Shown piece after piece: positions 1-64,000 of a DNA stretch of 64,000 bases. The stretch's first letter is position 1; the number at the start of each line of letters is the position of its first letter. Origin of the DNA: Gammaproteobacteria bacterium. Lineage in GTDB: Bacteria > Pseudomonadota > Gammaproteobacteria > Natronospirales > JAJUFS01. The notes beneath the pieces were generated by a model. That model worked only from the letters and a program-made list of their open reading frames with translations. It searched no databases and was not told where the DNA came from. Location of the stretch: assembly GCA_036381715.1 (NCBI GenBank), contig DASVCH010000122.1, positions 4 through 64,003 on the forward strand, in the 5' to 3' direction. A program made the position numbers and the translations under genes.

Positions 1-1
1 G

Positions 2-199
2 CGCATTCTCTGGCTGGACGGTTGCGAGGATGCCAACGCCGAATCGAAATCGCGCTTCATCTACATTCATGGCACGCCGGACACGGAGCCGATGGGCGTG
101 GCGCGGTCGCACGGATGCGTGAGGATGAGGAACGGGGATGTGATCGAACTCTTCGACGCGGTTGACGTGGGGACGGTAGTTGAAATTCGTGAGAAGTGA
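2..199 (+). CDS. L,D-transpeptidase (YkuD domain), C-terminal fragment; 5' end lies outside the window
   Basis: Frame-2 translation RILWLDGCEDANAESKSRFIYIHGTPDTEPMGVARSHGCVRMRNGDVIELF...EIREK* carries the YkuD catalytic H-G...S-H-G-C-V-R motif. Not in the ORF track because there is no start codon in the window. Confidence 0.8.
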   Translation, partial: RILWLDGCEDANAESKSRFIYIHGTPDTEPMGVARSHGCVRMRNGDVIELFDAVDVGTVVEIREK

Positions 200-239
200 G
201 AAGTGAGAAGTGAGAAGTGAGAAGTGAGAAGTGAGAAGA
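191..239. repeat. Tandem heptamer array, (GAGAAGT)x7, overlapping the ldt stop codon
   Basis: Seven consecutive GAGAAGT units read directly from 191 to 239. Confidence 0.95.
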
Positions 240-322
240 TGATCAAGGTGCGCTCCGAGCTGGTCTGGACCGAACCGCTGTGCGTCGAAAATGTGCGCGC
301 AGTGTCTTCTCGCGCCAGGCGT

Positions 323-350
323 CTTCTCACTTCTCACTTCTCCCTTCTCA
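323..350. repeat. Inverted partner array, (CTTCTCA)x4 with one variant CTTCTCC
   Basis: CTTCTCA is the reverse complement of TGAGAAG, the same unit as the 191-239 array. It ends 16 nt before the nagZ ATG. Confidence 0.9.
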
Positions 351-366
351 CTCGCACGGAGGGTGC

Positions 367-1416
367 ATGAGCCTCGGCCCTCTCATGGTCGATATCGCGG
401 GAATTTCGCTCACCGCGGAAGACCGCGACGTGCTGCGGCACCCGCTGGTCGGCGGCATCATCCTGTTCACGCGCAATTTCGAATCCATCGAACAGCTGGA
501 TGCGCTGGTAAGGGACATTCATGCCCTGCGCACGCCGCGCCTGCTGGTCGCGGTGGATCACGAAGGCGGGCGCGTGCAGCGCTTTCGCGAAGGATTCACG
601 GTATTGCCGCCGGCGAAGGTTTATGGCCGGCTGTACGACGCCGATCGCGCAGCCGGATTGAAGGCGGCGGAGCAGGGCGGCTGGCTGATGGCGGCGGAGT
701 GCCTTGCGCTCGGCATCGACATCAGTTTCGCGCCGGTGCTGGATCTCGATCACGGGTTGAGCTCGATCATCGGCGATCGCGCGTTTCATCGCAGCATCGA
801 AGGCGTCGCGCAACTCGCGTCGAGCTGGACGCGCGGCATGAAACGCGCCGGCATGGCGGCGACGGGAAAGCATTTCCCCGGTCACGGCGGCATTGCGGCG
901 GATTCGCATCTCGAGCTTCCCGTGGACGAGCGCGATTACGTCACCCTGAAACAGCGCGACATGGCGCCGTTCGCGCGCCTGGTCGCCAACAAGCTTGCGG
1001 CGATCATGATGGCGCATGTCGCCTATCCGAAGATCGACGCATTGCCGGCGAGTTTCTCGCCGCGCTGGATCAGGCGCGAACTGCGCGAGGACCTGCGTTT
1101 CCAGGGAGTTGTCTTCTGCGACGATCTCAGCATGGAAGGCGCCGCCGGCCTCGGCGACTACACCGCACGCGCGCGCCGGGCGCTGGATGCCGGTTGCGAT
1201 ATGCTGCCGGTCTGCAACAACCGCGAAGGCGTCATGCAGATTCTCGACGGCTTCGGCGAGCATGACGATCCCGTCGCGCAACTGCGGCTCGCGCGCATGC
1301 ACGGCCGCGCGAACTATTCGCTCGCCGAGTTGCAGGCGCGGCCGGAATGGCGTGATGCGCGTGACGCACTGGCGGTGCTGGAAGGGGGCGCGGGTCCGCA
1401 GTTGAGCCTGACCTAG
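367..1416 (+). CDS. nagZ: beta-N-acetylhexosaminidase (peptidoglycan recycling)
   Basis: ORF 280..1416 trimmed to ATG 367, which has GGAGGG just upstream. MSLGPLMVDIAGISLTAEDRDVLRHPLVGGIILFTRNF and KHFPGHGG are typical of GH3 NagZ. Confidence 0.9.
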   Translation: MSLGPLMVDIAGISLTAEDRDVLRHPLVGGIILFTRNFESIEQLDALVRDIHALRTPRLLVAVDHEGGRVQRFREGFTVLPPAKVYGRLYDADRAAGLKAAEQGGWLMAAECLALGIDISFAPVLDLDHGLSSIIGDRAFHRSIEGVAQLASSWTRGMKRAGMAATGKHFPGHGGIAADSHLELPVDERDYVTLKQRDMAPFARLVANKLAAIMMAHVAYPKIDALPASFSPRWIRRELREDLRFQGVVFCDDLSMEGAAGLGDYTARARRALDAGCDMLPVCNNREGVMQILDGFGEHDDPVAQLRLARMHGRANYSLAELQARPEWRDARDALAVLEGGAGPQLSLT

Positions 1417-1480
1417 TCGAAAGTGTTGCAGAGGCGCGCGATCCCGTTCGCGCCTCGAGGAGCACCTGCCTGGAGTTGTG

Positions 1481-2599
1481 ATGGAGTTTTCAGAGTTTTT
1501 CGAAAAGATCGGCAGCATTCCCGGCGGCTGGGGACTGGCGGCGAAAGTGTTCGCGATCGTGCTTGTCGCGCTGGTCGTCGACATGGCCCAGCGCATCGTG
1601 ACGCGCAAGCTGGGCGCGAAAACGCGCGGTACGGAAAATCCCTGGGACGACGCCTTGTTCGACGCCGTGCGCAAGCCGGCATCGGCGTTCATCTGGCTGG
1701 TCGGCATCACGCTTGCCGCGGAGCTGGTCGCGCTTCAGACCGAGGCCGAAATCTACGCCTACGTCGACGAGGCGCGCGCCATCGGCGTCGTCACGGTCCT
1801 TGCCTGGTTCCTGCTGCGCTTCATCCGGAAAGTCGAAAACAACTACATTCGCAAACGCATCGAGCAGCAGGCGCAGTTCGATCAGACGGCCGTCGACGCC
1901 ATCGGCAAGCTGATGCGCGCCTCGGTCGTGATCACGGCCGTGCTGGTGCTGATGCAGACGCTGGGTTTCAGCATCGCCGGCATCCTGGCGTTTGGCGGCG
2001 TCGGCGGCATCGCCATCGGTTTCGCCGCCAAGGACATGCTCGCGAATTTCTTCGGCGGCATGACGGTGTACCTCGACAAGCCGTTCAAGGTCGGCGACTG
2101 GATACGCTCGCCGGAAAAGGAGATCGAGGGCACGGTCGAGCACATCGGCTGGCGTTCGACGCGCATTCGCACATTTGACCAGCGGCCGCTGTATGTGCCG
2201 AACTCGGTGTTCTCCAACATCGTCGTGGAAAACCCGTCACGGATGTTCGCCCGCCGCATCAACGAGACGATCGGCATCCGTTACGACGATTTCGCGAAGA
2301 TGGAAGGCATCGTCGACGAGGTGCGCGACATGCTGAGAAACCACGACGGGATCGCGCAGGAGCTGACCTTGCTCGTGAATTTCGACGCCTTTGCGGAGTC
2401 CAGCCTGAACTTCTTCATCTACACGTTCACGAACACGCGCGACTGGGCGGAGTATCACCGCATCAAGCAGGACGTGCTGCTGAAGATCGGCAACATCATC
2501 GAACGCCATGGCGCGGAGATCGCCTTCCCGACGCGCGCGCTGCTGATGCCGGAGGGACTGCGAATCGCAGGCGCGCCGCGCGGGGACGATCCGGCATGA
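1481..2599 (+). CDS. mechanosensitive ion channel, MscS family
   Basis: N-terminal TM helices, then GGVGGIAIGFAAKDMLANFFGG...PFKVGDWI...GTVEHIGWRSTRIRT...VPNS...ENPSRM (MscS pore helix and beta domain). ATG 1481 follows GGAG; GTG 1478 is an alternative start. Confidence 0.88.
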   Translation: MEFSEFFEKIGSIPGGWGLAAKVFAIVLVALVVDMAQRIVTRKLGAKTRGTENPWDDALFDAVRKPASAFIWLVGITLAAELVALQTEAEIYAYVDEARAIGVVTVLAWFLLRFIRKVENNYIRKRIEQQAQFDQTAVDAIGKLMRASVVITAVLVLMQTLGFSIAGILAFGGVGGIAIGFAAKDMLANFFGGMTVYLDKPFKVGDWIRSPEKEIEGTVEHIGWRSTRIRTFDQRPLYVPNSVFSNIVVENPSRMFARRINETIGIRYDDFAKMEGIVDEVRDMLRNHDGIAQELTLLVNFDAFAESSLNFFIYTFTNTRDWAEYHRIKQDVLLKIGNIIERHGAEIAFPTRALLMPEGLRIAGAPRGDDPA

Positions 2600-3153
2600 A
2601 CGCGGTGGATACGGAAGAACTGAAACGCGTGCTGGCGGCCGCCGACTGCCTGCATGATGCGAGCGCCGTTCAGGCCGCGATCGGAAACCTCGCCGCGGCG
2701 GTGAACGCCCACTTCCGCGACAGGCGGCCGCTGGTTCTTGTCGTCATGAACGGCGGGCTGGTGCCGGCGGGCTGGCTGCTGCCGAAGTTCGATTTCCTGT
2801 TCGAGCTCGATTACCTTCACGCAACGCGCTATCGCGGCAACACCGTCGGCGACGAGCTGGAATGGCTGGCACGGCCGCGAAAGCCCTTGCGCGATCGCGA
2901 CGTGCTCCTGGTCGACGACATCCTGGACGAAGGCGTCACGCTGCGCGCGCTGGTCGACTTCTGCCGGGAGCAGGGCGCGAGCAGCGTGCGTTCGGCCGTG
3001 CTGGTGCAGAAGCGGATCGGCCGTCCCGCCGCCGTCGATGCGGACTTCGTCGGACTTGCCGTGGAGAACCGCTACGTGTTCGGCTGCGGCATGGATTACA
3101 AGGAACACTTCCGTCACCTGCCGGCGATCTACGCGCTCGGCAATGGCAAATAA
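2596..3153 (+). CDS. purine phosphoribosyltransferase (hypoxanthine/guanine PRTase-like)
   Basis: PRPP-binding loop DVLLVDDILDEGVTL. About 185 aa. ATGA start/stop overlap with the upstream channel gene. Confidence 0.75.
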   Translation: MNAVDTEELKRVLAAADCLHDASAVQAAIGNLAAAVNAHFRDRRPLVLVVMNGGLVPAGWLLPKFDFLFELDYLHATRYRGNTVGDELEWLARPRKPLRDRDVLLVDDILDEGVTLRALVDFCREQGASSVRSAVLVQKRIGRPAAVDADFVGLAVENRYVFGCGMDYKEHFRHLPAIYALGNGK

Positions 3154-3174
3154 TTCTTTCGGAAATCAAAGAGC

Positions 3175-3912
3175 ATGTCGGAAATCGCGATCATTGGCGG
3201 CACGGGTCTCGCCAACCTCCCGGAACTGGAAATCACGCGCCGCGAAGTCGTCTACACGCCCTTCGGCGAACCGTCCGGCCCGGTCACGCACGGCCGGCTG
3301 AACGGCCGCGACATCACCTTTCTCGCGCGTCATGGATACGGTCACACCATCCCGCCGCACAAGGTGAACTACCGCGCCAATCTCTGGGCACTGAAGTCCC
3401 TGGGCGTGAAGCGAATCGTTGCCGTCGCGGCCGTGGGTGGCATACGCCGCGACATGGTGCCGGGCAAGATCGCGTTTCCCGATCAGATCATCGACTACAC
3501 CTACGACCGGTTTCACACCTACTTTGAAAACGATCTTGAAAGCGTCACGCACATCGACTTCACGCGGCCGTATTGCTCCGAATGCCGGAGGGTTCTTGTC
3601 GAAGCGGCGCGCGCGGCGAAACTTGATGCCGTCGAAGACGGCACCTACGGCGCCATGCAGGGGCCGCGTCTCGAGACGGCGGCGGAGATCAACAAGCTGG
3701 AACGCGACGGCTGCGACCTGGTCGGCATGACCGGCATGCCGGAAACCGCGCTCGCGCGCGAACTCGAACTTTCCTATGCCGCCTGCGCGGTGATCGCCAA
3801 CTGGGCAGCGGGACGCGGCGACGTCGACATTCATGCCGACATCGAACGCAGCCTGCGCGCGGGAATGGAAAAGGTGACGGCGTTGCTGGCGGCGGCGTTG
3901 CCGGCGTTGTAG
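3175..3912 (+). CDS. mtnP: S-methyl-5'-thioadenosine/thioinosine phosphorylase (MTAP family)
   Basis: MSEIAIIGGTGL N-terminus, HGYGHTIPPHKVNYRAN, GMTGMPE and ACAVIANWAAG motifs of the MTAP/PNP family. Confidence 0.85.
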   Translation: MSEIAIIGGTGLANLPELEITRREVVYTPFGEPSGPVTHGRLNGRDITFLARHGYGHTIPPHKVNYRANLWALKSLGVKRIVAVAAVGGIRRDMVPGKIAFPDQIIDYTYDRFHTYFENDLESVTHIDFTRPYCSECRRVLVEAARAAKLDAVEDGTYGAMQGPRLETAAEINKLERDGCDLVGMTGMPETALARELELSYAACAVIANWAAGRGDVDIHADIERSLRAGMEKVTALLAAALPAL

Positions 3913-3914
3913 TA

Positions 3915-3991
3915 GTCGAAGGTCGAAGGTCGAAAAAAGCCGTGCGAAGCACGGCTTTTTACTTTCGACTTTGGACCTTCGACTTTCGACC
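3915..3991. terminator. Bidirectional rho-independent terminator embedded in inverted heptamer arrays
   Basis: GTCGAAG GTCGAAG GTCGAAA, then AAAGCCGTGC-GAAG-GCACGGCTTTTT, then TTTCGAC TTTGGAC CTTCGAC TTTCGAC. Lies between convergent mtnP and the phoX-like gene. Confidence 0.85.
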
Positions 3992-5182
3992 TTACCGTAC
4001 GAACGGCCCCGTCACCTCGTACGTCACGCCATCAAACGCCAGCCCGCTGTTGCCGCGCTGCGAACTGAAGTAGAGCCGCGTTCCCGTCGGATCGAAGGCC
4101 GGACCGGTGACTTCCGATTTGCGGTGGCCGGTGAGCTGCACGACCGGAAAGACTTCCTGCGCCGGATTGATGGCAACGATCTGCATGTTGCCGCCGTCCT
4201 CGGCGACGTAGACGGTGCCGTCCTGCGAGACGGTGACGTTGTCGACGCCGGTCAGTACAGGTTCCGCGAACGTATTGTCGTCGTAAACCAGGCGCAGGGT
4301 TTCCGCGCCGATGTCGTACGCCCACACGCGGCCGCTGCCCTTCGTGGTGAAGTAGATGACGCCGTCCGCGTGCCAGGCGCCTTCACCGCCGTTGAATGCG
4401 GTGCTTTGCGATGCCTGGTGACGCGTCGGTGTCGATTCCGCGTCCGGATCGTCGATACGATGCCAGCTGACGTCGCCGCCCGCATCGCCGCTGACCTCCG
4501 CGGCTTCCAGCGTGCCGCTCCCGAGATCGGGAACGCCGCCGGTGACGGACGCGGGCGTGAAACGGTAGAAGCGTCCGTCGGGCAGGTCTTCGGTAAGGTA
4601 GATCCGGAAGGTTTCCGGATCGACGGCGGCGGCTTCGTGCATGAAGGTGCCGAGCGCGGGCAACGCGCGTGCAGGACGCGCGCCGAACGGATCGCACTCC
4701 CAGACGCGGCCGCTTTCCACTTCCTCGCAGGACAGCCAGGTATTCCAGGGCGTCGGTCCGCCCGCGCAATTGCGATGCGTGCCGTTCAGGATCGAATAGG
4801 CGTTGATGACTTCCCCGGATGCATTGAAGCGCATCGCGCTCGCGCCGCCCGCGCCGTCGTCCATTTCGCTGTTCGAGACGTAAACCCAGCCGCCGTCGTC
4901 CGCGGCGAAAACCGCGCCGCCGTCCGGCGCGGCATGCCAGAGAAATCCAAGGCCGGGTACGACGGGATGGCTGCTGCGGGCAACGATGCGCGCGGAAAAT
5001 CCTTCGGGCACGAACAGCCCGTCAACGGCAGACTCGCGCAGCTCGCGCGCCACGACGGGAAGCCCGCCGCCGCGGCAGGCGACCAGCAGCTTCCCCGCGG
5101 CGATCGCGGCAAGACTGCCCGCGCCGTAACGCAGCAGGCGCCGCCGCAGGGGATCCGGCATGTCGCTGCTGTGAAACGTCAT
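3992..5182 (-). CDS. secreted PhoX/DUF839-family protein (putative phosphatase)
   Basis: Twin-arginine type leader (DPLRRRLLRYGAGSLAAIAAG), PTPWNTWLSCEE, and repeated beta-propeller-like segments. Family recalled from memory. Confidence 0.65.
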   Translation of the reverse strand: MTFHSSDMPDPLRRRLLRYGAGSLAAIAAGKLLVACRGGGLPVVARELRESAVDGLFVPEGFSARIVARSSHPVVPGLGFLWHAAPDGGAVFAADDGGWVYVSNSEMDDGAGGASAMRFNASGEVINAYSILNGTHRNCAGGPTPWNTWLSCEEVESGRVWECDPFGARPARALPALGTFMHEAAAVDPETFRIYLTEDLPDGRFYRFTPASVTGGVPDLGSGTLEAAEVSGDAGGDVSWHRIDDPDAESTPTRHQASQSTAFNGGEGAWHADGVIYFTTKGSGRVWAYDIGAETLRLVYDDNTFAEPVLTGVDNVTVSQDGTVYVAEDGGNMQIVAINPAQEVFPVVQLTGHRKSEVTGPAFDPTGTRLYFSSQRGNSGLAFDGVTYEVTGPFVR

Positions 5183-5188
5183 GACGGT

Positions 5189-6235
5189 TTACTGCGGCCG
5201 TGAAAGATCGGTTTCAAGCGTGCGTGCGGAGACTTCGCGCGGCGTGACTTTCACGATCGCGCCAAAGACCGGGTGATCGAAGTAATGGATGTCGCCGCTG
5301 CGAAGGCGCCGGTACTGGCTCAGGCGGAAACCCTGGAACACGTCCTGTTCCGGTTCCAGCGCGAGAATCTCGGCTTCCACGAGCGTGATGTCGCCGCGCG
5401 CGAGCGCTTCGAGAATGGCCTGCCGGCGTCGTTCGCGCGCGAACGCCTTTTCTTCGGTCCACTGGCGGGTCGCGGCGGGCACGTCGCCGAGCACGGCGAG
5501 GTTGATGTCCTCGGGCAGGTAGACCAGGTCGAGATCGAGGTGCAGGTAGCGGCTTACCGACAATTGCACGACACCGTCGAGCGGGCGGACAGGCTGCGGG
5601 CCCTGTTCCTCGTCCTGCAGGAATTCCGGGGTTTCGATCGGCGGCTCCTGCGCGCCGGAATCCGCAAACGGCGCGTCGCCGGCCATGCCGAGCAGCGGCT
5701 GTTCGTTTTCGAGCGGCAAGGCGTCTTCTTCGGGCATCTCCGCTTCCAGCGAACCCGGCAAGGTGACGCGCAGGTATGGCGACTGGCTGCGTTCCAGCGG
5801 CGGTTGCGTCCACGCGACATGCAGGATGGGTTCGTACTTCGAGGATTGCCGCAGCCGCTCCGCGATATCGTTCAACTGGTACGCCGACTCGTCCAGCGGA
5901 ACGTAGGGCGTCGGCGTGTCGGGATGCAGGGATGCCGCTTCGCCAAGCGGCGATGCAGCGGCGGCATCCGTTTCGCGCGGGGAACCGGCGTCTTCGTCGA
6001 TCGCTGACGGGCCGGCCGGCGGCGGAAACAGCGGGCGCGCTTCCTCGACCGGCGGAATCCCGGCGTCCGTCGGCCAGGTTTCCGCGCTGCGGGTGTCGAG
6101 ATTGCGGAAGACGATCAGTTCCACGTCGTACCAGGTGACGGTGGCTTCCTTGATCGGCTTCTCTTCCGCGGCCGCTGCCATCGCGCTGGACGGCATGCAG
6201 GCCAGGATCATGGCGGCGGCAATCAGAAAACGCAC
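5189..6235 (-). CDS. periplasmic protein, CsiV-like (mfd-linked)
   Basis: Signal peptide MRFLIAAAMILACMPSSAMA and WYDVELIVFRN near the N-terminus. Sits immediately downstream of mfd, as CsiV-type genes do. The family call is tentative. Confidence 0.45.
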   Translation of the reverse strand: MRFLIAAAMILACMPSSAMAAAAEEKPIKEATVTWYDVELIVFRNLDTRSAETWPTDAGIPPVEEARPLFPPPAGPSAIDEDAGSPRETDAAAASPLGEAASLHPDTPTPYVPLDESAYQLNDIAERLRQSSKYEPILHVAWTQPPLERSQSPYLRVTLPGSLEAEMPEEDALPLENEQPLLGMAGDAPFADSGAQEPPIETPEFLQDEEQGPQPVRPLDGVVQLSVSRYLHLDLDLVYLPEDINLAVLGDVPAATRQWTEEKAFARERRRQAILEALARGDITLVEAEILALEPEQDVFQGFRLSQYRRLRSGDIHYFDHPVFGAIVKVTPREVSARTLETDLSRPQ

Positions 6236-6314
6236 GGGCGTGTCTCCACTTGAAATCGGACAGGCGAAAGTGGGCCGAGTCTAGCGCGAGTCGGACATAA
6301 CTTCACGATGCCCG

Positions 6315-9300
6315 TCACGCCGCCGCGGTTTCGGCGGGCGCAAGCCGGTCGAGCAGCGCGTGCACGAACGCGAAGCGCTCGGCGGGTTCGTCAAGCTCCG
6401 CGAGGAAGCGCAGCTTCTCCTGGCCGTCGAGCTTGTAGCGGCGGCTTTCGCGCTGGATCAGGTTGATGATCGCCATCGGGTCCACGGAGGGTTTCGCGTT
6501 GAACACGAGCCGTCCCCCGGACGGACCGGCCTCGATCTTGCGGATGCCGAGCGGCGCGGCTTTCAGGCGCAGTTCCGCGAGGCGGAAAAGATTCTTCGCG
6601 GGCTCGGGCAGCAGCCCGAAGCGGTCGATCATTTCCACCTGCAACTCATCCAGCGTCGCGCGATCCGCCGCCGAGGCGATGCGCTTGTACAGCACGAGGC
6701 GCATGTGCACGTCCGGCATGTAATCGGCGGGCAGCAGCGCGGGAACCTTCAGCTCGATTTCCGGCCCGTGATCCAGCGGCCGGTCGAGGTCCGGCACTTC
6801 GCCTTTCTTCAGCGCCTCGACCGCGCGTTCCAGCAGTTCGCTGTACAAGGTGAAACCGACTTCCTGGATCTGCCCGGACTGCTCCTCGCCCAAAAGCTCG
6901 CCCGCGCCGCGGATTTCGAGATCGTGCGTCGCGAGCGTGAAACCTGCGCCAAGGTCTTCCAGCGATTCGATCGCTTCCAGGCGCTTCACGGCGTCCGCGG
7001 TCATCGCGGCCTTTGGCGGCGTCAGCAAATAGGCGTAGGCGCGATGATGCGAACGGCCGACGCGCCCGCGCATCTGGTGCAGCTGCGCGAGCCCGAACCT
7101 GTCGGCGCGATGAATGATGATGGTGTTCGCGCTCGGCACGTCGATGCCGGACTCGATGATGGTCGTGCACAGCAGCACGTTGAAGCGCCGGTGATAGAAA
7201 TCCAGCATCACCTGTTCCAGCTCGCGCTCGTGCATCTGGCCGTGCGCGATGCGCACCTCGGCGTCCGGTACCAGCGCTTCGATCTGCAGCTTGAACTTTT
7301 CGATGGTCTGCACTTCGTTGTGCACGAAATACACCTGGCCGCCGCGCTTGATTTCGCGCAGGATCGCTTCCTGGATCAGCGCGTCGTTCCATTCCGAGAC
7401 GAAGGTCTTCACCGACAGGCGCTCTTCCGGCGGCGTCGCGATGATGGAAAGATCGCGGATGCCGGCGAGCGACATGTTGAGCGTTCTTGGAATCGGCGTC
7501 GCGGTGAGCGTGAGCACGTCGACTTCCGCGCGCAGTTTCTTCAGCTGTTCCTTGTGGCGCACGCCGAAACGCTGTTCCTCGTCGACAATGACAAGGCCAA
7601 GGTCCGCGAACTTCACCTTGTTCGACAGCAATCCGTGCGTGCCGACGACGATATCGACCTTGCCGTTTTCAAGACCCTGCAGGATTTCCGCCTGCTGCTT
7701 GCCGGTGCGAAAGCGCGACAGCGCCTCGATCTTCACCGGCCAGTCCGCGAAGCGGTCGCGGAAGGTCTGGTAATGCTGCTGCGCGAGCAGGGTGGTCGGC
7801 ACCAGCACCGCGACCTGCTTGCCGGCCTGCACAGCGACGAAGGCCGCGCGCAATGCGACTTCGGTCTTGCCGAAGCCGACGTCGCCGCAGACCACGCGGT
7901 CCATCGGCTGTTTTTGCGCCAGGTCGGCAACAACGGACGCGATGGCCGTTTCCTGGTCGGCGGTTTCCTCGAAGGGAAAGTCGTTCGCGAACTTTTCGTA
8001 GTCTTCCTCGCTGATGCGAAAGGCGTGGCCTTCGCGTGCGGCGCGGCGCGCGTAGATGTCCAGCAGTTCCGCCGCCGCGTCGCGCGCCTTTTCCGCCGCG
8101 CGGCGCTTCGCCTTGCTCCATTGTTCCGAACCGAGGCGATGCACCGGCGCGTGTTCCGGCGAGGTGCCGGTGTAACGCGAAATGAGATGCAGCGATTGCA
8201 CCGGCACGTACAGCTTGTCGCCGCCGGCGTATTCCAGCGTCAGGAACTCCGCGGACTGCCCGCCGACATCCAGCGTCTTCAAGCCGCGGTAACGGCCGAC
8301 GCCGTGTTCCTCGTGCACCACCGGCGCGCCTTCGGAAAGATCGGTGAGGTCGCGGATGATGGCGGCGGGATCGCGCGCGGCGCGCCGCCGGGCACGCGTC
8401 TTCGCGCGCTCGCCGAACACCTGCGGTTCCGAGATGACCGTGATGCCCTGCTGCGGAAGATGAATGCCTTCCTGCAGCGGCGCGACGCAGACGTTCAGCT
8501 TTTCATGGCCGTCGAGAAATTCCTGCCAGCTTTCGAGCGTCTTCGGTTCAAGCTTGCGCTTGCGCAACAGTTCCAGCAGCGTCTCGCGCCGGCCGGTGGA
8601 TTCGGCCACGAACAAGGCGCGGCCCGTGTAACGTTCCAGGAAATCCAGCAGCACGCGTGCCGGCTCTTCCAGGCGGCTGTTGAGACGCAGCTCCGGCGGC
8701 TGCACGCTGCCAAGATTCTTTCCGTCCTCCGTCAGCTCGAAAGACTGGATGCGCACGCGCGGATGCAGTTCGATCGCCGAGCGGATTTCTTCCGGCGCGA
8801 ACGCGATTTCCGCGGGCGCAAGCAATGGCCGCTCGATGTCGCCGCGCCGCTGCTCGAAGCGATCCTCGATCTGCGTCCGTGCGTCCTCGAACGCATCCGC
8901 GACGGTGTCGAACTCGCAGATGACCGTGTTCTTCGGCAGGTAATCGAACAGCGAGGACGTCTGCTCGAAAAACAGCGGCAGGTAATACTCGATGCCGGCG
9001 GGCGCGATGCCGTCGGAAACGGACTTGTAGATCTGGCTGCGTGCGGGATCGCCCTCGAAGCGCGCGCGATAGCGCGTACGGAAATCGCGGATCGCGTCCT
9101 TGTGCAACGGAAACTCGCGCGCGGGCAGCAGGCGGATGTTGTCGAGCTTTTCCTTCGAGAGTTGCGTCTCCGGATCGAAACTGCGGATGCTGTCGATCTC
9201 GTCGTCGAAAAGATCAATTCGAAACGGCAGCGGCGAGCCCATCGGGAAAATGTCGATCAGCGAGCCGCGCACCGCGAACTCGCCGTGCTCCATCACCTGC

Positions 9301-9770
9301 GAAACGCGCGCGTACCCCGAATTCTCCAGGCGCAACGACAGCGCCTCCACGTCGAGCTGCTCGCCAACGTCCATCACGAAGCTCGCGCCATCCAGCCAGC
9401 TTCGCGGCGCAAGCCGGTTCAGCAGCGCGCCCGCCGTGGCGACCACGACACCGCGCTTCATGCCTTCGAGACGATTCAGTGTCGCGAGTCTCCGCGAGAC
9501 GATGTCCTGGTGCGGAGAAAAGACGTCATACGGCAGCGTCTCCCAGTCCGGGAACGGAAACACCGGCAGGTTCGCGCCTTCGAGCAGGAACGCGAGCTCC
9601 GCTTCCAGCCGCTCCGCCGACTGCGCGCCGGAACAGATCACCAGCAGCGGACGCTCGTCTCGTTGCGCCGCCTCGGCGATCGCCAACGCGGGCGCGGCGC
9701 CATACAACTGGCCCCAGCGCGTCGCCTGGCCGTTCGCGGGGAGTTCGGGTTTCAGCAGTTTTTTCGTCAT
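6315..9770 (-). CDS. mfd: transcription-repair coupling factor
   Basis: GDVGFGKTEVA, DEEQRFGV, TATPIPRT, QLHQMRGRVGR, plus UvrB-homology and CarD-like regions. ORF trimmed to MTKKLLKPELP (ATG 9770). Confidence 0.97.
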   Translation of the reverse strand: MTKKLLKPELPANGQATRWGQLYGAAPALAIAEAAQRDERPLLVICSGAQSAERLEAELAFLLEGANLPVFPFPDWETLPYDVFSPHQDIVSRRLATLNRLEGMKRGVVVATAGALLNRLAPRSWLDGASFVMDVGEQLDVEALSLRLENSGYARVSQVMEHGEFAVRGSLIDIFPMGSPLPFRIDLFDDEIDSIRSFDPETQLSKEKLDNIRLLPAREFPLHKDAIRDFRTRYRARFEGDPARSQIYKSVSDGIAPAGIEYYLPLFFEQTSSLFDYLPKNTVICEFDTVADAFEDARTQIEDRFEQRRGDIERPLLAPAEIAFAPEEIRSAIELHPRVRIQSFELTEDGKNLGSVQPPELRLNSRLEEPARVLLDFLERYTGRALFVAESTGRRETLLELLRKRKLEPKTLESWQEFLDGHEKLNVCVAPLQEGIHLPQQGITVISEPQVFGERAKTRARRRAARDPAAIIRDLTDLSEGAPVVHEEHGVGRYRGLKTLDVGGQSAEFLTLEYAGGDKLYVPVQSLHLISRYTGTSPEHAPVHRLGSEQWSKAKRRAAEKARDAAAELLDIYARRAAREGHAFRISEEDYEKFANDFPFEETADQETAIASVVADLAQKQPMDRVVCGDVGFGKTEVALRAAFVAVQAGKQVAVLVPTTLLAQQHYQTFRDRFADWPVKIEALSRFRTGKQQAEILQGLENGKVDIVVGTHGLLSNKVKFADLGLVIVDEEQRFGVRHKEQLKKLRAEVDVLTLTATPIPRTLNMSLAGIRDLSIIATPPEERLSVKTFVSEWNDALIQEAILREIKRGGQVYFVHNEVQTIEKFKLQIEALVPDAEVRIAHGQMHERELEQVMLDFYHRRFNVLLCTTIIESGIDVPSANTIIIHRADRFGLAQLHQMRGRVGRSHHRAYAYLLTPPKAAMTADAVKRLEAIESLEDLGAGFTLATHDLEIRGAGELLGEEQSGQIQEVGFTLYSELLERAVEALKKGEVPDLDRPLDHGPEIELKVPALLPADYMPDVHMRLVLYKRIASAADRATLDELQVEMIDRFGLLPEPAKNLFRLAELRLKAAPLGIRKIEAGPSGGRLVFNAKPSVDPMAIINLIQRESRRYKLDGQEKLRFLAELDEPAERFAFVHALLDRLAPAETAAA

Positions 9771-9954
9771 GAATACAACGTGTTGAATGAACCGGGAATC
9801 CGGTGAACGCAAAAATCCGCTCCCGGAGGCCGGGCGCGGTGCGAGGCGCGATTATACCTGCTCACGGGAGGATGGTCAGGGGTTGCGGAGTTAGTTGGGA
9901 TGTCGGATAACCGGCACAGGGGGTGAATCCTGGGCAAACGAGAGAGACATTCTT

Positions 9955-10473
9955 ATGAGCGAATCAAACGAAGAAGTGGGTCAGCGTATTCAAGAGAAAT
10001 TCCAGTTCTATCTGTTAGGATTGACCTTCACATTGCTTGGTCTATCGGTACAGACCGCAAATTTCGGTGAGTCATTTGTGGCGGGCATTCTTGAACTTAG
10101 CGCTTGGACGCTGTTGTTCATTTCTGCTCTTGCACAAGCTTACAATCTTGAAAGAGCCCCGCATATTTACAAGCTCTTCGATGTGCATAACAACGTTAAA
10201 CAAGATCAGAAGGAATTCCAGGATTTGAAAATGAAAGGAACTTCGAGTGTGACTGTGAGGCAGACGCGCGAAATAATGGATATTGATGAAGTGATACGAA
10301 ACGTGACTACAAAAGTCAGTGCAGTCGATGCCGCAGTCAAAAGTCTAGAGGAAAAAATTCATATATCGTATCGAATTCACCGATACGGATTTGTTGTTGG
10401 CGTGGCTATGCTGCTTCTTGCGCGAGCTTGGATTCCGGCTCAAGAGATATTTTTATATCTACTTCGCGGCTAG
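9955..10473 (+). CDS. hypothetical membrane protein: 2 N-terminal TM helices, a charged helical segment, then 1 C-terminal TM helix
   Basis: ORF 9895..10473 trimmed to ATG 9955 (MSESNEEVGQ). Hydrophobic stretches are FYLLGLTFTLLGLSV, FVAGILELSAWTLLFISALAQA and YGFVVGVAMLLLARAWI. AT-rich codon usage unlike its neighbours. Confidence 0.6.
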   Translation: MSESNEEVGQRIQEKFQFYLLGLTFTLLGLSVQTANFGESFVAGILELSAWTLLFISALAQAYNLERAPHIYKLFDVHNNVKQDQKEFQDLKMKGTSSVTVRQTREIMDIDEVIRNVTTKVSAVDAAVKSLEEKIHISYRIHRYGFVVGVAMLLLARAWIPAQEIFLYLLRG

Positions 10474-10591
10474 AGCAGATCGGGTGATAGCAACGGTTTG
10501 CCATTTTTTCGATTTTCGGTGGATTATGCTTGCGCTTATCTACCCTGGGCTCCCTAGATTTATCCTTCTGGAACGACCTAACGTGAAAGCG

Positions 10592-11002
10592 ATGAACAGG
10601 CTGATTGCTCTACGTAAACACTGGCTTACCATGAATGCTGTCGGTGATTTTTCTGGCAGCAACATAGATACTGCAGCATCACCCTTTTTTCTATTACAAG
10701 ATGGAAGCAACTTCGATGAGCGATTTCTTCGCCTGAGTGTTTGGTTAGGTCTGCTGTTTGTAGTCGTCGAAGGATATCTTGAACTTAAATTGAACGACGC
10801 AAGAATCGACGCGTTCCTTGCGCACAAAAATCGCGTCGGCGAACTACGGCTTTTCCGGAACTGTATTTTCCATTATCAGAAAGACGTCCAAGACCCACGT
10901 CTGCAGAAGTTCCTCGGTCGCGAAGCTTGTATGGGCTGGGCGCACGAACTGAGCCGCGCTATTGGACAATTGCTTGAGCGGGAACTTCAGCGATATAGGT
11001 AG
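10592..11002 (+). CDS. hypothetical small protein with a HEPN-like R-N-x3-H motif
   Basis: ORF 10391..11002; starts are possible at 10526 or 10592 (MNRLIALRKHW). LFRNCIFHYQ at codons 10856-10873 fits the HEPN Rx4-6H signature, placed before the last predicted helix of a helical domain of about 136 aa. Confidence 0.5.
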   Translation: MNRLIALRKHWLTMNAVGDFSGSNIDTAASPFFLLQDGSNFDERFLRLSVWLGLLFVVVEGYLELKLNDARIDAFLAHKNRVGELRLFRNCIFHYQKDVQDPRLQKFLGREACMGWAHELSRAIGQLLERELQRYR

Positions 11003-11023
11003 GACCTACGGCTGCCAGTCGCT

Positions 11024-11236
11024 TTATCTCGAATACAACTCTCTGATTTCAACTCGTAATGCCTTCGCCAGTAAAGCGACTTCATCATCCGTTACGCGTC
11101 TTACCTGCGATTCGATCTTTGCCAGCGTTCCTCTCGTGATTTCCCACTTGAGCAGATTGCAGCGCGCGACGAGATCGCCTTGGGTCAATCCCTGCGTTTC
11201 CCGGATTTTTCTGACTTGCGGTCCGACAACGTTCAT
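11024..11236 (-). CDS. XRE-family helix-turn-helix transcriptional regulator
   Basis: MNVVGPQVRKIRETQGLTQGDLVARCNLLKWEITRGTLAKIESQVRRVTDDEVALLAKAL is a classic HTH_3 pattern. ORF 11024..11308 trimmed to ATG 11236. Confidence 0.85.
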   Translation of the reverse strand: MNVVGPQVRKIRETQGLTQGDLVARCNLLKWEITRGTLAKIESQVRRVTDDEVALLAKALRVEIRELYSR

Positions 11237-11244
11237 GAACGATT

Positions 11245-11260
11245 GCTCCGATTTCGGAGC
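11245..11260. promoter_or_regulatory. 16-bp palindromic operator candidate, GCTCCGA-TT-TCGGAGC
   Basis: 7-bp perfect inverted arms. Located 9 nt upstream of the XRE start codon, abutting a TTGATT -35-like hexamer for the divergent symE-like gene. Confidence 0.6.
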
Positions 11261-11290
11261 TTGATTTTGTCGTTTCAAATCCGCCAGAAT

Positions 11291-11306
11291 GCTCCGATAT
11301 CGGAGC
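11291..11306. promoter_or_regulatory. 16-bp perfect palindrome, GCTCCGATATCGGAGC (second operator candidate)
   Basis: Same 7-bp arms as 11245-11260, with centres 46 bp apart. Lies directly after a CAGAAT -10-like hexamer and 14 nt before the symE-like ATG. Confidence 0.6.
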
Positions 11307-11319
11307 AAAGAGTTTTAGG

Positions 11320-11574
11320 ATGCAATCAAAACGGAAATTAAAGGTCAGACGGGCGTTTTCGGCCAAGGTGCGGCCGTCCGTTCAGTTGTCGGGCAAGTGG
11401 CTTGAGCGTGCAGGTTTCCAGGTCGGACAACCGATCGAGGTGTTGGTTCGGAAGCAGCGGCTACTGGTTCGGATTGCCGCGCCGGAAAGAAATGACGGGG
11501 GATCCGAATCCAATCTGCGGAAACTGGATTCGCCGGGTACGGCGAATGACGGCAACCTGCGTCTGAAGAGGTAG
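11320..11574 (+). CDS. SymE-like / AbrB-fold (SpoVT-AbrB) small protein
   Basis: VQLSGKWLERAGFQVGQPIEVLVRKQRLLVRI matches the SymE core pattern (L-x-G-x-W-L-E-x-A-G-F-x-x-G-x-x-V-x-V). Confidence 0.6.
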   Translation: MQSKRKLKVRRAFSAKVRPSVQLSGKWLERAGFQVGQPIEVLVRKQRLLVRIAAPERNDGGSESNLRKLDSPGTANDGNLRLKR

Positions 11575-11581
11575 CAAATCC

Positions 11582-11776
11582 ATGCAATACACAATCATCG
11601 TTGAACAGGGTGCGGAAAGCTGGGGTGCTTACGTTCCAGACTTGCCGGGATGCATTGCAGTTGGCGAAAGCCGGGCAGAAGTGCTGAGCCTCATCCATGA
11701 AGCGATGGAATTCCACCTGGAAGGCTTGAGAGACGCGGGCGAACCGGTTCCGAAATCAGATTCCTTCAGCGCGTAG
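11582..11776 (+). CDS. HicB-family (UPF0150) antitoxin-like protein with no DNA-binding extension
   Basis: MQYTIIVEQGAESWGAYVPDLPGCIAVGESRAEVLSLIHEAMEFHLEGLRDAGEPVP is the typical HicB N-terminal domain. The gene starts 7 nt after the symE-like stop and has a GAAGAGG RBS. Confidence 0.8.
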   Translation: MQYTIIVEQGAESWGAYVPDLPGCIAVGESRAEVLSLIHEAMEFHLEGLRDAGEPVPKSDSFSA

Positions 11777-11880
11777 GTTGGGGTGAATGGACGCGGTCCC
11801 GGTACTCCGGGAGCGAACCCCAACACGAACAAGCTGCGGGTCCATGTTTGTTGGGGTTCGCGCTGCTCACCCCAACCTAC
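11773..11880. repeat. Nested palindromic element built on four GTTGGGG/CCCCAAC cores
   Basis: Outer perfect 14-bp inverted repeat: GTAGGTTGGGGTGA (11773-11786) and TCACCCCAACCTAC (11867-11880). Inner perfect 13-bp inverted repeat: GCGAACCCCAACA (11813-11825) and TGTTGGGGTTCGC (11849-11861). Confidence 0.9.
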
Positions 11881-11886
11881 AGGGAA

Positions 11887-11932
11887 ATCCTGTTAATCCT
11901 GAAAAATCCTGTGAATCCTGTCCATTGCTTTT
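11887..11932. repeat. 46-bp REP-like element containing four spaced AATCCTG units (copy 1)
   Basis: ATCCTGTTAATCCTGAAAAATCCTGTGAATCCTGTCCATTGCTTTT. The reverse complement of 52500-52545 matches it with 3 mismatches. Confidence 0.9.
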
Positions 11933-11938
11933 GCTGTT

Positions 11939-13798
11939 CTACCCGTTACTCACCCGCAACCGCATGTCCGTCACCGCCTGGTGATGCACCAGCGCGGGAT
12001 GCTCCTTGATCCAGTCGGCGAGTTGTTCGCGCGCGTAGCGGTAGCCGATTTCCACGAGTTCGTCGAAGCGGTCCCACGCGAGCAGGTCGAAGCCGCCGAT
12101 GGGCGGATTGAGGTACAGGTCGGCCGCCGCTTTCGCGGCTTCGAGTTCGCGCCGGCTGGAGAGCATGGTCGCTTTCAATGCAACACGATGCACGATGGGC
12201 GCGGGATATGGATCCTGCTGGTAGTCGCTGTAGTTCCGGATGTATTCCCAGGCGCCGGGCAGCGCATCGCGGGTGTAGATCATGTCGTCTTCGGCGGTGA
12301 GGTCCGCGGCGATGACGAGTCCGTTGCATTGCCGGCGCATGACTTCGACCGGCAGGTTGTCGAGGATGCCGCCGTCGATGAGCAGTTCGCCGTTCTCGAT
12401 CGCCGGCGGGAAGATGCCCGGCAGCGATGCGCTGGCGCGCTGCGCTTTCCACATCGGGCCGGTGCGGTGCACGTGCTCGCAGTTTTTTGAAATGTTGCTC
12501 GAAACGGCGAAGTAGCGCAGCCACAGGTCCGGAATTTCGATCTCGCCGAAATGCTTTCTCAGGCCCTGTTCCATGCGCTCGCCCTGCAGCAGGCCCATCA
12601 CCGGCAGCGTGTAGTCGCTCATCGGACGTTCGGACACGAATGCCTGCCGGTAGGCGCGCAGCATTTTCAGGTTGTCCCAGCCGAGCGCGACGCCGCCCGC
12701 GACGATCGCGCCGATGCTGGTGCCGCCGACCATGTCGACCGGAATGCCGGCTTCCCGAAGCGCGCGAATGACGCCGATGTGCGCGAAGCCGCGCGCGCCG
12801 CCACCGGCCAGCACGAGCCCGACGGCGTTGCCGGAAAGAAATCTTGCAAGGCGGAAGTAGCCGACGTCGCGTCCCTCGACGACGTGATGGTGCTCGGAAA
12901 CGCGAAGCGCGTTCAGCCAGTCGCTGGTGCCGGCGGGTGCGCGCGAGGCATCGGCGTGCAGCAGCACGAGCTCCGCCGGCGGCATGGCGGCGCCTTTCGG
13001 CAGGCGGGCGGCCAGTGCGTTCGCCGCGCGTTGCGGTTCGGAACCCGCGCGCGCGACCAGCAGTACGCGATCGGCGTACGTGAGACATTTCGCGGTCCAC
13101 GCCGTCGGCGCCGCATCCGCCTGCAGGACGGCGTAATCGTGGTCCGCCTCGACGGCGTCCAGGAATTGCTCGAGCTGGATGGCGGCGCCGTCAGCCTTGA
13201 TGCCCATGCCGGGGCCAAGCCGCGCGGCGGCGCTGCGGGGATCGACCAGTGCGGCCGTGCCGAAACGCAGCAGCGCGAGTTGCAGGCGCGAGGCGAAGGC
13301 GTAGGCGTCGACGTCCTCGTCCAGCGGCACCACGGCGACCAGGCCGAGGCGCGCATCGTCCGCGTGATCGCGTTGCTGGGTGCCGGCGAGACGCTCGATG
13401 ATGAAACGCGCCAGCGTGCGGCTCACCTGCGGATACCGTTCGGTCACCGCTTCGAAACGCGCCTGCGAGAGGTGCGCGAGCGTGCTGTCGCGCCGCGCGA
13501 CCACGGTGGCGCCGCGCTGGCCGCCGGTGAACAGCGCGATTTCACCCACCACGTCGCCCGGACCGAGATCGCCCACGTGCCGCTCGCCGCCGTTGCCGTC
13601 GTCGAGGTTCACCGCCAGCCGCCCGGTGAGCAGGATGTGCATGCCGTCGCCGGGCTCATACTGGCGATAGAGATTTTCGCCGCGTGCGATGTGAACGATT
13701 TCCAGTGCGTCTTCGATTTCGGCCATCAAGGCGTCGGAGGCATCGCCGAAGATCCGCACCGCCGCCTGGCGGAGCGCTTCCCGCGCGCGGGGGTTCAT
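11939..13798 (-). CDS. cyclic-nucleotide-binding domain / patatin-like phospholipase fusion (NTE-like architecture)
   Basis: N-terminal cNMP-binding signature GDVVGEIALFTGGQRGATVVA. Patatin motifs GLVLAGGGARGFAHIGV (oxyanion), GGTSIGA (G-x-S-x-G) and LIDGGILDNLP (catalytic Asp). Confidence 0.88.
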   Translation of the reverse strand: MNPRAREALRQAAVRIFGDASDALMAEIEDALEIVHIARGENLYRQYEPGDGMHILLTGRLAVNLDDGNGGERHVGDLGPGDVVGEIALFTGGQRGATVVARRDSTLAHLSQARFEAVTERYPQVSRTLARFIIERLAGTQQRDHADDARLGLVAVVPLDEDVDAYAFASRLQLALLRFGTAALVDPRSAAARLGPGMGIKADGAAIQLEQFLDAVEADHDYAVLQADAAPTAWTAKCLTYADRVLLVARAGSEPQRAANALAARLPKGAAMPPAELVLLHADASRAPAGTSDWLNALRVSEHHHVVEGRDVGYFRLARFLSGNAVGLVLAGGGARGFAHIGVIRALREAGIPVDMVGGTSIGAIVAGGVALGWDNLKMLRAYRQAFVSERPMSDYTLPVMGLLQGERMEQGLRKHFGEIEIPDLWLRYFAVSSNISKNCEHVHRTGPMWKAQRASASLPGIFPPAIENGELLIDGGILDNLPVEVMRRQCNGLVIAADLTAEDDMIYTRDALPGAWEYIRNYSDYQQDPYPAPIVHRVALKATMLSSRRELEAAKAAADLYLNPPIGGFDLLAWDRFDELVEIGYRYAREQLADWIKEHPALVHHQAVTDMRLRVSNG

Positions 13799-14982
13799 GG
13801 CAATTCCCCGGCAGTCTCCCTGCGCGGCTTCCCGTGCGCGTCTTTCGTCGTGGCAATTTCGCCCGATGACGCGCGACGCACGGCGTCCAGCGCGCCTTCA
13901 AGAATGCCGCCCCAGAGCTCGTAACTGAACCGCCGCGCGTGCATCAGTCCGCCAATGGCCGGACCGCGATGAATGGCGAACGCGAAGGGCAGGGCGACGC
14001 CGTCGTTGTGACGCTGCGATTCCGCGCGCTGCGTGGCGAATGCGCGCATCTCCCGGCCTGCCAACTCGGCGTCGGCGGATTTTTCCGGATCGGGCGCGCC
14101 CGCGGCGGCGAGCCAGGTTTCGCCGAAGACGCGCCAGGGCTCGAGGCCGTGACGCTGGGCGATCTCGTCGAAGGATTTGAGACAGTGGTTCAGTTCCGCC
14201 AGCACCGCGTTCGCGCCGTGAGCGGAAACAGCTTCATCGAGACCGCTGACGCGTGCCGCCAGCAAGGTCACTTCCCGGTACTCGCCCGGCGCCGGTTCGC
14301 GGCCGGCCTGCACGTCGTTCACCAGCGCGCCCGGCAGCAGCGCCCACAACAGGCCGTCGGACTTGCGCTTCTCGATTTCAAGATCGGCTTTCTGGCGGCG
14401 GACTTCATGACGGGATGCGCGCAGCAGCCGCGCGCGGCGGTTGGCGACGGAGGCGAACATGATGAAGTAGAAAAGCAGGAACACCGTGGCGACGATGTCC
14501 ATGATCACGAGATCGCCGGCGGGCGAGGGAATCCCCCAGGCCCACGCCGGCAGCGCGATGGCGAGCCCGCTGCTGGCCACGCACGCGGCCATGAGCCGGG
14601 CGCCGCCGAGCGCCATGCCGTTGGCGAGCGCGACGGTCAAAAGCGACAGCATCACGACGTCCGAGAACGCGACGATGTACACGCTGGAACCGAGGATGAA
14701 CGCGTCGACAAGAACGCTCGCGTACTCCAGGCGCTTGCGCGCTTCGATGCGCACGGAGAGGTAACGGGATACGTGGGGATAGATCAGCGCCAGGCCGAGC
14801 AGGAAAAGATGCCAGCCACGAACGCCGCCGAATTCGAACAGGTACAGCCCGCTGACCGCAATGCAGGTTCCCGTACCCAGCAGGCGCATGGGATACAGCG
14901 CCGATCCGAAGCTGCCGCGAGAAGGCAGCGGCGCGTTGCCGGCCTGATCGTTGTTCGCCGTCGAAACCGCTGTTGTCGCCAT
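13795..14982 (-). CDS. polytopic membrane protein with a C-terminal class III nucleotidyl-cyclase homology domain that appears catalytically degenerate
   Basis: About 6 TM helices (MASE2-like by eye), a coiled linker, then LLWALLPGALV...EVTLLAARVSGLD...RVFGETWLAAAGAP...AFAIHRGPAIGGL...YELWGGILEGALDAV. This aligns to the cyclase core but lacks the two metal Asp and the Asn/Arg pair. Its stop overlaps the patatin start (ATGA). An alternative start is at 15006. Confidence 0.7.
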   Translation of the reverse strand: MATTAVSTANNDQAGNAPLPSRGSFGSALYPMRLLGTGTCIAVSGLYLFEFGGVRGWHLFLLGLALIYPHVSRYLSVRIEARKRLEYASVLVDAFILGSSVYIVAFSDVVMLSLLTVALANGMALGGARLMAACVASSGLAIALPAWAWGIPSPAGDLVIMDIVATVFLLFYFIMFASVANRRARLLRASRHEVRRQKADLEIEKRKSDGLLWALLPGALVNDVQAGREPAPGEYREVTLLAARVSGLDEAVSAHGANAVLAELNHCLKSFDEIAQRHGLEPWRVFGETWLAAAGAPDPEKSADAELAGREMRAFATQRAESQRHNDGVALPFAFAIHRGPAIGGLMHARRFSYELWGGILEGALDAVRRASSGEIATTKDAHGKPRRETAGELP

Positions 14983-15060
14983 GATCACTCCCCCCTGGAG
15001 CAACAATTTTCCGACGGCAATATTACATATCTTGTTGACGCCTGCACCTTCTCCCGGTTC

Positions 15061-15088
15061 AAAAGAAAAGGCGGCCTTCGGCCGCCTT
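15061..15088 (-). terminator. rho-independent terminator after aguB
   Basis: On the minus strand: GGCGGCC-GAAG-GGCCGCC followed by TTTTCTTTT. Confidence 0.75.
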
Positions 15089-15108
15089 CCTTCTACTTAT
15101 GTATCCGC

Positions 15109-15996
15109 TCAATCCCGGTACCGCTTGATCATGTCGCCGTAGGCGTCAATCCGCCGGTCGCGCAAAAACGGCCAGATGCGGCGCACGTCTTCGGAACGCT
15201 TCATGTTCACGTCGGCAACAAGCACGGTCGCTTCATCGGTCGGCGCCTCGGCGAGGATCTCGCCCTGCGGCCCCGCGATGAAACTCGAACCCCAGAAGGT
15301 GATTCCCGACGTCACGCCGGAAGGATCGTCTTCATGGCCGACGCGGTTGCACGAAAGCACGGGCAGGCCGTTGGCAACGGCGTGTCCGCGCTGGCTGATG
15401 ATCCACGCATCGCGCTGCCGCGCCTGCTCGTCCTTCGCGTCTTCGTCCACCCAGCCGATGGCGGTGGGATATAAAAGGAGTTCGGCGCCGGCGAGCGCCA
15501 TGAGACGCGCGCCTTCCGGATACCACTGGTCCCAGCACACCAGCACGCCGAGCTTGCCGACAGAGGTCTGGATGGGCTCGAAGCCGAGATCGCCCGGCGT
15601 GAAATAGAACTTCTCGTAGTAGCCGGGATCGTCGGGAATGTGCATCTTGCGGTACTTGCCCGCGATGGTTCCGTCCTTCTCGAGCACGACGGCGGTGTTG
15701 TGATACAGCCCCGGCGCGCGGCGCTCGAACAATGATGCGACGATGACGACGCCAAGCGCTTTCGCAAGTTTTCCGAGCGCATCCGTGCTCGGTCCCGGAA
15801 TGGTTTCGGCGAGATCGAACACCGTGGTGTCTTCGGTCTGGCAGAAGTACGGGCCGAGGTGCAGTTCCTGCAGCAGCACCAGCTTCGCGCCTTTCGACGC
15901 CGCTTCGCGCACGCCGTCCATGCTCACGTTCAGGTTGTGTTCGCCGTCGTCGTTGCAGTGCTGCTGCACGAGGCCGACCTTCAATAGCTTGCTCAT
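15109..15996 (-). CDS. aguB: N-carbamoylputrescine amidase (CN-hydrolase)
   Basis: LKVGLVQQHC...LVLLQELH...VLVCWDQWYPE carries the Glu-Lys-Cys triad context. Paired with agmatine deiminase. ATG 15996 has a GAAGGTG RBS; GTG 16005 is an alternative start. Confidence 0.9.
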   Translation of the reverse strand: MSKLLKVGLVQQHCNDDGEHNLNVSMDGVREAASKGAKLVLLQELHLGPYFCQTEDTTVFDLAETIPGPSTDALGKLAKALGVVIVASLFERRAPGLYHNTAVVLEKDGTIAGKYRKMHIPDDPGYYEKFYFTPGDLGFEPIQTSVGKLGVLVCWDQWYPEGARLMALAGAELLLYPTAIGWVDEDAKDEQARQRDAWIISQRGHAVANGLPVLSCNRVGHEDDPSGVTSGITFWGSSFIAGPQGEILAEAPTDEATVLVADVNMKRSEDVRRIWPFLRDRRIDAYGDMIKRYRD

Positions 15997-15997
15997 G

Positions 15998-17041
15998 TCA
16001 TTCACCTTCTTTCAGCGCGACCGCGCCGACGGGAAGCTGCATGGTAATGCAGTGCAGGCTGCCGAAACCGCGGATGACGGGACGGCAGTCGATCATCACG
16101 ATGTCGCGGTTCGGAAACGCTTCGGCAAGCACTTCACGCGCTTTTTCATCCGCAGGATCATCGTATGACGGCGCGAGCACCGCGCCGTTGATGACGAGGA
16201 AGTTCGCATACGTCGCCGGCAGCCGCTGGCCGGTCACGGGATCGTGCTGCGCGCGCGGCCAGGGCAGGGCGAGCAGGGTGTAGGGTTTTCCCGCCGGCGT
16301 CGTGAAGGTTTCGAGTTCCTCGCGCATGGCGGCGAGATCGCCGTAATGCGAATCGCCGCGGTCGTCGCAGGCCTGGTAGACGATCGTTTCCGGTGTCGCG
16401 AAACGTGCCAGCGTGTCGATGTGGCTGTCGGTGTCGTCGCCTTCGAGATGACCGTGATCCAGCCACAGCACGCGATCGGCGCCGAGCCATTCCTGCAAGG
16501 CGTTTTCGATCGCGGCTTCGTCGAGTTGCGGGTTGCGTTCCGGCGAGAGCAGGCAGCGCCGCGTCGTCAGCAAGCTGCCGAGACCGTCGGTTTCCAGCGC
16601 GCCGCCCTCCATGACGAGATCGACGTGCGTCATCGGCGCGACGAAGGCCTTCGCGTCTTCAAGGTGGCGATTGATCGCGTCGTCATCTTCGGCCGGCCAC
16701 TTGTTGCCCCAGCCGTTGAAAACGAAATCGAGCAGTTCGAGTCCGCCGTTGCCGCTTGTTTCCACCGCGACCGGGCCGTGATCGCGCGCCCAGGTGTCGT
16801 TCGACGGCGCAAAACGGAAATGCAGGCGGGCGACGTCACCGCCGGCAGCGGCGATCAATTCGCGGATGCGTTCCGCGTGCGCTTCATCCTGCGCGACGAC
16901 GAGCAGGTTTTCGCGCAGCGAAATTTCGCGCGCGATGGCGCCGTAGGTGCGCTCGACGTCATCCAGCCAGCCCGACCAGTCGGTGCCGGCATGCGGCCAG
17001 GTCAGCATCACGCCCCATTGTTCGGTCCACTCGGGCAGCAT
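15998..17041 (-). CDS. aguA: agmatine deiminase
   Basis: MLPEWTEQWGVMLTWPH, DTWARDHGP, HIDTLARF and GSLHCITMQ (catalytic Cys). ORF 15998..17089 trimmed to ATG 17041. Confidence 0.9.
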   Translation of the reverse strand: MLPEWTEQWGVMLTWPHAGTDWSGWLDDVERTYGAIAREISLRENLLVVAQDEAHAERIRELIAAAGGDVARLHFRFAPSNDTWARDHGPVAVETSGNGGLELLDFVFNGWGNKWPAEDDDAINRHLEDAKAFVAPMTHVDLVMEGGALETDGLGSLLTTRRCLLSPERNPQLDEAAIENALQEWLGADRVLWLDHGHLEGDDTDSHIDTLARFATPETIVYQACDDRGDSHYGDLAAMREELETFTTPAGKPYTLLALPWPRAQHDPVTGQRLPATYANFLVINGAVLAPSYDDPADEKAREVLAEAFPNRDIVMIDCRPVIRGFGSLHCITMQLPVGAVALKEGE

Positions 17042-17193
17042 GCGGCGGTTCACGGCGATGTTCCTCGGAAATCCGGAAAAGGGGCGCAATTCTGCGGCAA
17101 ATGCGCAGGATAGGAAAGCAAGGAAGGCGTGGAAACCGGGGTTTCACCCCGGCAAAAGGAATGCGGACCGGTTCAAGCCGGTCCGCGAGAGTT

Positions 17194-17514
17194 TCAGCCG
17201 GTGACGACGCTGTGAATCACCTTGTCGTATTCGAAAAAGACGGAGTAATTCTCGTAGTCCCAGCGGGTGATGGGCGGGTCGCCCACCGCGGCATGCCGGT
17301 TCAGCGGCTCGCCGTAGACACGGCGCACCTTGTCCATGTCCATGCCGCGCGTCGGCATGTCGATGTCGCGGGCGGGAGCGGGCGCCCCTGCATCGGCGGG
17401 CGGCACTTCCTCGAGGACGACAACGTCGCCACTCGTGTTTTCCTGGTATTTCGCGTCCGCCGCCGTTGCGGCGAACGGCAATGCGGCGAGGAGGATTGTC
17501 CAGGGCCTGGTCAT
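17194..17514 (-). CDS. small secreted protein of unknown function
   Basis: Signal peptide MTRPWTILLAALPFAATAADA. ORF 17194..17598 trimmed to ATG 17514. A hairpin GCGGACCGG-N5-CCGGTCCGC lies just downstream (17163-17186). Confidence 0.55.
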   Translation of the reverse strand: MTRPWTILLAALPFAATAADAKYQENTSGDVVVLEEVPPADAGAPAPARDIDMPTRGMDMDKVRRVYGEPLNRHAAVGDPPITRWDYENYSVFFEYDKVIHSVVTG

Positions 17515-17644
17515 TGTTTTTCTCCCGCAGTGCAAACCGAGGGGCAATATAGCATCAGGCTTCGGGCCGAAAAAGCGACGCCATCCGCAATGCGGCAAGC
17601 CGCCGCGGAGTGTGTTTTAATGCGCGCCCGGAACGGGAATTCTC

Positions 17645-18892
17645 ATGTTCAAGCCCTACGAACTCTACATCGGCCTCAGGTACCTGCGCGCCAAGCGGCG
17701 GAACCATTTCATTTCCGTCATTTCGCTGATTTCCATGCTCGGCATCGCGCTCGGCGTCACGGCCCTGATCACCGTGCTCTCCGTCATGAACGGTTTCGAG
17801 CTGGAGCTTCGCGACCGCATTCTCAGCATGACCTCGCACGCCACCGTGACCGGCGCCGGCGCCGAACTCACCGACTGGCGCGCCGTGGTCGAGCAGGCCG
17901 AACGGCATCCGGAAGTGCTCGGCGCCGCGCCGTATGTCGAGGCGGTCGGGATGCTGAGCAACGCGGGCCGCCTGTCGGGCGCGTCGGTGCGCGGCATTCT
18001 TCCGGAAGAGGAAGCGAAGGTCTCGCGAATCGGCGCCGCCATGGTGCGCGGCAGCCTGGACGATCTCGAAGACGGCGAATACAACATCGTGCTCGGCAGC
18101 CACCTCGCCTTGTCGCTCGGCGTGCAGGTCGGCGACAAGGTGGTGCTGCTGATTTCCGAGGGCAACGTCACGCCGGCGGGGATCGTGCCGCGCATGCGGC
18201 GCTTCACCGTCAGCGGCATCTTCGACGTGGGGATGTACGAATACGACAGCACGCTCGCGTTGATTCATCTTGACGATGCGCGGCGGCTTTTCAATCTCGA
18301 CGATGGCGTGACCGGCGTGCGCCTGCGGCTCGACGACATGTTCGAGGCGCGCCGCATCGTGAGCGAGCTGGTGAATCATCTCGACGGCATGTACTACCTC
18401 AGCGACTGGACGCGCCAGCACGAGAATTTCTTTCGCGCCATCGCAACGGAAAAGACCGTCATGTTCGTGATTCTCACGCTGATCGTCGCGGTCGCCGCGT
18501 TCAACATCATTTCGACCCTGGTCATGGTCGTGACGGACAAGCAGGCCGACATCGCGATCCTGCGCACGCTTGGCACGAAACCCCGTTCCGTCATGGCCAT
18601 GTTCATGGTGCAGGGCATGTTCATCGGCGTGCTCGGCACCGTGATCGGCGTCGTGCTCGGCGTGCTGCTGTCGCTGAACGTGGAGAACATCATTCCCGCG
18701 CTGGAAGGGCTGCTTCACGCCGACCTGCTGCCGGACGACGTGTATTACATCAGCGACCTGCCGTCCGAAATGAAACTCTCCGACGTGGTGGCCGTCGCCG
18801 TCACCGCTTTCTCCTTGTCCCTGCTCGCCGGCATCTATCCGGCGTGGCGCGCGGCGCGCGTGCAACCGGCGGAGGCGCTGCGTTATGAATGA
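17645..18892 (+). CDS. lipoprotein-releasing ABC transporter permease, LolC/LolE family
   Basis: [38 protein letters not shown], MacB-type periplasmic domain, C-terminal FtsX domain. Followed by lolD. Confidence 0.92.
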
Positions 18893-19577
18893 GGCGGTTC
18901 TTTCATGCACCGGCCTGCGCTGCACCTACCATGACGCCGGCCAGGCTGTGGAAGTGCTCAAGGGCGTGAGCTTCGAACTGCACAAGGGCGAGTGCGCGGC
19001 GATTGTCGGCGCGTCCGGCAGCGGCAAGAGCACCCTGCTGCACATGCTCGGCGGCCTTGACCGGCCGACCGGCGGCGAGGTGACGGTTGCCGGCCGCAAC
19101 ATGACGACGCTGTCCGATGCGCGCCGCGGCGAACTGCGCAACGAAGCCGTCGGTTTCGTCTACCAGTTTCATCATTTGCTGCCGGAGTTCACGGCGCTGG
19201 AAAACGTCGCCATGCCGCTGCTGGTCCGGCGCGCGAACGTGCGAGAAGCGGCGTCGCGCGCGCGCGAACTGCTGCACGCGGTCGGGCTGGAACATCGCCT
19301 GGAACACAAGCCGGGACAGCTTTCCGGCGGCGAACGCCAGCGCGCTGCCGTGGCGCGCGCAATGATCACGCAGCCCGCCGTGATTCTCGCCGACGAGCCG
19401 ACCGGCAATCTCGATTCGAAGAACGGCGGGCAGGTGTTCGAACTGCTGCTGAAACTGAATCGCGAACACGGCACCGCGCTGCTGGTGGTCACGCACGACC
19501 ATGAGCTTGCGGCGCGCATGGACCGCACGTGGACACTGGAAGACGGGCGGCTTTCCCCGTCTTCCATCCAGGGATAG
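18885..19577 (+). CDS. lolD: lipoprotein-releasing system ATP-binding protein
   Basis: Walker [13 protein letters not shown], signature LSGGERQR, Walker [12 protein letters not shown]. 8-nt overlap with the permease gene. Confidence 0.92.
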
Positions 19578-19819
19578 GCATCTCCTGGCTGCCCCCCCGG
19601 GCTTCCCTTCTGCTGTTTGTTCATTTCCATCGGGGGTTCGCCGTAGAAAAATACGGTGAATCCCTCAGCTTCCTGCGAATCGATTGCCATATTCAGCGTA
19701 TTTCGCCGCCGTGCATTTGACTTAACGATGCGGCTTGTACCGGGGGAAGCGCGGTCAATACCCCGCGCCCCCGGAATAGACGCTGCCTTGTCCATCGACT
19801 CATCTAGGGGCGAAACATC

Positions 19820-22612
19820 ATGAAGAACCATCGTAACCTTGGTATTCCCGCAATTTCCCCGCTATCGCTGGCCTGTCTTCTCTTCCTTGCGATGCCGGCG
19901 GTACACGCCGCCGAGGAGGAAGAGGAGGCGGCGGAACTGGAAGCCGTGAAGGTGACGGGAACGCGCATCACGCGCCAGGCCCTGGAAGGGGCGACGCCTG
20001 TTTCGGTCTATGACCGCGTCGAACTGGATATCAGCGGCGAGATTTCGGTTTCCGATTTTCTCCGCGAGACGACGTTCAACTCTTTCGGTTCGTTCCGCGA
20101 AACTTCGGGAAGCAGCGCGCAGTCGCAATCCACGCTGTCGCTGCGCGGCGTCGGCTCCGGCCGTACCCTGGTTCTGGTGAACGGCCGGCGCCTGCCGGGT
20201 TCTCCGGTGCTGGGCGGCGCGGTGCAGAACCTGAACACCATTCCGATGGCCGCGGTCGAGCGCATCGACATCCTGCGCGACGGCGCATCGGCGATTTACG
20301 GTTCGGACGCCGTCGGCGGCGTGGTCAACATCATCCTGCGCGACGATTACGAAGGGATGCAGGTCAACGTCTCGCACGGCGACCTGTCGACCAGCGATGC
20401 GGATGAAGTCGCCTACAACATTGTCGGCGGCATCACCTCGGATCGCGGCAACGTCACGTGGACGATCGATCACACCGCGCGCGGCCTGGTCTACAACCGC
20501 GAGACCGCGTTCGTGGACGAGGAGAAGGGCCTCGACACGCGCATCGGCATCAGCCCGTACGGCTACCCCGGTTCCTACGAGGTCTCGGGCGAAGTGCTGG
20601 TCAACCCGGTGACGGGCGAGACCTACGAGCCGGGCGAGGGCTTCACCGTTTTCTCGCCGATCGCGCCGGACCCGCGCTGCCCGGCGGAGCTTGGCGATCC
20701 GACGTACCCCGACTCGTCCGTGGTGGAACTGTTCACCGGCAATTTCGTCTGCTCGTACAACCATCCGTCGCTGTCCGCGTCGATGGCCTCCACCAAGCGC
20801 ACCAGCCTGTCGGTGATGACGAACTACGACATCAACGATGCCGTGGAATTCTTTGGCCGCTTCACGTATTCGCGGCATGAAAGTTTCGGCGTGTTCGCGC
20901 CGGCGCCGGCGTACTTCCCGGACATCATGGAGGCGGACAACCCGAACTACCCGGACTTCGCGCCCGACACCATCACCTGGTACGCGGACCCGGAGACCGG
21001 CGAGCCGACGAGCGCGACGACGGAAGGCGCCATCGAGCAGACGCTGACCGGCGACTTCCCGCTCAGTCTCTACCTGCGCACCGTGCCGCTCGGCACGCGC
21101 GACGGCGACGTGCGCGACTACCAGCTCGACGTCGTTGCCGGCGTTCGCGGTTTCGCGAACCTGCTCGGCGGCATGGACTGGGAGATCGGCGCGCAGCACA
21201 ACCGTTTCGAGATCGACGAATTCGGCAGCGGTTACGGCCTCAATTCGGTCCTCTACGAGGTGATCGGGGACGGTTCGCTGGATCCGTTCGGCGAACTGGA
21301 TCCCGAGGTGCTCGCAGCCGTGCTGCACACGACGGCGAAGAAGGCGCAGATGCTCTACAAGGGTTTCGACGGCCAGGCGTCGCTTGACCTGTTCAGCATG
21401 CCCTATGGCACGGTCGCGGCGGCCTTCGGCTTCGAGTATGCCGACGAAAGCTACTTCGAGGACTACGACGCGCAGAGTTCCGCCGGCAACGTGTTCGGCA
21501 GCGCCGGCAACGACACCGGCGGCGGCCGCACGCGCAGCGCCGTGTTCGCGGAGGTCCTGGTGCCGCTGCTGCCGACGCTGGAGGCCAACCTGGCCGTCCG
21601 CCGCGACGAGTACAGCGACTTCGGTTCGACCACCAACCCGAAACTGTCCTTCCGCTGGGCGCCGACGGACGCGTGGCTGTTCCGTGCCAGCTACGGCGAG
21701 AGCTTCATCGCGCCGGACCTGGGCACGCTGTATGCCGCCACCTCGTTCAGCGCGGAAAGCCTGATCGACCGCGTCGGTTGCGAGGCGGACGGCGGCACGG
21801 GTCCGCGCTGCGGTTCGCAGCAGTACGACACGTATTTCTACGGCGCAGCCACCGTCGGGGCGAACCTGCAGCCGGAAACGGCGGAGAACTTCACGCTGGG
21901 CGCGGTGTGGTCGCCGAGTTCGACCTTCAGCGCCGGACTCGACTACTACGACATCACGCTCGACAACGTGATCGTCCAGGATGCACAGGCCCTGCTGGAT
22001 GCGGAGTTCGAGGGACGGCCGCTGCCCACGGGCGCCGCCGTCGTTCGCCAGAACGGCCGCATCATTCGCATCGACGCGCCGCCGATCAACGGCAAGGGCT
22101 TCGAGACCAGCGGTATCGATCTCGATATCCAGAAGCGCTTCGAACTGGGCGGGTTGGGGATGCTGAGGACCAGCCTGCAGTGGAGCCACATCCTGAAATA
22201 CGACCAGCAACTCCTGGAAGGCGCGGGCGTGGAAGACCAGCTTGACCTGGCCGGCCAGCCGAGCGATCGCGGCGTGCTGTCGCTGACGTGGCTCATCGGC
22301 GCGTTCACGACGAGCCTGCAATACAACATCCTGCCGTCGACAACGGCGGGCGTGAGCGGCGACTGGGAGAATGCCGCGGCGGGCGATCCCAATGCGCAGG
22401 AGCGCATCGCCCGCGACGTCGATGCCTGGAACACGCTCGACCTGCAGATATCCTACGCGACGCCGTGGAACGGCAAGCTCAGCATCGGCGCCCGCAACGT
22501 CACGGCGGAGGATCCGCCGCTGGACGAGACCTTCGGCTACCCGTACTACGACAACGAGCTGTACAACCCGTTCGGCCGTGTGACATACGCCCGCTACACG
22601 CAGGACTTCTGA
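19820..22612 (+). CDS. TonB-dependent outer-membrane receptor (930 aa)
   Basis: Signal peptide, acidic linker, plug motifs VKVTGTRITR...RIDILRDGASAIYGSDAVGGVVNIIL, and a C-terminal beta-barrel ending in YTQDF. Confidence 0.92.
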   Translation: MKNHRNLGIPAISPLSLACLLFLAMPAVHAAEEEEEAAELEAVKVTGTRITRQALEGATPVSVYDRVELDISGEISVSDFLRETTFNSFGSFRETSGSSAQSQSTLSLRGVGSGRTLVLVNGRRLPGSPVLGGAVQNLNTIPMAAVERIDILRDGASAIYGSDAVGGVVNIILRDDYEGMQVNVSHGDLSTSDADEVAYNIVGGITSDRGNVTWTIDHTARGLVYNRETAFVDEEKGLDTRIGISPYGYPGSYEVSGEVLVNPVTGETYEPGEGFTVFSPIAPDPRCPAELGDPTYPDSSVVELFTGNFVCSYNHPSLSASMASTKRTSLSVMTNYDINDAVEFFGRFTYSRHESFGVFAPAPAYFPDIMEADNPNYPDFAPDTITWYADPETGEPTSATTEGAIEQTLTGDFPLSLYLRTVPLGTRDGDVRDYQLDVVAGVRGFANLLGGMDWEIGAQHNRFEIDEFGSGYGLNSVLYEVIGDGSLDPFGELDPEVLAAVLHTTAKKAQMLYKGFDGQASLDLFSMPYGTVAAAFGFEYADESYFEDYDAQSSAGNVFGSAGNDTGGGRTRSAVFAEVLVPLLPTLEANLAVRRDEYSDFGSTTNPKLSFRWAPTDAWLFRASYGESFIAPDLGTLYAATSFSAESLIDRVGCEADGGTGPRCGSQQYDTYFYGAATVGANLQPETAENFTLGAVWSPSSTFSAGLDYYDITLDNVIVQDAQALLDAEFEGRPLPTGAAVVRQNGRIIRIDAPPINGKGFETSGIDLDIQKRFELGGLGMLRTSLQWSHILKYDQQLLEGAGVEDQLDLAGQPSDRGVLSLTWLIGAFTTSLQYNILPSTTAGVSGDWENAAAGDPNAQERIARDVDAWNTLDLQISYATPWNGKLSIGARNVTAEDPPLDETFGYPYYDNELYNPFGRVTYARYTQDF

Positions 22613-22629
22613 TCACGTCGACGCGACAA

Positions 22630-22663
22630 GGGGCGGGCAGGCAACTGCTCGCCCCCTTTTTTG
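22630..22663 (+). terminator. rho-independent terminator after the TonB receptor
   Basis: GGGGCGGGCAG-GCAA-CTGCTCGCCCC followed by TTTTTTG. Confidence 0.8.
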
Positions 22664-22697
22664 TTCGCGCTTCCGTTCGGGGACGTCCCCCGCGCCG

Positions 22698-23234
22698 TCA
22701 CTTGTTCCTTCGAAAGGGATGCAGCGTGAAATGCGGCCGCGCCGTGTAGCGCCGCATCACGGAAAACATCCAGACGCGGTTGAGCACGACGTAGCCCAGC
22801 AAGGGAAGGACGATCACGAAGACAAGGGTGCCGAGCAGCATCGGCAGCCAGATATGCGCGAGACCCTCGAGCAGCCAGTCGAGGGTCGGCTCGAAGTGGA
22901 AATTGCCGGGGTCTTCGCCGAGCAGCAGGATGCCGATGGAATACTGGCCGTAAAGAATCGGCCCCATCGTGAACGGATTGCTGATCCAGGTGGTGGCCAT
23001 GGCGATCGGCAGGTTCACCCGCAGCCACAGCGCCATCAGGGTCGCGCCGGCCATCTGCACCGGCAGCGGGACGAACGCCCAGAACAGTCCGATGGCGAAC
23101 GCGACGGATGCCGTGCGCCGGTTCGGATGAAGCAATGCGGGATCGTGCAGCAGCGCCTTGAACGGACGCAGGTACCACCGCTCGCGCACCGACTGGTGGT
23201 CCGGCAGATAGCGTTTCAGAAATTTTCGCGGCAT
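22698..23234 (-). CDS. DUF2062 membrane protein
   Basis: MPRKFLKRYLPDHQSVRERWYLRPFKALLHDPALLHPNRRTASVAFAIGLFWAFVPLP is the typical DUF2062 N-terminus, followed by TM helices. Confidence 0.75.
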   Translation of the reverse strand: MPRKFLKRYLPDHQSVRERWYLRPFKALLHDPALLHPNRRTASVAFAIGLFWAFVPLPVQMAGATLMALWLRVNLPIAMATTWISNPFTMGPILYGQYSIGILLLGEDPGNFHFEPTLDWLLEGLAHIWLPMLLGTLVFVIVLPLLGYVVLNRVWMFSVMRRYTARPHFTLHPFRRNK

Positions 23235-23334
23235 GATCCCTTGGGCGCCGGGGCTGCTGGAAGGGCGCGAATTATACAGTAAGCGCCGTTCGAGTCATCG
23301 CGCAGGACGCGCGCGCCGTGCAGGGAGGCAAATC

Positions 23335-25614
23335 ATGCTCGCCTGGGGTCTCGCCCAGCTTACCGGCAGCCTGCTGCTGCTCTGGCAATCCGTCTTGCCG
23401 CATCCGGGGATTTTCGTGTTGAGCCTGCCCGTGGCGCTGGCCGCTGCCGCGCGGCGGCGATCGCGCTGGCTTGCGGCCTTCTGGCTCGGTGCGGTGCTCG
23501 CCGCATGGCAGGCGGACCGCAACCTGGATGAGCGGCTGGACCCGCGACTGGACGGCGAAATCGTCGAGCTGCGCGGCAGGATCGTCGGCCTGGTCGAGCG
23601 CGACGCGCGAAGGCAGCGATTCCGCTTTCAGGTCGAATCCGGCCGGTTCGACGGCGCGCCGGTCGAGCTGCCGCACGTGCTGCGGCTCAGCCTTTATCAC
23701 GACTCGTGGGGCGGGGAGCCCGGCGCAACGCCGGCCGTGGCCAGCGGCGAGCGCTGGCAATGGCGTGCGAAGCTGCGCCGCCCGCGCGGTTTCGCCAATC
23801 CCGGCGGCTTCGATTACGAACGCTGGCTGTTTGTGGAGGGCATCGGCGCGACGGGCTACGTTCGCAATCCCGCCAGGGCGAAAAAGCTTGGCGAAGGCGA
23901 GGGCGGGTGGCGCGCGGAGGTCGCAGACCGCGTTGCAGCGCTGGCGCGGGGCCCGGCCGCCGGCGTGGTGCGCGGTTTGGCGACCGGCGACCAGGCCGGG
24001 ATATCGAATGCGCAGTGGGACGTGCTGCGGCGGACCGGAACGGCGCACCTCGTGTCGATCTCCGGCCTGCACATCGCGCTGGTGACCGCGCTGGGTCTCG
24101 GCCTTGCCGCCTTCATCCGGCGGCGATGCTTTCCGGGTTCGGCGCTGTTCTGGCCCGCGCTTGCGGGCGGATTGCCGGCGCTGGCCTACGGCGCGCTGGC
24201 GGGCTTCGAGTTGCCGGTGATGCGCGCCCTGGCCGCGGCGCTCGTTCTGCTGGCCGCGCTGGCACTGCGCCGGCAGCTGGCGCCGGGCCACGCCTTCGGA
24301 ATCGTGCTGACGGCGGTGCTGTGTCTCGACCCGCTCGCGCCACTGGATGCCGGGTTCTGGCTGTCCTTTGTCGCGGTGGCCGCGATCGTGTTCCTGCTCG
24401 CGGGAAGGCGCCCGGCCGGTTCGCGGCTGCGGCGCGCACTGCATGTCCAGCTGGGCCTGTTCGTGCTGCTCGCGCCCCTGGTCCTGCTGATCTTCGGGCG
24501 GCTGCCACTGGTTTCGCCGCTCGCGAATCTCGTCGCCATTCCCGTCTTCGACATGCTGGCCGTGCCCTGCATCCTGCTGGCGCTGCTGTTCCTGCCGTGG
24601 CCGGCGCTGGCGGAACCGCTGCTCGCCGTGCCGGGCTGGCTGCTCGCAAAGCTGCTGGATTTCCTGGCCGCGCTTGCTGCCCTGGACCCGGGATTTTCAA
24701 CGGCGGTGTTGCCGCCGGCCGTTTCCGTGCTGGCCGTCGCAGGCCTGCTGCTGGCTTGCGCGCCGCGCGCCTGGCCCGGCCGCGGCCTCGCGCCCGTGCT
24801 GTTGCTGCCGGTGCTGGCGCTGAACCTGTTGCCGCCGCCGAGGCCGCTGGCGGTGCATTTCCTCGACGTCGGGCAGGGGCTCGCCGTCGTGGTCGAGACG
24901 GCGGCGCATACCCTGGTTTACGACACGGGTCCGGGGTTCGGTGCGAGCGACGCCGCGATGATGGCGGTCATTCCTTTCCTCGAGGTGCGCGGCCGCGAAC
25001 CCGATCTGCTGATGGTCAGCCACGATCACAGCGACCATGCCGGCGGTCTGGCGAGCCTGGTCGAGCGCTATCCGGATGCGCGGCGACTGGGGCGCGTCGC
25101 GAGCGCCGGAGTCGCCGATTGCGCCGAGCGCGAATGGCAATGGGACGGCGTCTCGTTCCGGGTGCTGCACCCGCCGCCGCGCGCGGGCGCGGAGGGCAAC
25201 GACGACTCCTGCGTGCTGCTTGTCGAACGCGGGGATTTTCGCCTGCTGCTGACCGGCGATATCGAAGCGGCGGCGGAAGCACGCCTCCTCGCGGCGCACG
25301 ACATCGCGGCGGACGTCGTGCTGGTGCCCCATCACGGCAGCCGCACGTCCTCGACACCGGCGTTCGTCGCGGCGACAAGGGCAAGGCTTGCGGTCGTCGG
25401 GGCAGGTCACGGCAACCGCTGGGACTTCCCGAAGCCGGACGTGGTGCGGCGTTGGGAAACGGCAGGCGCAACGGTGCTTGCAACCGGAGAGCAAGGCGCC
25501 ATTTCCGTCACCGTCGATGAAACGACGATGCGCGTGACGAGCTTCCGTGACCGGCGGCAGCTGTGGCGCGACGCCGCTGCGCAGCCCGGTGCGCTGGCGC
25601 TGCCGGTTCGTTGA
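23335..25614 (+). CDS. comEC: DNA internalization competence protein ComEC/Rec2
   Basis: Polytopic competence domain plus a C-terminal metallo-beta-lactamase fold (SHDHSDHAGG). ATG 23335 is preceded by GGGAGG. Confidence 0.88.
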   Translation: MLAWGLAQLTGSLLLLWQSVLPHPGIFVLSLPVALAAAARRRSRWLAAFWLGAVLAAWQADRNLDERLDPRLDGEIVELRGRIVGLVERDARRQRFRFQVESGRFDGAPVELPHVLRLSLYHDSWGGEPGATPAVASGERWQWRAKLRRPRGFANPGGFDYERWLFVEGIGATGYVRNPARAKKLGEGEGGWRAEVADRVAALARGPAAGVVRGLATGDQAGISNAQWDVLRRTGTAHLVSISGLHIALVTALGLGLAAFIRRRCFPGSALFWPALAGGLPALAYGALAGFELPVMRALAAALVLLAALALRRQLAPGHAFGIVLTAVLCLDPLAPLDAGFWLSFVAVAAIVFLLAGRRPAGSRLRRALHVQLGLFVLLAPLVLLIFGRLPLVSPLANLVAIPVFDMLAVPCILLALLFLPWPALAEPLLAVPGWLLAKLLDFLAALAALDPGFSTAVLPPAVSVLAVAGLLLACAPRAWPGRGLAPVLLLPVLALNLLPPPRPLAVHFLDVGQGLAVVVETAAHTLVYDTGPGFGASDAAMMAVIPFLEVRGREPDLLMVSHDHSDHAGGLASLVERYPDARRLGRVASAGVADCAEREWQWDGVSFRVLHPPPRAGAEGNDDSCVLLVERGDFRLLLTGDIEAAAEARLLAAHDIAADVVLVPHHGSRTSSTPAFVAATRARLAVVGAGHGNRWDFPKPDVVRRWETAGATVLATGEQGAISVTVDETTMRVTSFRDRRQLWRDAAAQPGALALPVR

Positions 25615-25688
25615 GAACCCTGAAATAAAGTATGATGCGCGGCATGTCGAACCTGTGCGGCGCGCTGCCGCATGCCTGAGGGAACTCA

Positions 25689-26297
25689 ATGCTGGAGATC
25701 GTGCGTTCGGGCGGCTGGCTGATGCTGCCCATCATTCTTTGCTCCATCATCGCCGCCGGCATCATCATCGAACGTCTCTGGTCGCTGCAGGACCGCAAGG
25801 TGGTGCCGGAACACCTGGTCGCCAAGGTGTGGCACCTGCTCAAGTCCGGCGGTCTCGGCGAGGACGAGGTGCGCAACCTGTACAACAGCTCGCCGCTCGG
25901 CCGCCTGCTCGCCACCGGCCTGATGTACCGCAACCGCTCGCGCGAACTCGTCAAGGAAATGGTCGAGGACACCGGCCGGCATGTCGCGCACGAACTCGAA
26001 CGCTATCTCAACACGCTCGGCACCATCGCCGCGATCTCGCCGCTGCTCGGCCTGCTCGGCACCGTGGTCGGCATGATCCAGGTGTTTGCCGTCATCACGT
26101 CGCAGGGCGTCGGCAATCCGGCGGCGATGGCGGGCGGCATTTCCACGGCGCTCATCACCACGGCGGCCGGACTCATCGTCGCGATTCCCGCGCTGGCCGG
26201 CTACCGTTACCTGCGCGGACGCGTGAACGAACACGTCGTGCGCATGGAACAGGAGGCCATCAAGCTCGTCGAGGCGCTGCACGGTGAGCGCGGATGA
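25689..26297 (+). CDS. exbB: MotA/TolQ/ExbB proton-channel protein
   Basis: Three TM helices and GLLGTVVGMIQVF...TTAAGLIVAIPA motifs. Followed by exbD. Confidence 0.85.
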   Translation: MLEIVRSGGWLMLPIILCSIIAAGIIIERLWSLQDRKVVPEHLVAKVWHLLKSGGLGEDEVRNLYNSSPLGRLLATGLMYRNRSRELVKEMVEDTGRHVAHELERYLNTLGTIAAISPLLGLLGTVVGMIQVFAVITSQGVGNPAAMAGGISTALITTAAGLIVAIPALAGYRYLRGRVNEHVVRMEQEAIKLVEALHGERG

Positions 26298-26713
26298 GAT
26301 TGCAGACGCGCCGGGATGAAGAGCCCGAGATCGGCCTTGTCTCGCTGATCGATGTGGTGCTGATGCTGGTGATCTTCTTCATGGTCACGACCAGCTTCGT
26401 GCACGAGGCCGAACTCAAGGTGCAGTTGCCCGAGGCGAGCGTGGAGACGCCGGCGTCGGAGGCCGCACCGCTGGAAATCGTCGTCGACCAGGACGGCGAC
26501 TATTTTCTCAACGGCCGCGCGCTGATCGCGAGCCGCGCGGACGTGCTGCGGCGCGCGCTGGAAAAGACCGCGGGCGCGCGGCGCGACGTGCCGCTCACCA
26601 TTCGCGCCGACGCGAACACCACGCACCAGTCCGTCGTCACCGTCATGGATGTGGCGGGCAGGATGGGTTTCGTGAACATCACCATCGTCACCGCGAACAA
26701 GGGCGGCGAGTAA
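26294..26713 (+). CDS. exbD: biopolymer transport protein ExbD/TolR
   Basis: Single TM helix (LIDVVLMLVIFFMV) plus a periplasmic domain. 4-nt overlap with exbB. Confidence 0.85.
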   Translation: MRLQTRRDEEPEIGLVSLIDVVLMLVIFFMVTTSFVHEAELKVQLPEASVETPASEAAPLEIVVDQDGDYFLNGRALIASRADVLRRALEKTAGARRDVPLTIRADANTTHQSVVTVMDVAGRMGFVNITIVTANKGGE

Positions 26714-28480
26714 GTGGCGAAGCACCGGCAGGAATTCGACGTCTGGGACGCCTACCGGCGGCTTTTGCGTTACGCCGCGCCGCACCGCTGGGTGTTCGCG
26801 CTCGGCGCGCTGGCGATGATCGTCGGCGCGCTTGGCGAACTTGCCACCGCGTGGCTGATGGAGCCGCTGCTCGACCAGGGTTTCGGCGAGCGTGACGCCG
26901 AAGTCATCATGCTGATTCCCGTTGCCGTCATCGGCATATCGCTGCTGCGCGGCCTGGGCGCCTTCGGCAGTTCCTATTCCATCGGCTGGATCGCGCGGCA
27001 TGTCATCAAGAAGCTGCGACAGGACGTCTTCGAAAAGCTGCTCGCCATGCCGGCGCGCTATTACGACCGCAGTTCCGGCGGCCAGCTGATCTCGAAAATC
27101 ACCTACAACATCGAGCAGGTCGCCGAATCGAGTTCGCGCGCGATCATCGTCCTGCTCGGCGACAGCCTGCGCGCGATCGCGCTGATCGGCTACATGCTGT
27201 GGATGAGCTGGCAGCTGTCGCTGTTCGTGTTCGTGCTGATGCCGCTGCTCGCCGCGATCGTGCGCTGGGTCAGCAAGCGCTTCCGGCGCTACAGCACGCG
27301 CATCCAGAATTCGATGGGCGACGTGACGCAGGTGGCGGAGGAAATCATCGTCGGCCAGCGGGTCATCAAGATCTTCGGCGGCGAGGACTACGAGCGCGAA
27401 CGCTTCGGCGGCGTGAACGAAAGCAATCGCCGGCTGCACATGAAACTGCTGGCGACGAAAGCCGGCAGCGTGCCCATCGTGCAGGTCATCAGCAGCATCG
27501 GCATTGCGCTCGTGATCTACTTCGCGGCGCGTGGATCCGAGAGTTTCACGTTCACCGCCGGCGAATTCACCTCGTATCTCGGCGCCATGCTGTTGCTGTC
27601 CCAGCCGATGAAGCGCCTCACCGAGATCAACGAACCGCTGCAGCGCGGGATCGCGGCGGCGCACAGCATTTTCGAACTGCTCGACAGCGAGTCGCAGGCG
27701 GACACCGGCACCCGCGAACTCGGCCGTGCGCGCGGCGAAGTGCGCTTCGAGAACGTGCGCTTTGCCTACAGCGCGGACAAGGGCGACGTGCTGTGCGGCA
27801 TCGACATCGCCGTCGCGCCCGGCGAAACCGTCGCGCTGGTCGGACGCTCGGGCAGCGGCAAGAGTTCGCTCGTCAGCCTGCTGCCGCGCTTCTACGAAAC
27901 CACCGGCGGCAGCATTCGCATTGACGGCGTCGACATCCGCGATTTGAAACTTCGCGACCTGCGGCGCCAGATTGCGCTGGTATCGCAGGATATCGTGCTG
28001 TTCAACGACACGATCGCGCGCAACATCGCCTACGGCGGACTTGGCGATGCGGCGGAAAGCGCCGTTCATGACGCCGCGCGCGCCGCGCACGCGCTCGAGT
28101 TCATCGAAAAACTGCCGGAAGGTTTCGACACGCTGGTCGGCGACCGCGGCCTGCTGTTGTCCGGCGGGCAGCGGCAGCGCCTCGCCATCGCGCGCGCGCT
28201 CCTGAAGGACGCGCCCATCCTGATTCTCGACGAGGCGACGTCCGCGCTCGACACCGAATCCGAACGCCACATCCAGGATGCGCTGGACGAACTGATGAAA
28301 TCCCGCACCACGTTCGTGATCGCGCATCGCCTTTCGACCGTCGAGAAAGCCGACCGCATTCTCGTGCTGGAAGCCGGACGCATCGTCGAGCAGGGTGCGC
28401 ACGCCGAACTGCTCGAACGCGACGGCGCCTACGCCGCGCTGCATCGCCTGCAGTTCAGCGAAGCCGGCCGCGAAGCCTGA
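26714..28480 (+). CDS. msbA: lipid A export ABC transporter (permease/ATPase fusion)
   Basis: 6-TM domain, Walker A GRSGSGKSS, LSGGQRQR, ILILDEATSALD. Conserved msbA-lpxK-kdsB linkage. Confidence 0.92.
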   Translation: MAKHRQEFDVWDAYRRLLRYAAPHRWVFALGALAMIVGALGELATAWLMEPLLDQGFGERDAEVIMLIPVAVIGISLLRGLGAFGSSYSIGWIARHVIKKLRQDVFEKLLAMPARYYDRSSGGQLISKITYNIEQVAESSSRAIIVLLGDSLRAIALIGYMLWMSWQLSLFVFVLMPLLAAIVRWVSKRFRRYSTRIQNSMGDVTQVAEEIIVGQRVIKIFGGEDYERERFGGVNESNRRLHMKLLATKAGSVPIVQVISSIGIALVIYFAARGSESFTFTAGEFTSYLGAMLLLSQPMKRLTEINEPLQRGIAAAHSIFELLDSESQADTGTRELGRARGEVRFENVRFAYSADKGDVLCGIDIAVAPGETVALVGRSGSGKSSLVSLLPRFYETTGGSIRIDGVDIRDLKLRDLRRQIALVSQDIVLFNDTIARNIAYGGLGDAAESAVHDAARAAHALEFIEKLPEGFDTLVGDRGLLLSGGQRQRLAIARALLKDAPILILDEATSALDTESERHIQDALDELMKSRTTFVIAHRLSTVEKADRILVLEAGRIVEQGAHAELLERDGAYAALHRLQFSEAGREA

Positions 28481-28485
28481 CCTCG

Positions 28486-29520
28486 ATGTCGCGCGACGCG
28501 CATTTCAATCGCATCTGGTACGAAGGCGAGCCGCCGGCGCTGTGGCAGCGCCTGCTTGCCGGCGTGTTCCGAACCTTCAGCGCGCTGCGCCGCGCACTGT
28601 ACCGCCTCGGCATTCTTCGCCGCGCGAAACTCGACGTGCCCGTGATCGTCATCGGCAACCTGACGGCCGGCGGTGCGGGCAAGACGCCGCTCACGCTCGC
28701 GCTCGTGCGTGAATTGCGCGAACGCGGGTTCCGGCCCGGCATCGTCAGCCGCGGTTACGGCGGACGCCCGGGGAAGACGCCCTTGCCGGTGACGGCGGGC
28801 ACGCCGCCCGCCCGCGCCGGCGACGAGCCCGTCATGCTTGCCGCGCGCAGCGGCGTTCCGGTGTTCGTGCATCCGCGCCGTGTACGCGCGGCACAGGCAT
28901 TGCGCGCGGCGCATGCCGTTGACGTCATCGTCTGTGATGACGGCCTGCAGCATTACGCCTTGGCGCGCGACATCGAAATCGCCGTCGTGGACGGCCTGCG
29001 CGGCCTGGGCAACGAAAAACTGCTGCCGGCCGGCCCGTTGCGCGAACCGCCTGGCCGCCTGAACAAGGCGGACCACGTCGTCATCAACGGCGAGCCGTCA
29101 GCGCAGGCGCTGGCCGCGCTTTCGAAACAGGGCGGCGCGAAGATCTCGGTGATGCGCCTTGAGCCCGCCGCGCTGGTGAATCTTTCCGGCGGCGAACGGC
29201 GTTCACCGGACGCGCTTGCCGATCGCCATTGCGCGGCCGTCGCCGGCATTGGCAATCCGCAACGCTTTTTCAGTACGCTTGGCGAGCTCGGCTATCGCGC
29301 CGAATGCCGCGCCTTTCCCGATCATCACGCCTACGTGCCGGGGGATTTCGAATTCGTCGGCGCGCGTCCGTTGTTGATGACCGAAAAGGACGCCGTCAAA
29401 TGCCGCGGCTTCGCGGCGGCGGACTGGTGGTATCTTGAAATCGCGGCTTCGCTGGAGACCTCGTTCGTCGCGGCGGTCGCCGCGCGGCTGAAGGCATTGC
29501 ACGGAGAAACACGGCGTTGA
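28486..29520 (+). CDS. lpxK: tetraacyldisaccharide 4'-kinase
   Basis: P-loop [12 protein letters not shown] and DDGLQH motif. Confidence 0.92.
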
Positions 29521-29696
29521 ACACGACACTGCTCGAAATCCTCGCGTGCCCCGTATGCAAGGGCAAGCTGGAGTTCCATCGCGACAAGCAGGAACTTGTC
29601 TGCCGCCTCGACCGTCTTGCCTATCCGGTACGCGATGACGTGCCGGTAATGCTGGTGGAGGAAGCGCGCGAACTCGACGGCGAGAATCCGCGGTGA
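29517..29696 (+). CDS. Trm112/YcaR-family small zinc-ribbon protein (59 aa, TTG start); absent from the ORF track
   Basis: My own translation: [54 protein letters not shown]. It overlaps the lpxK stop and the kdsB start, which is the usual lpxK-ycaR-kdsB arrangement. Confidence 0.85.
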
Positions 29697-30448
29697 CGGA
29701 TTTCACCGTCGTCATTCCCGCCCGGTTCGCATCGACGCGCCTGCCGGGAAAACCGCTGGCGGACATCGCCGGAAAACCGATGATCGCGCACGTCTGGGAA
29801 CGCGCGCGCGAAGCGGGCGCCGCGCGCGTGATCGTAGCAACGGACGATGCGCGCGTTCACGCGGCCTGCGAACGACTCGGTGCGGAAGTTTTCATGACTG
29901 CGGCGGATCACGCTTCCGGCACGGACCGCATCAACGAAGTCGTCGGCGCGCTGTCCGCGAGCGACAACGACATTTTCGTGAACGTGCAGGGCGACGAGCC
30001 TTTCATGCCGCCGGAGAACATCCGCCAGGCCGCAGAGCTTGCCGCACTCGCCGGAACGGACATCGCGACCCTGCACGTGCCGGTACTGTCGCGCGAGGAA
30101 TTCCTGGATCCGAACGTGGTGAAACTCGTCGCTGACGCGGACGGCCGGGCGCTGTATTTCAGCCGCGCACCCATACCGTGGAATCGCAACGCCGGACGCG
30201 ATGACAACGGCTGGCCGGCCGCGTTCGAAGGCGCAGTCCGGCATCTCGGCATTTACGCCTATCGCGCCGGCGCCCTGCGGCGCTTTGCGGCCGCGCCGTC
30301 GTGCGTGCTGGAAGACATGGAAAGCCTGGAGCAGTTGCGCGCGCTGTGGCTCGGCATGACGGTTCGCACCGCCGTCGCCGTGCGCGTTCCGCCGCATGGC
30401 GTCGATACGCCCGAGGATCTTGAAGCCGCGCGCGACGCGATGCGGTGA
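29693..30448 (+). CDS. kdsB: 3-deoxy-manno-octulosonate cytidylyltransferase
   Basis: [26 protein letters not shown]...VNVQGDEP motifs. GTG start. Confidence 0.93.
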
Positions 30449-30463
30449 TCGCCCGCGCGGCGG

Positions 30464-31468
30464 TCAGAGCGACGAAAGGAATTCGTAGGGCAGGTACAGC
30501 ACCGCCGTCAGCAACGACAACAGGATCAGCGCGAGCACGGCGTTGATCGTGTGCTTCAGGAACTTGTAGAGTCCCCGCCGGGTTTGCTTGAGCTCCTTGC
30601 CTTTTTCCAGCATTGGCCCCAGCGTCGAAAACAGCGCATTGAAGCCGCCGCGCCTGTCGCCGGCGTCGTTCGGAACGATCGTGAGCCGCATCAGGCGCGA
30701 ATAGAAGAAATTCGCCACTCGCCCGAACACGTTCATGGGACGCGCGATGTCGCACATCAGGATCAGGCGGTGCCTGTCGGTGTCGTTGGACGCGTGGTGA
30801 ATGTAGGTTTCGTCGAACAGCAGCGCTTCGCCGTCACGCCAGGAGTAGGTGTTCCCGTCGACATTGATCCAGCAGTCGTCGGAGTTCGGCGTCGCCAGCC
30901 CAAGGTGATAGCGCAGCGAACAGGCGAACGGATCGGAATGCGGCGTCAGCTTCGAGCCGGGCGGCAGCAGCGTGAACAAGGCGCCTTTCACGGCGGGGAT
31001 CGCTTCGAGGATCCTGACGGTTTCGGGACACGAACGTTTTGCCGAGTCGTGCGTGTAGCCGTACCACTTCAGGTAGTACTTGCTCCAGCCGTACTTGAAG
31101 AAGGTGTGGAAGCCGACATCGTAGTAGCTTTGCGAATCCCGCCGCGTGGTGTTTTCGAAGGCCTTCCCCTCGTGCAGGGCGAGCGCTTCGTCGCGAATCG
31201 TTTTCCAGTTCCGGCGGATTTCCTCGAGCTCGGGAAAGTCCGCCATTTCCATGATCGGCCGGCGGGCGCGACGCTCAGTGGAGATATAAAGGAGACAGTT
31301 CAGCGGCGCGAACATCGGCCAGCACTTCCGCATGTACTCCCGCAGCGCGGGACGCTGGTTGCCGCGGAACGCGTAGACGTACGTTACGGACGCAATGAAA
31401 AACGATGCAAGCAGAATCAATATCGCTGTAGCCGCGATCATGCCGGTTCCCCCCAAAGAGGCTTCCAT
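30464..31468 (-). CDS. aspartyl/asparaginyl beta-hydroxylase family dioxygenase (LpxO-like)
   Basis: N-terminal TM helix, then LPPGSKLTPHSDP (His-x-Asp iron site) and DETYIHHASN. The start is ambiguous: 31441, 31468 or 31564. Confidence 0.75.
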   Translation of the reverse strand: MEASLGGTGMIAATAILILLASFFIASVTYVYAFRGNQRPALREYMRKCWPMFAPLNCLLYISTERRARRPIMEMADFPELEEIRRNWKTIRDEALALHEGKAFENTTRRDSQSYYDVGFHTFFKYGWSKYYLKWYGYTHDSAKRSCPETVRILEAIPAVKGALFTLLPPGSKLTPHSDPFACSLRYHLGLATPNSDDCWINVDGNTYSWRDGEALLFDETYIHHASNDTDRHRLILMCDIARPMNVFGRVANFFYSRLMRLTIVPNDAGDRRGGFNALFSTLGPMLEKGKELKQTRRGLYKFLKHTINAVLALILLSLLTAVLYLPYEFLSSL

Positions 31469-31616
31469 ACCTTCAGCCCTGTTGCCGGGCGACGGACGGG
31501 AAAATAGAGGAATGGGCGGCAGAAGGGAAGAGCGGAACGCCAATTGATGCGCCGTTTCCGGCATCAGTGTGCCATTTGGCCCGGAATGCCGCGGTGCATG
31601 AGCCGCAGCTGCGGAA

Positions 31617-31934
31617 TCAGCTCAACCGCAGCTTGCTTCTGTGGCTTGCGACGACGCTTTTGTGCGCGACCGTGAACACCTGGTTCTTCGCCTTGCCGGA
31701 CAGCGGCTTTCCGAATCGCGCCTCGAACGCGTCGCTGACGGCATTCGAGATTCTTGCCGCGGCCACGCTTGCCGGTTCGCGAACGGGACGCGCGTCCGAC
31801 GTCACGACCTTGAGCGCGTGCGGCCGGCAGAAGGCGTAGAACTCCTCGAAAGACCAGGTGGCAAGTCCGGCCTTTTTCAGTTCCGTGTAGTACCGCCGGG
31901 CATAGTTCTTCGCTCTTCGTTCGATTTCATCCAT
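31617..31934 (-). CDS. hypothetical protein (105 aa)
   Basis: Best-looking frame in this gap (MDEIERRAKNYARRYYTELKKAGLATWSFEEFYAF...). No family recognised. Confidence 0.4.
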   Translation of the reverse strand: MDEIERRAKNYARRYYTELKKAGLATWSFEEFYAFCRPHALKVVTSDARPVREPASVAAARISNAVSDAFEARFGKPLSGKAKNQVFTVAHKSVVASHRSKLRLS

Positions 31935-32044
31935 CGATTGTCTGTCCTTCGGCCCCGTGGTTTCTTCGCGTTCAAGATCAACAGGTTCTGATGTAAAGTG
32001 CCATCGGGTAATTCATTCGCGGCAGTTCTGTGACGATGACGGTT

Positions 32045-32515
32045 ATGGAAAGAAAGGCGATTCTCTTCGTGTGCATGGGCAACATCTGCCGTTCGCCGAC
32101 AGCGGAAGGGGTTTTCCGGCGGCTTCTGGAAGCGGAGGGCGAAGGGCTGCAGGTGGAGATCGACTCCGCGGGCACGCACAGTTATCACGCGGGTGCGGCG
32201 CCCGACCGCCGTGCGCAGGCGGCCGCTTTGCGGCGCGGCATTGATCTTTCCGCGCAACGCGCGCGCCAGGTGACCGTCGAGGATTTCGAACGCTTTGATT
32301 TCGTGCTGGCGATGGATGAAGACAACCTCGCGATCCTCCATGCTCAGTGTCCGCCCGCGCGCCGCCAACGCGTCCGGCTGTTTCTCGAGTACGGCACCCT
32401 GGGCGAACGCAACGTACCGGATCCCTACTATGGCGGCGAGAACGGCTTCGAGCGCGTCCTCGATCTCGTCGAGGATGCGGCGCGAGGCTTGCTGGCAAGT
32501 TTGCGGCGTTCCTGA
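32045..32515 (+). CDS. low-molecular-weight protein-tyrosine phosphatase
   Basis: Active-site loop ILFVCMGNICRSPTAEG (C-x5-R-S) and DPYYG (general-acid Asp). Upstream alternative starts at 32030 and 32036. Confidence 0.9.
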   Translation: MERKAILFVCMGNICRSPTAEGVFRRLLEAEGEGLQVEIDSAGTHSYHAGAAPDRRAQAAALRRGIDLSAQRARQVTVEDFERFDFVLAMDEDNLAILHAQCPPARRQRVRLFLEYGTLGERNVPDPYYGGENGFERVLDLVEDAARGLLASLRRS

Positions 32516-32536
32516 AATCCTTTCCGGGGGGCATCA

Positions 32537-33031
32537 ATGACGACAATCTCGGGTGCCGCAGCCGGCACGCCACATTCTCCCCGTTTCGCCATCCTGCACG
32601 GCGGCCTGCTCGCGGGCGCACTCGATATCCTGGCTGCGATCGCAAGCAATGCCTTCCGGGGAATCGAGGCGCTGTCGATCCTGCAGTCGGTCGCCACCGG
32701 CCTGCTTGGCCGCGCGGCCTATGATCTTGGCCTGGCCGGCGCTGGCCTCGGACTGCTGCTGCATTTTCTTGTGATGTTCGCGATCAGCGCGATTTTTTAT
32801 GCGGCAAGCCGGAGACTGGTTTTTCTCGTCCGGCACGCGGCGCTGTCCGGCGCGTTGTACGGCATCGCGGTTTACCTGTTCATGAATTTCGTCGTGCTGC
32901 CGCTGTCGGCGTTCCCGCATACTTTGCGCCATTCACCCGGTGCGCTGGCGCTCGGCGTTTCCATTCACGTGTTGTGCGTCGGCTTGCCGATAGCACTGGT
33001 CGTGAAACGGTATTCCGAAAGGACGTCCTGA
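32537..33031 (+). CDS. hypothetical inner-membrane protein (4-5 TM helices)
   Basis: Hydrophobic helices throughout (LLGRAAYDLGLAGAGLGLLLHFLVMFAISAIFY...). No family recognised. Confidence 0.55.
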   Translation: MTTISGAAAGTPHSPRFAILHGGLLAGALDILAAIASNAFRGIEALSILQSVATGLLGRAAYDLGLAGAGLGLLLHFLVMFAISAIFYAASRRLVFLVRHAALSGALYGIAVYLFMNFVVLPLSAFPHTLRHSPGALALGVSIHVLCVGLPIALVVKRYSERTS

Positions 33032-33066
33032 AAAAAGAAACCGGCCAGAAGGCCGGTTTCCTTTGC
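33031..33066. terminator. bidirectional rho-independent terminator
   Basis: AAAAAA-GAAACCGGCC-AGAA-GGCCGGTTTC-CTTTG between convergent genes (the membrane protein and rne). Confidence 0.8.
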
Positions 33067-33082
33067 AAGCTTGTGCCGTTCC

Positions 33083-35779
33083 TCAGGTGTCGGAGCCCGT
33101 CGGCTTGTCCTTCTCTTCGGCGTTCTGGCCGTCGTCGCGGCGGGTTTCGATTTTCACCAGCCCTTCGTTGGAGCGCTTGATCGCCTGGATGCGTTTCAGC
33201 ACTTCGTCAGCGGAACGGGTCGAGCCCGAACCCGCGGCGCTGCCGTTGCCCTGGTCCTTGTTCGACGGCGCCGGTGCCGGATGCGGTTCGGCTTTCGCCG
33301 CGACCGGTTCAACGGGGCCTTTCACGGGCGCTTCGGCCTTCGGTGCAGTCGCGGTTTCCTCGCGCGCCGGCGCGGTTTCCACCGGACCTTTCACGGGTTC
33401 CCGCGCTTCCGCCTGTGGCGCCGTTTCCGGCTTCCGTTCGCGCGGAATGGCGACCGGGCGAATGCCGGCGGGCGCGCGTTCCGTTGCCGCCGGCTCCGTG
33501 CGTGTTTCTGCCGGCGTTTCCTTGTTCACGACCGGAGGTTTCGCGACCGGTTTTGCCTCGGTTTTTGCTTCCGGCATTGCCGCGGGCGATTCGTCGCGCG
33601 GCGTCGCGCTGGCCGGCTTCTCCGCCTGCGGACGCTGTTCGCGCGCGACGGTGTCGGCAGTATTGTCCGGCGCTGCGGTGCTGCGCGTGTTGTCCTGCGC
33701 CGCAGTCTGCGCGGCAGCGTCGCCGCTCTTGCGCCGGCGGCGTCCACCACGGCGGCCGCGGCGCGTGTTCCGGCTGCGGCCCGTTTCCTTTTCGGCTTCC
33801 TCCGTCCTGCCGTGAGAAGGGGCTTCCGCCGCCTTGTGTTCGGCGGGCTTGCGGGATTGGTCGTCGCGACGACTTCCCGTTTCCGACTTGCGGGCTTCGG
33901 GTTTCTGCTCGTCGCGCTGACGTTTCCCGCGCGCGTTGTTGTCCTTGCGCGCTTCATCGTTGCGGCTGCCGCCACGGCGGGAACGGCGCGTGCGCGTTTC
34001 GTCACGCTGCTTGTCGCGGCTGCGCGTGCCGCGGGCCTGCGTGGCAGTGCGCCGCTTCGGCTCCCTGCTTTCTTCCGTACCGGTGCCGAACAGGAAACGC
34101 CACAGCCGGGCAAGCAGGCCGGGTTGCGTTTCGGCGACGCGTGTCACCGGCGCCGGCGCCGGTGCGGGCGTCGAAGGCGCCAGCGCCTTGACGGCCGGCT
34201 CTTCCGGCAGCTTCTGGCTTTCGCCGGAGAGATAGCTCGGCACGGTGGCGTCCTCGCTGGATTCCGCCAGCGTGTAGCTTGCCGTGCGCGTGCCGTTGCT
34301 GCCGATTTCGTCGTCGCGCTGGCGCAGAATTTCGTAATCCGGCGTTTCGATGTTCGGGTTCGGCACCAGGATGACGTCGACGCGGCAGCGCTGCTCGATG
34401 CGCAGGATCCCGTCGCGCTTCTCGTTGAGCAGGAAAGTCGCGGCTTCCACCGGCAGCTGCGCGACGACGCGCGCGGTCTTTTCCTTCATCGCCTCTTCTT
34501 CGATCAGGCGCAGTACGGAAAGCGACAGCGATTCGATGCTGCGAATGCGGCCTTCGCCGTGGCAGCGCGGGCAGACCTGCTGGCTGGATTCGCCAAGCGA
34601 CGGACGCAGGCGCTGGCGCGACATTTCCATCAGCCCGAAGCGCGAGATGCGGCCGATCTGCACGCGCGCGCGATCCATCTTCAGGGCTTCGCGCAGCCTG
34701 TCTTCCACCGCGCGCTGGTTGCGGTTGCTCGACATGTCGATGAAGTCGATGACGATCAGGCCGCCCATGTCGCGCAGGCGGAGCTGGCGCGCGACTTCTT
34801 CCGCGGCTTCAAGGTTGGTGTTGAGCGCGGTTTCCTCGATGTCGCCGCCTTTGGTTGCACGCGAGGAGTTGACGTCGATGGACACCAGCGCCTCGGTGTG
34901 GTCGATGACCAGCGCGCCGCCGGACGGCAGGCGCACTTCGCGACGGAAGGCGGATTCGATCTGCGATTCGATCTGGAAGCGCGTGAACAGCGGCACGCGG
35001 TCCTGGTAGACCTTGAGCTTCGACAGGTTGTGCGGCATCACGGATTCCATGAAGCCTTTCGCCTGGTCGAAGATCTTCGGGTCGTCGATGAGGATTTCGC
35101 CCACGTCGGTGCGCAGGTAATCGCGCAGCGCGCGAATGATGACGTTCGATTCCTGGTAGATGAGCACCGGCGGCTTCATTTCATCCGCGGCTTTCTGGAT
35201 CGCTTCCCAGACGGTGACGAGGTAGTCGAGATCCCACTGCAGTTCCTCGACGCTGCGGCCGACGCCCGCCGTGCGCACGATCGCGCCCATGCCTTTCGGC
35301 ACGTTCATCTGCGACAGCGCTTCGCGGATTTCGTCGCGGTCTTCGCCTTCGATGCGGCGCGAAACGCCGCCGGCGCGCGGGTTGTTCGGCATCAGCACGA
35401 GGAAACGCCCCGCGAGGCTGATGAAGGTGGTCAGTGCCGCGCCCTTGTTGCCGCGTTCTTCCTTCTCGACCTGCACCAGGACTTCCTGGCCTTCCCTGAG
35501 CACTTCCTTGATGTTGATGCGTCCGCTGTCCGGCGCGCCTTCCCTGAAATAGCTGCGGGCGATTTCCTTCAGCGGCAGGAAGCCGTGGCGCTCGGAGCCG
35601 TAATCGACAAACGCGGCCTCGAGCGAAGGCTCGATGCGCGTGATGCGGCCCTTGTAGATGTTGGCTTTTTTCTGTTCGCGGGAGGGAACCTCGATGTCGA
35701 GGTCGTAGAGTTTCTGGCCGTCAACCATGGCCACGCGCAACTCTTCCGGCTGAGTTGCATTGATGAGCATTCTCTTCAT
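33083..35779 (-). CDS. rne: ribonuclease E
   Basis: [31 protein letters not shown]1 and catalytic domains, zinc link CPRCHGEG, and a long Arg/Pro/Ala/Glu-rich scaffold tail. Confidence 0.97.
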
Positions 35780-36242
35780 TAGTCTGGATCCGGATGCGCA
35801 CGCCGCTGTGCACTTGGGATCACGTGGTGCCGGTCGGGCCAGGGGGCTTCAGTTCCGCCTTTGATCGCGCTGCCGCCCGTGACTTCCTGGGCGGCGGCTG
35901 CGGGAATCCTGCCTGTACTTAACATCGGCGCTACGTGACCATGCAGGGCATGGGAGCGCATCGTCTCAGGGCCGTCCTGCCATTTCCCGTTCTTGTTTTC
36001 GGGCAGCGGACGGCGGTTCTTCCAAAAAAGGCCCGGCTGCTTGACGGGCCCACCCACAAATCTGTTCCAATACCGGCTTTGCGGCGCAATCTGCCGCGCC
36101 TGTTTTGCCAGAACCGCATGATTTCAGGTTCGGGCCAGCCGGAGCCGGGAATCACGACGGCGCCCCTGGCGCCAGTCACGAAGCAGCGATTCCCGCGACC
36201 TTGCAATCTTATCAATCCCAAGTATTTGAATCAATTTGATAA
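35780..36242 (-). promoter_or_regulatory. long rne leader plus divergent rluC promoter region
   Basis: 463-bp non-coding gap between divergent rne and rluC. In enterobacteria rne is autoregulated through a long structured 5' UTR. Conservation of that structure here was not tested. Confidence 0.4.
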
Positions 36243-37199
36243 ATGAACGAATCCGACACGAATGGCGCAGCGCCGCGCGCACGCGTGGTCGAAGCCGGCC
36301 CCGAGGACGACGGCCAGCGCCTCGACAATTTCCTGATCCGCCATCTCAAGGGCGTGCCGCGCAGCCATGTTTACCGGCTGTTGCGCACGGGCCAGGTGCG
36401 CGTGAACGGCGGGCGGGTGAAGGCGCAGTACCGCGTCGCCGCCGGCGACAAGGTGCGCCTGCCGCCGGTGCGCCAGGCGGCCGCGAGCGATGCACCACCG
36501 CCGCCGAAGCGGGCGAAGCGTGAACTCGAAGACCGGATTCTCTTCGAGGACGAGCGCGTCGTCGTCATCAACAAGCCGGCGGGCATGGCCGTGCATGGCG
36601 GCAGCGGGTTGAGTTTCGGCGTGATCGAGGCGCTGCGTTCGGCACGGCCCGATGCGCCTTTCCTGGAGCTCGCGCATCGCCTGGACCGGGAAACCAGCGG
36701 TTGCCTGGTGATCTGCAAGAAGCGCAGCGCGCTGCGTCGCGTTCATGAACTGTTGCGCGAGGGCGGCGTGGAGAAGCGCTATCTCGCGCTGGTGGCCGGC
36801 TCCTGGAGCCGCCGGCAGGAGGAAATCCGCCTCACGCTGAAAAAGCAGGTGCATGGCGGCGAGCGCATGGTTGACGTGCGGGCCGACGGCAAGGAGTCGG
36901 TCAGCCTGTTCCGCGCCATCGAGTATTACCCGGGCGCGACACTGATGGAGGTCGATATCCACACCGGACGCACCCACCAGATTCGCGTGCAGGCCGCGCA
37001 TGTCGGGCATCCCTTGCTGGGCGACGACAAGTATGGCGACCGCGAGGCGAACCGCGCATTCCGGAAACTCGGCCTGAAGCGGCTGTTCCTGCACGCGGCG
37101 AGCATCGGCTTCGAATGGCCGGACAACCACAACCGCGTGGACGTGAGCGCGCCGCTGGACGATGACCTGCGCGCCGTGCTCGATCGCATTGAACGATGA
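36243..37199 (+). CDS. rluC: 23S rRNA pseudouridine synthase, RluC type
   Basis: S4 domain (RLDNFLIRHLKGVPRSHVYRLLRTGQVRVNG), catalytic HRLDRETSG, and divergent linkage to rne. Confidence 0.88.
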   Translation: MNESDTNGAAPRARVVEAGPEDDGQRLDNFLIRHLKGVPRSHVYRLLRTGQVRVNGGRVKAQYRVAAGDKVRLPPVRQAAASDAPPPPKRAKRELEDRILFEDERVVVINKPAGMAVHGGSGLSFGVIEALRSARPDAPFLELAHRLDRETSGCLVICKKRSALRRVHELLREGGVEKRYLALVAGSWSRRQEEIRLTLKKQVHGGERMVDVRADGKESVSLFRAIEYYPGATLMEVDIHTGRTHQIRVQAAHVGHPLLGDDKYGDREANRAFRKLGLKRLFLHAASIGFEWPDNHNRVDVSAPLDDDLRAVLDRIER

Positions 37200-37858
37200 C
37201 CTGGCGTCTGCTCGTTTTCGACTGGGACGGCACGCTGATGGATTCGGCCGGGCACATCGTCGCGGCCGTACGGGCGGCAGCGGAGGATGTCGGTGCCCGC
37301 AAGCCCGCGGAAGACGATGTCCGCCACGTTATCGGTCTGGGCCTGCGCGAAGCGATCGCCGCCGCCATGCCCGAACTGGGCGACGCGGACTATACGCGTT
37401 TCGTCGAGGCATACCGCCGGCGCTTCTGGCAGGAATCGCTCCACGGGCAGGCGCTGTTCCCGGGCGCGCGCGAGGTCCTGCTCGAACTCAAGGCGGCGGG
37501 CTACCTGCTGGCGGTGGCGACGGGGAAGGGCAGGAACGGCCTGAGACGGGTGCTCGAAGAAGAGATGTTACATCAGGTATTTGACGTAACTCGTTGTGCA
37601 GAAGAGACAATTTCGAAACCTGATCCGCGCATGCTCGTGGAAATTCTCGATGAGCTGGGCCTGGAGCCGCGCGACGCGCTGATGATCGGGGACACCAGCT
37701 ACGACCTCGAAATGGCGGCGCGCGCCGGCATGGACCGGCTTGCCGTGAGTTATGGCGCGCACGGGAAGTCGCTGTTGCTCCCGCACAATCCGCTGGGTTT
37801 CCTCGACGACATCCGCGACCTGCCGGAATGGCTGGCGGACGTTCGCAAGGCGGGGTGA
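37196..37858 (+). CDS. HAD-superfamily hydrolase (phosphoglycolate phosphatase-like)
   Basis: Motif I LLVFDWDGTLMDS, motif II VATGK, motif III GDTSYD. Confidence 0.8.
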   Translation: MTWRLLVFDWDGTLMDSAGHIVAAVRAAAEDVGARKPAEDDVRHVIGLGLREAIAAAMPELGDADYTRFVEAYRRRFWQESLHGQALFPGAREVLLELKAAGYLLAVATGKGRNGLRRVLEEEMLHQVFDVTRCAEETISKPDPRMLVEILDELGLEPRDALMIGDTSYDLEMAARAGMDRLAVSYGAHGKSLLLPHNPLGFLDDIRDLPEWLADVRKAG

Positions 37859-37861
37859 GGA

Positions 37862-38446
37862 TCAGGGCAGGGCGATTCCGGCGTCGCGCAACAGTCCCGC
37901 GAGCGCGATCAGCGGCAGGCCCATCAGGGCGCTGGGATCGCGATTCTCGATGCGCTCGAACAGCGTGATGCCGAGCCCCTCCGACTTGAAGCTGCCGGCG
38001 CAGTCCAGCGGCTGCTCGCGTTCCACGTAGCGCCGGATTTCGTCGGCGTCCAGGGCGCGGAACTTCACCACGGTTTCATCCAGCGCCTCGCGGATCTTCC
38101 CCGTTGCGGCGTCCTGCACGCAGACGGCGGTGAGGAAGCGCACGGTGTGCCCGCTCGCCGCCTGCAACTGCGAAATCGCACGGTCGTAGCTGCCCGGCTT
38201 GCCCAGTACCGCACCCGCCAGCACCGCGCACTGGTCCGAGCCGATGACCAGGCCCGCGCCATGACGGTCTGCCACTGCGGCGGCCTTTTCCCGCGCCAGC
38301 CGCGCCACCATCTCGGCAGGAGATTCGCCGGCCCGGCGCCCTTCGTTCGTGCCGGGTGCTGCGACCTCGAATGGCACGCCGAGGCGCTGCAACAGTTCGC
38401 GGCGATAGGGCGAGGTGGAGGCGAGAATGAGCGTGGTTTCGGTCAC
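37862..38446 (-). CDS. maf: Maf-family nucleoside triphosphate pyrophosphatase
   Basis: LILASTSPYRRELLQRLGVPFEV...GSDQ...GAYGIQ-like region, about 194 aa. Confidence 0.88.
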   Translation of the reverse strand: MTETTLILASTSPYRRELLQRLGVPFEVAAPGTNEGRRAGESPAEMVARLAREKAAAVADRHGAGLVIGSDQCAVLAGAVLGKPGSYDRAISQLQAASGHTVRFLTAVCVQDAATGKIREALDETVVKFRALDADEIRRYVEREQPLDCAGSFKSEGLGITLFERIENRDPSALMGLPLIALAGLLRDAGIALP

Positions 38447-38612
38447 GGTGATACCTGCGATGCAAGATGGCGGACGCCATTGTAACGGCTGGCCGGATGG
38501 CGGTGCGGCATTCCGTTGCCGATGGAGTCAAGCAAAAACAACAGCTTGGCTGCGGTTTTTACCAAGAAACGCTTTGACACTGAAACTCGCGGCCAAGTAA
38601 AATTCCGCGCTT

Positions 38613-39158
38613 ATGTCGGCCAGCCTGCCCAAACGATTCGATCCCGAGCGGCTTGCCGCGCAGGGCAAGGTGCTGGCGGGCACGCTGGACGCGAACGCCA
38701 TGCCACGCTTGCGCGAAATGCTGGCCACGCGTGAACCCATGCCGGTGGACGTGGAATTGCGTGCGCATCGCGATGACGCGAAGCGCCTGCTGCTGACCGG
38801 ACGGGCCAGCGCGACCCTGGAAGTGACCTGCCAGCGGTGCATGGAATCCGTTCCGCTTCCGGTTGACGCGCGCTTTGCGCTGGCGCTCGCGGCGGATGAA
38901 GAAGCGGCGCGAAACCTGCCGGCGGAACTCGATCCGCTGCTGCTGGATGCCGGCGACGAGGTTGACCTGCCGGCGCTGGTCGAGGACGAACTGATTCTTG
39001 CGTTGCCGCCGGCGCCCGTGCACGCCGACGTCGCGGAGTGCGGCGAACGCGCGCGGCATGCGCTTGATGCCGGCAACGATGACGATGAACATGACGGCGG
39101 CGTGCAAAGGGAAAACCCTTTCGCGGTGCTGAAGCAACTGAAAAACGGAAAAGACTGA
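38613..39158 (+). CDS. yceD: DUF177 protein YceD (large-subunit rRNA accumulation)
   Basis: [13 protein letters not shown] and an acidic C-terminus. Immediately upstream of rpmF-plsX-fabH. Confidence 0.85.
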
Positions 39159-39168
39159 GGTAATCACG

Positions 39169-39360
39169 ATGGCTGTTCAGAAAAGTCGCAAGAGCCCTTC
39201 CCGCCGCGGCATGCGCCGCGCGCACGACGCGCTCAAGGGCCCGACCGTTTCGCGCGATCCGGTGACGGGCGAGGCGCACCTGCGTCACCACGTCGGCCCG
39301 GACGGCTACTATCGCGGCCGCAAGGTGATCGCGACGAAAGTCGTCGAAGACGAAGAATAA
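39169..39360 (+). CDS. rpmF: 50S ribosomal protein L32
   Basis: [22 protein letters not shown]. Confidence 0.97.
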
Positions 39361-39429
39361 GAATCACAGTGACGTTCATCTGCGCGCGCCCCGGCGCGCG
39401 CCGTGATCCTGGCGGGGGTTGACCGGAAC

Positions 39430-40467
39430 ATGGCGAAACCCATCACCATCTCACTCGATGCAATGGGCGGGGACCACGGGCCGCAATCCGTGGTCCCCGC
39501 TGCCATTGAGATGGTCGAAAAACATGCGCACCTGACGCTGATTCTCGTCGGGCGCGAGGAAGTGCTCGGTACCTGGCTGCGCGACGTTCCCGAACGCCTG
39601 CGCGAACGCCTGCCCGTGCATCACGCATCGGAAGTGGTCGAGATGCACGAGCCGCCGTCGCAGGCGCTGCGCGGCAAGAAGGACTCATCGATGCGCGTCG
39701 CGATCAATCTCGTCAAGGACGGCGAGGCGCAGGCCTGCGTCAGCGCGGGCAACACCGGCGCACTGATGGCGACGGGCCGTTTCGTGCTGAAGACGCTGCC
39801 CGGCATCGATCGCCCGGCGATCATTTCCGCCATTCCGGCGCGCAACGGGCACACGCACATGCTCGATCTCGGCGCGAATTCCGATTGCACGCCCGAGCAT
39901 CTCTACCAGTTCGCCGTCATGGGATCCGTGGTGGCGCAGGCGATCTACAGCATCCCGCGTCCCACGGTCGGATTGCTGAACATCGGCGAGGAAGAGATCA
40001 AGGGCAACGAGATCGTCAAGAAGGCGGCGCAACTGCTCAACCAGAGCAGTCTCAACTACATCGGCTTTGTCGAGGGCACGGACATCTGCAACGGCCGTGT
40101 CGACGTGGTCGTCACCGACGGGTTCGTCGGCAATGTCACCCTGAAGGCGATGGAAGGCCTGTCGAAAATGATCGGCAGCTACGTCAGCGAAGGCTTCAAC
40201 CGGAACCTGCTGACGAAGGCGATGGGCGTTTGCGCGCTGCCGGTGCTGCGCGCGCTGAAACGGCGCATGGATCCGCGTACGTACAATGGCGCAAGCCTCG
40301 TCGGGCTCAAGGGCATATTGATCAAGTCGCACGGCAGCGCCGATTCGCACTCCTTTGCGAACGCCATTCGCATTGCGATGGTCGAAGTCGAGAAACAGGT
40401 TCCCACGCGCATCGGCGCATTGCTGGAAGATCACGTGGGCGTCAAAGAAGAACAGCAGGCGGTCTGA
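39430..40467 (+). CDS. plsX: phosphate acyltransferase
   Basis: [14 protein letters not shown]...[11 protein letters not shown] motifs. ORF 39403 trimmed to ATG 39430. Confidence 0.93.
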
Positions 40468-41432
40468 TGTATTCGAGAATTGCAGGTACGGGACGTTTTC
40501 TTCCGGAGAAGGTGCTCACCAACCGCGATCTGGAAAAGATGGTGGAAACGAGCGACGAATGGATTCGCGATCGCAGCGGCATCCGCGAGCGGCACATCGC
40601 TTCCGACGGCGAGACCACGCTGGACCTGTGCGAGAAGGCCGCGATCAACGCGATGGAGATGGCCGGCGTCACCGCCGCCGATCTCGACATGATCATCGTC
40701 GGCACCACCACGCCCGACCTCGTGTTCCCGAACATGGGCGTGCTGCTGCAGGACCGTCTTGGCGCGCACGGCTGCATGGCCATGGGCATCGAAGCGGCTT
40801 GCACGGGTTTCATCTACGCGCTCGGCATTGCCGACAAGTTCATCAGGACGGGCTCGGTAAAGCGCGCGCTGGTCGTCGGCGCGGAAACGCTCTCGCGCAT
40901 CATCGACTGGAGCGACCGCACGACCTGCGTGCTGTTCGGCGACGGCGCCGGCGCCGTGGTGCTGGAGGCTTCGGACGAAGCCGGCGTGATTTCCACGCAC
41001 CTGCATGCCGACGGCAAGTACAAGGACCTTCTTTATTTTCCGTCCGGCGTTTCGCGCGGCTTCAACGACCTGAAATCCGGCAAGGATTTCGTGCAGATGA
41101 AAGGCAACGAAGTCTTCAAGGTGGCCGTCACGACGCTCGGGCGCATCGTCGAGGAGACGCTGGAAGCGAACAACATCACGCCGGACGAGATCGACTGGCT
41201 GATTCCGCACCAGGCGAACATTCGCATCATCGAGGGCACCGCGCGCAAGCTGAAGATGCCGATGGAGCGCGTGGTCGTCACCATCGCCGAACACGGCAAC
41301 ACCTCCGCCGCGTCCGTGCCGATGGCGCTGGACGTTGCCGTGCGCGACGGCCGCGTCAAGCGCGGTCAGACGATTCTGCTGGAAGCGTTCGGCGGGGGTT
41401 TTACGTGGGGTTCCGCGCTGATCAAGTTCTGA
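40467..41432 (+). CDS. fabH: 3-oxoacyl-ACP synthase III
   Basis: [23 protein letters not shown], active-site AACTGF (Cys), HQAN (His), GNTSAAS (Asn). ATGA-type overlap with the plsX stop. Hidden inside ORF 39885..41432. Confidence 0.93.
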   Translation: MYSRIAGTGRFLPEKVLTNRDLEKMVETSDEWIRDRSGIRERHIASDGETTLDLCEKAAINAMEMAGVTAADLDMIIVGTTTPDLVFPNMGVLLQDRLGAHGCMAMGIEAACTGFIYALGIADKFIRTGSVKRALVVGAETLSRIIDWSDRTTCVLFGDGAGAVVLEASDEAGVISTHLHADGKYKDLLYFPSGVSRGFNDLKSGKDFVQMKGNEVFKVAVTTLGRIVEETLEANNITPDEIDWLIPHQANIRIIEGTARKLKMPMERVVVTIAEHGNTSAASVPMALDVAVRDGRVKRGQTILLEAFGGGFTWGSALIKF

Positions 41433-41506
41433 GTCGAAAGTCGAAAGTCGAAAAAAAGCCGGCATCGCCGGCTTTTTTTCGACCTTCGACCTTCGACCTT
41501 CGACTT
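41433..41506. terminator. Bidirectional terminator embedded in inverted heptamer arrays (second locus)
   Basis: (GTCGAAA)x3, then AAAA-GCCGGC-ATC-GCCGGC-TTTTTTT, then (TCGACCT)x3 and TCGACTT. It fills the whole fabH/gspF convergent gap. Confidence 0.88.
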
Positions 41507-41507
41507 C

Positions 41508-42731
41508 TTATTGCCCCACGAGCTGATTCAACTCGAAGATCGGCAGCAGGATCGCCAGCACGATCAGCAGCACCATCATGCCCATGAAAAGAATCAGCGC
41601 CGGTTCGAGCAGGCCGAGGAAGGTCGCGAGCACGGTTTCCATTTCGCGTTCCTGCGCGTCGGCGGCGCGTTCCAGCATGGTTTCGAGCTGGCCGCTGGAC
41701 TCGCCGCTGGCGATCAGGTGTACGGTCATCGGCGGAAACAGTTTTCTCGCTTCGAGTGCGCGCGCGATGCCTGAGCCTTCGCGGATCCTGAGCGTGGCTT
41801 CATCGACGGCTTCGCGCATCGGTATGTTGTTCACCACTTCCCCCGCGATCCGCAGCGCCTCGAGTACGGGCACACCGCTGCCGGCGAGAATGGCCAGCGT
41901 GCGCGCAAACCTCGCGGTGTTCATGCCGCGCGTCACGCGGCCGACCATGGGCAGCCGCAACAGCAGGGCATGGTAGCGGCGCTTCGGATCCGGGCGCTGC
42001 AACCAGCGGTACAGGAAAAAGCCGATCGCGGTGATTCCGCCCAGCAGCCAGAACCAGTTGGCCGTCAGGAAATCGCTTGAAGCGATCAATATGCGCGTCA
42101 ACAGCGGCAGTTCCGCGCCGATGTTGTCGAAAACGCCGACGACTTTCGGCACCACGTAGGTCAGCATGGCGGTGATGATGACGAACGACATGAAGACCAG
42201 GATGATCGGATAGATCATCGCGACCGAAAGTTTCTGCTGCAGCGCCTGGCGTTTCTCGGCGTATTCGGCGAGCCGCTCAAGCACGGCGTCGAGATGGCCG
42301 GTCTGCTCGCCGGCCGCGACAGTGGCGCGAAAGATTTCCGGGAACACGTTCGGAAATTCGCCGAGGCCGTAGGCGAGCGTGTGGCCTTCCATCACGCGGG
42401 CGCGGATGGCGAGGATGATGTTCCGGATGCGCGGCTTTTCCGTCTGCTGCGCGACGGCCTGCAGGGCTTCGTCAAGCGGCAGGGCGGAACGTACCAGCGT
42501 GGCGATCTGGCGGGTCAGCAAGGCGAGGTCGGAAGCGCTGATGCTGCGTCCGAGGCCGAAGCTCAGGCGCGAACGCCTGCCGCGCTCCTGTTCCGCGGCG
42601 GTGGTGACTTCGAGCGGCGTCAACCCCTGGTCACGCAGCATCTGGCGCACGTTGCGCGGCGTGTCGCCTTCGAGGATGCCCTTGCGTTCGCGGCCGCGCG
42701 CGTCCAGCGCCTTGTATTCGAACGCGCCCAT
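41508..42731 (-). CDS. gspF: type II secretion system inner-membrane platform protein F
   Basis: MGAFEYKALDARGRERKGILEGD and two GspF repeats, 3 TM helices. Confidence 0.93.
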   Translation of the reverse strand: MGAFEYKALDARGRERKGILEGDTPRNVRQMLRDQGLTPLEVTTAAEQERGRRSRLSFGLGRSISASDLALLTRQIATLVRSALPLDEALQAVAQQTEKPRIRNIILAIRARVMEGHTLAYGLGEFPNVFPEIFRATVAAGEQTGHLDAVLERLAEYAEKRQALQQKLSVAMIYPIILVFMSFVIITAMLTYVVPKVVGVFDNIGAELPLLTRILIASSDFLTANWFWLLGGITAIGFFLYRWLQRPDPKRRYHALLLRLPMVGRVTRGMNTARFARTLAILAGSGVPVLEALRIAGEVVNNIPMREAVDEATLRIREGSGIARALEARKLFPPMTVHLIASGESSGQLETMLERAADAQEREMETVLATFLGLLEPALILFMGMMVLLIVLAILLPIFELNQLVGQ

Positions 42732-44242
42732 CAGTCTTCCCGCGTGACGCGCAGCACTTCTTCCAGCGTGGTCTGGCCGGCCAGCACGCGGCGAACGCCG
42801 TCATGCCGCAGGCTCGGACGCGTCTTGCGTGCGTGCTTTTCCATTTTCGATTCACCCGCGCCGTCGTGAATCATGTTGCGCAGGGTTTCATCGATCGGAA
42901 TCAGTTCGTAAATGCCGGTGCGGCCCTGGTAACCCGTGGCGTTGCACGCCTCGCAGCCTTTTGCGTGGTAGAGCGTGACATTCTCGTCCGCGCCCACGTC
43001 CATCAGCTGCCGTTCGCGCTCGCTGGGTTCGTAAGGCGCCTTGCAGGCGGGGCACAGCAGGCGCACGAGACGCTGCGCGAGCACGCCGACCAGCGAGGAC
43101 GACAGCAGGAACGGTTCCACACCCATGTCGCGCAGGCGCGTGACCGCGCCGACGGCGGTGTTGGTGTGCAGCGTGGACATGACCATGTGGCCGGTGAGCG
43201 ACGCCTGCACGGCGATCTCGGCGGTTTCGAGATCGCGGATTTCGCCGACCATCACGACGTCCGGATCCTGCCGCAGGATGGCGCGCAGGCCGCGCGCGAA
43301 AGTCATGTCGACTTTCGTGTTGACCTGCATCTGGCCGATGCCTTCGAGGTCGTATTCGATCGGATCCTCGACTGTGAGGATGTTGCGGCTCTGGTCGTTG
43401 ATGTCCGACAGCGCGGCGTACAGCGTCGTGGTCTTGCCGGAGCCGGTCGGGCCGGTGACAAGAAGAATGCCGTGCGGCTTGCGGATCAACTCGTGCATGA
43501 CTTCCTTGGTCACCGGATCCATGCCGAGATGGTCGAGGTCGAGGCGGCCGGCCTGCTTGTCGAGCAGGCGCATGACGACGCGTTCGCCGTGACCGGCGGG
43601 AATGGTGGATACGCGCACGTCGACGGCCCGGCCGGCGATTCGCAGCGAAATGCGGCCGTCCTGCGGCAGGCGTTTTTCCGCGATGTCGAGCTTCGACATC
43701 ACCTTGATGCGCGAAACCACCAGCGGCGCGACCGCGCGCCGGCTCTGCAGCACTTCGCGCAGTACGCCGTCCACGCGGAAGCGCACGACCAGGCGGTTCT
43801 CGAACGGTTCGATGTGTATGTCCGAGGCGTTTTCCTTCACCGCCTGCGTCAACAAGGCGTTGATGAGGCGAATGATCGGCGCGTCATTGTCGGAATCGAG
43901 CAGGTCTTCCGGCTGCGGCAGGGCGTCGGCGACCTGGTTGAGGTCCATGTCCTCTTCCAGGCCTTCCATCATCTGCATCGCGCCGTCGGACTGGCTGTGG
44001 TAGGTGGCCTGCAACGCCGCGTCGAAAACGTCCGCGCTGGTTTCACGCAGTGGAATGTTGCGGTCAAGATAGCGGCGCGCCTCGAGAATGCCCGTCAGCG
44101 CGGCGCCGGGGCGCACCAGCAGTTCCTCGCGGCCGTCAGTGACGACGGCGAGCACGCCGAATCGCTTCGCGAAGCCGAAGGGCAGCCGGACGGCGCGTTC
44201 GGCGCGGTCCGCTTCATCGGGAAATGGATTTTCAGTCGCCAT
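42731..44242 (-). CDS. gspE: type II secretion system ATPase E
   Basis: LPFGFAKRFGV N-terminus, Walker A GPTGSGKTTTLY, Asp/His boxes, tetracysteine CPACK...CEAC. Trimmed to ATG 44242. Confidence 0.95.
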   Translation of the reverse strand: MATENPFPDEADRAERAVRLPFGFAKRFGVLAVVTDGREELLVRPGAALTGILEARRYLDRNIPLRETSADVFDAALQATYHSQSDGAMQMMEGLEEDMDLNQVADALPQPEDLLDSDNDAPIIRLINALLTQAVKENASDIHIEPFENRLVVRFRVDGVLREVLQSRRAVAPLVVSRIKVMSKLDIAEKRLPQDGRISLRIAGRAVDVRVSTIPAGHGERVVMRLLDKQAGRLDLDHLGMDPVTKEVMHELIRKPHGILLVTGPTGSGKTTTLYAALSDINDQSRNILTVEDPIEYDLEGIGQMQVNTKVDMTFARGLRAILRQDPDVVMVGEIRDLETAEIAVQASLTGHMVMSTLHTNTAVGAVTRLRDMGVEPFLLSSSLVGVLAQRLVRLLCPACKAPYEPSERERQLMDVGADENVTLYHAKGCEACNATGYQGRTGIYELIPIDETLRNMIHDGAGESKMEKHARKTRPSLRHDGVRRVLAGQTTLEEVLRVTRED

Positions 44243-46340
44243 TGTCTTCGGCCGGAACGTCCGTTTGCGGTTCACCCCGTGATTCGGATGAGGAATGTCC
44301 GTCGTCAGCGTCCGCCGGCATGGTCACCGCATCGGCCGCGTCGGGGTCGGGCAGGGCGGGTTGGCGCTCGAACGGCATGAGATTCACGCCGCCGTCGCGC
44401 TCGCCTTCCTGGAGATTGCGGATGTAGCGGTATTTCTCGCCGGTGAAGTACGCCGAGTCTTCGGGCGTGCGCAGGATGGACGGCTTGATGAAAACCATCA
44501 GGTTGCGCTTGTCCTTGCTCGACGTTTCGTAGCGGAACAGATGGCCGAGAATCGGAATGCTGCCGAGCAGCGGCACGCGCTGTTCGGATTCGGTGACGCG
44601 CTCGTCGATCAGGCCGCCGAGGACGATGATCTCGCCGCTTTCGGCGATCACGCTGGTGGTGATGCTGCGCGTGTCGGTGACAAGGTCGACCGCGCCCTGC
44701 GAGCTGCCGCTGAGGCTCGACACCTCCTGCGCGATGTCGAGCACGATGGTGTTGGAGTCGCTGATCTGCGGCGTGATCGTCAGGCTCAGGCCCACTTCCT
44801 TGCGCTGAATGGTCTGGAAGGGATTGATGTTGCCCTGGGCGGCGCCGGTGTTCGTGAAAGAGCCGGTCAGGAACGGCACTTCCTGGCCGACGGTGATTTC
44901 GGCTTCCTCGTTGTCCATGGTCGTCAATGACGGCGTGGAAAGGATGTTGGTCGAGGAGCTGCCGGCCAACGCGCGGAGCAGCCCGACAAAACTCACGTCG
45001 CCGTCGCTGATGCGCCCGAAGCCCAGCGAAAGCCCCGACGCGCTGGCAAGCAGGTTGCCGATGGCCTGCGCCGCCGTCTCGCCGCCGGCGGCGGCAGCCG
45101 CGCCCACCTGGCCGATGCCTGCGCCGCTGGTGGGGAAATTCGTCAGGCCGACCGGTCCCTCGCCGCTTTCATCCGCCACGGCCCAGGTCACGCCAAGCTC
45201 GGCGCTGTTGTCCGCGGACAGTTCCGCGATGATGGCTTCGACGTGCACCTGCGCACGGCGGATATCGAGCTTGGCGATGATGTTCTCCAGCGTGCGCATG
45301 ACTTTCGGCGGCGCCGTGACCACCAGGGCGTTCGTGTCCGGTTCGGGCAGAATGATGACGTCCGCATAGCCGCCGCCGACGGCCGCGGCGGTTTTTTCGC
45401 CGCCACCGTTGGCGGAGGCCGCGCTTTCGGTCACATGTCCCGAAAGAATGGTCGCAAGACTTTCGGCGTCCGCGTAGCGCAGGTAGATGACCTGCGTGTT
45501 GCCGCCGGATTCCAGCGGCGTGTCGAGGTGCGCGATCAGCGCGCGCAGGCGAAGGCGCGACGCCTTGTCGCCGCTGACGAGAATGCTGTTGGTACGGTCG
45601 TCGGCGACCAGGACCGGCGGCTGGCGGCCGGCTTCGGCGCGGTTCTGCACGAGCGCCGACAGCACGCGCACGACTTCCGACGCCGACGCGTTCTCCAGCC
45701 GCACGACCTCGATTTCCTCGTCCGTGGTCTGGTCCATGCGGCGGATGATCTTGGTGATCCGTTCGACGTTCGCCGCGCGGTCGGAAATGATCAGCATGTT
45801 GCCGCCGGCATAGGCGGCGAGATGCGCGGTCTGCGGCACCAGCGGGCGCAGCAGCGGCACCAGCTGCACGGCTTCCACGTTGCGCACTTCGATGATGCGC
45901 GTGACGACGTCGTCGGCAGGCGCCTCCGCGACCGCTTCCACCGGATCGGCGCTGGCGATCTCGCGCGCGTTCACGGCGGGGATGATCTTGATGATGTTCT
46001 CGCCGGCCGGCACGGCGGCGAAGTTGTGCACCTGGAGCACGGACAGGAAGGTTTCGTACACGGCGTCGATCGGGATGGGCTGCGCCGAGACGATCGTGAC
46101 GCGTCCCTTGACGCGCGGATCGAGAATGAAGCTCTTGCCGGTGACCTCGCCGACGGCGCGCGCGACATCGCGAATTTCCATGTCTTCGAAATTCAGCGTC
46201 ATCACTGTCGGCTCGCTCGCGCTGCCGGCGGGCGGTGCATCCTGCGCAGGGGCCGCGGGCGCGAATGCCGCGGCCGCCATCGCGACTGCCAGCGCCACGC
46301 TCCGCATTCCAGACTTCCGTAAATCGTTCAGCAAGCTCAT
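44232..46340 (-). CDS. gspD: type II secretion system secretin D
   Basis: Signal peptide, N0-N3 repeats, and a secretin domain ending in VPLLGSIPILGHLFRYE. Trimmed to ATG 46340. Confidence 0.95.
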   Translation of the reverse strand: MSLLNDLRKSGMRSVALAVAMAAAAFAPAAPAQDAPPAGSASEPTVMTLNFEDMEIRDVARAVGEVTGKSFILDPRVKGRVTIVSAQPIPIDAVYETFLSVLQVHNFAAVPAGENIIKIIPAVNAREIASADPVEAVAEAPADDVVTRIIEVRNVEAVQLVPLLRPLVPQTAHLAAYAGGNMLIISDRAANVERITKIIRRMDQTTDEEIEVVRLENASASEVVRVLSALVQNRAEAGRQPPVLVADDRTNSILVSGDKASRLRLRALIAHLDTPLESGGNTQVIYLRYADAESLATILSGHVTESAASANGGGEKTAAAVGGGYADVIILPEPDTNALVVTAPPKVMRTLENIIAKLDIRRAQVHVEAIIAELSADNSAELGVTWAVADESGEGPVGLTNFPTSGAGIGQVGAAAAAGGETAAQAIGNLLASASGLSLGFGRISDGDVSFVGLLRALAGSSSTNILSTPSLTTMDNEEAEITVGQEVPFLTGSFTNTGAAQGNINPFQTIQRKEVGLSLTITPQISDSNTIVLDIAQEVSSLSGSSQGAVDLVTDTRSITTSVIAESGEIIVLGGLIDERVTESEQRVPLLGSIPILGHLFRYETSSKDKRNLMVFIKPSILRTPEDSAYFTGEKYRYIRNLQEGERDGGVNLMPFERQPALPDPDAADAVTMPADADDGHSSSESRGEPQTDVPAEDNGD

Positions 46341-46371
46341 TGTTATCGTGCTTCCAGTGTTTGCGCTGCGT

Positions 46372-47259
46372 TCATTGCGAAGGAGAAAGAGGTATGTTCT
46401 GCGTGCTGCCGTCACGCTCGACGGTCAGCACCACGTTCGACTGGTCGGTCATGTTGTTCAGCATTTCCATCGCGCGGCCGGGATCGGAAAGCGGCGTGCC
46501 ATTGATCGCCGTGACGATGTCGCCCGGCTGCAACCCGAGTTGCGCGAAGCTTGCCCGGTCGCGGCCCGGATAGACGCGGTAGCCGCGGATCGTTCCGCCT
46601 TCCAGCACCGGGCTGTAGCGTAACAGTTCCGCGAGCCGCGTCGGGTCGTCCATGATCTCCTCGCGCATTTGCGCGATGCCGGAGTCCGGTTCCCGTTCCG
46701 CCTCCGCGGGCTCCATCCCGGTCTCGGCGTAGCTGATGCTGCCATCGACCCCTTCGCGGGGCAGGCGCAGGGTTTCCAGCCGGCCGGCGCGGCGCAGGAT
46801 CACGCGGTCAGCCAGCACGGCTTCCAGGGTCGCGCCACCGGGCACGGCGGCGCCGATGGAATACACCTTTTCATCGCTGCCACTGCTGATGACGGCGCGG
46901 CTCAGGGCGGGATCGTTCGACGCGAGCACCCCGCGCAACTTGAGGTTCAGGCGGGTTTCGGGCGCGTCCGCCGCCGCGGCGGCGATGGCGTTGTCCGCGG
47001 TTTCCGCCGTGCCGAAGAGGTGCATGGCGGCGATGGCCTGCATGGATTCCGGCGACGCGGCTTGCGGACTTGCGGCGGCGAGGGATTGTGCCGGCGGCAG
47101 CGAAGGCGGGGAGGCGACGGTCTCGACGGCCGTCCAGGTGAGTTGCGCGGCCTGCCAGGCGGCGGCCGCGAGCAGCAGGCCGCCCAGCAGCAGCGGTCCG
47201 CGGCGGCGCCCCTGCTGCCAGATTCTGCTGCCCGTTATCGCACTGACATCGAAGCGCAT
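46372..47259 (-). CDS. gspC: type II secretion system protein C (PDZ-containing)
   Basis: N-terminal TM helix (GPLLLGGLLLAAAAW), HR domain, C-terminal PDZ (GYRVYPGRDRASFAQLGLQPGDIVTAINGTPL). Trimmed to ATG 47259. Confidence 0.85.
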   Translation of the reverse strand: MRFDVSAITGSRIWQQGRRRGPLLLGGLLLAAAAWQAAQLTWTAVETVASPPSLPPAQSLAAASPQAASPESMQAIAAMHLFGTAETADNAIAAAAADAPETRLNLKLRGVLASNDPALSRAVISSGSDEKVYSIGAAVPGGATLEAVLADRVILRRAGRLETLRLPREGVDGSISYAETGMEPAEAEREPDSGIAQMREEIMDDPTRLAELLRYSPVLEGGTIRGYRVYPGRDRASFAQLGLQPGDIVTAINGTPLSDPGRAMEMLNNMTDQSNVVLTVERDGSTQNIPLSPSQ

Positions 47260-47466
47260 GGTTCCCCGGCGAATTCCTGTGTATCCCCCCCGGATACCTG
47301 AAGCGGCCACTTTGCCGCAGACGGGCATATCCTATTAATAAGTATCAACTGCGCCCGAAGCCTCACAGTTTACGGGTTTCAACTGTAACCGCTCAAGCGA
47401 GCCGGAAATCTACAGCATCCGCCCCATGCCGTCGATCGGCTACACTGCTTGTGCAGGCACGAAAAG

Positions 47467-49731
47467 ATGCCGGACAACGGACAAGCCACAAGGGGCGGGG
47501 CATTGCGGTTCAGATCCATCCTCATTCGCGCCGGCATCACGCTCGGCGTTCTCACCGTGTTTTTCCTGCACGTCTGGGAAATTCCCGAGATCCGCTTCAT
47601 CACGCAGCTCGAAAACATCGCCTACGACGCGCGAGTCCGGCTCACCATGCCGCGTACGCCAGGCCGCAATGTCGTCATTGTCGACATCGACGAGCGCTCC
47701 ATCGGCGTGGAAGGCCACTGGCCCTGGCCGCGCGATCGTCTCGCTCACCTGGCGGATCAGCTGTTCGAGCGATACGGGGTGCGCGCGCTGGGCTTCGACA
47801 TCAATTTTCCGGAAAGCGACCGCGACAGCGGTGCGGATATTCTGCAGCGGCTGGCCAACGATGAACTGTCCGAAAACGCCGCTTTCCTGCGGGCCTTTGA
47901 AAAACTGCAGCCGACCCTGCAGACCGACGCGCGGTTTGCCGATGCGCTCAAGGGGCGCAACGTCGTGCTGGGTTACGTGTTCCGCCAGGACGTGGTGCAA
48001 GGGCGTGACGCAGGGATCGGCGTGCTGCCGCCGCCGGCGCTTGCCAGGGACGAAGTCGCCGGCGCAATCGAGTTCATCGAGCCGCAGGGGTTTACCGGCA
48101 ACCTGCGCATCCTGCAGGAGGCTGCCGCGAATGGCGGGTTCTTCGATAATCCGACAGTCGATCAGGACGGAGTCTATCGCCGCGTGCCGGCGTTGCAAAT
48201 GTATGACGGCAACGTCTATGTCTCGCTTGGTGTGCAACTGGCGCGCGCGGTCAGCGGCTGGCCGGAACTGGAATTCGCCTGGACGCCGGGCCGGCCTTCG
48301 AATGATCCGAAGTATCTCGAATATCTGCAGATCGGCGACCTGCGCGTTCCGGTCGATCATGAGCTCGCCCTTTATGTGCCGTATCGCGGTCCTGCATTCA
48401 CGATTCCCTACGTTTCCGCAAGCGATGTAATGGCCGGCACCGCCGACCGGGAATTGCTGCGCGACAAGATTGTGCTCGTCGGCACCAGCGCGCCCGGTTT
48501 GTACGACATGCGCGTGACGCCGGTGAGCGAGGTGTTCGTCGGCGTGGAAGTGCACGCAAGCATCGTCGACGGCATCCTCTCCCAGCGCCTGAAATCGCAG
48601 CCTTATTACATTGAAGGCGCGCGTCTCTCCCTGCTGGTCCTGCTGGCCGTGCTGATGACGTTCGTCATGGCGCGCTGGTCAGTGGTGCCGTCGACGCTCG
48701 CAACCTTGCTGGTCGCCGCCGCGCTGATCGGCGGCAACCTGATCGCCTGGCAGCGTTACGACCTCATCGTGCCGCTCGCGCCGCCGCTCTTGTTCGTATT
48801 TATCGTATTCGTGTTGCAGGTTCTTTACGGCCTGCTGATCGAAAGCCGCGGCAAGCGGCACCTGTCGCAGATGTTCGGCCAGTACATTCCGCCCGAACTG
48901 GTCGAGGAAATGGATCGCAACCGGCAGACCGTGTCGCTGGAAGGCGAAAGCCGCGAAATGAGCGTGCTGTTTTCCGACGTGCGCGGTTTCACCGGCGTGT
49001 CGGAAGGACTCGATCCGAAACAGCTGGCGCAGCTGATGAACGAATTCCTCACCCCGTTGACCCGCGCGATTCACGAACGCCGCGGCACCATCGACAAGTA
49101 CATGGGCGACGCGGTGATGGCCTTCTGGGGCGCGCCGTTGCCGGACGCCGAACATGCGTCGCACGCCGTCGCCGCCGCGCTGGACATGGTCGGCGTCATG
49201 CGCGGGCTCGGGTCGGAGTTCAGGGCGAAGGGCTGGCCGGCGCTGCAGGTCGGCATCGGCGTGAACACCGGACCGATGAACGTCGGCAACATGGGCTCGG
49301 AATTTCGCATGGCGTACACGGTGATGGGCGACGCCGTGAACCTGGGCTCGCGCCTGGAAGCCCTGACACGCACCTACGCGGTCGACATTATCGTTTCGGA
49401 GAGCACGCGCGACGCCGCACCGGAATTCGCGTACCTTGAACTCGACCGGGTGCAGGTCAAGGGCAAGGCTGAAGCGGTCACCATTTTCGAGCCGCTGGGT
49501 CTGCGCGACACGCTGCCGAAGGATTCGAAACAGTTGCGCTCGCGGCACAAGCAGGCGCTGATGCTTTACCGGCAGCAGCAATGGGACGCGGCGGAACGCG
49601 AATTCTTCTCGCTCGCGCAATCGCATCCCGACAAGCCGCTGTACCGCCTGTATCTCGATCGCATTGCACACTTCCGCAACCATCCGCCGCCTGCGGGCTG
49701 GGACGGTGTTTTCACCTTTTCGACGAAGTAA
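47467..49731 (+). CDS. CHASE2-sensor class III adenylate/guanylate cyclase (catalytic residues intact)
   Basis: N-terminal TM helix, periplasmic CHASE2-type region (VVIVDIDERSI...WPWPR), three TM helices, then MSVLFSDVRGFT...YMGDAVMAFWGAP...IGVNTGPMNVGNMGS...YTVMGDAVNLGSRLE. Confidence 0.88.
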   Translation: MPDNGQATRGGALRFRSILIRAGITLGVLTVFFLHVWEIPEIRFITQLENIAYDARVRLTMPRTPGRNVVIVDIDERSIGVEGHWPWPRDRLAHLADQLFERYGVRALGFDINFPESDRDSGADILQRLANDELSENAAFLRAFEKLQPTLQTDARFADALKGRNVVLGYVFRQDVVQGRDAGIGVLPPPALARDEVAGAIEFIEPQGFTGNLRILQEAAANGGFFDNPTVDQDGVYRRVPALQMYDGNVYVSLGVQLARAVSGWPELEFAWTPGRPSNDPKYLEYLQIGDLRVPVDHELALYVPYRGPAFTIPYVSASDVMAGTADRELLRDKIVLVGTSAPGLYDMRVTPVSEVFVGVEVHASIVDGILSQRLKSQPYYIEGARLSLLVLLAVLMTFVMARWSVVPSTLATLLVAAALIGGNLIAWQRYDLIVPLAPPLLFVFIVFVLQVLYGLLIESRGKRHLSQMFGQYIPPELVEEMDRNRQTVSLEGESREMSVLFSDVRGFTGVSEGLDPKQLAQLMNEFLTPLTRAIHERRGTIDKYMGDAVMAFWGAPLPDAEHASHAVAAALDMVGVMRGLGSEFRAKGWPALQVGIGVNTGPMNVGNMGSEFRMAYTVMGDAVNLGSRLEALTRTYAVDIIVSESTRDAAPEFAYLELDRVQVKGKAEAVTIFEPLGLRDTLPKDSKQLRSRHKQALMLYRQQQWDAAEREFFSLAQSHPDKPLYRLYLDRIAHFRNHPPPAGWDGVFTFSTK

Positions 49732-49879
49732 CGGAACCGGCGCTTGAAAACTCCGTGTTTGCCCCCACAACGGCACACGGTTTCCCGACGGCCAAGCTTC
49801 GCCTGCGAACTTCCCAAGCGGTACTTCTGAGGGGATTCCCGGCAGGGAAAGCCGCTTTCGATTCGGCTAAAATCACGGC

Positions 49880-50197
49880 ATGAGCGACTTCAAGAACGAA
49901 CCAGGTCACGGACTGGCGCTTGACGAGGCCCGTCCGAAACTCAAACGGCCGCCGCTGTTCAAGGTGGTGTTGCTGAATGACGATTACACGCCGATGGAAT
50001 TCGTCGTCGAGGTGCTGCAGAAATTCTTCCGCCTCGACAGGCAGCGAGCCGTGCAGATCATGTTGCACGTGCACACCCGCGGCAAGGGCATCTGCGGCGT
50101 GTTCACTTACGAGATCGCGGAAACGAAGTCCGCGCAGGTCACCGATTATGCCCGGGAACATCAGCACCCGCTGATGTGCACCGTCGAAGAGGCGTAA
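49880..50197 (+). CDS. clpS: ATP-dependent Clp protease adaptor
   Basis: [27 protein letters not shown]...[19 protein letters not shown]. Confidence 0.96.
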
Positions 50198-50213
50198 GCC
50201 TCAAGAGGTCCGA

Positions 50214-52481
50214 ATGCTGAGCAAGGAACTGGAAGTCTGTCTGAACGAAGCGTTTTCCGGCGCGCGCCGCCGGCGGCATGAGTTCATCACCGTCGAGCAT
50301 CTGCTGCTGTCGCTGCTCGACTCCGGCCGCGTGGTCGAAATTCTGCGCGCCTGCGGCGCGAACGTGGAACTGCTGCGCAAGGAACTTGAAACCTTCCTCG
50401 ATGAAAACACGCCGCGCCTCGCGGAGAACGTCACCGACGACGTGCAGCCGACGCTGGGTTTCCAGCGCGTCCTGCAGCGCGCCGTGTTTCACGTGCAGTC
50501 GTCCGGCCGCAAGGAAGTGACGGCGGCGAACGTGCTGGTCGCGATCTTCGGCGAGAAGGAAAGCCACGCGGTCTATCTTCTGAACGCGCAGGGCGTGAAC
50601 CGTCTCGATGTCGTCAACTTCGTCTCGCACGGCATTTCGAAGATTCATGGCGACGAACCGGCGGACGAGTCCATCAACCCGCCGGCGGACGAGGACGCTG
50701 TCGGCGAGGCGGGCGGCAATCCGCTGGACAATTTCGCAAGCAATCTCAACGAACGCGCGAAGCAGGGCAAGATCGATCCGCTGATCGGCCGCGCGCTCGA
50801 AGTCGAACGCACCGTGCAGATTCTCTGCCGGCGGCGCAAGAACAATCCGCTGTTCGTCGGCGAGGCCGGCGTCGGCAAGACCGCCATCGCGGAAGGCATT
50901 GCCAAGCAGATCGTCGATGGCCAGGTGCCGGACGTGCTCGAAGACGCGGTCATCTATTCGCTGGATCTCGGCGCGCTGGTTGCCGGCACGAAGTATCGCG
51001 GCGATTTCGAGAAGCGACTGAAAGGCGTGCTGGCGGAACTGCGGAAACAGCCGCACGCGATCCTGTTCATCGACGAGATCCACACCGTCATCGGCGCGGG
51101 TGCGGCGAGCGGCGGCGTGATGGACGCCTCGAACCTCATCAAGCCGATGCTCGCCAACGGCGAACTGAAATGCATCGGCTCGACCACCTACCAGGAATAC
51201 CGCGGCATTTTCGAGAAGGATCGCGCGCTGTCGCGGCGTTTCCAGAAGATCGACGTGCCGGAGCCGACGGTCGCGGAAACCATCGAGATCCTGAAAGGCC
51301 TGCGGTCGCGTTTCGAGGAGCATCACGACGTCAAGTATCCGACGAAGACCCTGCAGGCGGCGGCGGAACTTTCCGCGAAACACATCAACGACCGGCACCT
51401 GCCCGACAAGGCGATCGACGTGATCGACGAGGCCGGCGCTAACCTGCGCCTGCTGCCCGCAAACAAGCGGCGCAAGAGCGTCACCGTGCAGGACGTCGAG
51501 AACATCGTCGCGAAGATCGCGCGCATCCCGCCCAAGAGCGTGTCGGTTTCCGACAGGGACGTGCTGAAGAACCTGGACCGCAACCTGCGGCTCGTGATCT
51601 ACGGCCAGGACAAGGCCATCGAAACGCTGTCGGCCGCGATCAAGATGTCGCGCTCGGGGCTCGGGCCGGAGAACAAGCCGATCGGTTCCTTCCTGTTCGC
51701 GGGTCCGACCGGCGTCGGCAAGACCGAGGTCACGCGGCAGCTCGCGAAGGCCATGGGCATCGAACTCGTGCGCTTCGACATGTCCGAGTACATGGAACGC
51801 CACACGGTCTCGCGCCTGATCGGCGCGCCGCCGGGATACGTCGGTTTCGACCAGGGCGGCCTGCTCACGGAAGCCGTCATCAAGAACCCGCACTGCGTGC
51901 TGCTGCTGGATGAAATCGAGAAGGCGCATCCGGAAGTCTTCAACCTGCTGCTGCAGGTGATGGATCACGGCACGCTGACGGACAACAACGGCCGCAAGGC
52001 GGATTTCCGCAACGTGATCCTGGTGATGACGACCAATGCGGGCGCACAGGAAATGAGCCGCGCGTCGATCGGCTTTTCCAGCCAGGACAACTCGACCGAC
52101 GCGATGGAAGTCATCCGGCGCGTGTTCACGCCGGAATTCCGCAACCGCCTCGACGCCATCATCCAGTTCGAGGGTCTCGACGAGCGCACCATCGCGCAGG
52201 TTGTGGACAAGTTCATCGTCGAACTGGAAACGCAGCTGGAGGAGAAGGGCGTCAGTATCGAGGTCGATGACGAGGCGCGCACCTGGATCGCCGCACGCGG
52301 CTATGATCCGAAGATGGGCGCGCGGCCGATGGCGCGTGTCGTCCAGGAGCACATCAAGCGGCCGCTGGCGGAGGAGCTGCTGTTCGGCAAGCTTGCGAAC
52401 GGCGGCACCGTGAAAGTCGGCGTCACGAATGACGCGCTCGACATCTCGATCACGGCGGGCGGGGCGGAAGCGACGGTCTGA
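50214..52481 (+). CDS. clpA: ATP-dependent Clp protease ATP-binding subunit
   Basis: Clp_N repeats and two AAA+ modules ([19 protein letters not shown]). Confidence 0.97.
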
Positions 52482-52499
52482 GTTTTTGCGGGAAAGCTG

Positions 52500-52545
52500 A
52501 AGAGCAATGGAGAGGATTAACAGGATTTTTCAGGATTAACAGGAT
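52500..52545. repeat. 46-bp REP-like element (copy 2, inverted relative to 11887-11932)
   Basis: AAGAGCAATGGAGAGGATTAACAGGATTTTTCAGGATTAACAGGAT. Its reverse complement matches copy 1 apart from 3 mismatches. Confidence 0.9.
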
Positions 52546-52618
52546 CAAGAGCGAAGTCATGCAGGAGCGCGCTCCTCCCCGAATCCAGTAAATCCCGTCC
52601 GTTGTTTTTCTTCATGAA

Positions 52619-52652
52619 TAAAAAAAACCGGCGTCTTGCGCCGGTTTTTTTT
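52619..52652. terminator. bidirectional rho-independent terminator between clpA and infA
   Basis: A-tract, CCGGCG-TCTTG-CGCCGG, then T-tract. Confidence 0.85.
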
Positions 52653-52665
52653 GATTCTTCGAACC

Positions 52666-52884
52666 TTACCTTCCGCGATACACGATCCGCCCCTTCGAAA
52701 GATCGTACGGCGTCAATTCCACCGTCACCTTGTCGCCCGTCAGAATGCGGATGTAATGCTTGCGCATGCGGCCCGAGATGTGCGCTGTAACGACATGACC
52801 GTTGTCCAGCTTCACGCGGAAGGTCGTGTTCGGGAGCGTTTCGAGGACTTCGCCCTCCATCTGGATCGCGTCTTCTTTTGCCAT
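52666..52884 (-). CDS. infA: translation initiation factor IF-1
   Basis: [70 protein letters not shown]. Confidence 0.98.
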
Positions 52885-52929
52885 AAGGTGTTGATTCGCC
52901 GGTTTTTGTCGAAGGGCGGGGATTCTGCC

Positions 52930-53667
52930 TCAAGCTTGCCGCGACTGCAACCGCTGCCAGCGGCCGCCGAGCAGGATTTCCAGCGGCCGGAAGCGGCGCT
53001 TGTAATCCATCTTCGGATGCTCCGGCAGCCAGTAGCCGAGATACACCCAGGGCAGCCCTTCGGCGGTCGCGAGTTCAATCAGTTTCAGGATCGCGAAGAC
53101 GCCGAGGCCGCGTTTCTCCGCGTCAGGATCGTAAAACGTGTAAACGGCGGACAGGCCGTCGCGCAACTGGTCGAACACCGCCACGCCCAGGAGCTCCTGG
53201 CCGAAGCGGATTTCGAGGTAGCGGCTCTCGCTCCAGTCCGCGACCAGGAAGTCTTCGAAGGCCTTGCGGCTTTCCGCCAGCATGTGACCGGACGGATGCC
53301 GGCGCGCCTGGTAGCGGTTGTAAAGCGCGAGCAGGTCGTCGTCGCACCACGGCTGCTGGATGGAAACCTCAAGACTGTCGTTCCGGTGCAGGTTGCGCCG
53401 CTGGCTGCGGTCGGGGCGAAACGCGGCAACATCGACGCGCGCCGCGATGCACGCGCCGCAGGACCTGCATTCGGGGCGGTACAGGTAGCGGCCGCTGCGG
53501 CGAAAACCCTGTTCGGCCAGCAGGGTCTGCATTTCCTTGTCCGGTACGTGGCGCGGATCGCCGAAGACGGTGCGCGCCTGGCGATCGTCGTAGTAACTGC
53601 ACTCGTGATCCGGCGTCAGGTAAAGCGGCAGTCGCCTGTCCCTGATGCGATGGTCGCCCGTGTTCAT
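52930..53667 (-). CDS. bpt: arginyl/aspartyl-tRNA--protein transferase (Bpt/Ate)
   Basis: Cys cluster CSYY...CRSCGAC and YLGYW motif. ORF 52930..53994 trimmed to ATG 53667, which overlaps the aat stop. Confidence 0.88.
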   Translation of the reverse strand: MNTGDHRIRDRRLPLYLTPDHECSYYDDRQARTVFGDPRHVPDKEMQTLLAEQGFRRSGRYLYRPECRSCGACIAARVDVAAFRPDRSQRRNLHRNDSLEVSIQQPWCDDDLLALYNRYQARRHPSGHMLAESRKAFEDFLVADWSESRYLEIRFGQELLGVAVFDQLRDGLSAVYTFYDPDAEKRGLGVFAILKLIELATAEGLPWVYLGYWLPEHPKMDYKRRFRPLEILLGGRWQRLQSRQA

Positions 53668-54416
53668 GTGCGCGCTTCTCCTGCCGGGTCGAATGTCCCG
53701 AGGTCGTCCGTCGCGACGCCGAGCTGCCAGCGGCCGGGCGAATCGTGTTCGGCGTGGATTTCCAGCAGGCGCAGGAACGCGTCGCGCGGGATTTCGCGGC
53801 TGCCGAGCGAGGCGAGATGCGCGGACGCCACCTGGCAATCCAGCACGGCGAAACCGCGCGCGATCATTTCGCGGACGAGAACGGCGAGCGCCGCCTTCGA
53901 GGCGTCGGTATCGCGCGAGAACATCGACTCGCCAAAGAACACGCGCCCGCACGCGACACCGTAGATGCCGCCGACAAGGTTTGCGCCGCTCCAAACTTCG
54001 ACGGAATGCGCGTGTCCCTTCGCGTGCAGATCACAGTACGCGGCGAACATGTCGTCGGTGATCCAGGTGCCGCCGGCCTGGTCGTGGCGCGCGGTGGTCG
54101 CGCAACCCCGAATCACGCCCTCGAAATCGGCATCGATGGAAAAGGTGAAAGACTTTCGCTTCAAGGTGCGGCGCAGGCGGCGGCTGAGATGCAGTTCGGC
54201 GGGAAAAAGCACGGCGCGCGGATCGGGCGACCACCACAGCACCGGCTGGCCGGGATTGAACCAGGGGAAAATGCCTTTTTTATAGGCGCTCAGGAGGCGG
54301 TCGCGGCTGAGGTCGCCGCCGACGGCAAGCAGCCCGTCGGGGTCGCGCAGCGCCCGGTCCACCGGCGGAAACGCGTCGGCGGGTTCGTCCGGCGTTATCC
54401 AGTGCAGGCCGGTCAT
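53664..54416 (-). CDS. aat: leucyl/phenylalanyl-tRNA--protein transferase
   Basis: LLAVGGDLSRDRLLSAYKKGIFPWFNPGQPVLWWSPDPRAVL...GESMFS. Confidence 0.93.
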   Translation of the reverse strand: MTGLHWITPDEPADAFPPVDRALRDPDGLLAVGGDLSRDRLLSAYKKGIFPWFNPGQPVLWWSPDPRAVLFPAELHLSRRLRRTLKRKSFTFSIDADFEGVIRGCATTARHDQAGGTWITDDMFAAYCDLHAKGHAHSVEVWSGANLVGGIYGVACGRVFFGESMFSRDTDASKAALAVLVREMIARGFAVLDCQVASAHLASLGSREIPRDAFLRLLEIHAEHDSPGRWQLGVATDDLGTFDPAGEART

Positions 54417-55534
54417 GAACTGCGAAACGGCAGATGCTGCCGGCAGTCTTCGATGTAGCGTTCAAGCATCACGGTCTCCCGTGCCAGCGCTTCACGCACC
54501 GCGGCTTCAAGGCCCGGGTGATTGAAACGGTGCAGCGACCAGCAGGCAACCGGAGCGAAACCGCGCGCGAGCTTGTGTTCGCCCTGGACGCCGGGATCGT
54601 AGCGTTGCAATCCGTTTTCAAGACAGTACGCGATGCCCTGATAATAACACGCCTCGAAATGCAGTCCGGGCAGCTCCGCGAGCGTTCCCCACCAGCGGCC
54701 GTAAAGCGTTTGTGCGTCGCGCAGGCAGATCGCGGCGGCGAGCGTTGCGTCGTCGCGTTCGCCGAGAAAGACGACGAGCGAGTCGGGCAGGGCATTCGCG
54801 AGCATCGAAAAGAACATCGGGGTGAGGTACGGCGCCTGGCCGCGCAGGTGATAGGTGCGCGCGTAGCAGCGATGGATTTCCGCAAGAAGGCGTTCGTCGA
54901 GATCGCGTCCGTGCAGCACGCGAAAATGCACGCCCGCGTCCGCAACCTGCTTCCGTTCGCGGCGGATTTCCTTGCGGCGTTTCTGCTTGAGCGCGGCGAG
55001 AAAACCGTCGAAATCGCCGTAGTCCGCGTCGCTCCATACGAAACGCGTGTTCATGCGCGCGAGAAAGTCGTGCGCCTGCCAGGTTTCATGTTCTTCGGGC
55101 GCGGGAAACAGGACGTGCCAGCTGAGAATTTCCTCATGCCGCATGCGTTCGAGTCCGGCTTCGATCAGCGCTTCGGCGTGTTCGCCGAGCAGGCGCGGGC
55201 CGGTGACCGGCGTGAACGGAACCGCGGTCAGAAGTTTTGGATAGTAACGCAGGCCCGCGCGATGGCAGGCGTCCGCCCAGGCGAAATCGAAAACGAACTC
55301 GCCGTAGGAATGGTGTTTGCGGTAAAGAGGCAGCGCGCCGGACAGTCGCTCATCGGTAAACGCGAGCTGATGCGCGGCTTCCCAGCCGGTGGATGCGTCC
55401 GCGCTCGAGGATCGTTCGAGCGCGTCCAGGTACGCATGTGAAACGAAGGGATGATCGGCGCCCGCGAGCGCGTTCCACTCGGCGGGCGCGATGTCGCCGA
55501 GGCCGTCCGCAGTCCTGGTGCGCGGTGCGGCCAT
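54413..55534 (-). CDS. FemAB-like / DUF482 (GNAT-fold) protein
   Basis: DIAPAEWNALAGADHPFVSHAYLDALERSSSADASTGWEAAHQL matches the DUF482 N-terminal pattern as I remember it. ATGA overlap with the aat start. Confidence 0.65.
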   Translation of the reverse strand: MAAPRTRTADGLGDIAPAEWNALAGADHPFVSHAYLDALERSSSADASTGWEAAHQLAFTDERLSGALPLYRKHHSYGEFVFDFAWADACHRAGLRYYPKLLTAVPFTPVTGPRLLGEHAEALIEAGLERMRHEEILSWHVLFPAPEEHETWQAHDFLARMNTRFVWSDADYGDFDGFLAALKQKRRKEIRRERKQVADAGVHFRVLHGRDLDERLLAEIHRCYARTYHLRGQAPYLTPMFFSMLANALPDSLVVFLGERDDATLAAAICLRDAQTLYGRWWGTLAELPGLHFEACYYQGIAYCLENGLQRYDPGVQGEHKLARGFAPVACWSLHRFNHPGLEAAVREALARETVMLERYIEDCRQHLPFRSS

Positions 55535-55544
55535 GATCGAAGGG

Positions 55545-57709
<2,165 letters not shown>

Positions 57710-57780
57710 CAGTCGGGGTGGAATAATTTTTCCAGATAATATAAACAGTTACGTAAAGTAGCTGAGAATCGGGGTCAACA

Positions 57781-60123
57781 TTGGCGCAGGCTAAGCGCAC
57801 AAAGAAGCGCGACGACGACGAACCGGTACTGGGGCACCAGTTGACCCGCGGACTGCGTGAAGCGGCGCTGTGGGTGTTCGTCGGCCTGGCGCTCCTGCTG
57901 GGCGCGGCGCTGGTCAGCTATCACCATCTCGACCCCGGTTTCACGTACACGGGCGGCGACGGCCCGATCCGGAACTGGATCGGGCCGGTCGGCGCCTATG
58001 CCGCCGACCTGTTGCTCCTTTTGTTCGGCTATCCGGCGCATCTTTTCCCCGTTCTCGTATTGCTCGCGGGCTGGATGATCTTCTCCGCGAAGCCGGTGAT
58101 GGACGGCCCCGTCAACAAGCTGGTCGTCTCGCTCAAGCTGCTCGGTTTCGTGCTCACCCTCGCGGGCGCCGCGGCACTGGCGCACCTGCACTGGCAGATA
58201 TCGCCCGAGGCTGCGCCGAAAGGTTCCGGCGGCATTCTCGGCAGTTTCATCGGCGACGGCCTGGCGGGCCTTTTGAGCGATCTTGGCGCGACCGTGCTGT
58301 TGCTCGCGCTGTTTCTCGGCGGCGTGACGCTGTTCACCGGCGTCTCCTGGCTGCGGGTGATGGACGCGACCGGACGCTGGACGCTCACCTTGCTTGAGGT
58401 GCTGCGCAATCGCATGGAGCGCGCCCGGCAGGCGATGGAAGACCAGAAGTCGCGCCAGCAGCGCGTGGAGCTGGTGCGCGTTGCGACCGAGCAGCGCAAG
58501 GAATTGCCGAAGCCGAAAATCGAGCCCGCGATCGTGAAGGTCGAACCGAGCCTGCGCGTGGAAAAGGAACGCCAGGTGCAGATGTTCGAGTTCGAAGCCG
58601 CGGCCAGCGGCGAACTGCCGCCGCTCTCGCTGCTGGACAATCCGCCGAAGAAGGTGCAGGGCTACTCCCAGGAAGCGCTCGAAGCCATGTCGCGGCTGGT
58701 GGAAATGAAGCTCGCGGACTTCGGCGTCGAGGTGCAGGTCGTGGCGGTGAATCCCGGTCCCGTGATCACGCGCTTCGAACTGCAGCCGGCGCCCGGCGTC
58801 AAGGTCAGCCAGATTTCCAATCTTTCCAAGGACCTTGCGCGCGCGCTGTCGGCGATTTCCGTGCGGGTCGTGGAAGTCATTCCCGGCAAGTCCACCGTCG
58901 GCCTCGAGATTCCGAACGAGGCGCGCGAAATCGTCACCCTGGGCGAAATTCTCAAGTCGCAGGAATACGACCGCACCGGCTCGCCGATCACGCTCGCGCT
59001 CGGCAAGGACATTTCGGGTTACCCGGTTGTCGCGGATCTCGCGCGCATGCCGCATCTTCTGATCGCCGGTACGACGGGTTCCGGCAAGTCCGTCGCGATC
59101 AACGCCATGATCCTGTCGCTGCTGTACAAGGCGACCGCACCGGACGTGCGCCTGATCATGATCGACCCGAAGATGCTGGAGCTTTCCGTTTACGAGGGCA
59201 TCCCGCACCTGCTTGCGCCGGTCGTCACCGACATGAAGGAAGCCGCGAACGCGCTGCGCTGGTGTGTCGCGGAAATGGAACGGCGCTACAAGCTGATGGC
59301 TGCTGTCGGCGTGCGCAACATCGCCGGCTACAACCGGCGCGTGAAAGAGGCTGCGGAAAAGGGCGAGCCGCTCAAGGATCCGTTGTTCAAACCGGGAGAA
59401 ACGCTGGACGGCGAAATGGCGGAAGCGCCCGACCTGCAGCACCTGCCGCTGCTTGTCGTCATCATCGACGAACTCGCCGACATGATGATGGTGGTCGGCA
59501 AGAAGGTCGAGGAACTGATCGCCCGCCTCGCGCAGAAGGCGCGCGCTTCCGGCATTCACCTCATTCTCGCCACGCAGCGGCCGTCGGTGGACGTCATCAC
59601 CGGCCTCATCAAGGCGAACATTCCGACGCGCATCGCCTTCCAGGTTTCCTCGCGCGTGGATTCGCGCACCATCCTCGACCAGATGGGCGCGGAGAACCTG
59701 CTCGGTCACGGCGACATGTTGTACCTGCCGGCCGGCACGGGCGTGCCGACGCGCGTGCACGGCGCGTTCGTATCCGATGCCGAAGTGCACCGCGTGGTGA
59801 AATCGCTCAAGACGGCGGGCGAGCCGCATTACATCGACGAGATTCTCGACGGGCCTTCCGAGGCCGTGCCCGGCTTGTCCGCGGGCAATGGCGGCGGTGA
59901 CCCCGACGGCGAAGGCGGCGAGGGCGATCCGCTCTACGACCAGGCTGTCGCGATCGTGACCGAAACGCGCAAGGCGTCGATCTCGGGTGTGCAGCGCCGG
60001 CTCAAGATCGGCTACAACCGCGCCGCGCGCATGATCGAGGAAATGGAAGCGGCCGGGATTGTCAGTCCGCCGCAGACGAACGGCGTGCGGGAAGTGCTGG
60101 CACCGCCGCCGCCGAAAGATTGA
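57781..60123 (+). CDS. ftsK: DNA translocase
   Basis: N-terminal TM helices, linker, motor domain with [19 protein letters not shown], and a C-terminal gamma winged helix ([23 protein letters not shown]). TTG start. Confidence 0.96.
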
Positions 60124-60182
60124 AGGAACGTCACCGCGATCGCCATTGTCGAAATCACTCATCCCTTCGCGAGTTTCCCGAC

Positions 60183-60839
60183 ATGACACTTTTACGAAAC
60201 CTCCTGCTGGCTTTCCTGCTTGCCGCGCCGACGGCGGCGATCGCCAATGACGCCGAAGCCGTTGCCGCCCTGAACGAAGTGCTGGATGGCCTTGAAACCC
60301 TGCAGGCCGACTTCACGCAGACCGTGCTGAACGACGAACTCGAGCCGGTGCGCGAAAGCCGCGGCACGTTCAAGCTGAAGCGCGCCGGCGACGGCGGAAA
60401 AGGCAAGTTCCGCTGGGATTACGTCGCGCCGTTCAGGCAGGTGATTGTCGGCGACGGCACCAATCTCTGGACGTACGATCCGGAACTCGAGCAGGCGACG
60501 GTGAAACCGATGCAGGAAACGCTGGCGAGCTCGCCCGCGTCCCTGCTCACCGGCACCACGCCGGTCGAGGAATCGTTCGAGATCCATGAAATCGGCCAGG
60601 CGGGCGAGCTGTACTGGATCGAACTCGTGCCGCGCGTCCAGGACACGGACTTCCAGAGCGTGCGGGTGGCGGTCAACGACGACAGGCTCGATACCATGGA
60701 ATTGCGCGACAACCTCGGTCAGACCACGCGCATCCGTTTCGACAACGTTCAGCGCAACGCGCCGATCGATGCCGGAAGTTTCGAATTCACGCCGCCGGAA
60801 AACGCCGACGTCATCGGCGAGCCCTTGCCGGTGAACTGA
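60183..60839 (+). CDS. lolA: outer-membrane lipoprotein carrier protein
   Basis: Signal peptide MTLLRNLLLAFLLAAPTAAIA, FTQTV...G.F...P.KFRW pattern, ftsK-lolA-rarA linkage. Confidence 0.9.
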   Translation: MTLLRNLLLAFLLAAPTAAIANDAEAVAALNEVLDGLETLQADFTQTVLNDELEPVRESRGTFKLKRAGDGGKGKFRWDYVAPFRQVIVGDGTNLWTYDPELEQATVKPMQETLASSPASLLTGTTPVEESFEIHEIGQAGELYWIELVPRVQDTDFQSVRVAVNDDRLDTMELRDNLGQTTRIRFDNVQRNAPIDAGSFEFTPPENADVIGEPLPVN

Positions 60840-61216
60840 TGCCTCTGCGCCTCGCACCGCTGTGGTGGAGCCTTGGCGCGTTGTTCGTCGGAACCGATGT
60901 CGTGCTGAGCCTGGCGCCGCCCGGTGACGGTCCGCCCTTGCTGCCCGACAAGTTCGTTCACTTTGCGACCTACTTCTTTCTCGCGTTCTGGTTCGTCTCG
61001 CTTGCCCGGCGTGCGCGAGCTGTCGCGCTTGCCGGCGTGCTTCTGCTCGGCGGCGCGCTGGAACTGCTGCAGGGCCTGACGCCGATGCGCCAGCCCGACT
61101 GGCTGGACATGCTTGCGAACACGTCCGGCGCTTTGTTGGCCTTGATGATCGTCGCTTTTCTACCCGTGAACATTTTCGCCTGGTTCGAACGGCGCTTGAC
61201 GGCGATGCAGACATGA
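60839..61216 (+). CDS. VanZ-family membrane protein
   Basis: 4 TM helices with [16 protein letters not shown] and an LLQG...P.R......D.LAN pattern. Confidence 0.65.
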
Positions 61217-62523
61217 AGCCCGACGCGCTCACACCGCTTGCCGATCGCATGCGGCCGCAAACGCTGGATGAAGTCGTCGGCCAGAAACACCTGCTCGCAC
61301 CCGGCAAGCCGTTGTACGAGGCGCTGAAAAACGGCCGTGCGCATTCCATGATCCTCTGGGGTCCGCCGGGCACGGGCAAGACGACGCTCGCGCGGCTGGT
61401 CGCGAAAACCTGCGACGCCGAATTCCTGCCGCTGTCGGCCGTCATGTCCGGCGTGAAGGACGTGCGCGCGGCGGCCGAGGCCGCGAAGCAGCTGCGTTCA
61501 ACCGGCCGCGGAACCGTGCTGTTCCTGGATGAAGTCCATCGCTTCAACAAGGCGCAGCAGGACGCGTTCCTGCCGTATGTCGAAGACGGCACCTTGATCT
61601 TCGTCGGCGCGACGACGGAAAACCCTTCCTTCGAATTGAACAACGCGCTGCTGTCGCGTGCGCGGGTGTATCTGCTGAAGTCGCTGACGGCAGAAGATTT
61701 GCGCGACGTCGTCGATCGCGCGCTGGCCGACGAGGAACGCGGATTCGGCGGCCGCGTGAAAATGGCGGAAGCCTTGCGCGACGAACTGGCCAAGGCCGCC
61801 GACGGCGACGCGCGCCGTGCGCTGTCCCTGCTCGAGGTGGCGGCGGAACTTGCGAACGCGTCCGGCGATATTTCCGCCGAAACGCTGAACGAGGTCATCA
61901 GCGGCGGCGTGCGGCGCTTCGACAAGGGCGGCGACGATTTCTACGACCAGATTTCCGCCCTGCATAAATCCGTGCGTGGCTCGGATCCGGACGCGGCACT
62001 GTACTGGTTCGCACGCATGATGGATGGCGGTTGCGACCCGCTGTATGTCGCGCGGCGCGTGGTGCGCATGGCGAGCGAGGACATCGGCAATGCCGATCCG
62101 CGCGCGCTCCAGCTTGCGCTGAACGCCTGGGACGTGCAGACGCGCCTCGGCAGTCCCGAGGGCGAACTTACCATCGCGCAGGCGATCGCCTATCTCGCCG
62201 TGGCGCCGAAATCCAATGCGGTTTACACCGCGTACAAGGCCGCGATGAACGATGCAACGGCGCAGGGCTCGCTGGGCGTGCCGGCGCATCTTCGCAACGC
62301 GCCGACGAAACTCATGAAGGAGCTTGGAGCTGGCCGGGAATACCGCTATGCGCACGACGAGCCGGATGCATTCGCCGCCGGCGTCGAATACTTTCCCGAG
62401 GAAATGGGCCCGCGAACGTATTATCATCCCGTACCGCGCGGACTGGAGCTGAAGATCGGCGAAAAGCTCGCCGGGTTGCGCGAGAAGGATGCAAAGGCCG
62501 GGCGCAGGAAGGGGAAAGGCTGA
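61213..62523 (+). CDS. rarA: replication-associated recombination protein A (AAA+)
   Basis: [49 protein letters not shown], MgsA C-terminal domain. Confidence 0.95.
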
Positions 62524-62903
62524 TGTGGGGGAACGTGCTGGTCGTGGCAGCCGGCGGCGCGATCGGCGCGGCATTTCGCTACGCCGTGATGCTGGCATTC
62601 GGCCGAGGAACATTTCCCTGGACGACCTTGCTGGTGAACGTTTCCGGTTCGCTGCTGTTCGGGTTTCTCGCCATCTGGCTGAGCGCACGCTGGCCGCTGG
62701 CCGCCGAGCTGCGCGCCTTCCTGCTGGTCGGCGTGCTGGGTGCGTTCACGACGTTTTCCACGTTCTCATGGGAGACGCTCGGCTTGCTGCAGGAAGGCGA
62801 GATAACGCGCGCGGCCGTGAACATGCTCGCGAGCGTCGCCCTTTGCGTGCTTGCCGCCGCCGCAGGCATGTGGCTGGGGCGACAATTCATCGCATTTCAA
62901 TGA
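62523..62903 (+). CDS. crcB: fluoride ion channel
   Basis: [20 protein letters not shown]...FPWTTLLVNVSGSLLFG...GFCGAFTTFSTF-like motif (GVLGAFTTFSTFS). The ATG overlaps the rarA stop. It is the 3' third of ORF 62031..62903. Confidence 0.9.
   Translation: MWGNVLVVAAGGAIGAAFRYAVMLAFGRGTFPWTTLLVNVSGSLLFGFLAIWLSARWPLAAELRAFLLVGVLGAFTTFSTFSWETLGLLQEGEITRAAVNMLASVALCVLAAAAGMWLGRQFIAFQ

Positions 62904-64000
<1,097 letters not shown>

Follow-up and report, generated by a model that had tools for sequence, protein, structure and literature searches.

Two adjacent small genes in a low-GC gammaproteobacterial islet are probably independent single-gene units, one of them a candidate divergent HEPN-type RNase

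The locus considered here raises the question of whether two small, co-directional neighbours, ORF1 and ORF2, make up a single system or are separate genes that happen to adjoin. Both lie within the window, i.e. the whole 64-kb stretch of gammaproteobacterial DNA that was analysed, in a low-GC islet of about 2 kb that is bounded on the left by mfd (6315-9812, minus strand) and on the right by a gene for a patatin-like/cNMP-binding protein (11939-13798, minus strand). The gene content of the islet is five small genes, namely ORF1 (9955-10473, plus strand; NCBI VF254_07940), which encodes a small membrane protein of 172 aa from an ATG start; ORF2 (10592-11002, plus strand), which encodes an all-helical protein of 136 aa, also from an ATG; an XRE-family HTH gene (11024-11308, minus strand; likely true start ATG 11237); a SymE-like gene (11320-11574, plus strand); and a HicB-like gene (11582-11776, plus strand). 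The GC content is 0.43-0.50 in ORF1 (0.43), ORF2 (0.48) and the XRE gene, and 0.55-0.57 in the SymE-like and HicB-like genes, versus 0.65-0.68 in the flanking genes. The initial annotation of this DNA was thus correct in describing a low-GC islet (0.43-0.57 throughout), and the toxin-antitoxin-like neighbours that it reported, i.e. the XRE HTH, SymE-like and HicB-like genes, are indeed present. The XRE gene, which does not belong to the ORF1/ORF2 pair, is convergent with ORF2, with a gap of only 21 bp to the stop codon of ORF2. The same annotation went on to propose that ORF1 and ORF2 are an orphan two-gene module, in which a membrane sensor or effector accompanies an RNase. The reading that is favoured here, and that is probably correct, is instead one of two independent single-gene units, with ORF2 specifying a putative divergent HEPN-type RNase.

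For ORF2, NCBI gives the start as GTG 10583, yielding a protein of 139 aa; ATG 10592 is preferred here, because the N-termini of relatives favour it. When numbered from that ATG, R89 is encoded by nucleotides 10856-10858 and H94 by nucleotides 10871-10873, and together they delimit R-N-C-I-F-H (10856-10873, plus strand), a candidate Rx4H catalytic motif. The earlier description of ORF2 as a protein of about 136 aa from ATG 10592, all-helical and carrying R-N-x3-H at 10856-10873, was therefore exact in its positions, and AlphaFold modelling agrees with the all-helical character. HEPN domains are all-alpha, up-and-down helical bundles, and their hallmark is Rx4-6H with a polar residue (N, D or H) right after the arginine. 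When the ORF2 protein was shuffled, Rx4-6H arose in 72% of the shuffles and R[NDH]xxxH in 5%. In a lone sequence the motif is therefore no evidence; it gains weight only through being conserved among family members. Searches of both ORF1 and ORF2 against Pfam, NCBIfam, PHROGs and PADLOC gave nothing above threshold.

The family to which ORF2 belongs is a large one. An exhaustive profile search at E<=1e-3 recovered 895 cluster representatives, a number that drops to 265 at E<=1e-10, and hence the label of orphan does not apply to this gene. Every one of the 120 matches listed, from a total of 546, is a 'hypothetical protein' with no precomputed Pfam domain, and the typical length of family members is about 145 aa. 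The pattern R[NHD]xxxH is kept in 264 of the 268 members examined (98.5%), the four exceptions being one truncated sequence and three with single substitutions; the R and H that the initial annotation had singled out are, in other words, conserved. Within the nearly invariant motif LRRFRNxxFHYQ, the residue following the arginine is almost always asparagine. An alignment of 63 sequences shows L10, V60, V61, E63, G64, L79, L88, R92, N93, F96, H97, Q99, F110 and W119 (139-aa numbering) to be invariant or nearly so, and an independent set of 89 family sequences has an identical conserved core, with the R, N and H of the motif each at least 90% conserved in both alignments.

An AlphaFold model of ORF2 built from the 63-sequence alignment is all-helical and has a pLDDT of 90.6 and a pTM of 0.84. 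Its helices span residues 2-21, 46-67, 73-96, 105-111 and 116-138 (139-aa numbering), such that R92 and N93 end the third long helix and H97 lies just past it, followed by the short helix and the last long helix. In a Foldseek comparison with the PDB, the best match to this model was HepT (7bxo_G; E 0.47, TM 0.32), which is not significant, and generic four-helix bundles such as FAT domains and chemoreceptor bundles score level with HepT. An earlier model made from three sequences (pLDDT 74.9) also gave Foldseek matches that were not significant, a Foldseek search of the ORF2 model against BFVD gave no match, and a PDB sequence-profile search with the family came back empty. A Pfam scan of 152 family members against about 24,700 models was more suggestive, in that the families matched by two or more members all belong to the HEPN clan, with every match sub-threshold. 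These are HEPN_Cthe2314 (8 of the 152 members; best E 0.0033, below the gathering threshold), Ribonuc_2-5A (three members; E 0.033) and HEPN_Swt1 (two members; E 0.025), and the HEPN model pEK499_p136 was matched, likewise sub-threshold, by one member. Over the motif region, the family consensus weakly matches HEPN_Cthe2314 (E 0.051) and HepT-like_2 (E 0.03-0.12), and no match of ORF2 to a curated HEPN family reaches its gathering score. The assignment of ORF2 to the HEPN domains has therefore held in part: the conserved R and H, the all-helical model and the recurrence of HEPN-clan Pfam models stand in its favour, and the significant profile or fold match is what is missing. Because the motif and the HEPN-clan recurrence are set against that lack, HEPN membership is plausible but unproven, and the odds lean slightly towards ORF2 being a divergent HEPN domain that falls outside any curated HEPN family.

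An alternative to this is that ORF2 is not a nuclease at all, R-N-x3-H serving instead in ligand or partner binding, in regulation or in anti-defence, with the likeness to HEPN being superficial. Consistent with such a role, even a high-confidence model finds no significant HEPN fold, sequence profiles find nothing in the PDB and only sub-threshold HEPN models in Pfam, no antitoxin-like neighbour is conserved, and the near-invariant E63, G64, Q99 and W119 (139-aa numbering) lie outside the classical HEPN signature. Against it, the exact HEPN spelling of arginine, polar asparagine, three residues and histidine is found in 98.5% of members, the Pfam models matched more than once, out of about 24,700, are HEPN-clan models only and cover the motif region, and some members outside integrons occur in restriction-modification and other defence settings, i.e. 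between hsdS and hsdR in an archaeon, beside RhuM, after an AAA_13 ATPase, and after a DEAD helicase and an HNH protein. On balance, a non-nuclease function for ORF2 is rather unlikely.

The product of ORF1 is of a different kind. Its hydropathy profile has clear segments at residues 40-62 and 144-165, along with a weaker one at about 17-37 that stays below 1.4 in ORF1 itself and rises above 1.4 in relatives; this agrees with the earlier picture of a 172-aa protein (from ATG 9955) with two N-terminal transmembrane helices, a charged stretch of about 80 aa and a third transmembrane helix. The 79 aa between the hydrophobic segments are charged and helical, with 14 K+R and 12 D+E, and, by the positive-inside rule, are probably cytoplasmic. 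The family of ORF1 is rare, and its members elsewhere are often carried as single-gene integron cassettes. Among the invariant positions of the family are Q13, F16, F18, Y19, F25, T26, L28-L30, Q33-A35, G38, E47, W51 and R157. At the level of the family there was no match in Pfam, NCBIfam or PADLOC, and a PDB profile search was empty. The suggestion that ORF1 might be an effector of the SLATT or 2TM type did not hold up, as neither a SLATT nor any other 2TM-effector model matched it, and a cyclase or SMODS partner was not found nearby. Two other matches were rejected as compositional, one to PDC-S26 (E 5e-4) that was confined to the window member and one to PycTM (E 0.0018) that was given by 1 of 11 family members. 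At most, the ORF1 product could be a stand-alone, membrane-acting cassette product.

A good deal about both genes is learned from where their relatives reside. The contigs that hold relatives contain arrays of short, co-directional genes separated by spacers of approximately 100 bp, and these spacers carry inverted repeats of the form RYYYAAC...GTTRRRY. Two heuristics for attC sites discriminated poorly (40 real hits vs 9 in shuffles; 13 of 19 known sites recovered) and were therefore replaced by a covariance model, R1, which was built on 17 aligned sites with a hand-written R-box/L-box structure. Support for the R1 alignment comes from the 70% of cells that are paired, compared with 30-46% when the partner is slid, and from compensatory change on both sides in 14 of 18 pairs; RNAalifold found no consensus structure in the attC alignment because of register shifts. 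R1 located 79 attC sites (E<=0.1) in 48 related loci and 32 (E<=0.05) in 63 ORF1-family metagenome loci, and all 111 are on the gene strand, many of them in loci that had contributed no training site. At least nine loci of ORF2 relatives (L020, L022, L024, L025, L027, L031, L032, L055 and L058) have an attC whose start is no more than about 60 nt from the stop codon of the gene. The stop of ORF2 relatives is frequently the TAA within a GCCTAAC box, and their start is preceded, at 10-25 nt, by a GTTAGGC box. Matches to attC are present in 14 of 40 ORF2 genome loci, including ones from Vibrio, Pseudoalteromonas, Marinobacterium, Thiomicrospira, Celerinatantimonas, Pseudomonas, Alcanivorax and Denitrificimonas, and the family member of V. 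parahaemolyticus sits inside a typical superintegron array. Relatives of ORF1 are placed in the same manner. In a Halomonas locus (L012), one attC (4905-4981) precedes the ORF1 relative (5001-5510) and another (5514-5574) follows it, and in a second locus (L014), the ORF1 relative is the first cassette, adjoining a divergent intI whose product has Phage_int_SAM_4 and Phage_integrase domains, and a GTTAGAT box directly precedes the ORF1 relative. Relatives of ORF1 and ORF2 in such loci are, then, integron gene cassettes, being attC-bounded and co-oriented, with intI at the head in L014, and, given these attC-bounded relatives, the two families circulate as independent cassettes. The cassette directly upstream of the closest ORF2 relative (L001) encodes a near-threshold PF05168 HEPN protein. 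The ORF2 family is nearly missing from plasmids and phages, the collections searched having relatives on six Ralstonia megaplasmids, in no phage and in 3 of 2.9 million viral contigs.

The copy in the window is situated otherwise. With its filters off, R1 found nothing significant in the 64 kb, its best score there (17.5 bits, E 0.076) falling in GC-rich coding sequence at 28403, and its best score in the islet (10.3 bits, E 4.1) falling on a hairpin at the right edge. An attC heuristic of 68% sensitivity found 0 sites in the window, and tblastn with the L014 IntI found no IntI in the 64 kb. The 118-bp spacer between ORF1 and ORF2 (10474-10591) is free of attC hairpins and of significant secondary structure, its folding being not above that of shuffles (z +1.0), and holds a single weak sigma-70-like site (10498-10527). 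Given the lack of both attC and intI, the window copy is not part of any recognisable integron, and the term cassette, since the window is without attC, applies to the relatives of ORF1 and ORF2 and not to the window copy. No tRNA genes were found in the 64-kb window, and an Rfam search of the islet gave no match.

The right-edge hairpin (11772-11881) is branched, with four GTTGGGGT copies in alternating orientation, and it folds with -41.4 kcal/mol, which is well below shuffles (z -7.4). It was rejected as an attC site on account of the reverse polarity of its outer stem (5'-GTT...AAC-3'), its inner stem of only about 40 nt and its R1 score of 10.3 bits. A dispersed REP element was rejected as well, since the 64 kb have no copy of the motif outside the hairpin.

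Two routes by which the islet might have arisen can be set side by side, the one being decay of an integron array in which attC sites and integrase have been lost, and the other being acquisition of an island by different means. Decay would fit with the cassette-borne state of both ORF families elsewhere, with the small, compact islet genes and their spacers of about 100 bp, and with the finding that, of the defence-type cassettes in sedentary integrons, toxin-antitoxin modules are the most common (10.1101/2024.07.02.601686). Yet the islet has no attC signal, not even a degenerate one, the 64 kb contain no intI, the XRE gene is opposite in orientation and a mere 21 bp from the ORF2 stop codon, and copies of GTGAATCCTG at both islet edges hint at a different insertion mechanism. 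A decayed array is thus an unlikely source for the islet.

Whether the two genes travel together was assessed in several sets of loci. Word-indexed searches gave two close relatives of ORF2 and ten of ORF1, and the contigs of these relatives never hold ORF1 and ORF2 together. Profiles of the two families extended the survey to 40 species-level genome loci for ORF2 and 63 metagenome loci for ORF1. The ORF2-family HMM found nothing in 68 loci of ORF1 relatives (63 metagenome and five other), the ORF1-family HMM found nothing in about 45 loci of ORF2 relatives, and, as a positive control, each HMM recovered its own gene in the window. Based on all-against-all BLAST of 38 genome loci, ORF2 relatives have no conserved neighbour within 1.8 kb; the sole neighbour family common to more than two loci is a serine recombinase, which occurs in four. 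The gene that accompanies the ORF1 relative within a single cassette in Marinobacter, 22 bp upstream of it, encodes a lipoprotein and not an HEPN-like protein. Since non-co-occurrence had been named beforehand as refuting it, the two-gene system is not supported. That ORF1 and ORF2 would form one abortive-infection or toxin module of membrane sensor or effector plus HEPN RNase, as adjacency, shared direction, a gap of 118 bp, similarly low GC (0.43 and 0.48) and the defence-like precedents for both gene types as small cassettes might suggest, is very improbable when none of 68 ORF1-family and none of about 45 ORF2-family loci hold the other gene, each has its own attC-bounded cassette in integrons, the one cassette partner seen for an ORF1 relative is the Marinobacter lipoprotein gene, and ORF1 matches no SLATT or 2TM-effector model.

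What remains is the reading of two independent single-gene units. The islet would have been acquired horizontally, leaving ORF1 and ORF2 side by side with the XRE/SymE-like/HicB-like module, and ORF1 is best filed as unrelated to ORF2, the two being adjacent by chance and drawn from the same mobile pool. ORF2, for its part, is best filed as an unannotated, stand-alone, HEPN-like gene of the integron type. HEPN RNases are metal-independent, and their dimers build a composite active site from R and H. By analogy, the ORF2 product may be a metal-independent RNase of this type that probably forms a homodimer, with the two R-N-x3-H motifs making up the active site. It would probably work alone, in abortive-infection or growth-arrest defence, staying latent until infection or stress and then arresting growth. 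This mechanism is extrapolated from general knowledge of HEPN RNases and from two precedents of single-gene HEPN cassettes. Its main weakness is that one would expect toxicity from a free-standing RNase that has neither antitoxin nor sensor, and no partner able to restrain ORF2 was found, there being no conserved neighbour in the loci examined.

A broader conjecture, which is tentative, is that the ORF2 family represents an unrecognised clade of minimal, stand-alone HEPN RNases that provide one-gene abortive-infection defence and control their own toxicity. Such a clade would have been spread by integrons in Vibrio, Shewanella, Pseudoalteromonas, Pseudomonas, Alcanivorax and others, and its members might keep their toxicity in check without an antitoxin, e.g. 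by becoming active on a phage cue.

These results have several implications. The claim of a new membrane-plus-HEPN system falls, which removes a false lead. In its place is an unnamed family of approximately 900 sequence clusters, lacking a Pfam model, whose HEPN-type motif is near-invariant and whose members are often cassette-borne. Recent work has found integron cassettes to be rich in very small anti-phage genes, which makes the ORF2 family a reasonable candidate for testing. The window, moreover, presents the same genes outside integrons and without attC, and so bears on how cassettes enter and exit the cassette pool.

Among known systems, the SLATT/2TM effectors and the PycTM protein of Pycsar resemble ORF1 in being short and having paired N-terminal membrane helices; however, ORF1 has neither a Pfam SLATT match nor a cyclase or SMODS partner. 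Also comparable, by description, are two small anti-phage cassettes whose products are transmembrane-only, Brigantia of V. cholerae (10.1101/2024.07.02.601686) and LDILCD_22380 of V. vulnificus (10.64898/2026.03.17.712381). Like the ORF1 product, each is a small membrane protein in which no known domain is recognised, and each is carried, as relatives of ORF1 are, as a single-gene integron cassette. In the case of ORF2, the HepT/MntA, PF18730 (Cthe_2314-like) and PF20797 (HepT-like_2) proteins are likewise helical and about 130-150 aa in length, and their R-N-x3-H is close to the C-terminal helices. Foldseek ranks HepT chains among its best matches to ORF2, though not at significant scores (TM 0.32-0.44), and PF18730 and PF20797 match the ORF2 family weakly over the motif region (Pfam E 0.003-0.1, sub-threshold). 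The HEPN-MNT systems, however, have an MNT nucleotidyltransferase, whereas ORF2 has no MNT or other conserved partner. Two single-gene cassettes come nearer in organization. One, HNPBCG_15845 of V. mimicus, is an AbiU2-type HEPN cassette with a predicted dimer that gives resistance to T4 and T7 (10.64898/2026.03.17.712381); it is carried in the same way as the ORF2 relatives, although it matches the AbiU2 HEPN model and the ORF2 family gives no AbiU2 match. The other is Esos, a single-gene HEPN-like cassette of the sedentary chromosomal integron of V. cholerae that confers phage resistance (Darracq et al., 10.1101/2024.07.02.601686) and has been linked to growth arrest or cell death on infection (10.1101/2024.07.02.601686). 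No V. cholerae locus is among the 40 species-level matches of the ORF2 family, and the window copy of ORF2, unlike Esos, is outside an integron. Nevertheless, when the two are compared by description, Esos and ORF2 are alike in being small and stand-alone with an HEPN-like domain as their sole recognisable feature, and Esos and the relatives of ORF2 are each carried as one integron cassette.

In the public annotation, ORF2, the probable divergent HEPN-type protein encoded at 10592-11002 (+), begins at GTG 10583 and is 139 aa long. Its relatives share the N-terminal pattern M-x2-3-L-x-A-L-x-K-H-W, and a start at ATG 10592, giving 136 aa, agrees better with their N-termini.

To the right of ORF2, an XRE regulator gene is divergent from a gene for a SymE-like protein of the AbrB fold, which is followed directly by a HicB-like gene of 64 aa without a DNA-binding domain (11320-11776); this combination of three genes is unusual for a toxin-antitoxin module. 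The XRE gene is separated from this pair by a region with two 16-bp palindromes, GCTCCGATTTCGGAGC and GCTCCGATATCGGAGC (11241-11308; spacing of 46 bp), which look like operators and imply ATG 11237 rather than TTG 11308 as the start of the XRE gene. Directly 3' of the HicB-like stop codon is a very stable branched hairpin (11772-11881; -41.4 kcal/mol as DNA, z -7.4), in which GTTGGGGT is repeated four times, each copy inverted relative to the one before; this motif has no further copy anywhere in the 64 kb outside the hairpin. The hairpin is not an attC site, the recombination site of integron cassettes, and matched no family in Rfam. Beyond it, at the right edge of the low-GC islet, are four AATCCTG units, 9-10 bp apart (11885-11920), among which is an exact copy of GTGAATCCTG, the sequence found just left of ORF1 at 9923-9932, and ACAGGG precedes both sites. 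These repeats could be the boundary repeats of the inserted islet or, alternatively, protein-binding sites, with chance recurrence of exact 10-mers also seen in the same stretch.

In other loci, relatives of ORF1, the small membrane protein encoded at 9955-10473 (+), occur next to attC sites. In the Marinobacter flavimaris chromosome (L006, 5446-6590), a relative lies only 22 bp downstream of a gene for a predicted lipoprotein (143 aa) within one attC-bounded unit, a two-gene cassette in which the partner differs from that in the window. Another relative, P0011 (L014, 6001-6623), is 202 aa long because its reading frame continues into an attC site (6516-6623), the read-through adding about 30 unrelated residues.

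Just upstream of the closest relative of ORF2 is a cassette for a 169-aa HEPN-like protein (L001, 1009-1518), which has a near-threshold match (E 4e-4) to PF05168, the classical HEPN domain, so that two different HEPN-like cassettes adjoin there. Outside integrons, serine recombinase (resolvase) genes lie <2 kb from ORF2-family genes in L029, L034, L037, L040 and probably L044, which points to other mobile-element contexts. Finally, a type I restriction-modification operon of a Candidatus Anstonellales archaeon (L046, 2634-7322) has a member of the ORF2 family flanked by its hsdS and hsdR genes, the same position that is known for anticodon nucleases and Abi-type genes.

Follow-up and report, generated by a model that had tools for sequence, protein, structure and literature searches.

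Two overlapping genes in the stretch of gammaproteobacterial DNA analysed here (64,000 nucleotides, called the window below) encode a MASE2 membrane protein with a degenerate class III cyclase homology domain (CHD), gene A, and a predicted (lyso)phospholipase of the NTE/PNPLA6 type, gene B. The pair looks like an undescribed membrane-lipid regulatory module conserved over several phyla, and no description of a MASE2-pseudoCHD protein paired with an NTE-type lipase was found in the literature searched. The favoured reading, to which we give about an even chance, is that gene A is a membrane sensor pseudoenzyme which docks and gates a cyclic nucleotide (cNMP)-responsive lipase, the two genes together forming the module. 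A membrane sensor or regulator with a non-catalytic CHD was also one of the readings offered by an earlier note on this DNA.

Both genes lie on the minus strand, and their coordinates are collected in the table. The translational coupling to a cNMP-binding patatin lipase that the earlier note had read from the ATGA was borne out, and an ATG/TGA-type 4-nt overlap is also found in loci L004, L005, L006, L022, L106 and L108. Upstream of gene A, a GC-rich hairpin followed by a T-run is likely the terminator of the upstream CN_hydrolase gene, in which case the pair would form its own transcription unit. The neighbours in the window are the CN_hydrolase, a PAD_porph-family deiminase, a SymE-like protein and an XRE regulator.

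Table. Features of the gene A/gene B locus and of the CHASE2 cyclase, in window coordinates.
Feature	Position	Strand	Details and evidence
Gene A	13795..14982	-	395 aa, start ATG 14982; MASE2, transducer helix and degenerate class III CHD; ORF, start context, Pfam
Shine-Dalgarno-like GGGGGGAG	14988..14995	-	5 nt spacing to gene A ATG 14982; read from sequence
MASE2 polytopic membrane region	14413..14913	-	residues ~24-190; five to six predicted helices; Pfam, AF2
Juxtamembrane helix with cyclase-transducer-element-like motif EIEKRKSDGLLWALLP (residues 202-217)	14308..14412	-	alignment
Degenerate CHD	13813..14307	-	residues ~226-390; Pfam, phmmer vs PDB, AF2
R244 at metal-binding Asp 1 position	14251..14253	-	LAAR244 vs FAD; HMM and MAFFT alignments
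R284 at substrate-defining Lys position	14131..14133	-	alignments
E288 at metal-binding Asp 2 position	14119..14121	-	FGE288 vs GD; alignments
G359 at substrate-defining Asp position	13906..13908	-	alignments
E362 at transition-state Asn position	13897..13899	-	alignments
D366 at transition-state Arg position	13885..13887	-	alignments
ATGA	13795..13798	-	gene A TGA overlaps gene B ATG
Gene B	11939..13798	-	619 aa; cNMP-binding, NTE P-loop-like and patatin phospholipase domains; Pfam, AF2
Cyclic-nucleotide-binding domain	13364..13756	-	Pfam, alignment
Phosphate-binding cassette G85-E86...R95-G-A97-T98	13505-13546	-	within gene B cyclic-nucleotide-binding domain
NTE-family P-loop-like domain (PF24179)	12881..13339	-	Pfam
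Patatin catalytic domain	12299..12817	-	Pfam, Foldseek, motifs
Ser361 of G-T-S361-I-G	12716-12718	-	gene B patatin
Asp475 of D475-G-G	12374-12376	-	gene B patatin
GC-rich hairpin then T-run	15068..15088	-	listed on + strand by hairpin scan; minus-strand tail TTTTCTTTT
CHASE2 class III cyclase, outside operon	47449..49731	+	Pfam CHASE2 and Guanylate_cyc 76.8 bits

Gene A had been described as a polytopic membrane protein carrying a class III CHD, and both parts score above their Pfam cut-offs: MASE2 at 35.2 bits (cut-off 25; residues 38-121) and Guanylate_cyc (PF00211) at 39.4 bits (cut-off 21.9; residues 242-390). The AlphaFold2 (AF2) model places helices at residues 24-51, 56-78, 82-104, 108-149 and 159-213, so the protein is a MASE2 protein both by profile and by its polytopic helical region. 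Sequence and fold likewise agree on a class III CHD. The domain is modelled with a pLDDT of about 80-96, about 90 for its fold, matches many CHDs in Foldseek with a probability of 1.00, and in a phmmer search of the PDB finds the Rv1625c/Cya-type catalytic domains 5o5k, 7yz9 and 4p2f (E 2e-18 to 3e-16); its best sequence matches, of the Rv1625c/Cya and mammalian cyclase type, span E 2e-18 to 6e-16. Foldseek matches the whole model best to 7yzk, the full-length Rv1625c/Cya (E 3.5e-15, 378 columns). In the helix that joins the two domains, the motif EIEKxKSDxLLxxLP is invariant in the gene A family, and five residues, E202, E204, L211, L212 and P217, stay the same throughout the family and in the Rv1625c reference. 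Rv1625c/Cya of Mycobacterium tuberculosis and the mammalian adenylyl cyclase halves (6TM, helix, CHD) thus share with gene A a polytopic membrane domain, a transducer helix and a CHD; gene A differs from Rv1625c/Cya in that its membrane domain is MASE2 and its six catalytic residues are replaced, and a cyclase role is not expected. The combination of MASE2 and CHD is also that of MASE2 adenylate cyclases of the Pseudomonas aeruginosa CyaB type. CyaB is a MASE2-containing adenylate cyclase, and the likeness is one of architecture.

None of the six canonical catalytic residues is left in the CHD (0 of 6). The positions were assigned from ungapped HMM alignments to 5o5k, 7yz9 and 4p2f, with which MAFFT was concordant. 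The substitutions called by eye in the earlier note were all correct but the list was incomplete, with the Lys replaced by R284 and the Asp replaced by G359 missed; the HMM alignments, a check of the kind that it had proposed, confirmed that the catalytic Asp, Asn and Arg are absent. Gene A therefore lacks both the metal Asp pair and the Asn/Arg and Lys/Asp (or Glu/Cys) pairs of class III cyclases. Judged from these residues, the CHD appears to be a pseudoenzyme that would no longer produce a cyclic nucleotide.

The loss runs through the family. Among 50 members, the transition-state Asn is retained in one and the Arg in seven, while metal Asp 1 is kept in 28 and metal Asp 2 in 31. One catalytic position is deleted in L021 and L022 and others vary freely among lineages, a pattern that fits relaxed catalytic constraint. 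In contrast, ten of ten canonical MASE2-cyclases from the same search keep all six residues. The canonical MASE2-CHD proteins that the profile recovered (P0158, P0161, P0164, P0166, P0233 and P0245) have the full set, save that in P0161 the substrate-defining Asp is an Asn. Only the degenerate family is linked to an NTE-type lipase.

These counts bear on one alternative, an ordinary cyclase-effector pair in which gene A makes a cNMP with non-canonical residues and the product activates the lipase locally. A cyclase followed by a cNMP-binding effector is classical operon logic, and in some members of the family the two metal Asp, the substrate Asp and even the Arg survive: both metal Asp are present in the Desulfobacterota and Acidobacteriota members, and in L026 and L027 an Asn-to-Lys change is the sole catalytic loss, so that part of the family may have residual or unusual catalysis. 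A basic residue also lies one helical turn beyond the lost Arg (R369/R370 in gene A; many members have R or K at +10) and might partly substitute for it, and in L053 and L104 a related lipase is paired with a canonical cyclase. However, in gene A itself metal Asp 1 has become Arg and Asp 2 Glu, with the Lys, Asp, Asn and Arg all replaced as well, the Asn is gone from 49 of 50 members, and the remaining positions drift where the canonical MASE2-cyclases hold theirs. An active gene A is, on balance, highly improbable.

The association of the two genes is conserved. The earlier note had named absence of linkage in related genomes as a ground for giving up its reading; the lipase stands immediately downstream of the gene A relative in all 24 loci with readable flanks, on the same strand and at -4 to about +120 nt. 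The paired loci listed (L001-L011, L020-L022, L024, L026, L027, L038 and L106-L108) come from Gamma- and Betaproteobacteria, Desulfobacterota and Acidobacteriota, and their flanking genes vary. The linkage of A and B is obligate, not local. In a neighbour-joining tree of 104 lipases, the 12 downstream-paired lipases all group in a single clade, in which no member is confirmed as unpaired, and all three members of that clade whose status was initially unknown later proved paired. Most bacterial members of the NTE-like lipase family have no pseudo-cyclase partner (55 of 58 informative metagenome loci in the wider gene B family are unpaired), and pairing defines one clade inside this much larger family.

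Selection has acted on both genes. Against the closest relative, L005, dN/dS is 0.05 for MASE2, 0.06 for the transducer helix and 0.16 for the CHD, and for gene B it is 0.08-0.12. The CHD is under purifying selection and gene A is not decaying. Since homologues are found with E values down to 1e-210 and dN/dS against L005 is this low, both genes are genuine and not chance ORFs.

Gene B combines three Pfam domains in one chain: cNMP_binding (72 bits), NTE_Ploop PF24179 (82 bits, cut-off 27) and Patatin (120 bits), an architecture shared by over 2,300 homologues. In the AF2 model the protein is compact, with an alpha/beta fold (pLDDT 81.6, pTM 0.81). The best Foldseek match to its patatin fold is PlpD (30% identity, TM 0.82), and the best NCBIfam match is RssA. 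The G-x-S-x-G serine and DGG aspartate reported as intact in the earlier note are indeed so: the oxyanion loop GGGARG (332-337), G-T-S361-I-G and D475-G-G are invariant in 36 homologues. In the cyclic-nucleotide-binding (CNB) domain, the cassette GEIALFTGGQRGATVVA aligns with the cassette GEIALLMNRPRAATVVA of the PKA RI-alpha CNB-B domain, its G85, E86, R95 and A97 are invariant in the same number of homologues, and the domain looks competent to bind a cNMP.

With three domains in one chain, a catalytic dyad and a Gly-rich oxyanion loop, gene B is best described as a predicted (lyso)phospholipase of the NTE/PNPLA6 type. NTE/PNPLA6, Swiss-cheese and Nte1 have the same one-chain arrangement of cNMP-binding, NTE P-loop-like and patatin domains with a Ser-Asp dyad. 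To our knowledge, proof that the CNB domains of mammalian NTE bind cAMP is yet to come. The eukaryotic NTE has three CNB domains and is membrane-anchored, whereas gene B has one and carries no membrane anchor of its own, with no N-terminal hydrophobic helix before the CNB domain in the model. The sole polytopic region of the pair is in gene A, and the membrane component of this clade is a separate, co-translated pseudo-cyclase. NTE and SWS are membrane-anchored lysophospholipases/phospholipases whose CNB sites are required for catalytic function (PMC9025805; PMC12710771).

The earlier note had set the pair in the frame of CBASS and Pycsar, and there are real likenesses. CBASS CapV and CapE share with gene B a patatin fold and, as predicted for gene B, nucleotide-dependent activation. 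In Pycsar, too, a gene of the class III-type cyclase fold precedes one for an effector whose CNB domain is N-terminal, a feature that gene B has as a domain-level similarity only. At that same level, PADLOC models match gene B (the PycTIR CNB at 9e-15, residues 21-139; phospholipase effectors at 6e-12). The differences weigh more. Gene B scores 31.8 bits against CBASS_lipase (NF041079), well below the cut-off of 200 for a CapV-type equivalog; CapV has no CNB domain; and the fold of gene B is nearer to PlpD than to CapV/CapE (18% identity, TM about 0.6, E about 1e-12). Gene A matches no PADLOC model, PycC included, and without its catalytic residues does not qualify as a PycC-type active pyrimidine cyclase. 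No CD-NTase or PycC was found next to the pair, where the partner is the MASE2-CHD protein, and the effector is an NTE-type lipase outside any mobile or defence-island context. A CBASS/Pycsar-type identity is not supported by these results.

A broader abortive-infection or anti-phage role would have the pseudo-cyclase sense infection or envelope damage and release a membrane-degrading patatin effector. Patatin lipases and CNB-domain effectors are known in both defence systems, a potentially toxic lipase is kept here in tight coupling with a partner, and a low-GC islet with XRE and SymE-like genes adjoins the pair. Against this stand, besides the profile and fold results above, the search for relatives on viral contigs or plasmids, which found none, and the company that the pair keeps: the genes around it have housekeeping or envelope roles (mfd, aguA/aguB, lolCD, der, a mur ligase, an XrtA/PEP-CTERM EPS locus), its position is syntenic in the closest relative, and its divergence roughly follows taxonomy. 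By analogy with known effectors a defence role may be imagined, and we regard it as unlikely.

If gene A makes no cNMP, another cyclase may supply it. The CHASE2 cyclase that the earlier note placed at 47467-49731 is real (starting at 47449) and has canonical residues, with the motifs FSDVRGFT, KYMGDAV and MGDAVNLGSRLE. It lies 34 kb away and is a candidate source of cyclic nucleotide for gene B. In L053 and L104 the next gene after a lipase of the unpaired type encodes a canonical CHASE2 cyclase, which ties the gene B lipase family to real cyclases.

The same cyclase figures in another alternative, in which gene A forms a heterodimer with a canonical cyclase, serves as its regulatory or poison subunit and tunes the cNMP read by the lipase. 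Class III CHDs act as dimers, and mammalian C1/C2 and sGC alpha/beta are well-known pseudo-symmetric heterodimers in which one site is dead; a canonical cyclase is present in the same genome, and the family members that keep both metal Asp without the Asn and Arg resemble a C1-like half. But gene A lacks both half-sites, metal Asp and Lys/Asp/Asn/Arg, and by the class III mechanism a canonical partner would be left with two incomplete sites, making gene A a poison subunit at best, so the active heterodimer suggested earlier would bring no catalytic rescue. In none of the loci examined does a further CHD gene accompany the pair as a conserved neighbour, the conserved partner is a lipase and not a cyclase, and gene A falls in the Rv1625c-like group and carries a membrane domain and a transducer helix of its own, which favours homodimers. 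Heterodimerisation is considered very unlikely.

The favoured reading, a membrane sensor that gates a lipase, may work as follows. Gene A would be one half of a membrane adenylyl cyclase of the Rv1625c/CyaB type from which catalysis has gone, retaining membrane sensing and transmission through the helix, with the CHD dimer as its conformational output. That output would form a physical complex with the soluble lipase, a presumably stoichiometric product of the overlapping gene B, and would gate it, regulation running from sensor to lipase. The putative ligand, a cyclic nucleotide, would come from another cellular cyclase such as the CHASE2 protein. Two signals would then converge on the lipase, one from the membrane or envelope by way of MASE2 and the pseudo-CHD, the other cytosolic cNMP sensed by the lipase's own CNB domain, and it would respond by deacylating or remodelling membrane phospholipids, its supposed physiological substrates. 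The window gave no pointer to a specific lipid or envelope pathway.

A stronger form of this reading is put forward tentatively, as possible but rather doubtful: that these are ancient, multi-phylum pseudo-cyclases whose CHD dimer has been repurposed as a protein-protein output directly docking and gating an NTE-type lipase, and that the lipase is an AND-gate for the MASE2/transducer signal and cNMP. If true, the pair would be a bacterial, split two-polypeptide counterpart of the membrane-anchored eukaryotic NTE, and gene A would be the first pseudoenzyme of the cyclase fold to have a dedicated client that is not a cyclase.

The operon was also said to abut a low-GC islet, and it does: positions 10001-11000 have a GC of 0.457 and positions 11001-12000 one of 0.544, compared with ~0.65 elsewhere in the window. 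The islet is small and is where the XRE and SymE-like genes are carried. Its proximity is probably incidental, as in L005 the pair is retained with its flanks on either side, yet the islet is partly different.

The pair consists of gene A, which combines a MASE2 domain, a transducer helix and a degenerate cyclase-homology domain (CHD), and gene B, a lipase with cyclic-nucleotide-binding (CNB), NTE P-loop-like and patatin domains. The core observation of the earlier note, that a degenerate membrane cyclase is coupled to a CNB-patatin lipase, was confirmed by alignments, by Pfam and by the ATGA tetranucleotide at 13798-13795, which holds both the gene B start and the gene A stop. Gene A matched MASE2 at 35.2 bits (cut-off 25) and Guanylate_cyc at 39.4 bits (cut-off 21.9), and gene B matched cNMP_binding (72 bits), NTE_Ploop PF24179 (82 bits) and Patatin (120 bits). 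The best-supported reading is that a membrane sensor pseudoenzyme controls a cNMP-responsive, NTE-type lipase. A hairpin with a T-run follows the upstream CN_hydrolase gene, so the pair is probably its own transcription unit; a sigma-70 promoter scan found no match above chance.

Features of the window around the pair, with the window's CHASE2 cyclase
Feature	Position	Strand	Remarks
Gene A	ATG 14982 to TGA 13795	minus	395 aa
Ribosome-binding site GGGGGGAG	14995-14988	minus	precedes gene A
Gene B	ATG 13798 to 11939	minus	619 aa
GC-rich hairpin and T-run	15068-15088		after upstream CN_hydrolase gene
PAD_porph-type agmatine deiminase and N-carbamoylputrescine amidase-like CN_hydrolase (polyamine genes)	15109-17089		
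lolC/lolD-like ABC genes	17645-19577		names read from translation only
mfd	6315-9812		name read from translation only
Low-GC stretch	9856-11900		GC 0.46-0.54; four small ORFs
Two ORFs	9895-10473 and 10391-11002	plus	no Pfam or PHROG match
XRE-type HTH gene	11024-11308	minus	
SymE-toxin-like gene	11320-11574	plus	PF08845, 44 bits; divergent from XRE gene
CHASE2 cyclase	47449-49731	plus	

Catalytic residues were assigned from HMM alignments that have no gaps in any of the three catalytic motifs, from MAFFT alignments and from residue numbering. The HMM and MAFFT alignments bear out the four CHD substitutions that had been read by eye, and both substrate-defining residues are lost too. Residual cyclase activity is unlikely for the window protein, which has Arg at a metal site and none of the six canonical residues, although it may apply to relatives that retain Asp at both metal positions, such as those at L026 and L027, where the transition-state Asn is the sole canonical residue missing. 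A heterodimer of gene A with a canonical cyclase is an unlikely alternative and would have an inhibitory effect at most. By the class III mechanism such a dimer would contain no complete active site, because gene A lacks both half-sites, so the heterodimer proposed in the earlier note would not restore catalysis. One caveat on the catalytic loss is an Arg-Arg pair, R369/R370 (about 13873-13878), one helical turn past the lost transition-state Arg; many family members have a basic residue (Arg or Lys) at +10 relative to the substrate-Asp column.

Canonical catalytic positions in gene A and in 50 members of the pseudo-cyclase family
Position	Residue in gene A	Canonical residue kept	Frequent replacement
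Metal Asp1	R244	28/50	Arg in 14
Substrate Lys	R284	12/50	Arg in 35
Metal Asp2	E288	31/50	Glu in 13
Substrate Asp	G359	23/50	
Transition-state Asn	E362	1/50	
Transition-state Arg	D366	7/50	

The nearest solved structures to the CHD are mycobacterial Cya/Rv1625c-type catalytic domains (5o5k, 7yz9, 4p2f and 7yzi; E 2e-18 to 6e-16). The AlphaFold2 model of gene A has a pLDDT of about 80-96 in the CHD and about 75 in the membrane region, and Foldseek matches it best to full-length Rv1625c/Cya (7yzk; E 3.5e-15, 378 aligned columns). Gene A is therefore built like half of a membrane adenylyl cyclase, with which it shares a polytopic domain, a long juxtamembrane helix and a CHD. Measured against L005, the closest relative (85% amino acid identity), dN/dS for the window protein is 0.05 in MASE2, 0.06 in the transducer helix and 0.16 in the CHD, and the motif EIEKxKSDxLLxxLP, N-terminal to the CHD, is invariant in family alignments. 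The dN/dS values and the invariant transducer motif indicate that the CHD is maintained despite its catalytic loss. The idea that the alpha2 helix of the CHD carries a surface peculiar to the family was dropped, as the ELNHCFKAFD motif is present in canonical relatives as well.

Word-indexed and exhaustive profile searches recovered full-length relatives of gene A in about 17 clusters at 50% identity, past which the match list was swamped by generic CHDs. At the metal positions the window and the rest of its gammaproteobacterial clade read R/E, whereas members from Desulfobacterota and Acidobacteriota read D/D and lack both Asn and Arg. Rhodocyclales-type members have E/R, with an indel around the first metal site that leaves its alignment uncertain (a gap in one alignment, E in another). 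In two betaproteobacterial partners (L022:3733-5004 and L108:2359-3504) the CHD has degenerated so far that MASE2 is the sole Pfam match, and gaps disrupt the alignment at the first metal motif. Ten canonical MASE2-CHD proteins from the same profile retain all six residues, except one with a substrate Asp-to-Asn change. The retention pattern fits early catalytic loss, in which practically every member lost the Asn, and later drift of the other catalytic positions, lineage by lineage. Charge also co-varies at the former metal-Asp columns: R/E in the gammaproteobacterial proteins, R/D in L020, and E/R in L021, L022 and L038. From the reciprocal R/E and E/R combinations, a salt bridge may stand in place of the two-metal centre.

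The linkage of the two genes was borne out in relatives. All 11 loci first recovered from the cyclase side (L001-L011, from two Gammaproteobacteria MAGs, Thermodesulfobacteriota/Desulfobacterales and Acidobacteriota/Vicinamibacteria) have a gene B relative as the next gene downstream, in the same orientation and at 46-89% identity, with the lipase cut off by the contig end in three. From the lipase side, the homologues P0034, P0062 and P0073 each have a MASE2 gene upstream at -4 to +2 nt. In a neighbour-joining tree of 104 lipases, the 12 of 12 that are downstream-paired fall in one clade with zero confirmed-unpaired members. As a prospective test, three lipases of this clade whose pairing status was unknown (P0051, P0081 and P0130) were looked up, and each proved to have the partner, with the genes overlapping by 4 nt in two cases. 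The linkage is thus obligate and clade-defining, and spans several phyla.

Pseudo-cyclase linkage as a general property of the lipase family was rejected: among 80 metagenome loci sampled from the wider family, a partner was present in only three, those of the three top-scoring lipases, and 55 of the 58 loci with enough upstream sequence were confirmed unpaired. P0102, from a lipase class of about 750 residues (755 aa), has no MASE2 gene upstream. No conserved third gene was found beside the pair, and flanking genes vary among the loci examined. P0154 lies between two lipases of this family. Additional cNMP-NTE-patatin lipases do occur near some pairs: L024:1667-3532 is a second paralogue that lies divergently upstream of the pair and falls in the unpaired clade, and L106:5510-7741 is a 743-aa form downstream.

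Judged by its domains, gene B has the architecture of the NTE/PNPLA6 family. Bacterial CNB-patatin "NTE-like" proteins have long been annotated, and more than 2,300 bacterial proteins have the same three domains, often under the JGI name "NTE family protein/lysophospholipid hydrolase". The CNB domain aligns best with CNB-B of PKA RI-alpha, with GEIALFTGGQRGATVVA as the phosphate-binding cassette in gene B versus GEIALLMNRPRAATVVA in CNB-B. Cassette residues G85, E86, R95 and A97 are invariant in 36 gene B homologues, as are the oxyanion loop G332-G334, G359-x-S361-x-G363 and D475-G476. Because the cassette is intact, cyclic nucleotide is still expected to be an input to gene B, and it would then have to come from elsewhere. 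The CHASE2 cyclase singled out in the earlier note does carry the canonical motifs FSDVRGFT, KYMGDAV and MGDAVNLGSRLE. Two loci have an unpaired-type cNMP-NTE-patatin gene followed immediately by a canonical class III cyclase with CHASE2 (L053:5768-7942 and L104:5487-7643), 31.5% identical to the one in the window; a general link between the lipase and such cyclases was rejected, as it was seen at these two loci only.

The AlphaFold2 model of gene B is compact (pTM 0.81), and Foldseek puts PlpD nearest to the patatin domain (30% identity, TM 0.82), with CapV and CapE ranked below (18% identity, TM about 0.6). RssA ranked first in NCBIfam, and the CBASS lipase equivalog scored 31.8 bits, under its cut-off of 200. 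Gene B had domain-level matches only in PADLOC and gene A had none. The CBASS/Pycsar framing of the earlier note is thus not supported, given the CBASS model score, the closer match to PlpD than to CapV and the missing PADLOC match for gene A. An abortive-infection role is possible in principle, as for any regulated lipase, but models, context and mobility give it no support. A scan of viral contigs found no relatives, and plasmid tblastn returned no full-length relatives, only generic CHD matches at under 50% query coverage. On the PADLOC, viral and plasmid results, anti-phage defence was rejected as the primary explanation.

In the window, the pair has polyamine genes on one side and the short low-GC stretch, then mfd, on the other; the polyamine, mfd and lolC/lolD-like neighbours are housekeeping genes. 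L005 is colinear with the window at about 83% nucleotide identity across the pair and both flanks. Only 9856-11031 is replaced there by other sequence, and the XRE/SymE part of the low-GC stretch is kept at 75% nucleotide identity. No tRNA was found near this stretch.

Under the sensor-pseudoenzyme reading, gene A would retain its sensing domain and transducer helix, with the CHD dimer as conformational output, and gene B would be its stoichiometrically co-produced client, receiving cNMP from another cyclase such as the CHASE2 protein. That A and B form a complex, which way control runs, and what the ligand and substrate are, is inferred. Eukaryotic NTE/SWS is membrane-anchored and needs its CNB sites to work as a phospholipase (PMC9025805, PMC12710771); one may regard the bacterial pair as a split form of it, with the membrane part made as its own polypeptide. 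In the human disease gene, CNB control has yet to be settled (PMC9025805, PMC12710771), and the pair offers a tractable bacterial model of such control over NTE/PNPLA6-type lipases.

All the component domains are already known. Literature searches covered open-access papers, where a missing description counts for little; they gave no account of a MASE2-pseudo-CHD/patatin pair, of family-wide catalytic degeneracy in the lipase's MASE2-CHD partner, of its obligate clade-defining linkage across several phyla or of the XrtA/PEP-CTERM association of one lineage. Pseudoenzymes of kinase and phosphatase origin have received much study. A bacterial pseudo-cyclase that is conserved and tied to a fixed client, if true, would add the cyclase fold to the known pseudoenzyme folds, and would show signalling targets of the transducer helix and CHD dimer without nucleotide synthesis. 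Annotation calls for caution: the family proteins are currently named "adenylate/guanylate cyclase", and a quick domain reading could mistake the pair for CBASS- or Pycsar-like defence.

In one betaproteobacterial lineage the pair sits within the XrtA/PEP-CTERM exopolysaccharide regulatory locus, a concrete candidate for its physiological setting. In Rhodocyclales-type loci (L022, L038 and L108) it is flanked by the XrtA/PEP-CTERM exopolysaccharide export gene (TIGR03027) on one side and by PrsK/PrsR (TIGR02916, 848 bits; TIGR02915, 753 bits) on the other, with 3 nt between lipase and PrsK and a large TPR protein accompanying PrsK-PrsR. XrtA/PEP-CTERM-type genes are absent from the window. The arrangement suggests that in this lineage the pair is co-regulated with exopolysaccharide and floc formation. 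At L021, the export gene alone among the XrtA-locus genes adjoins the pair.
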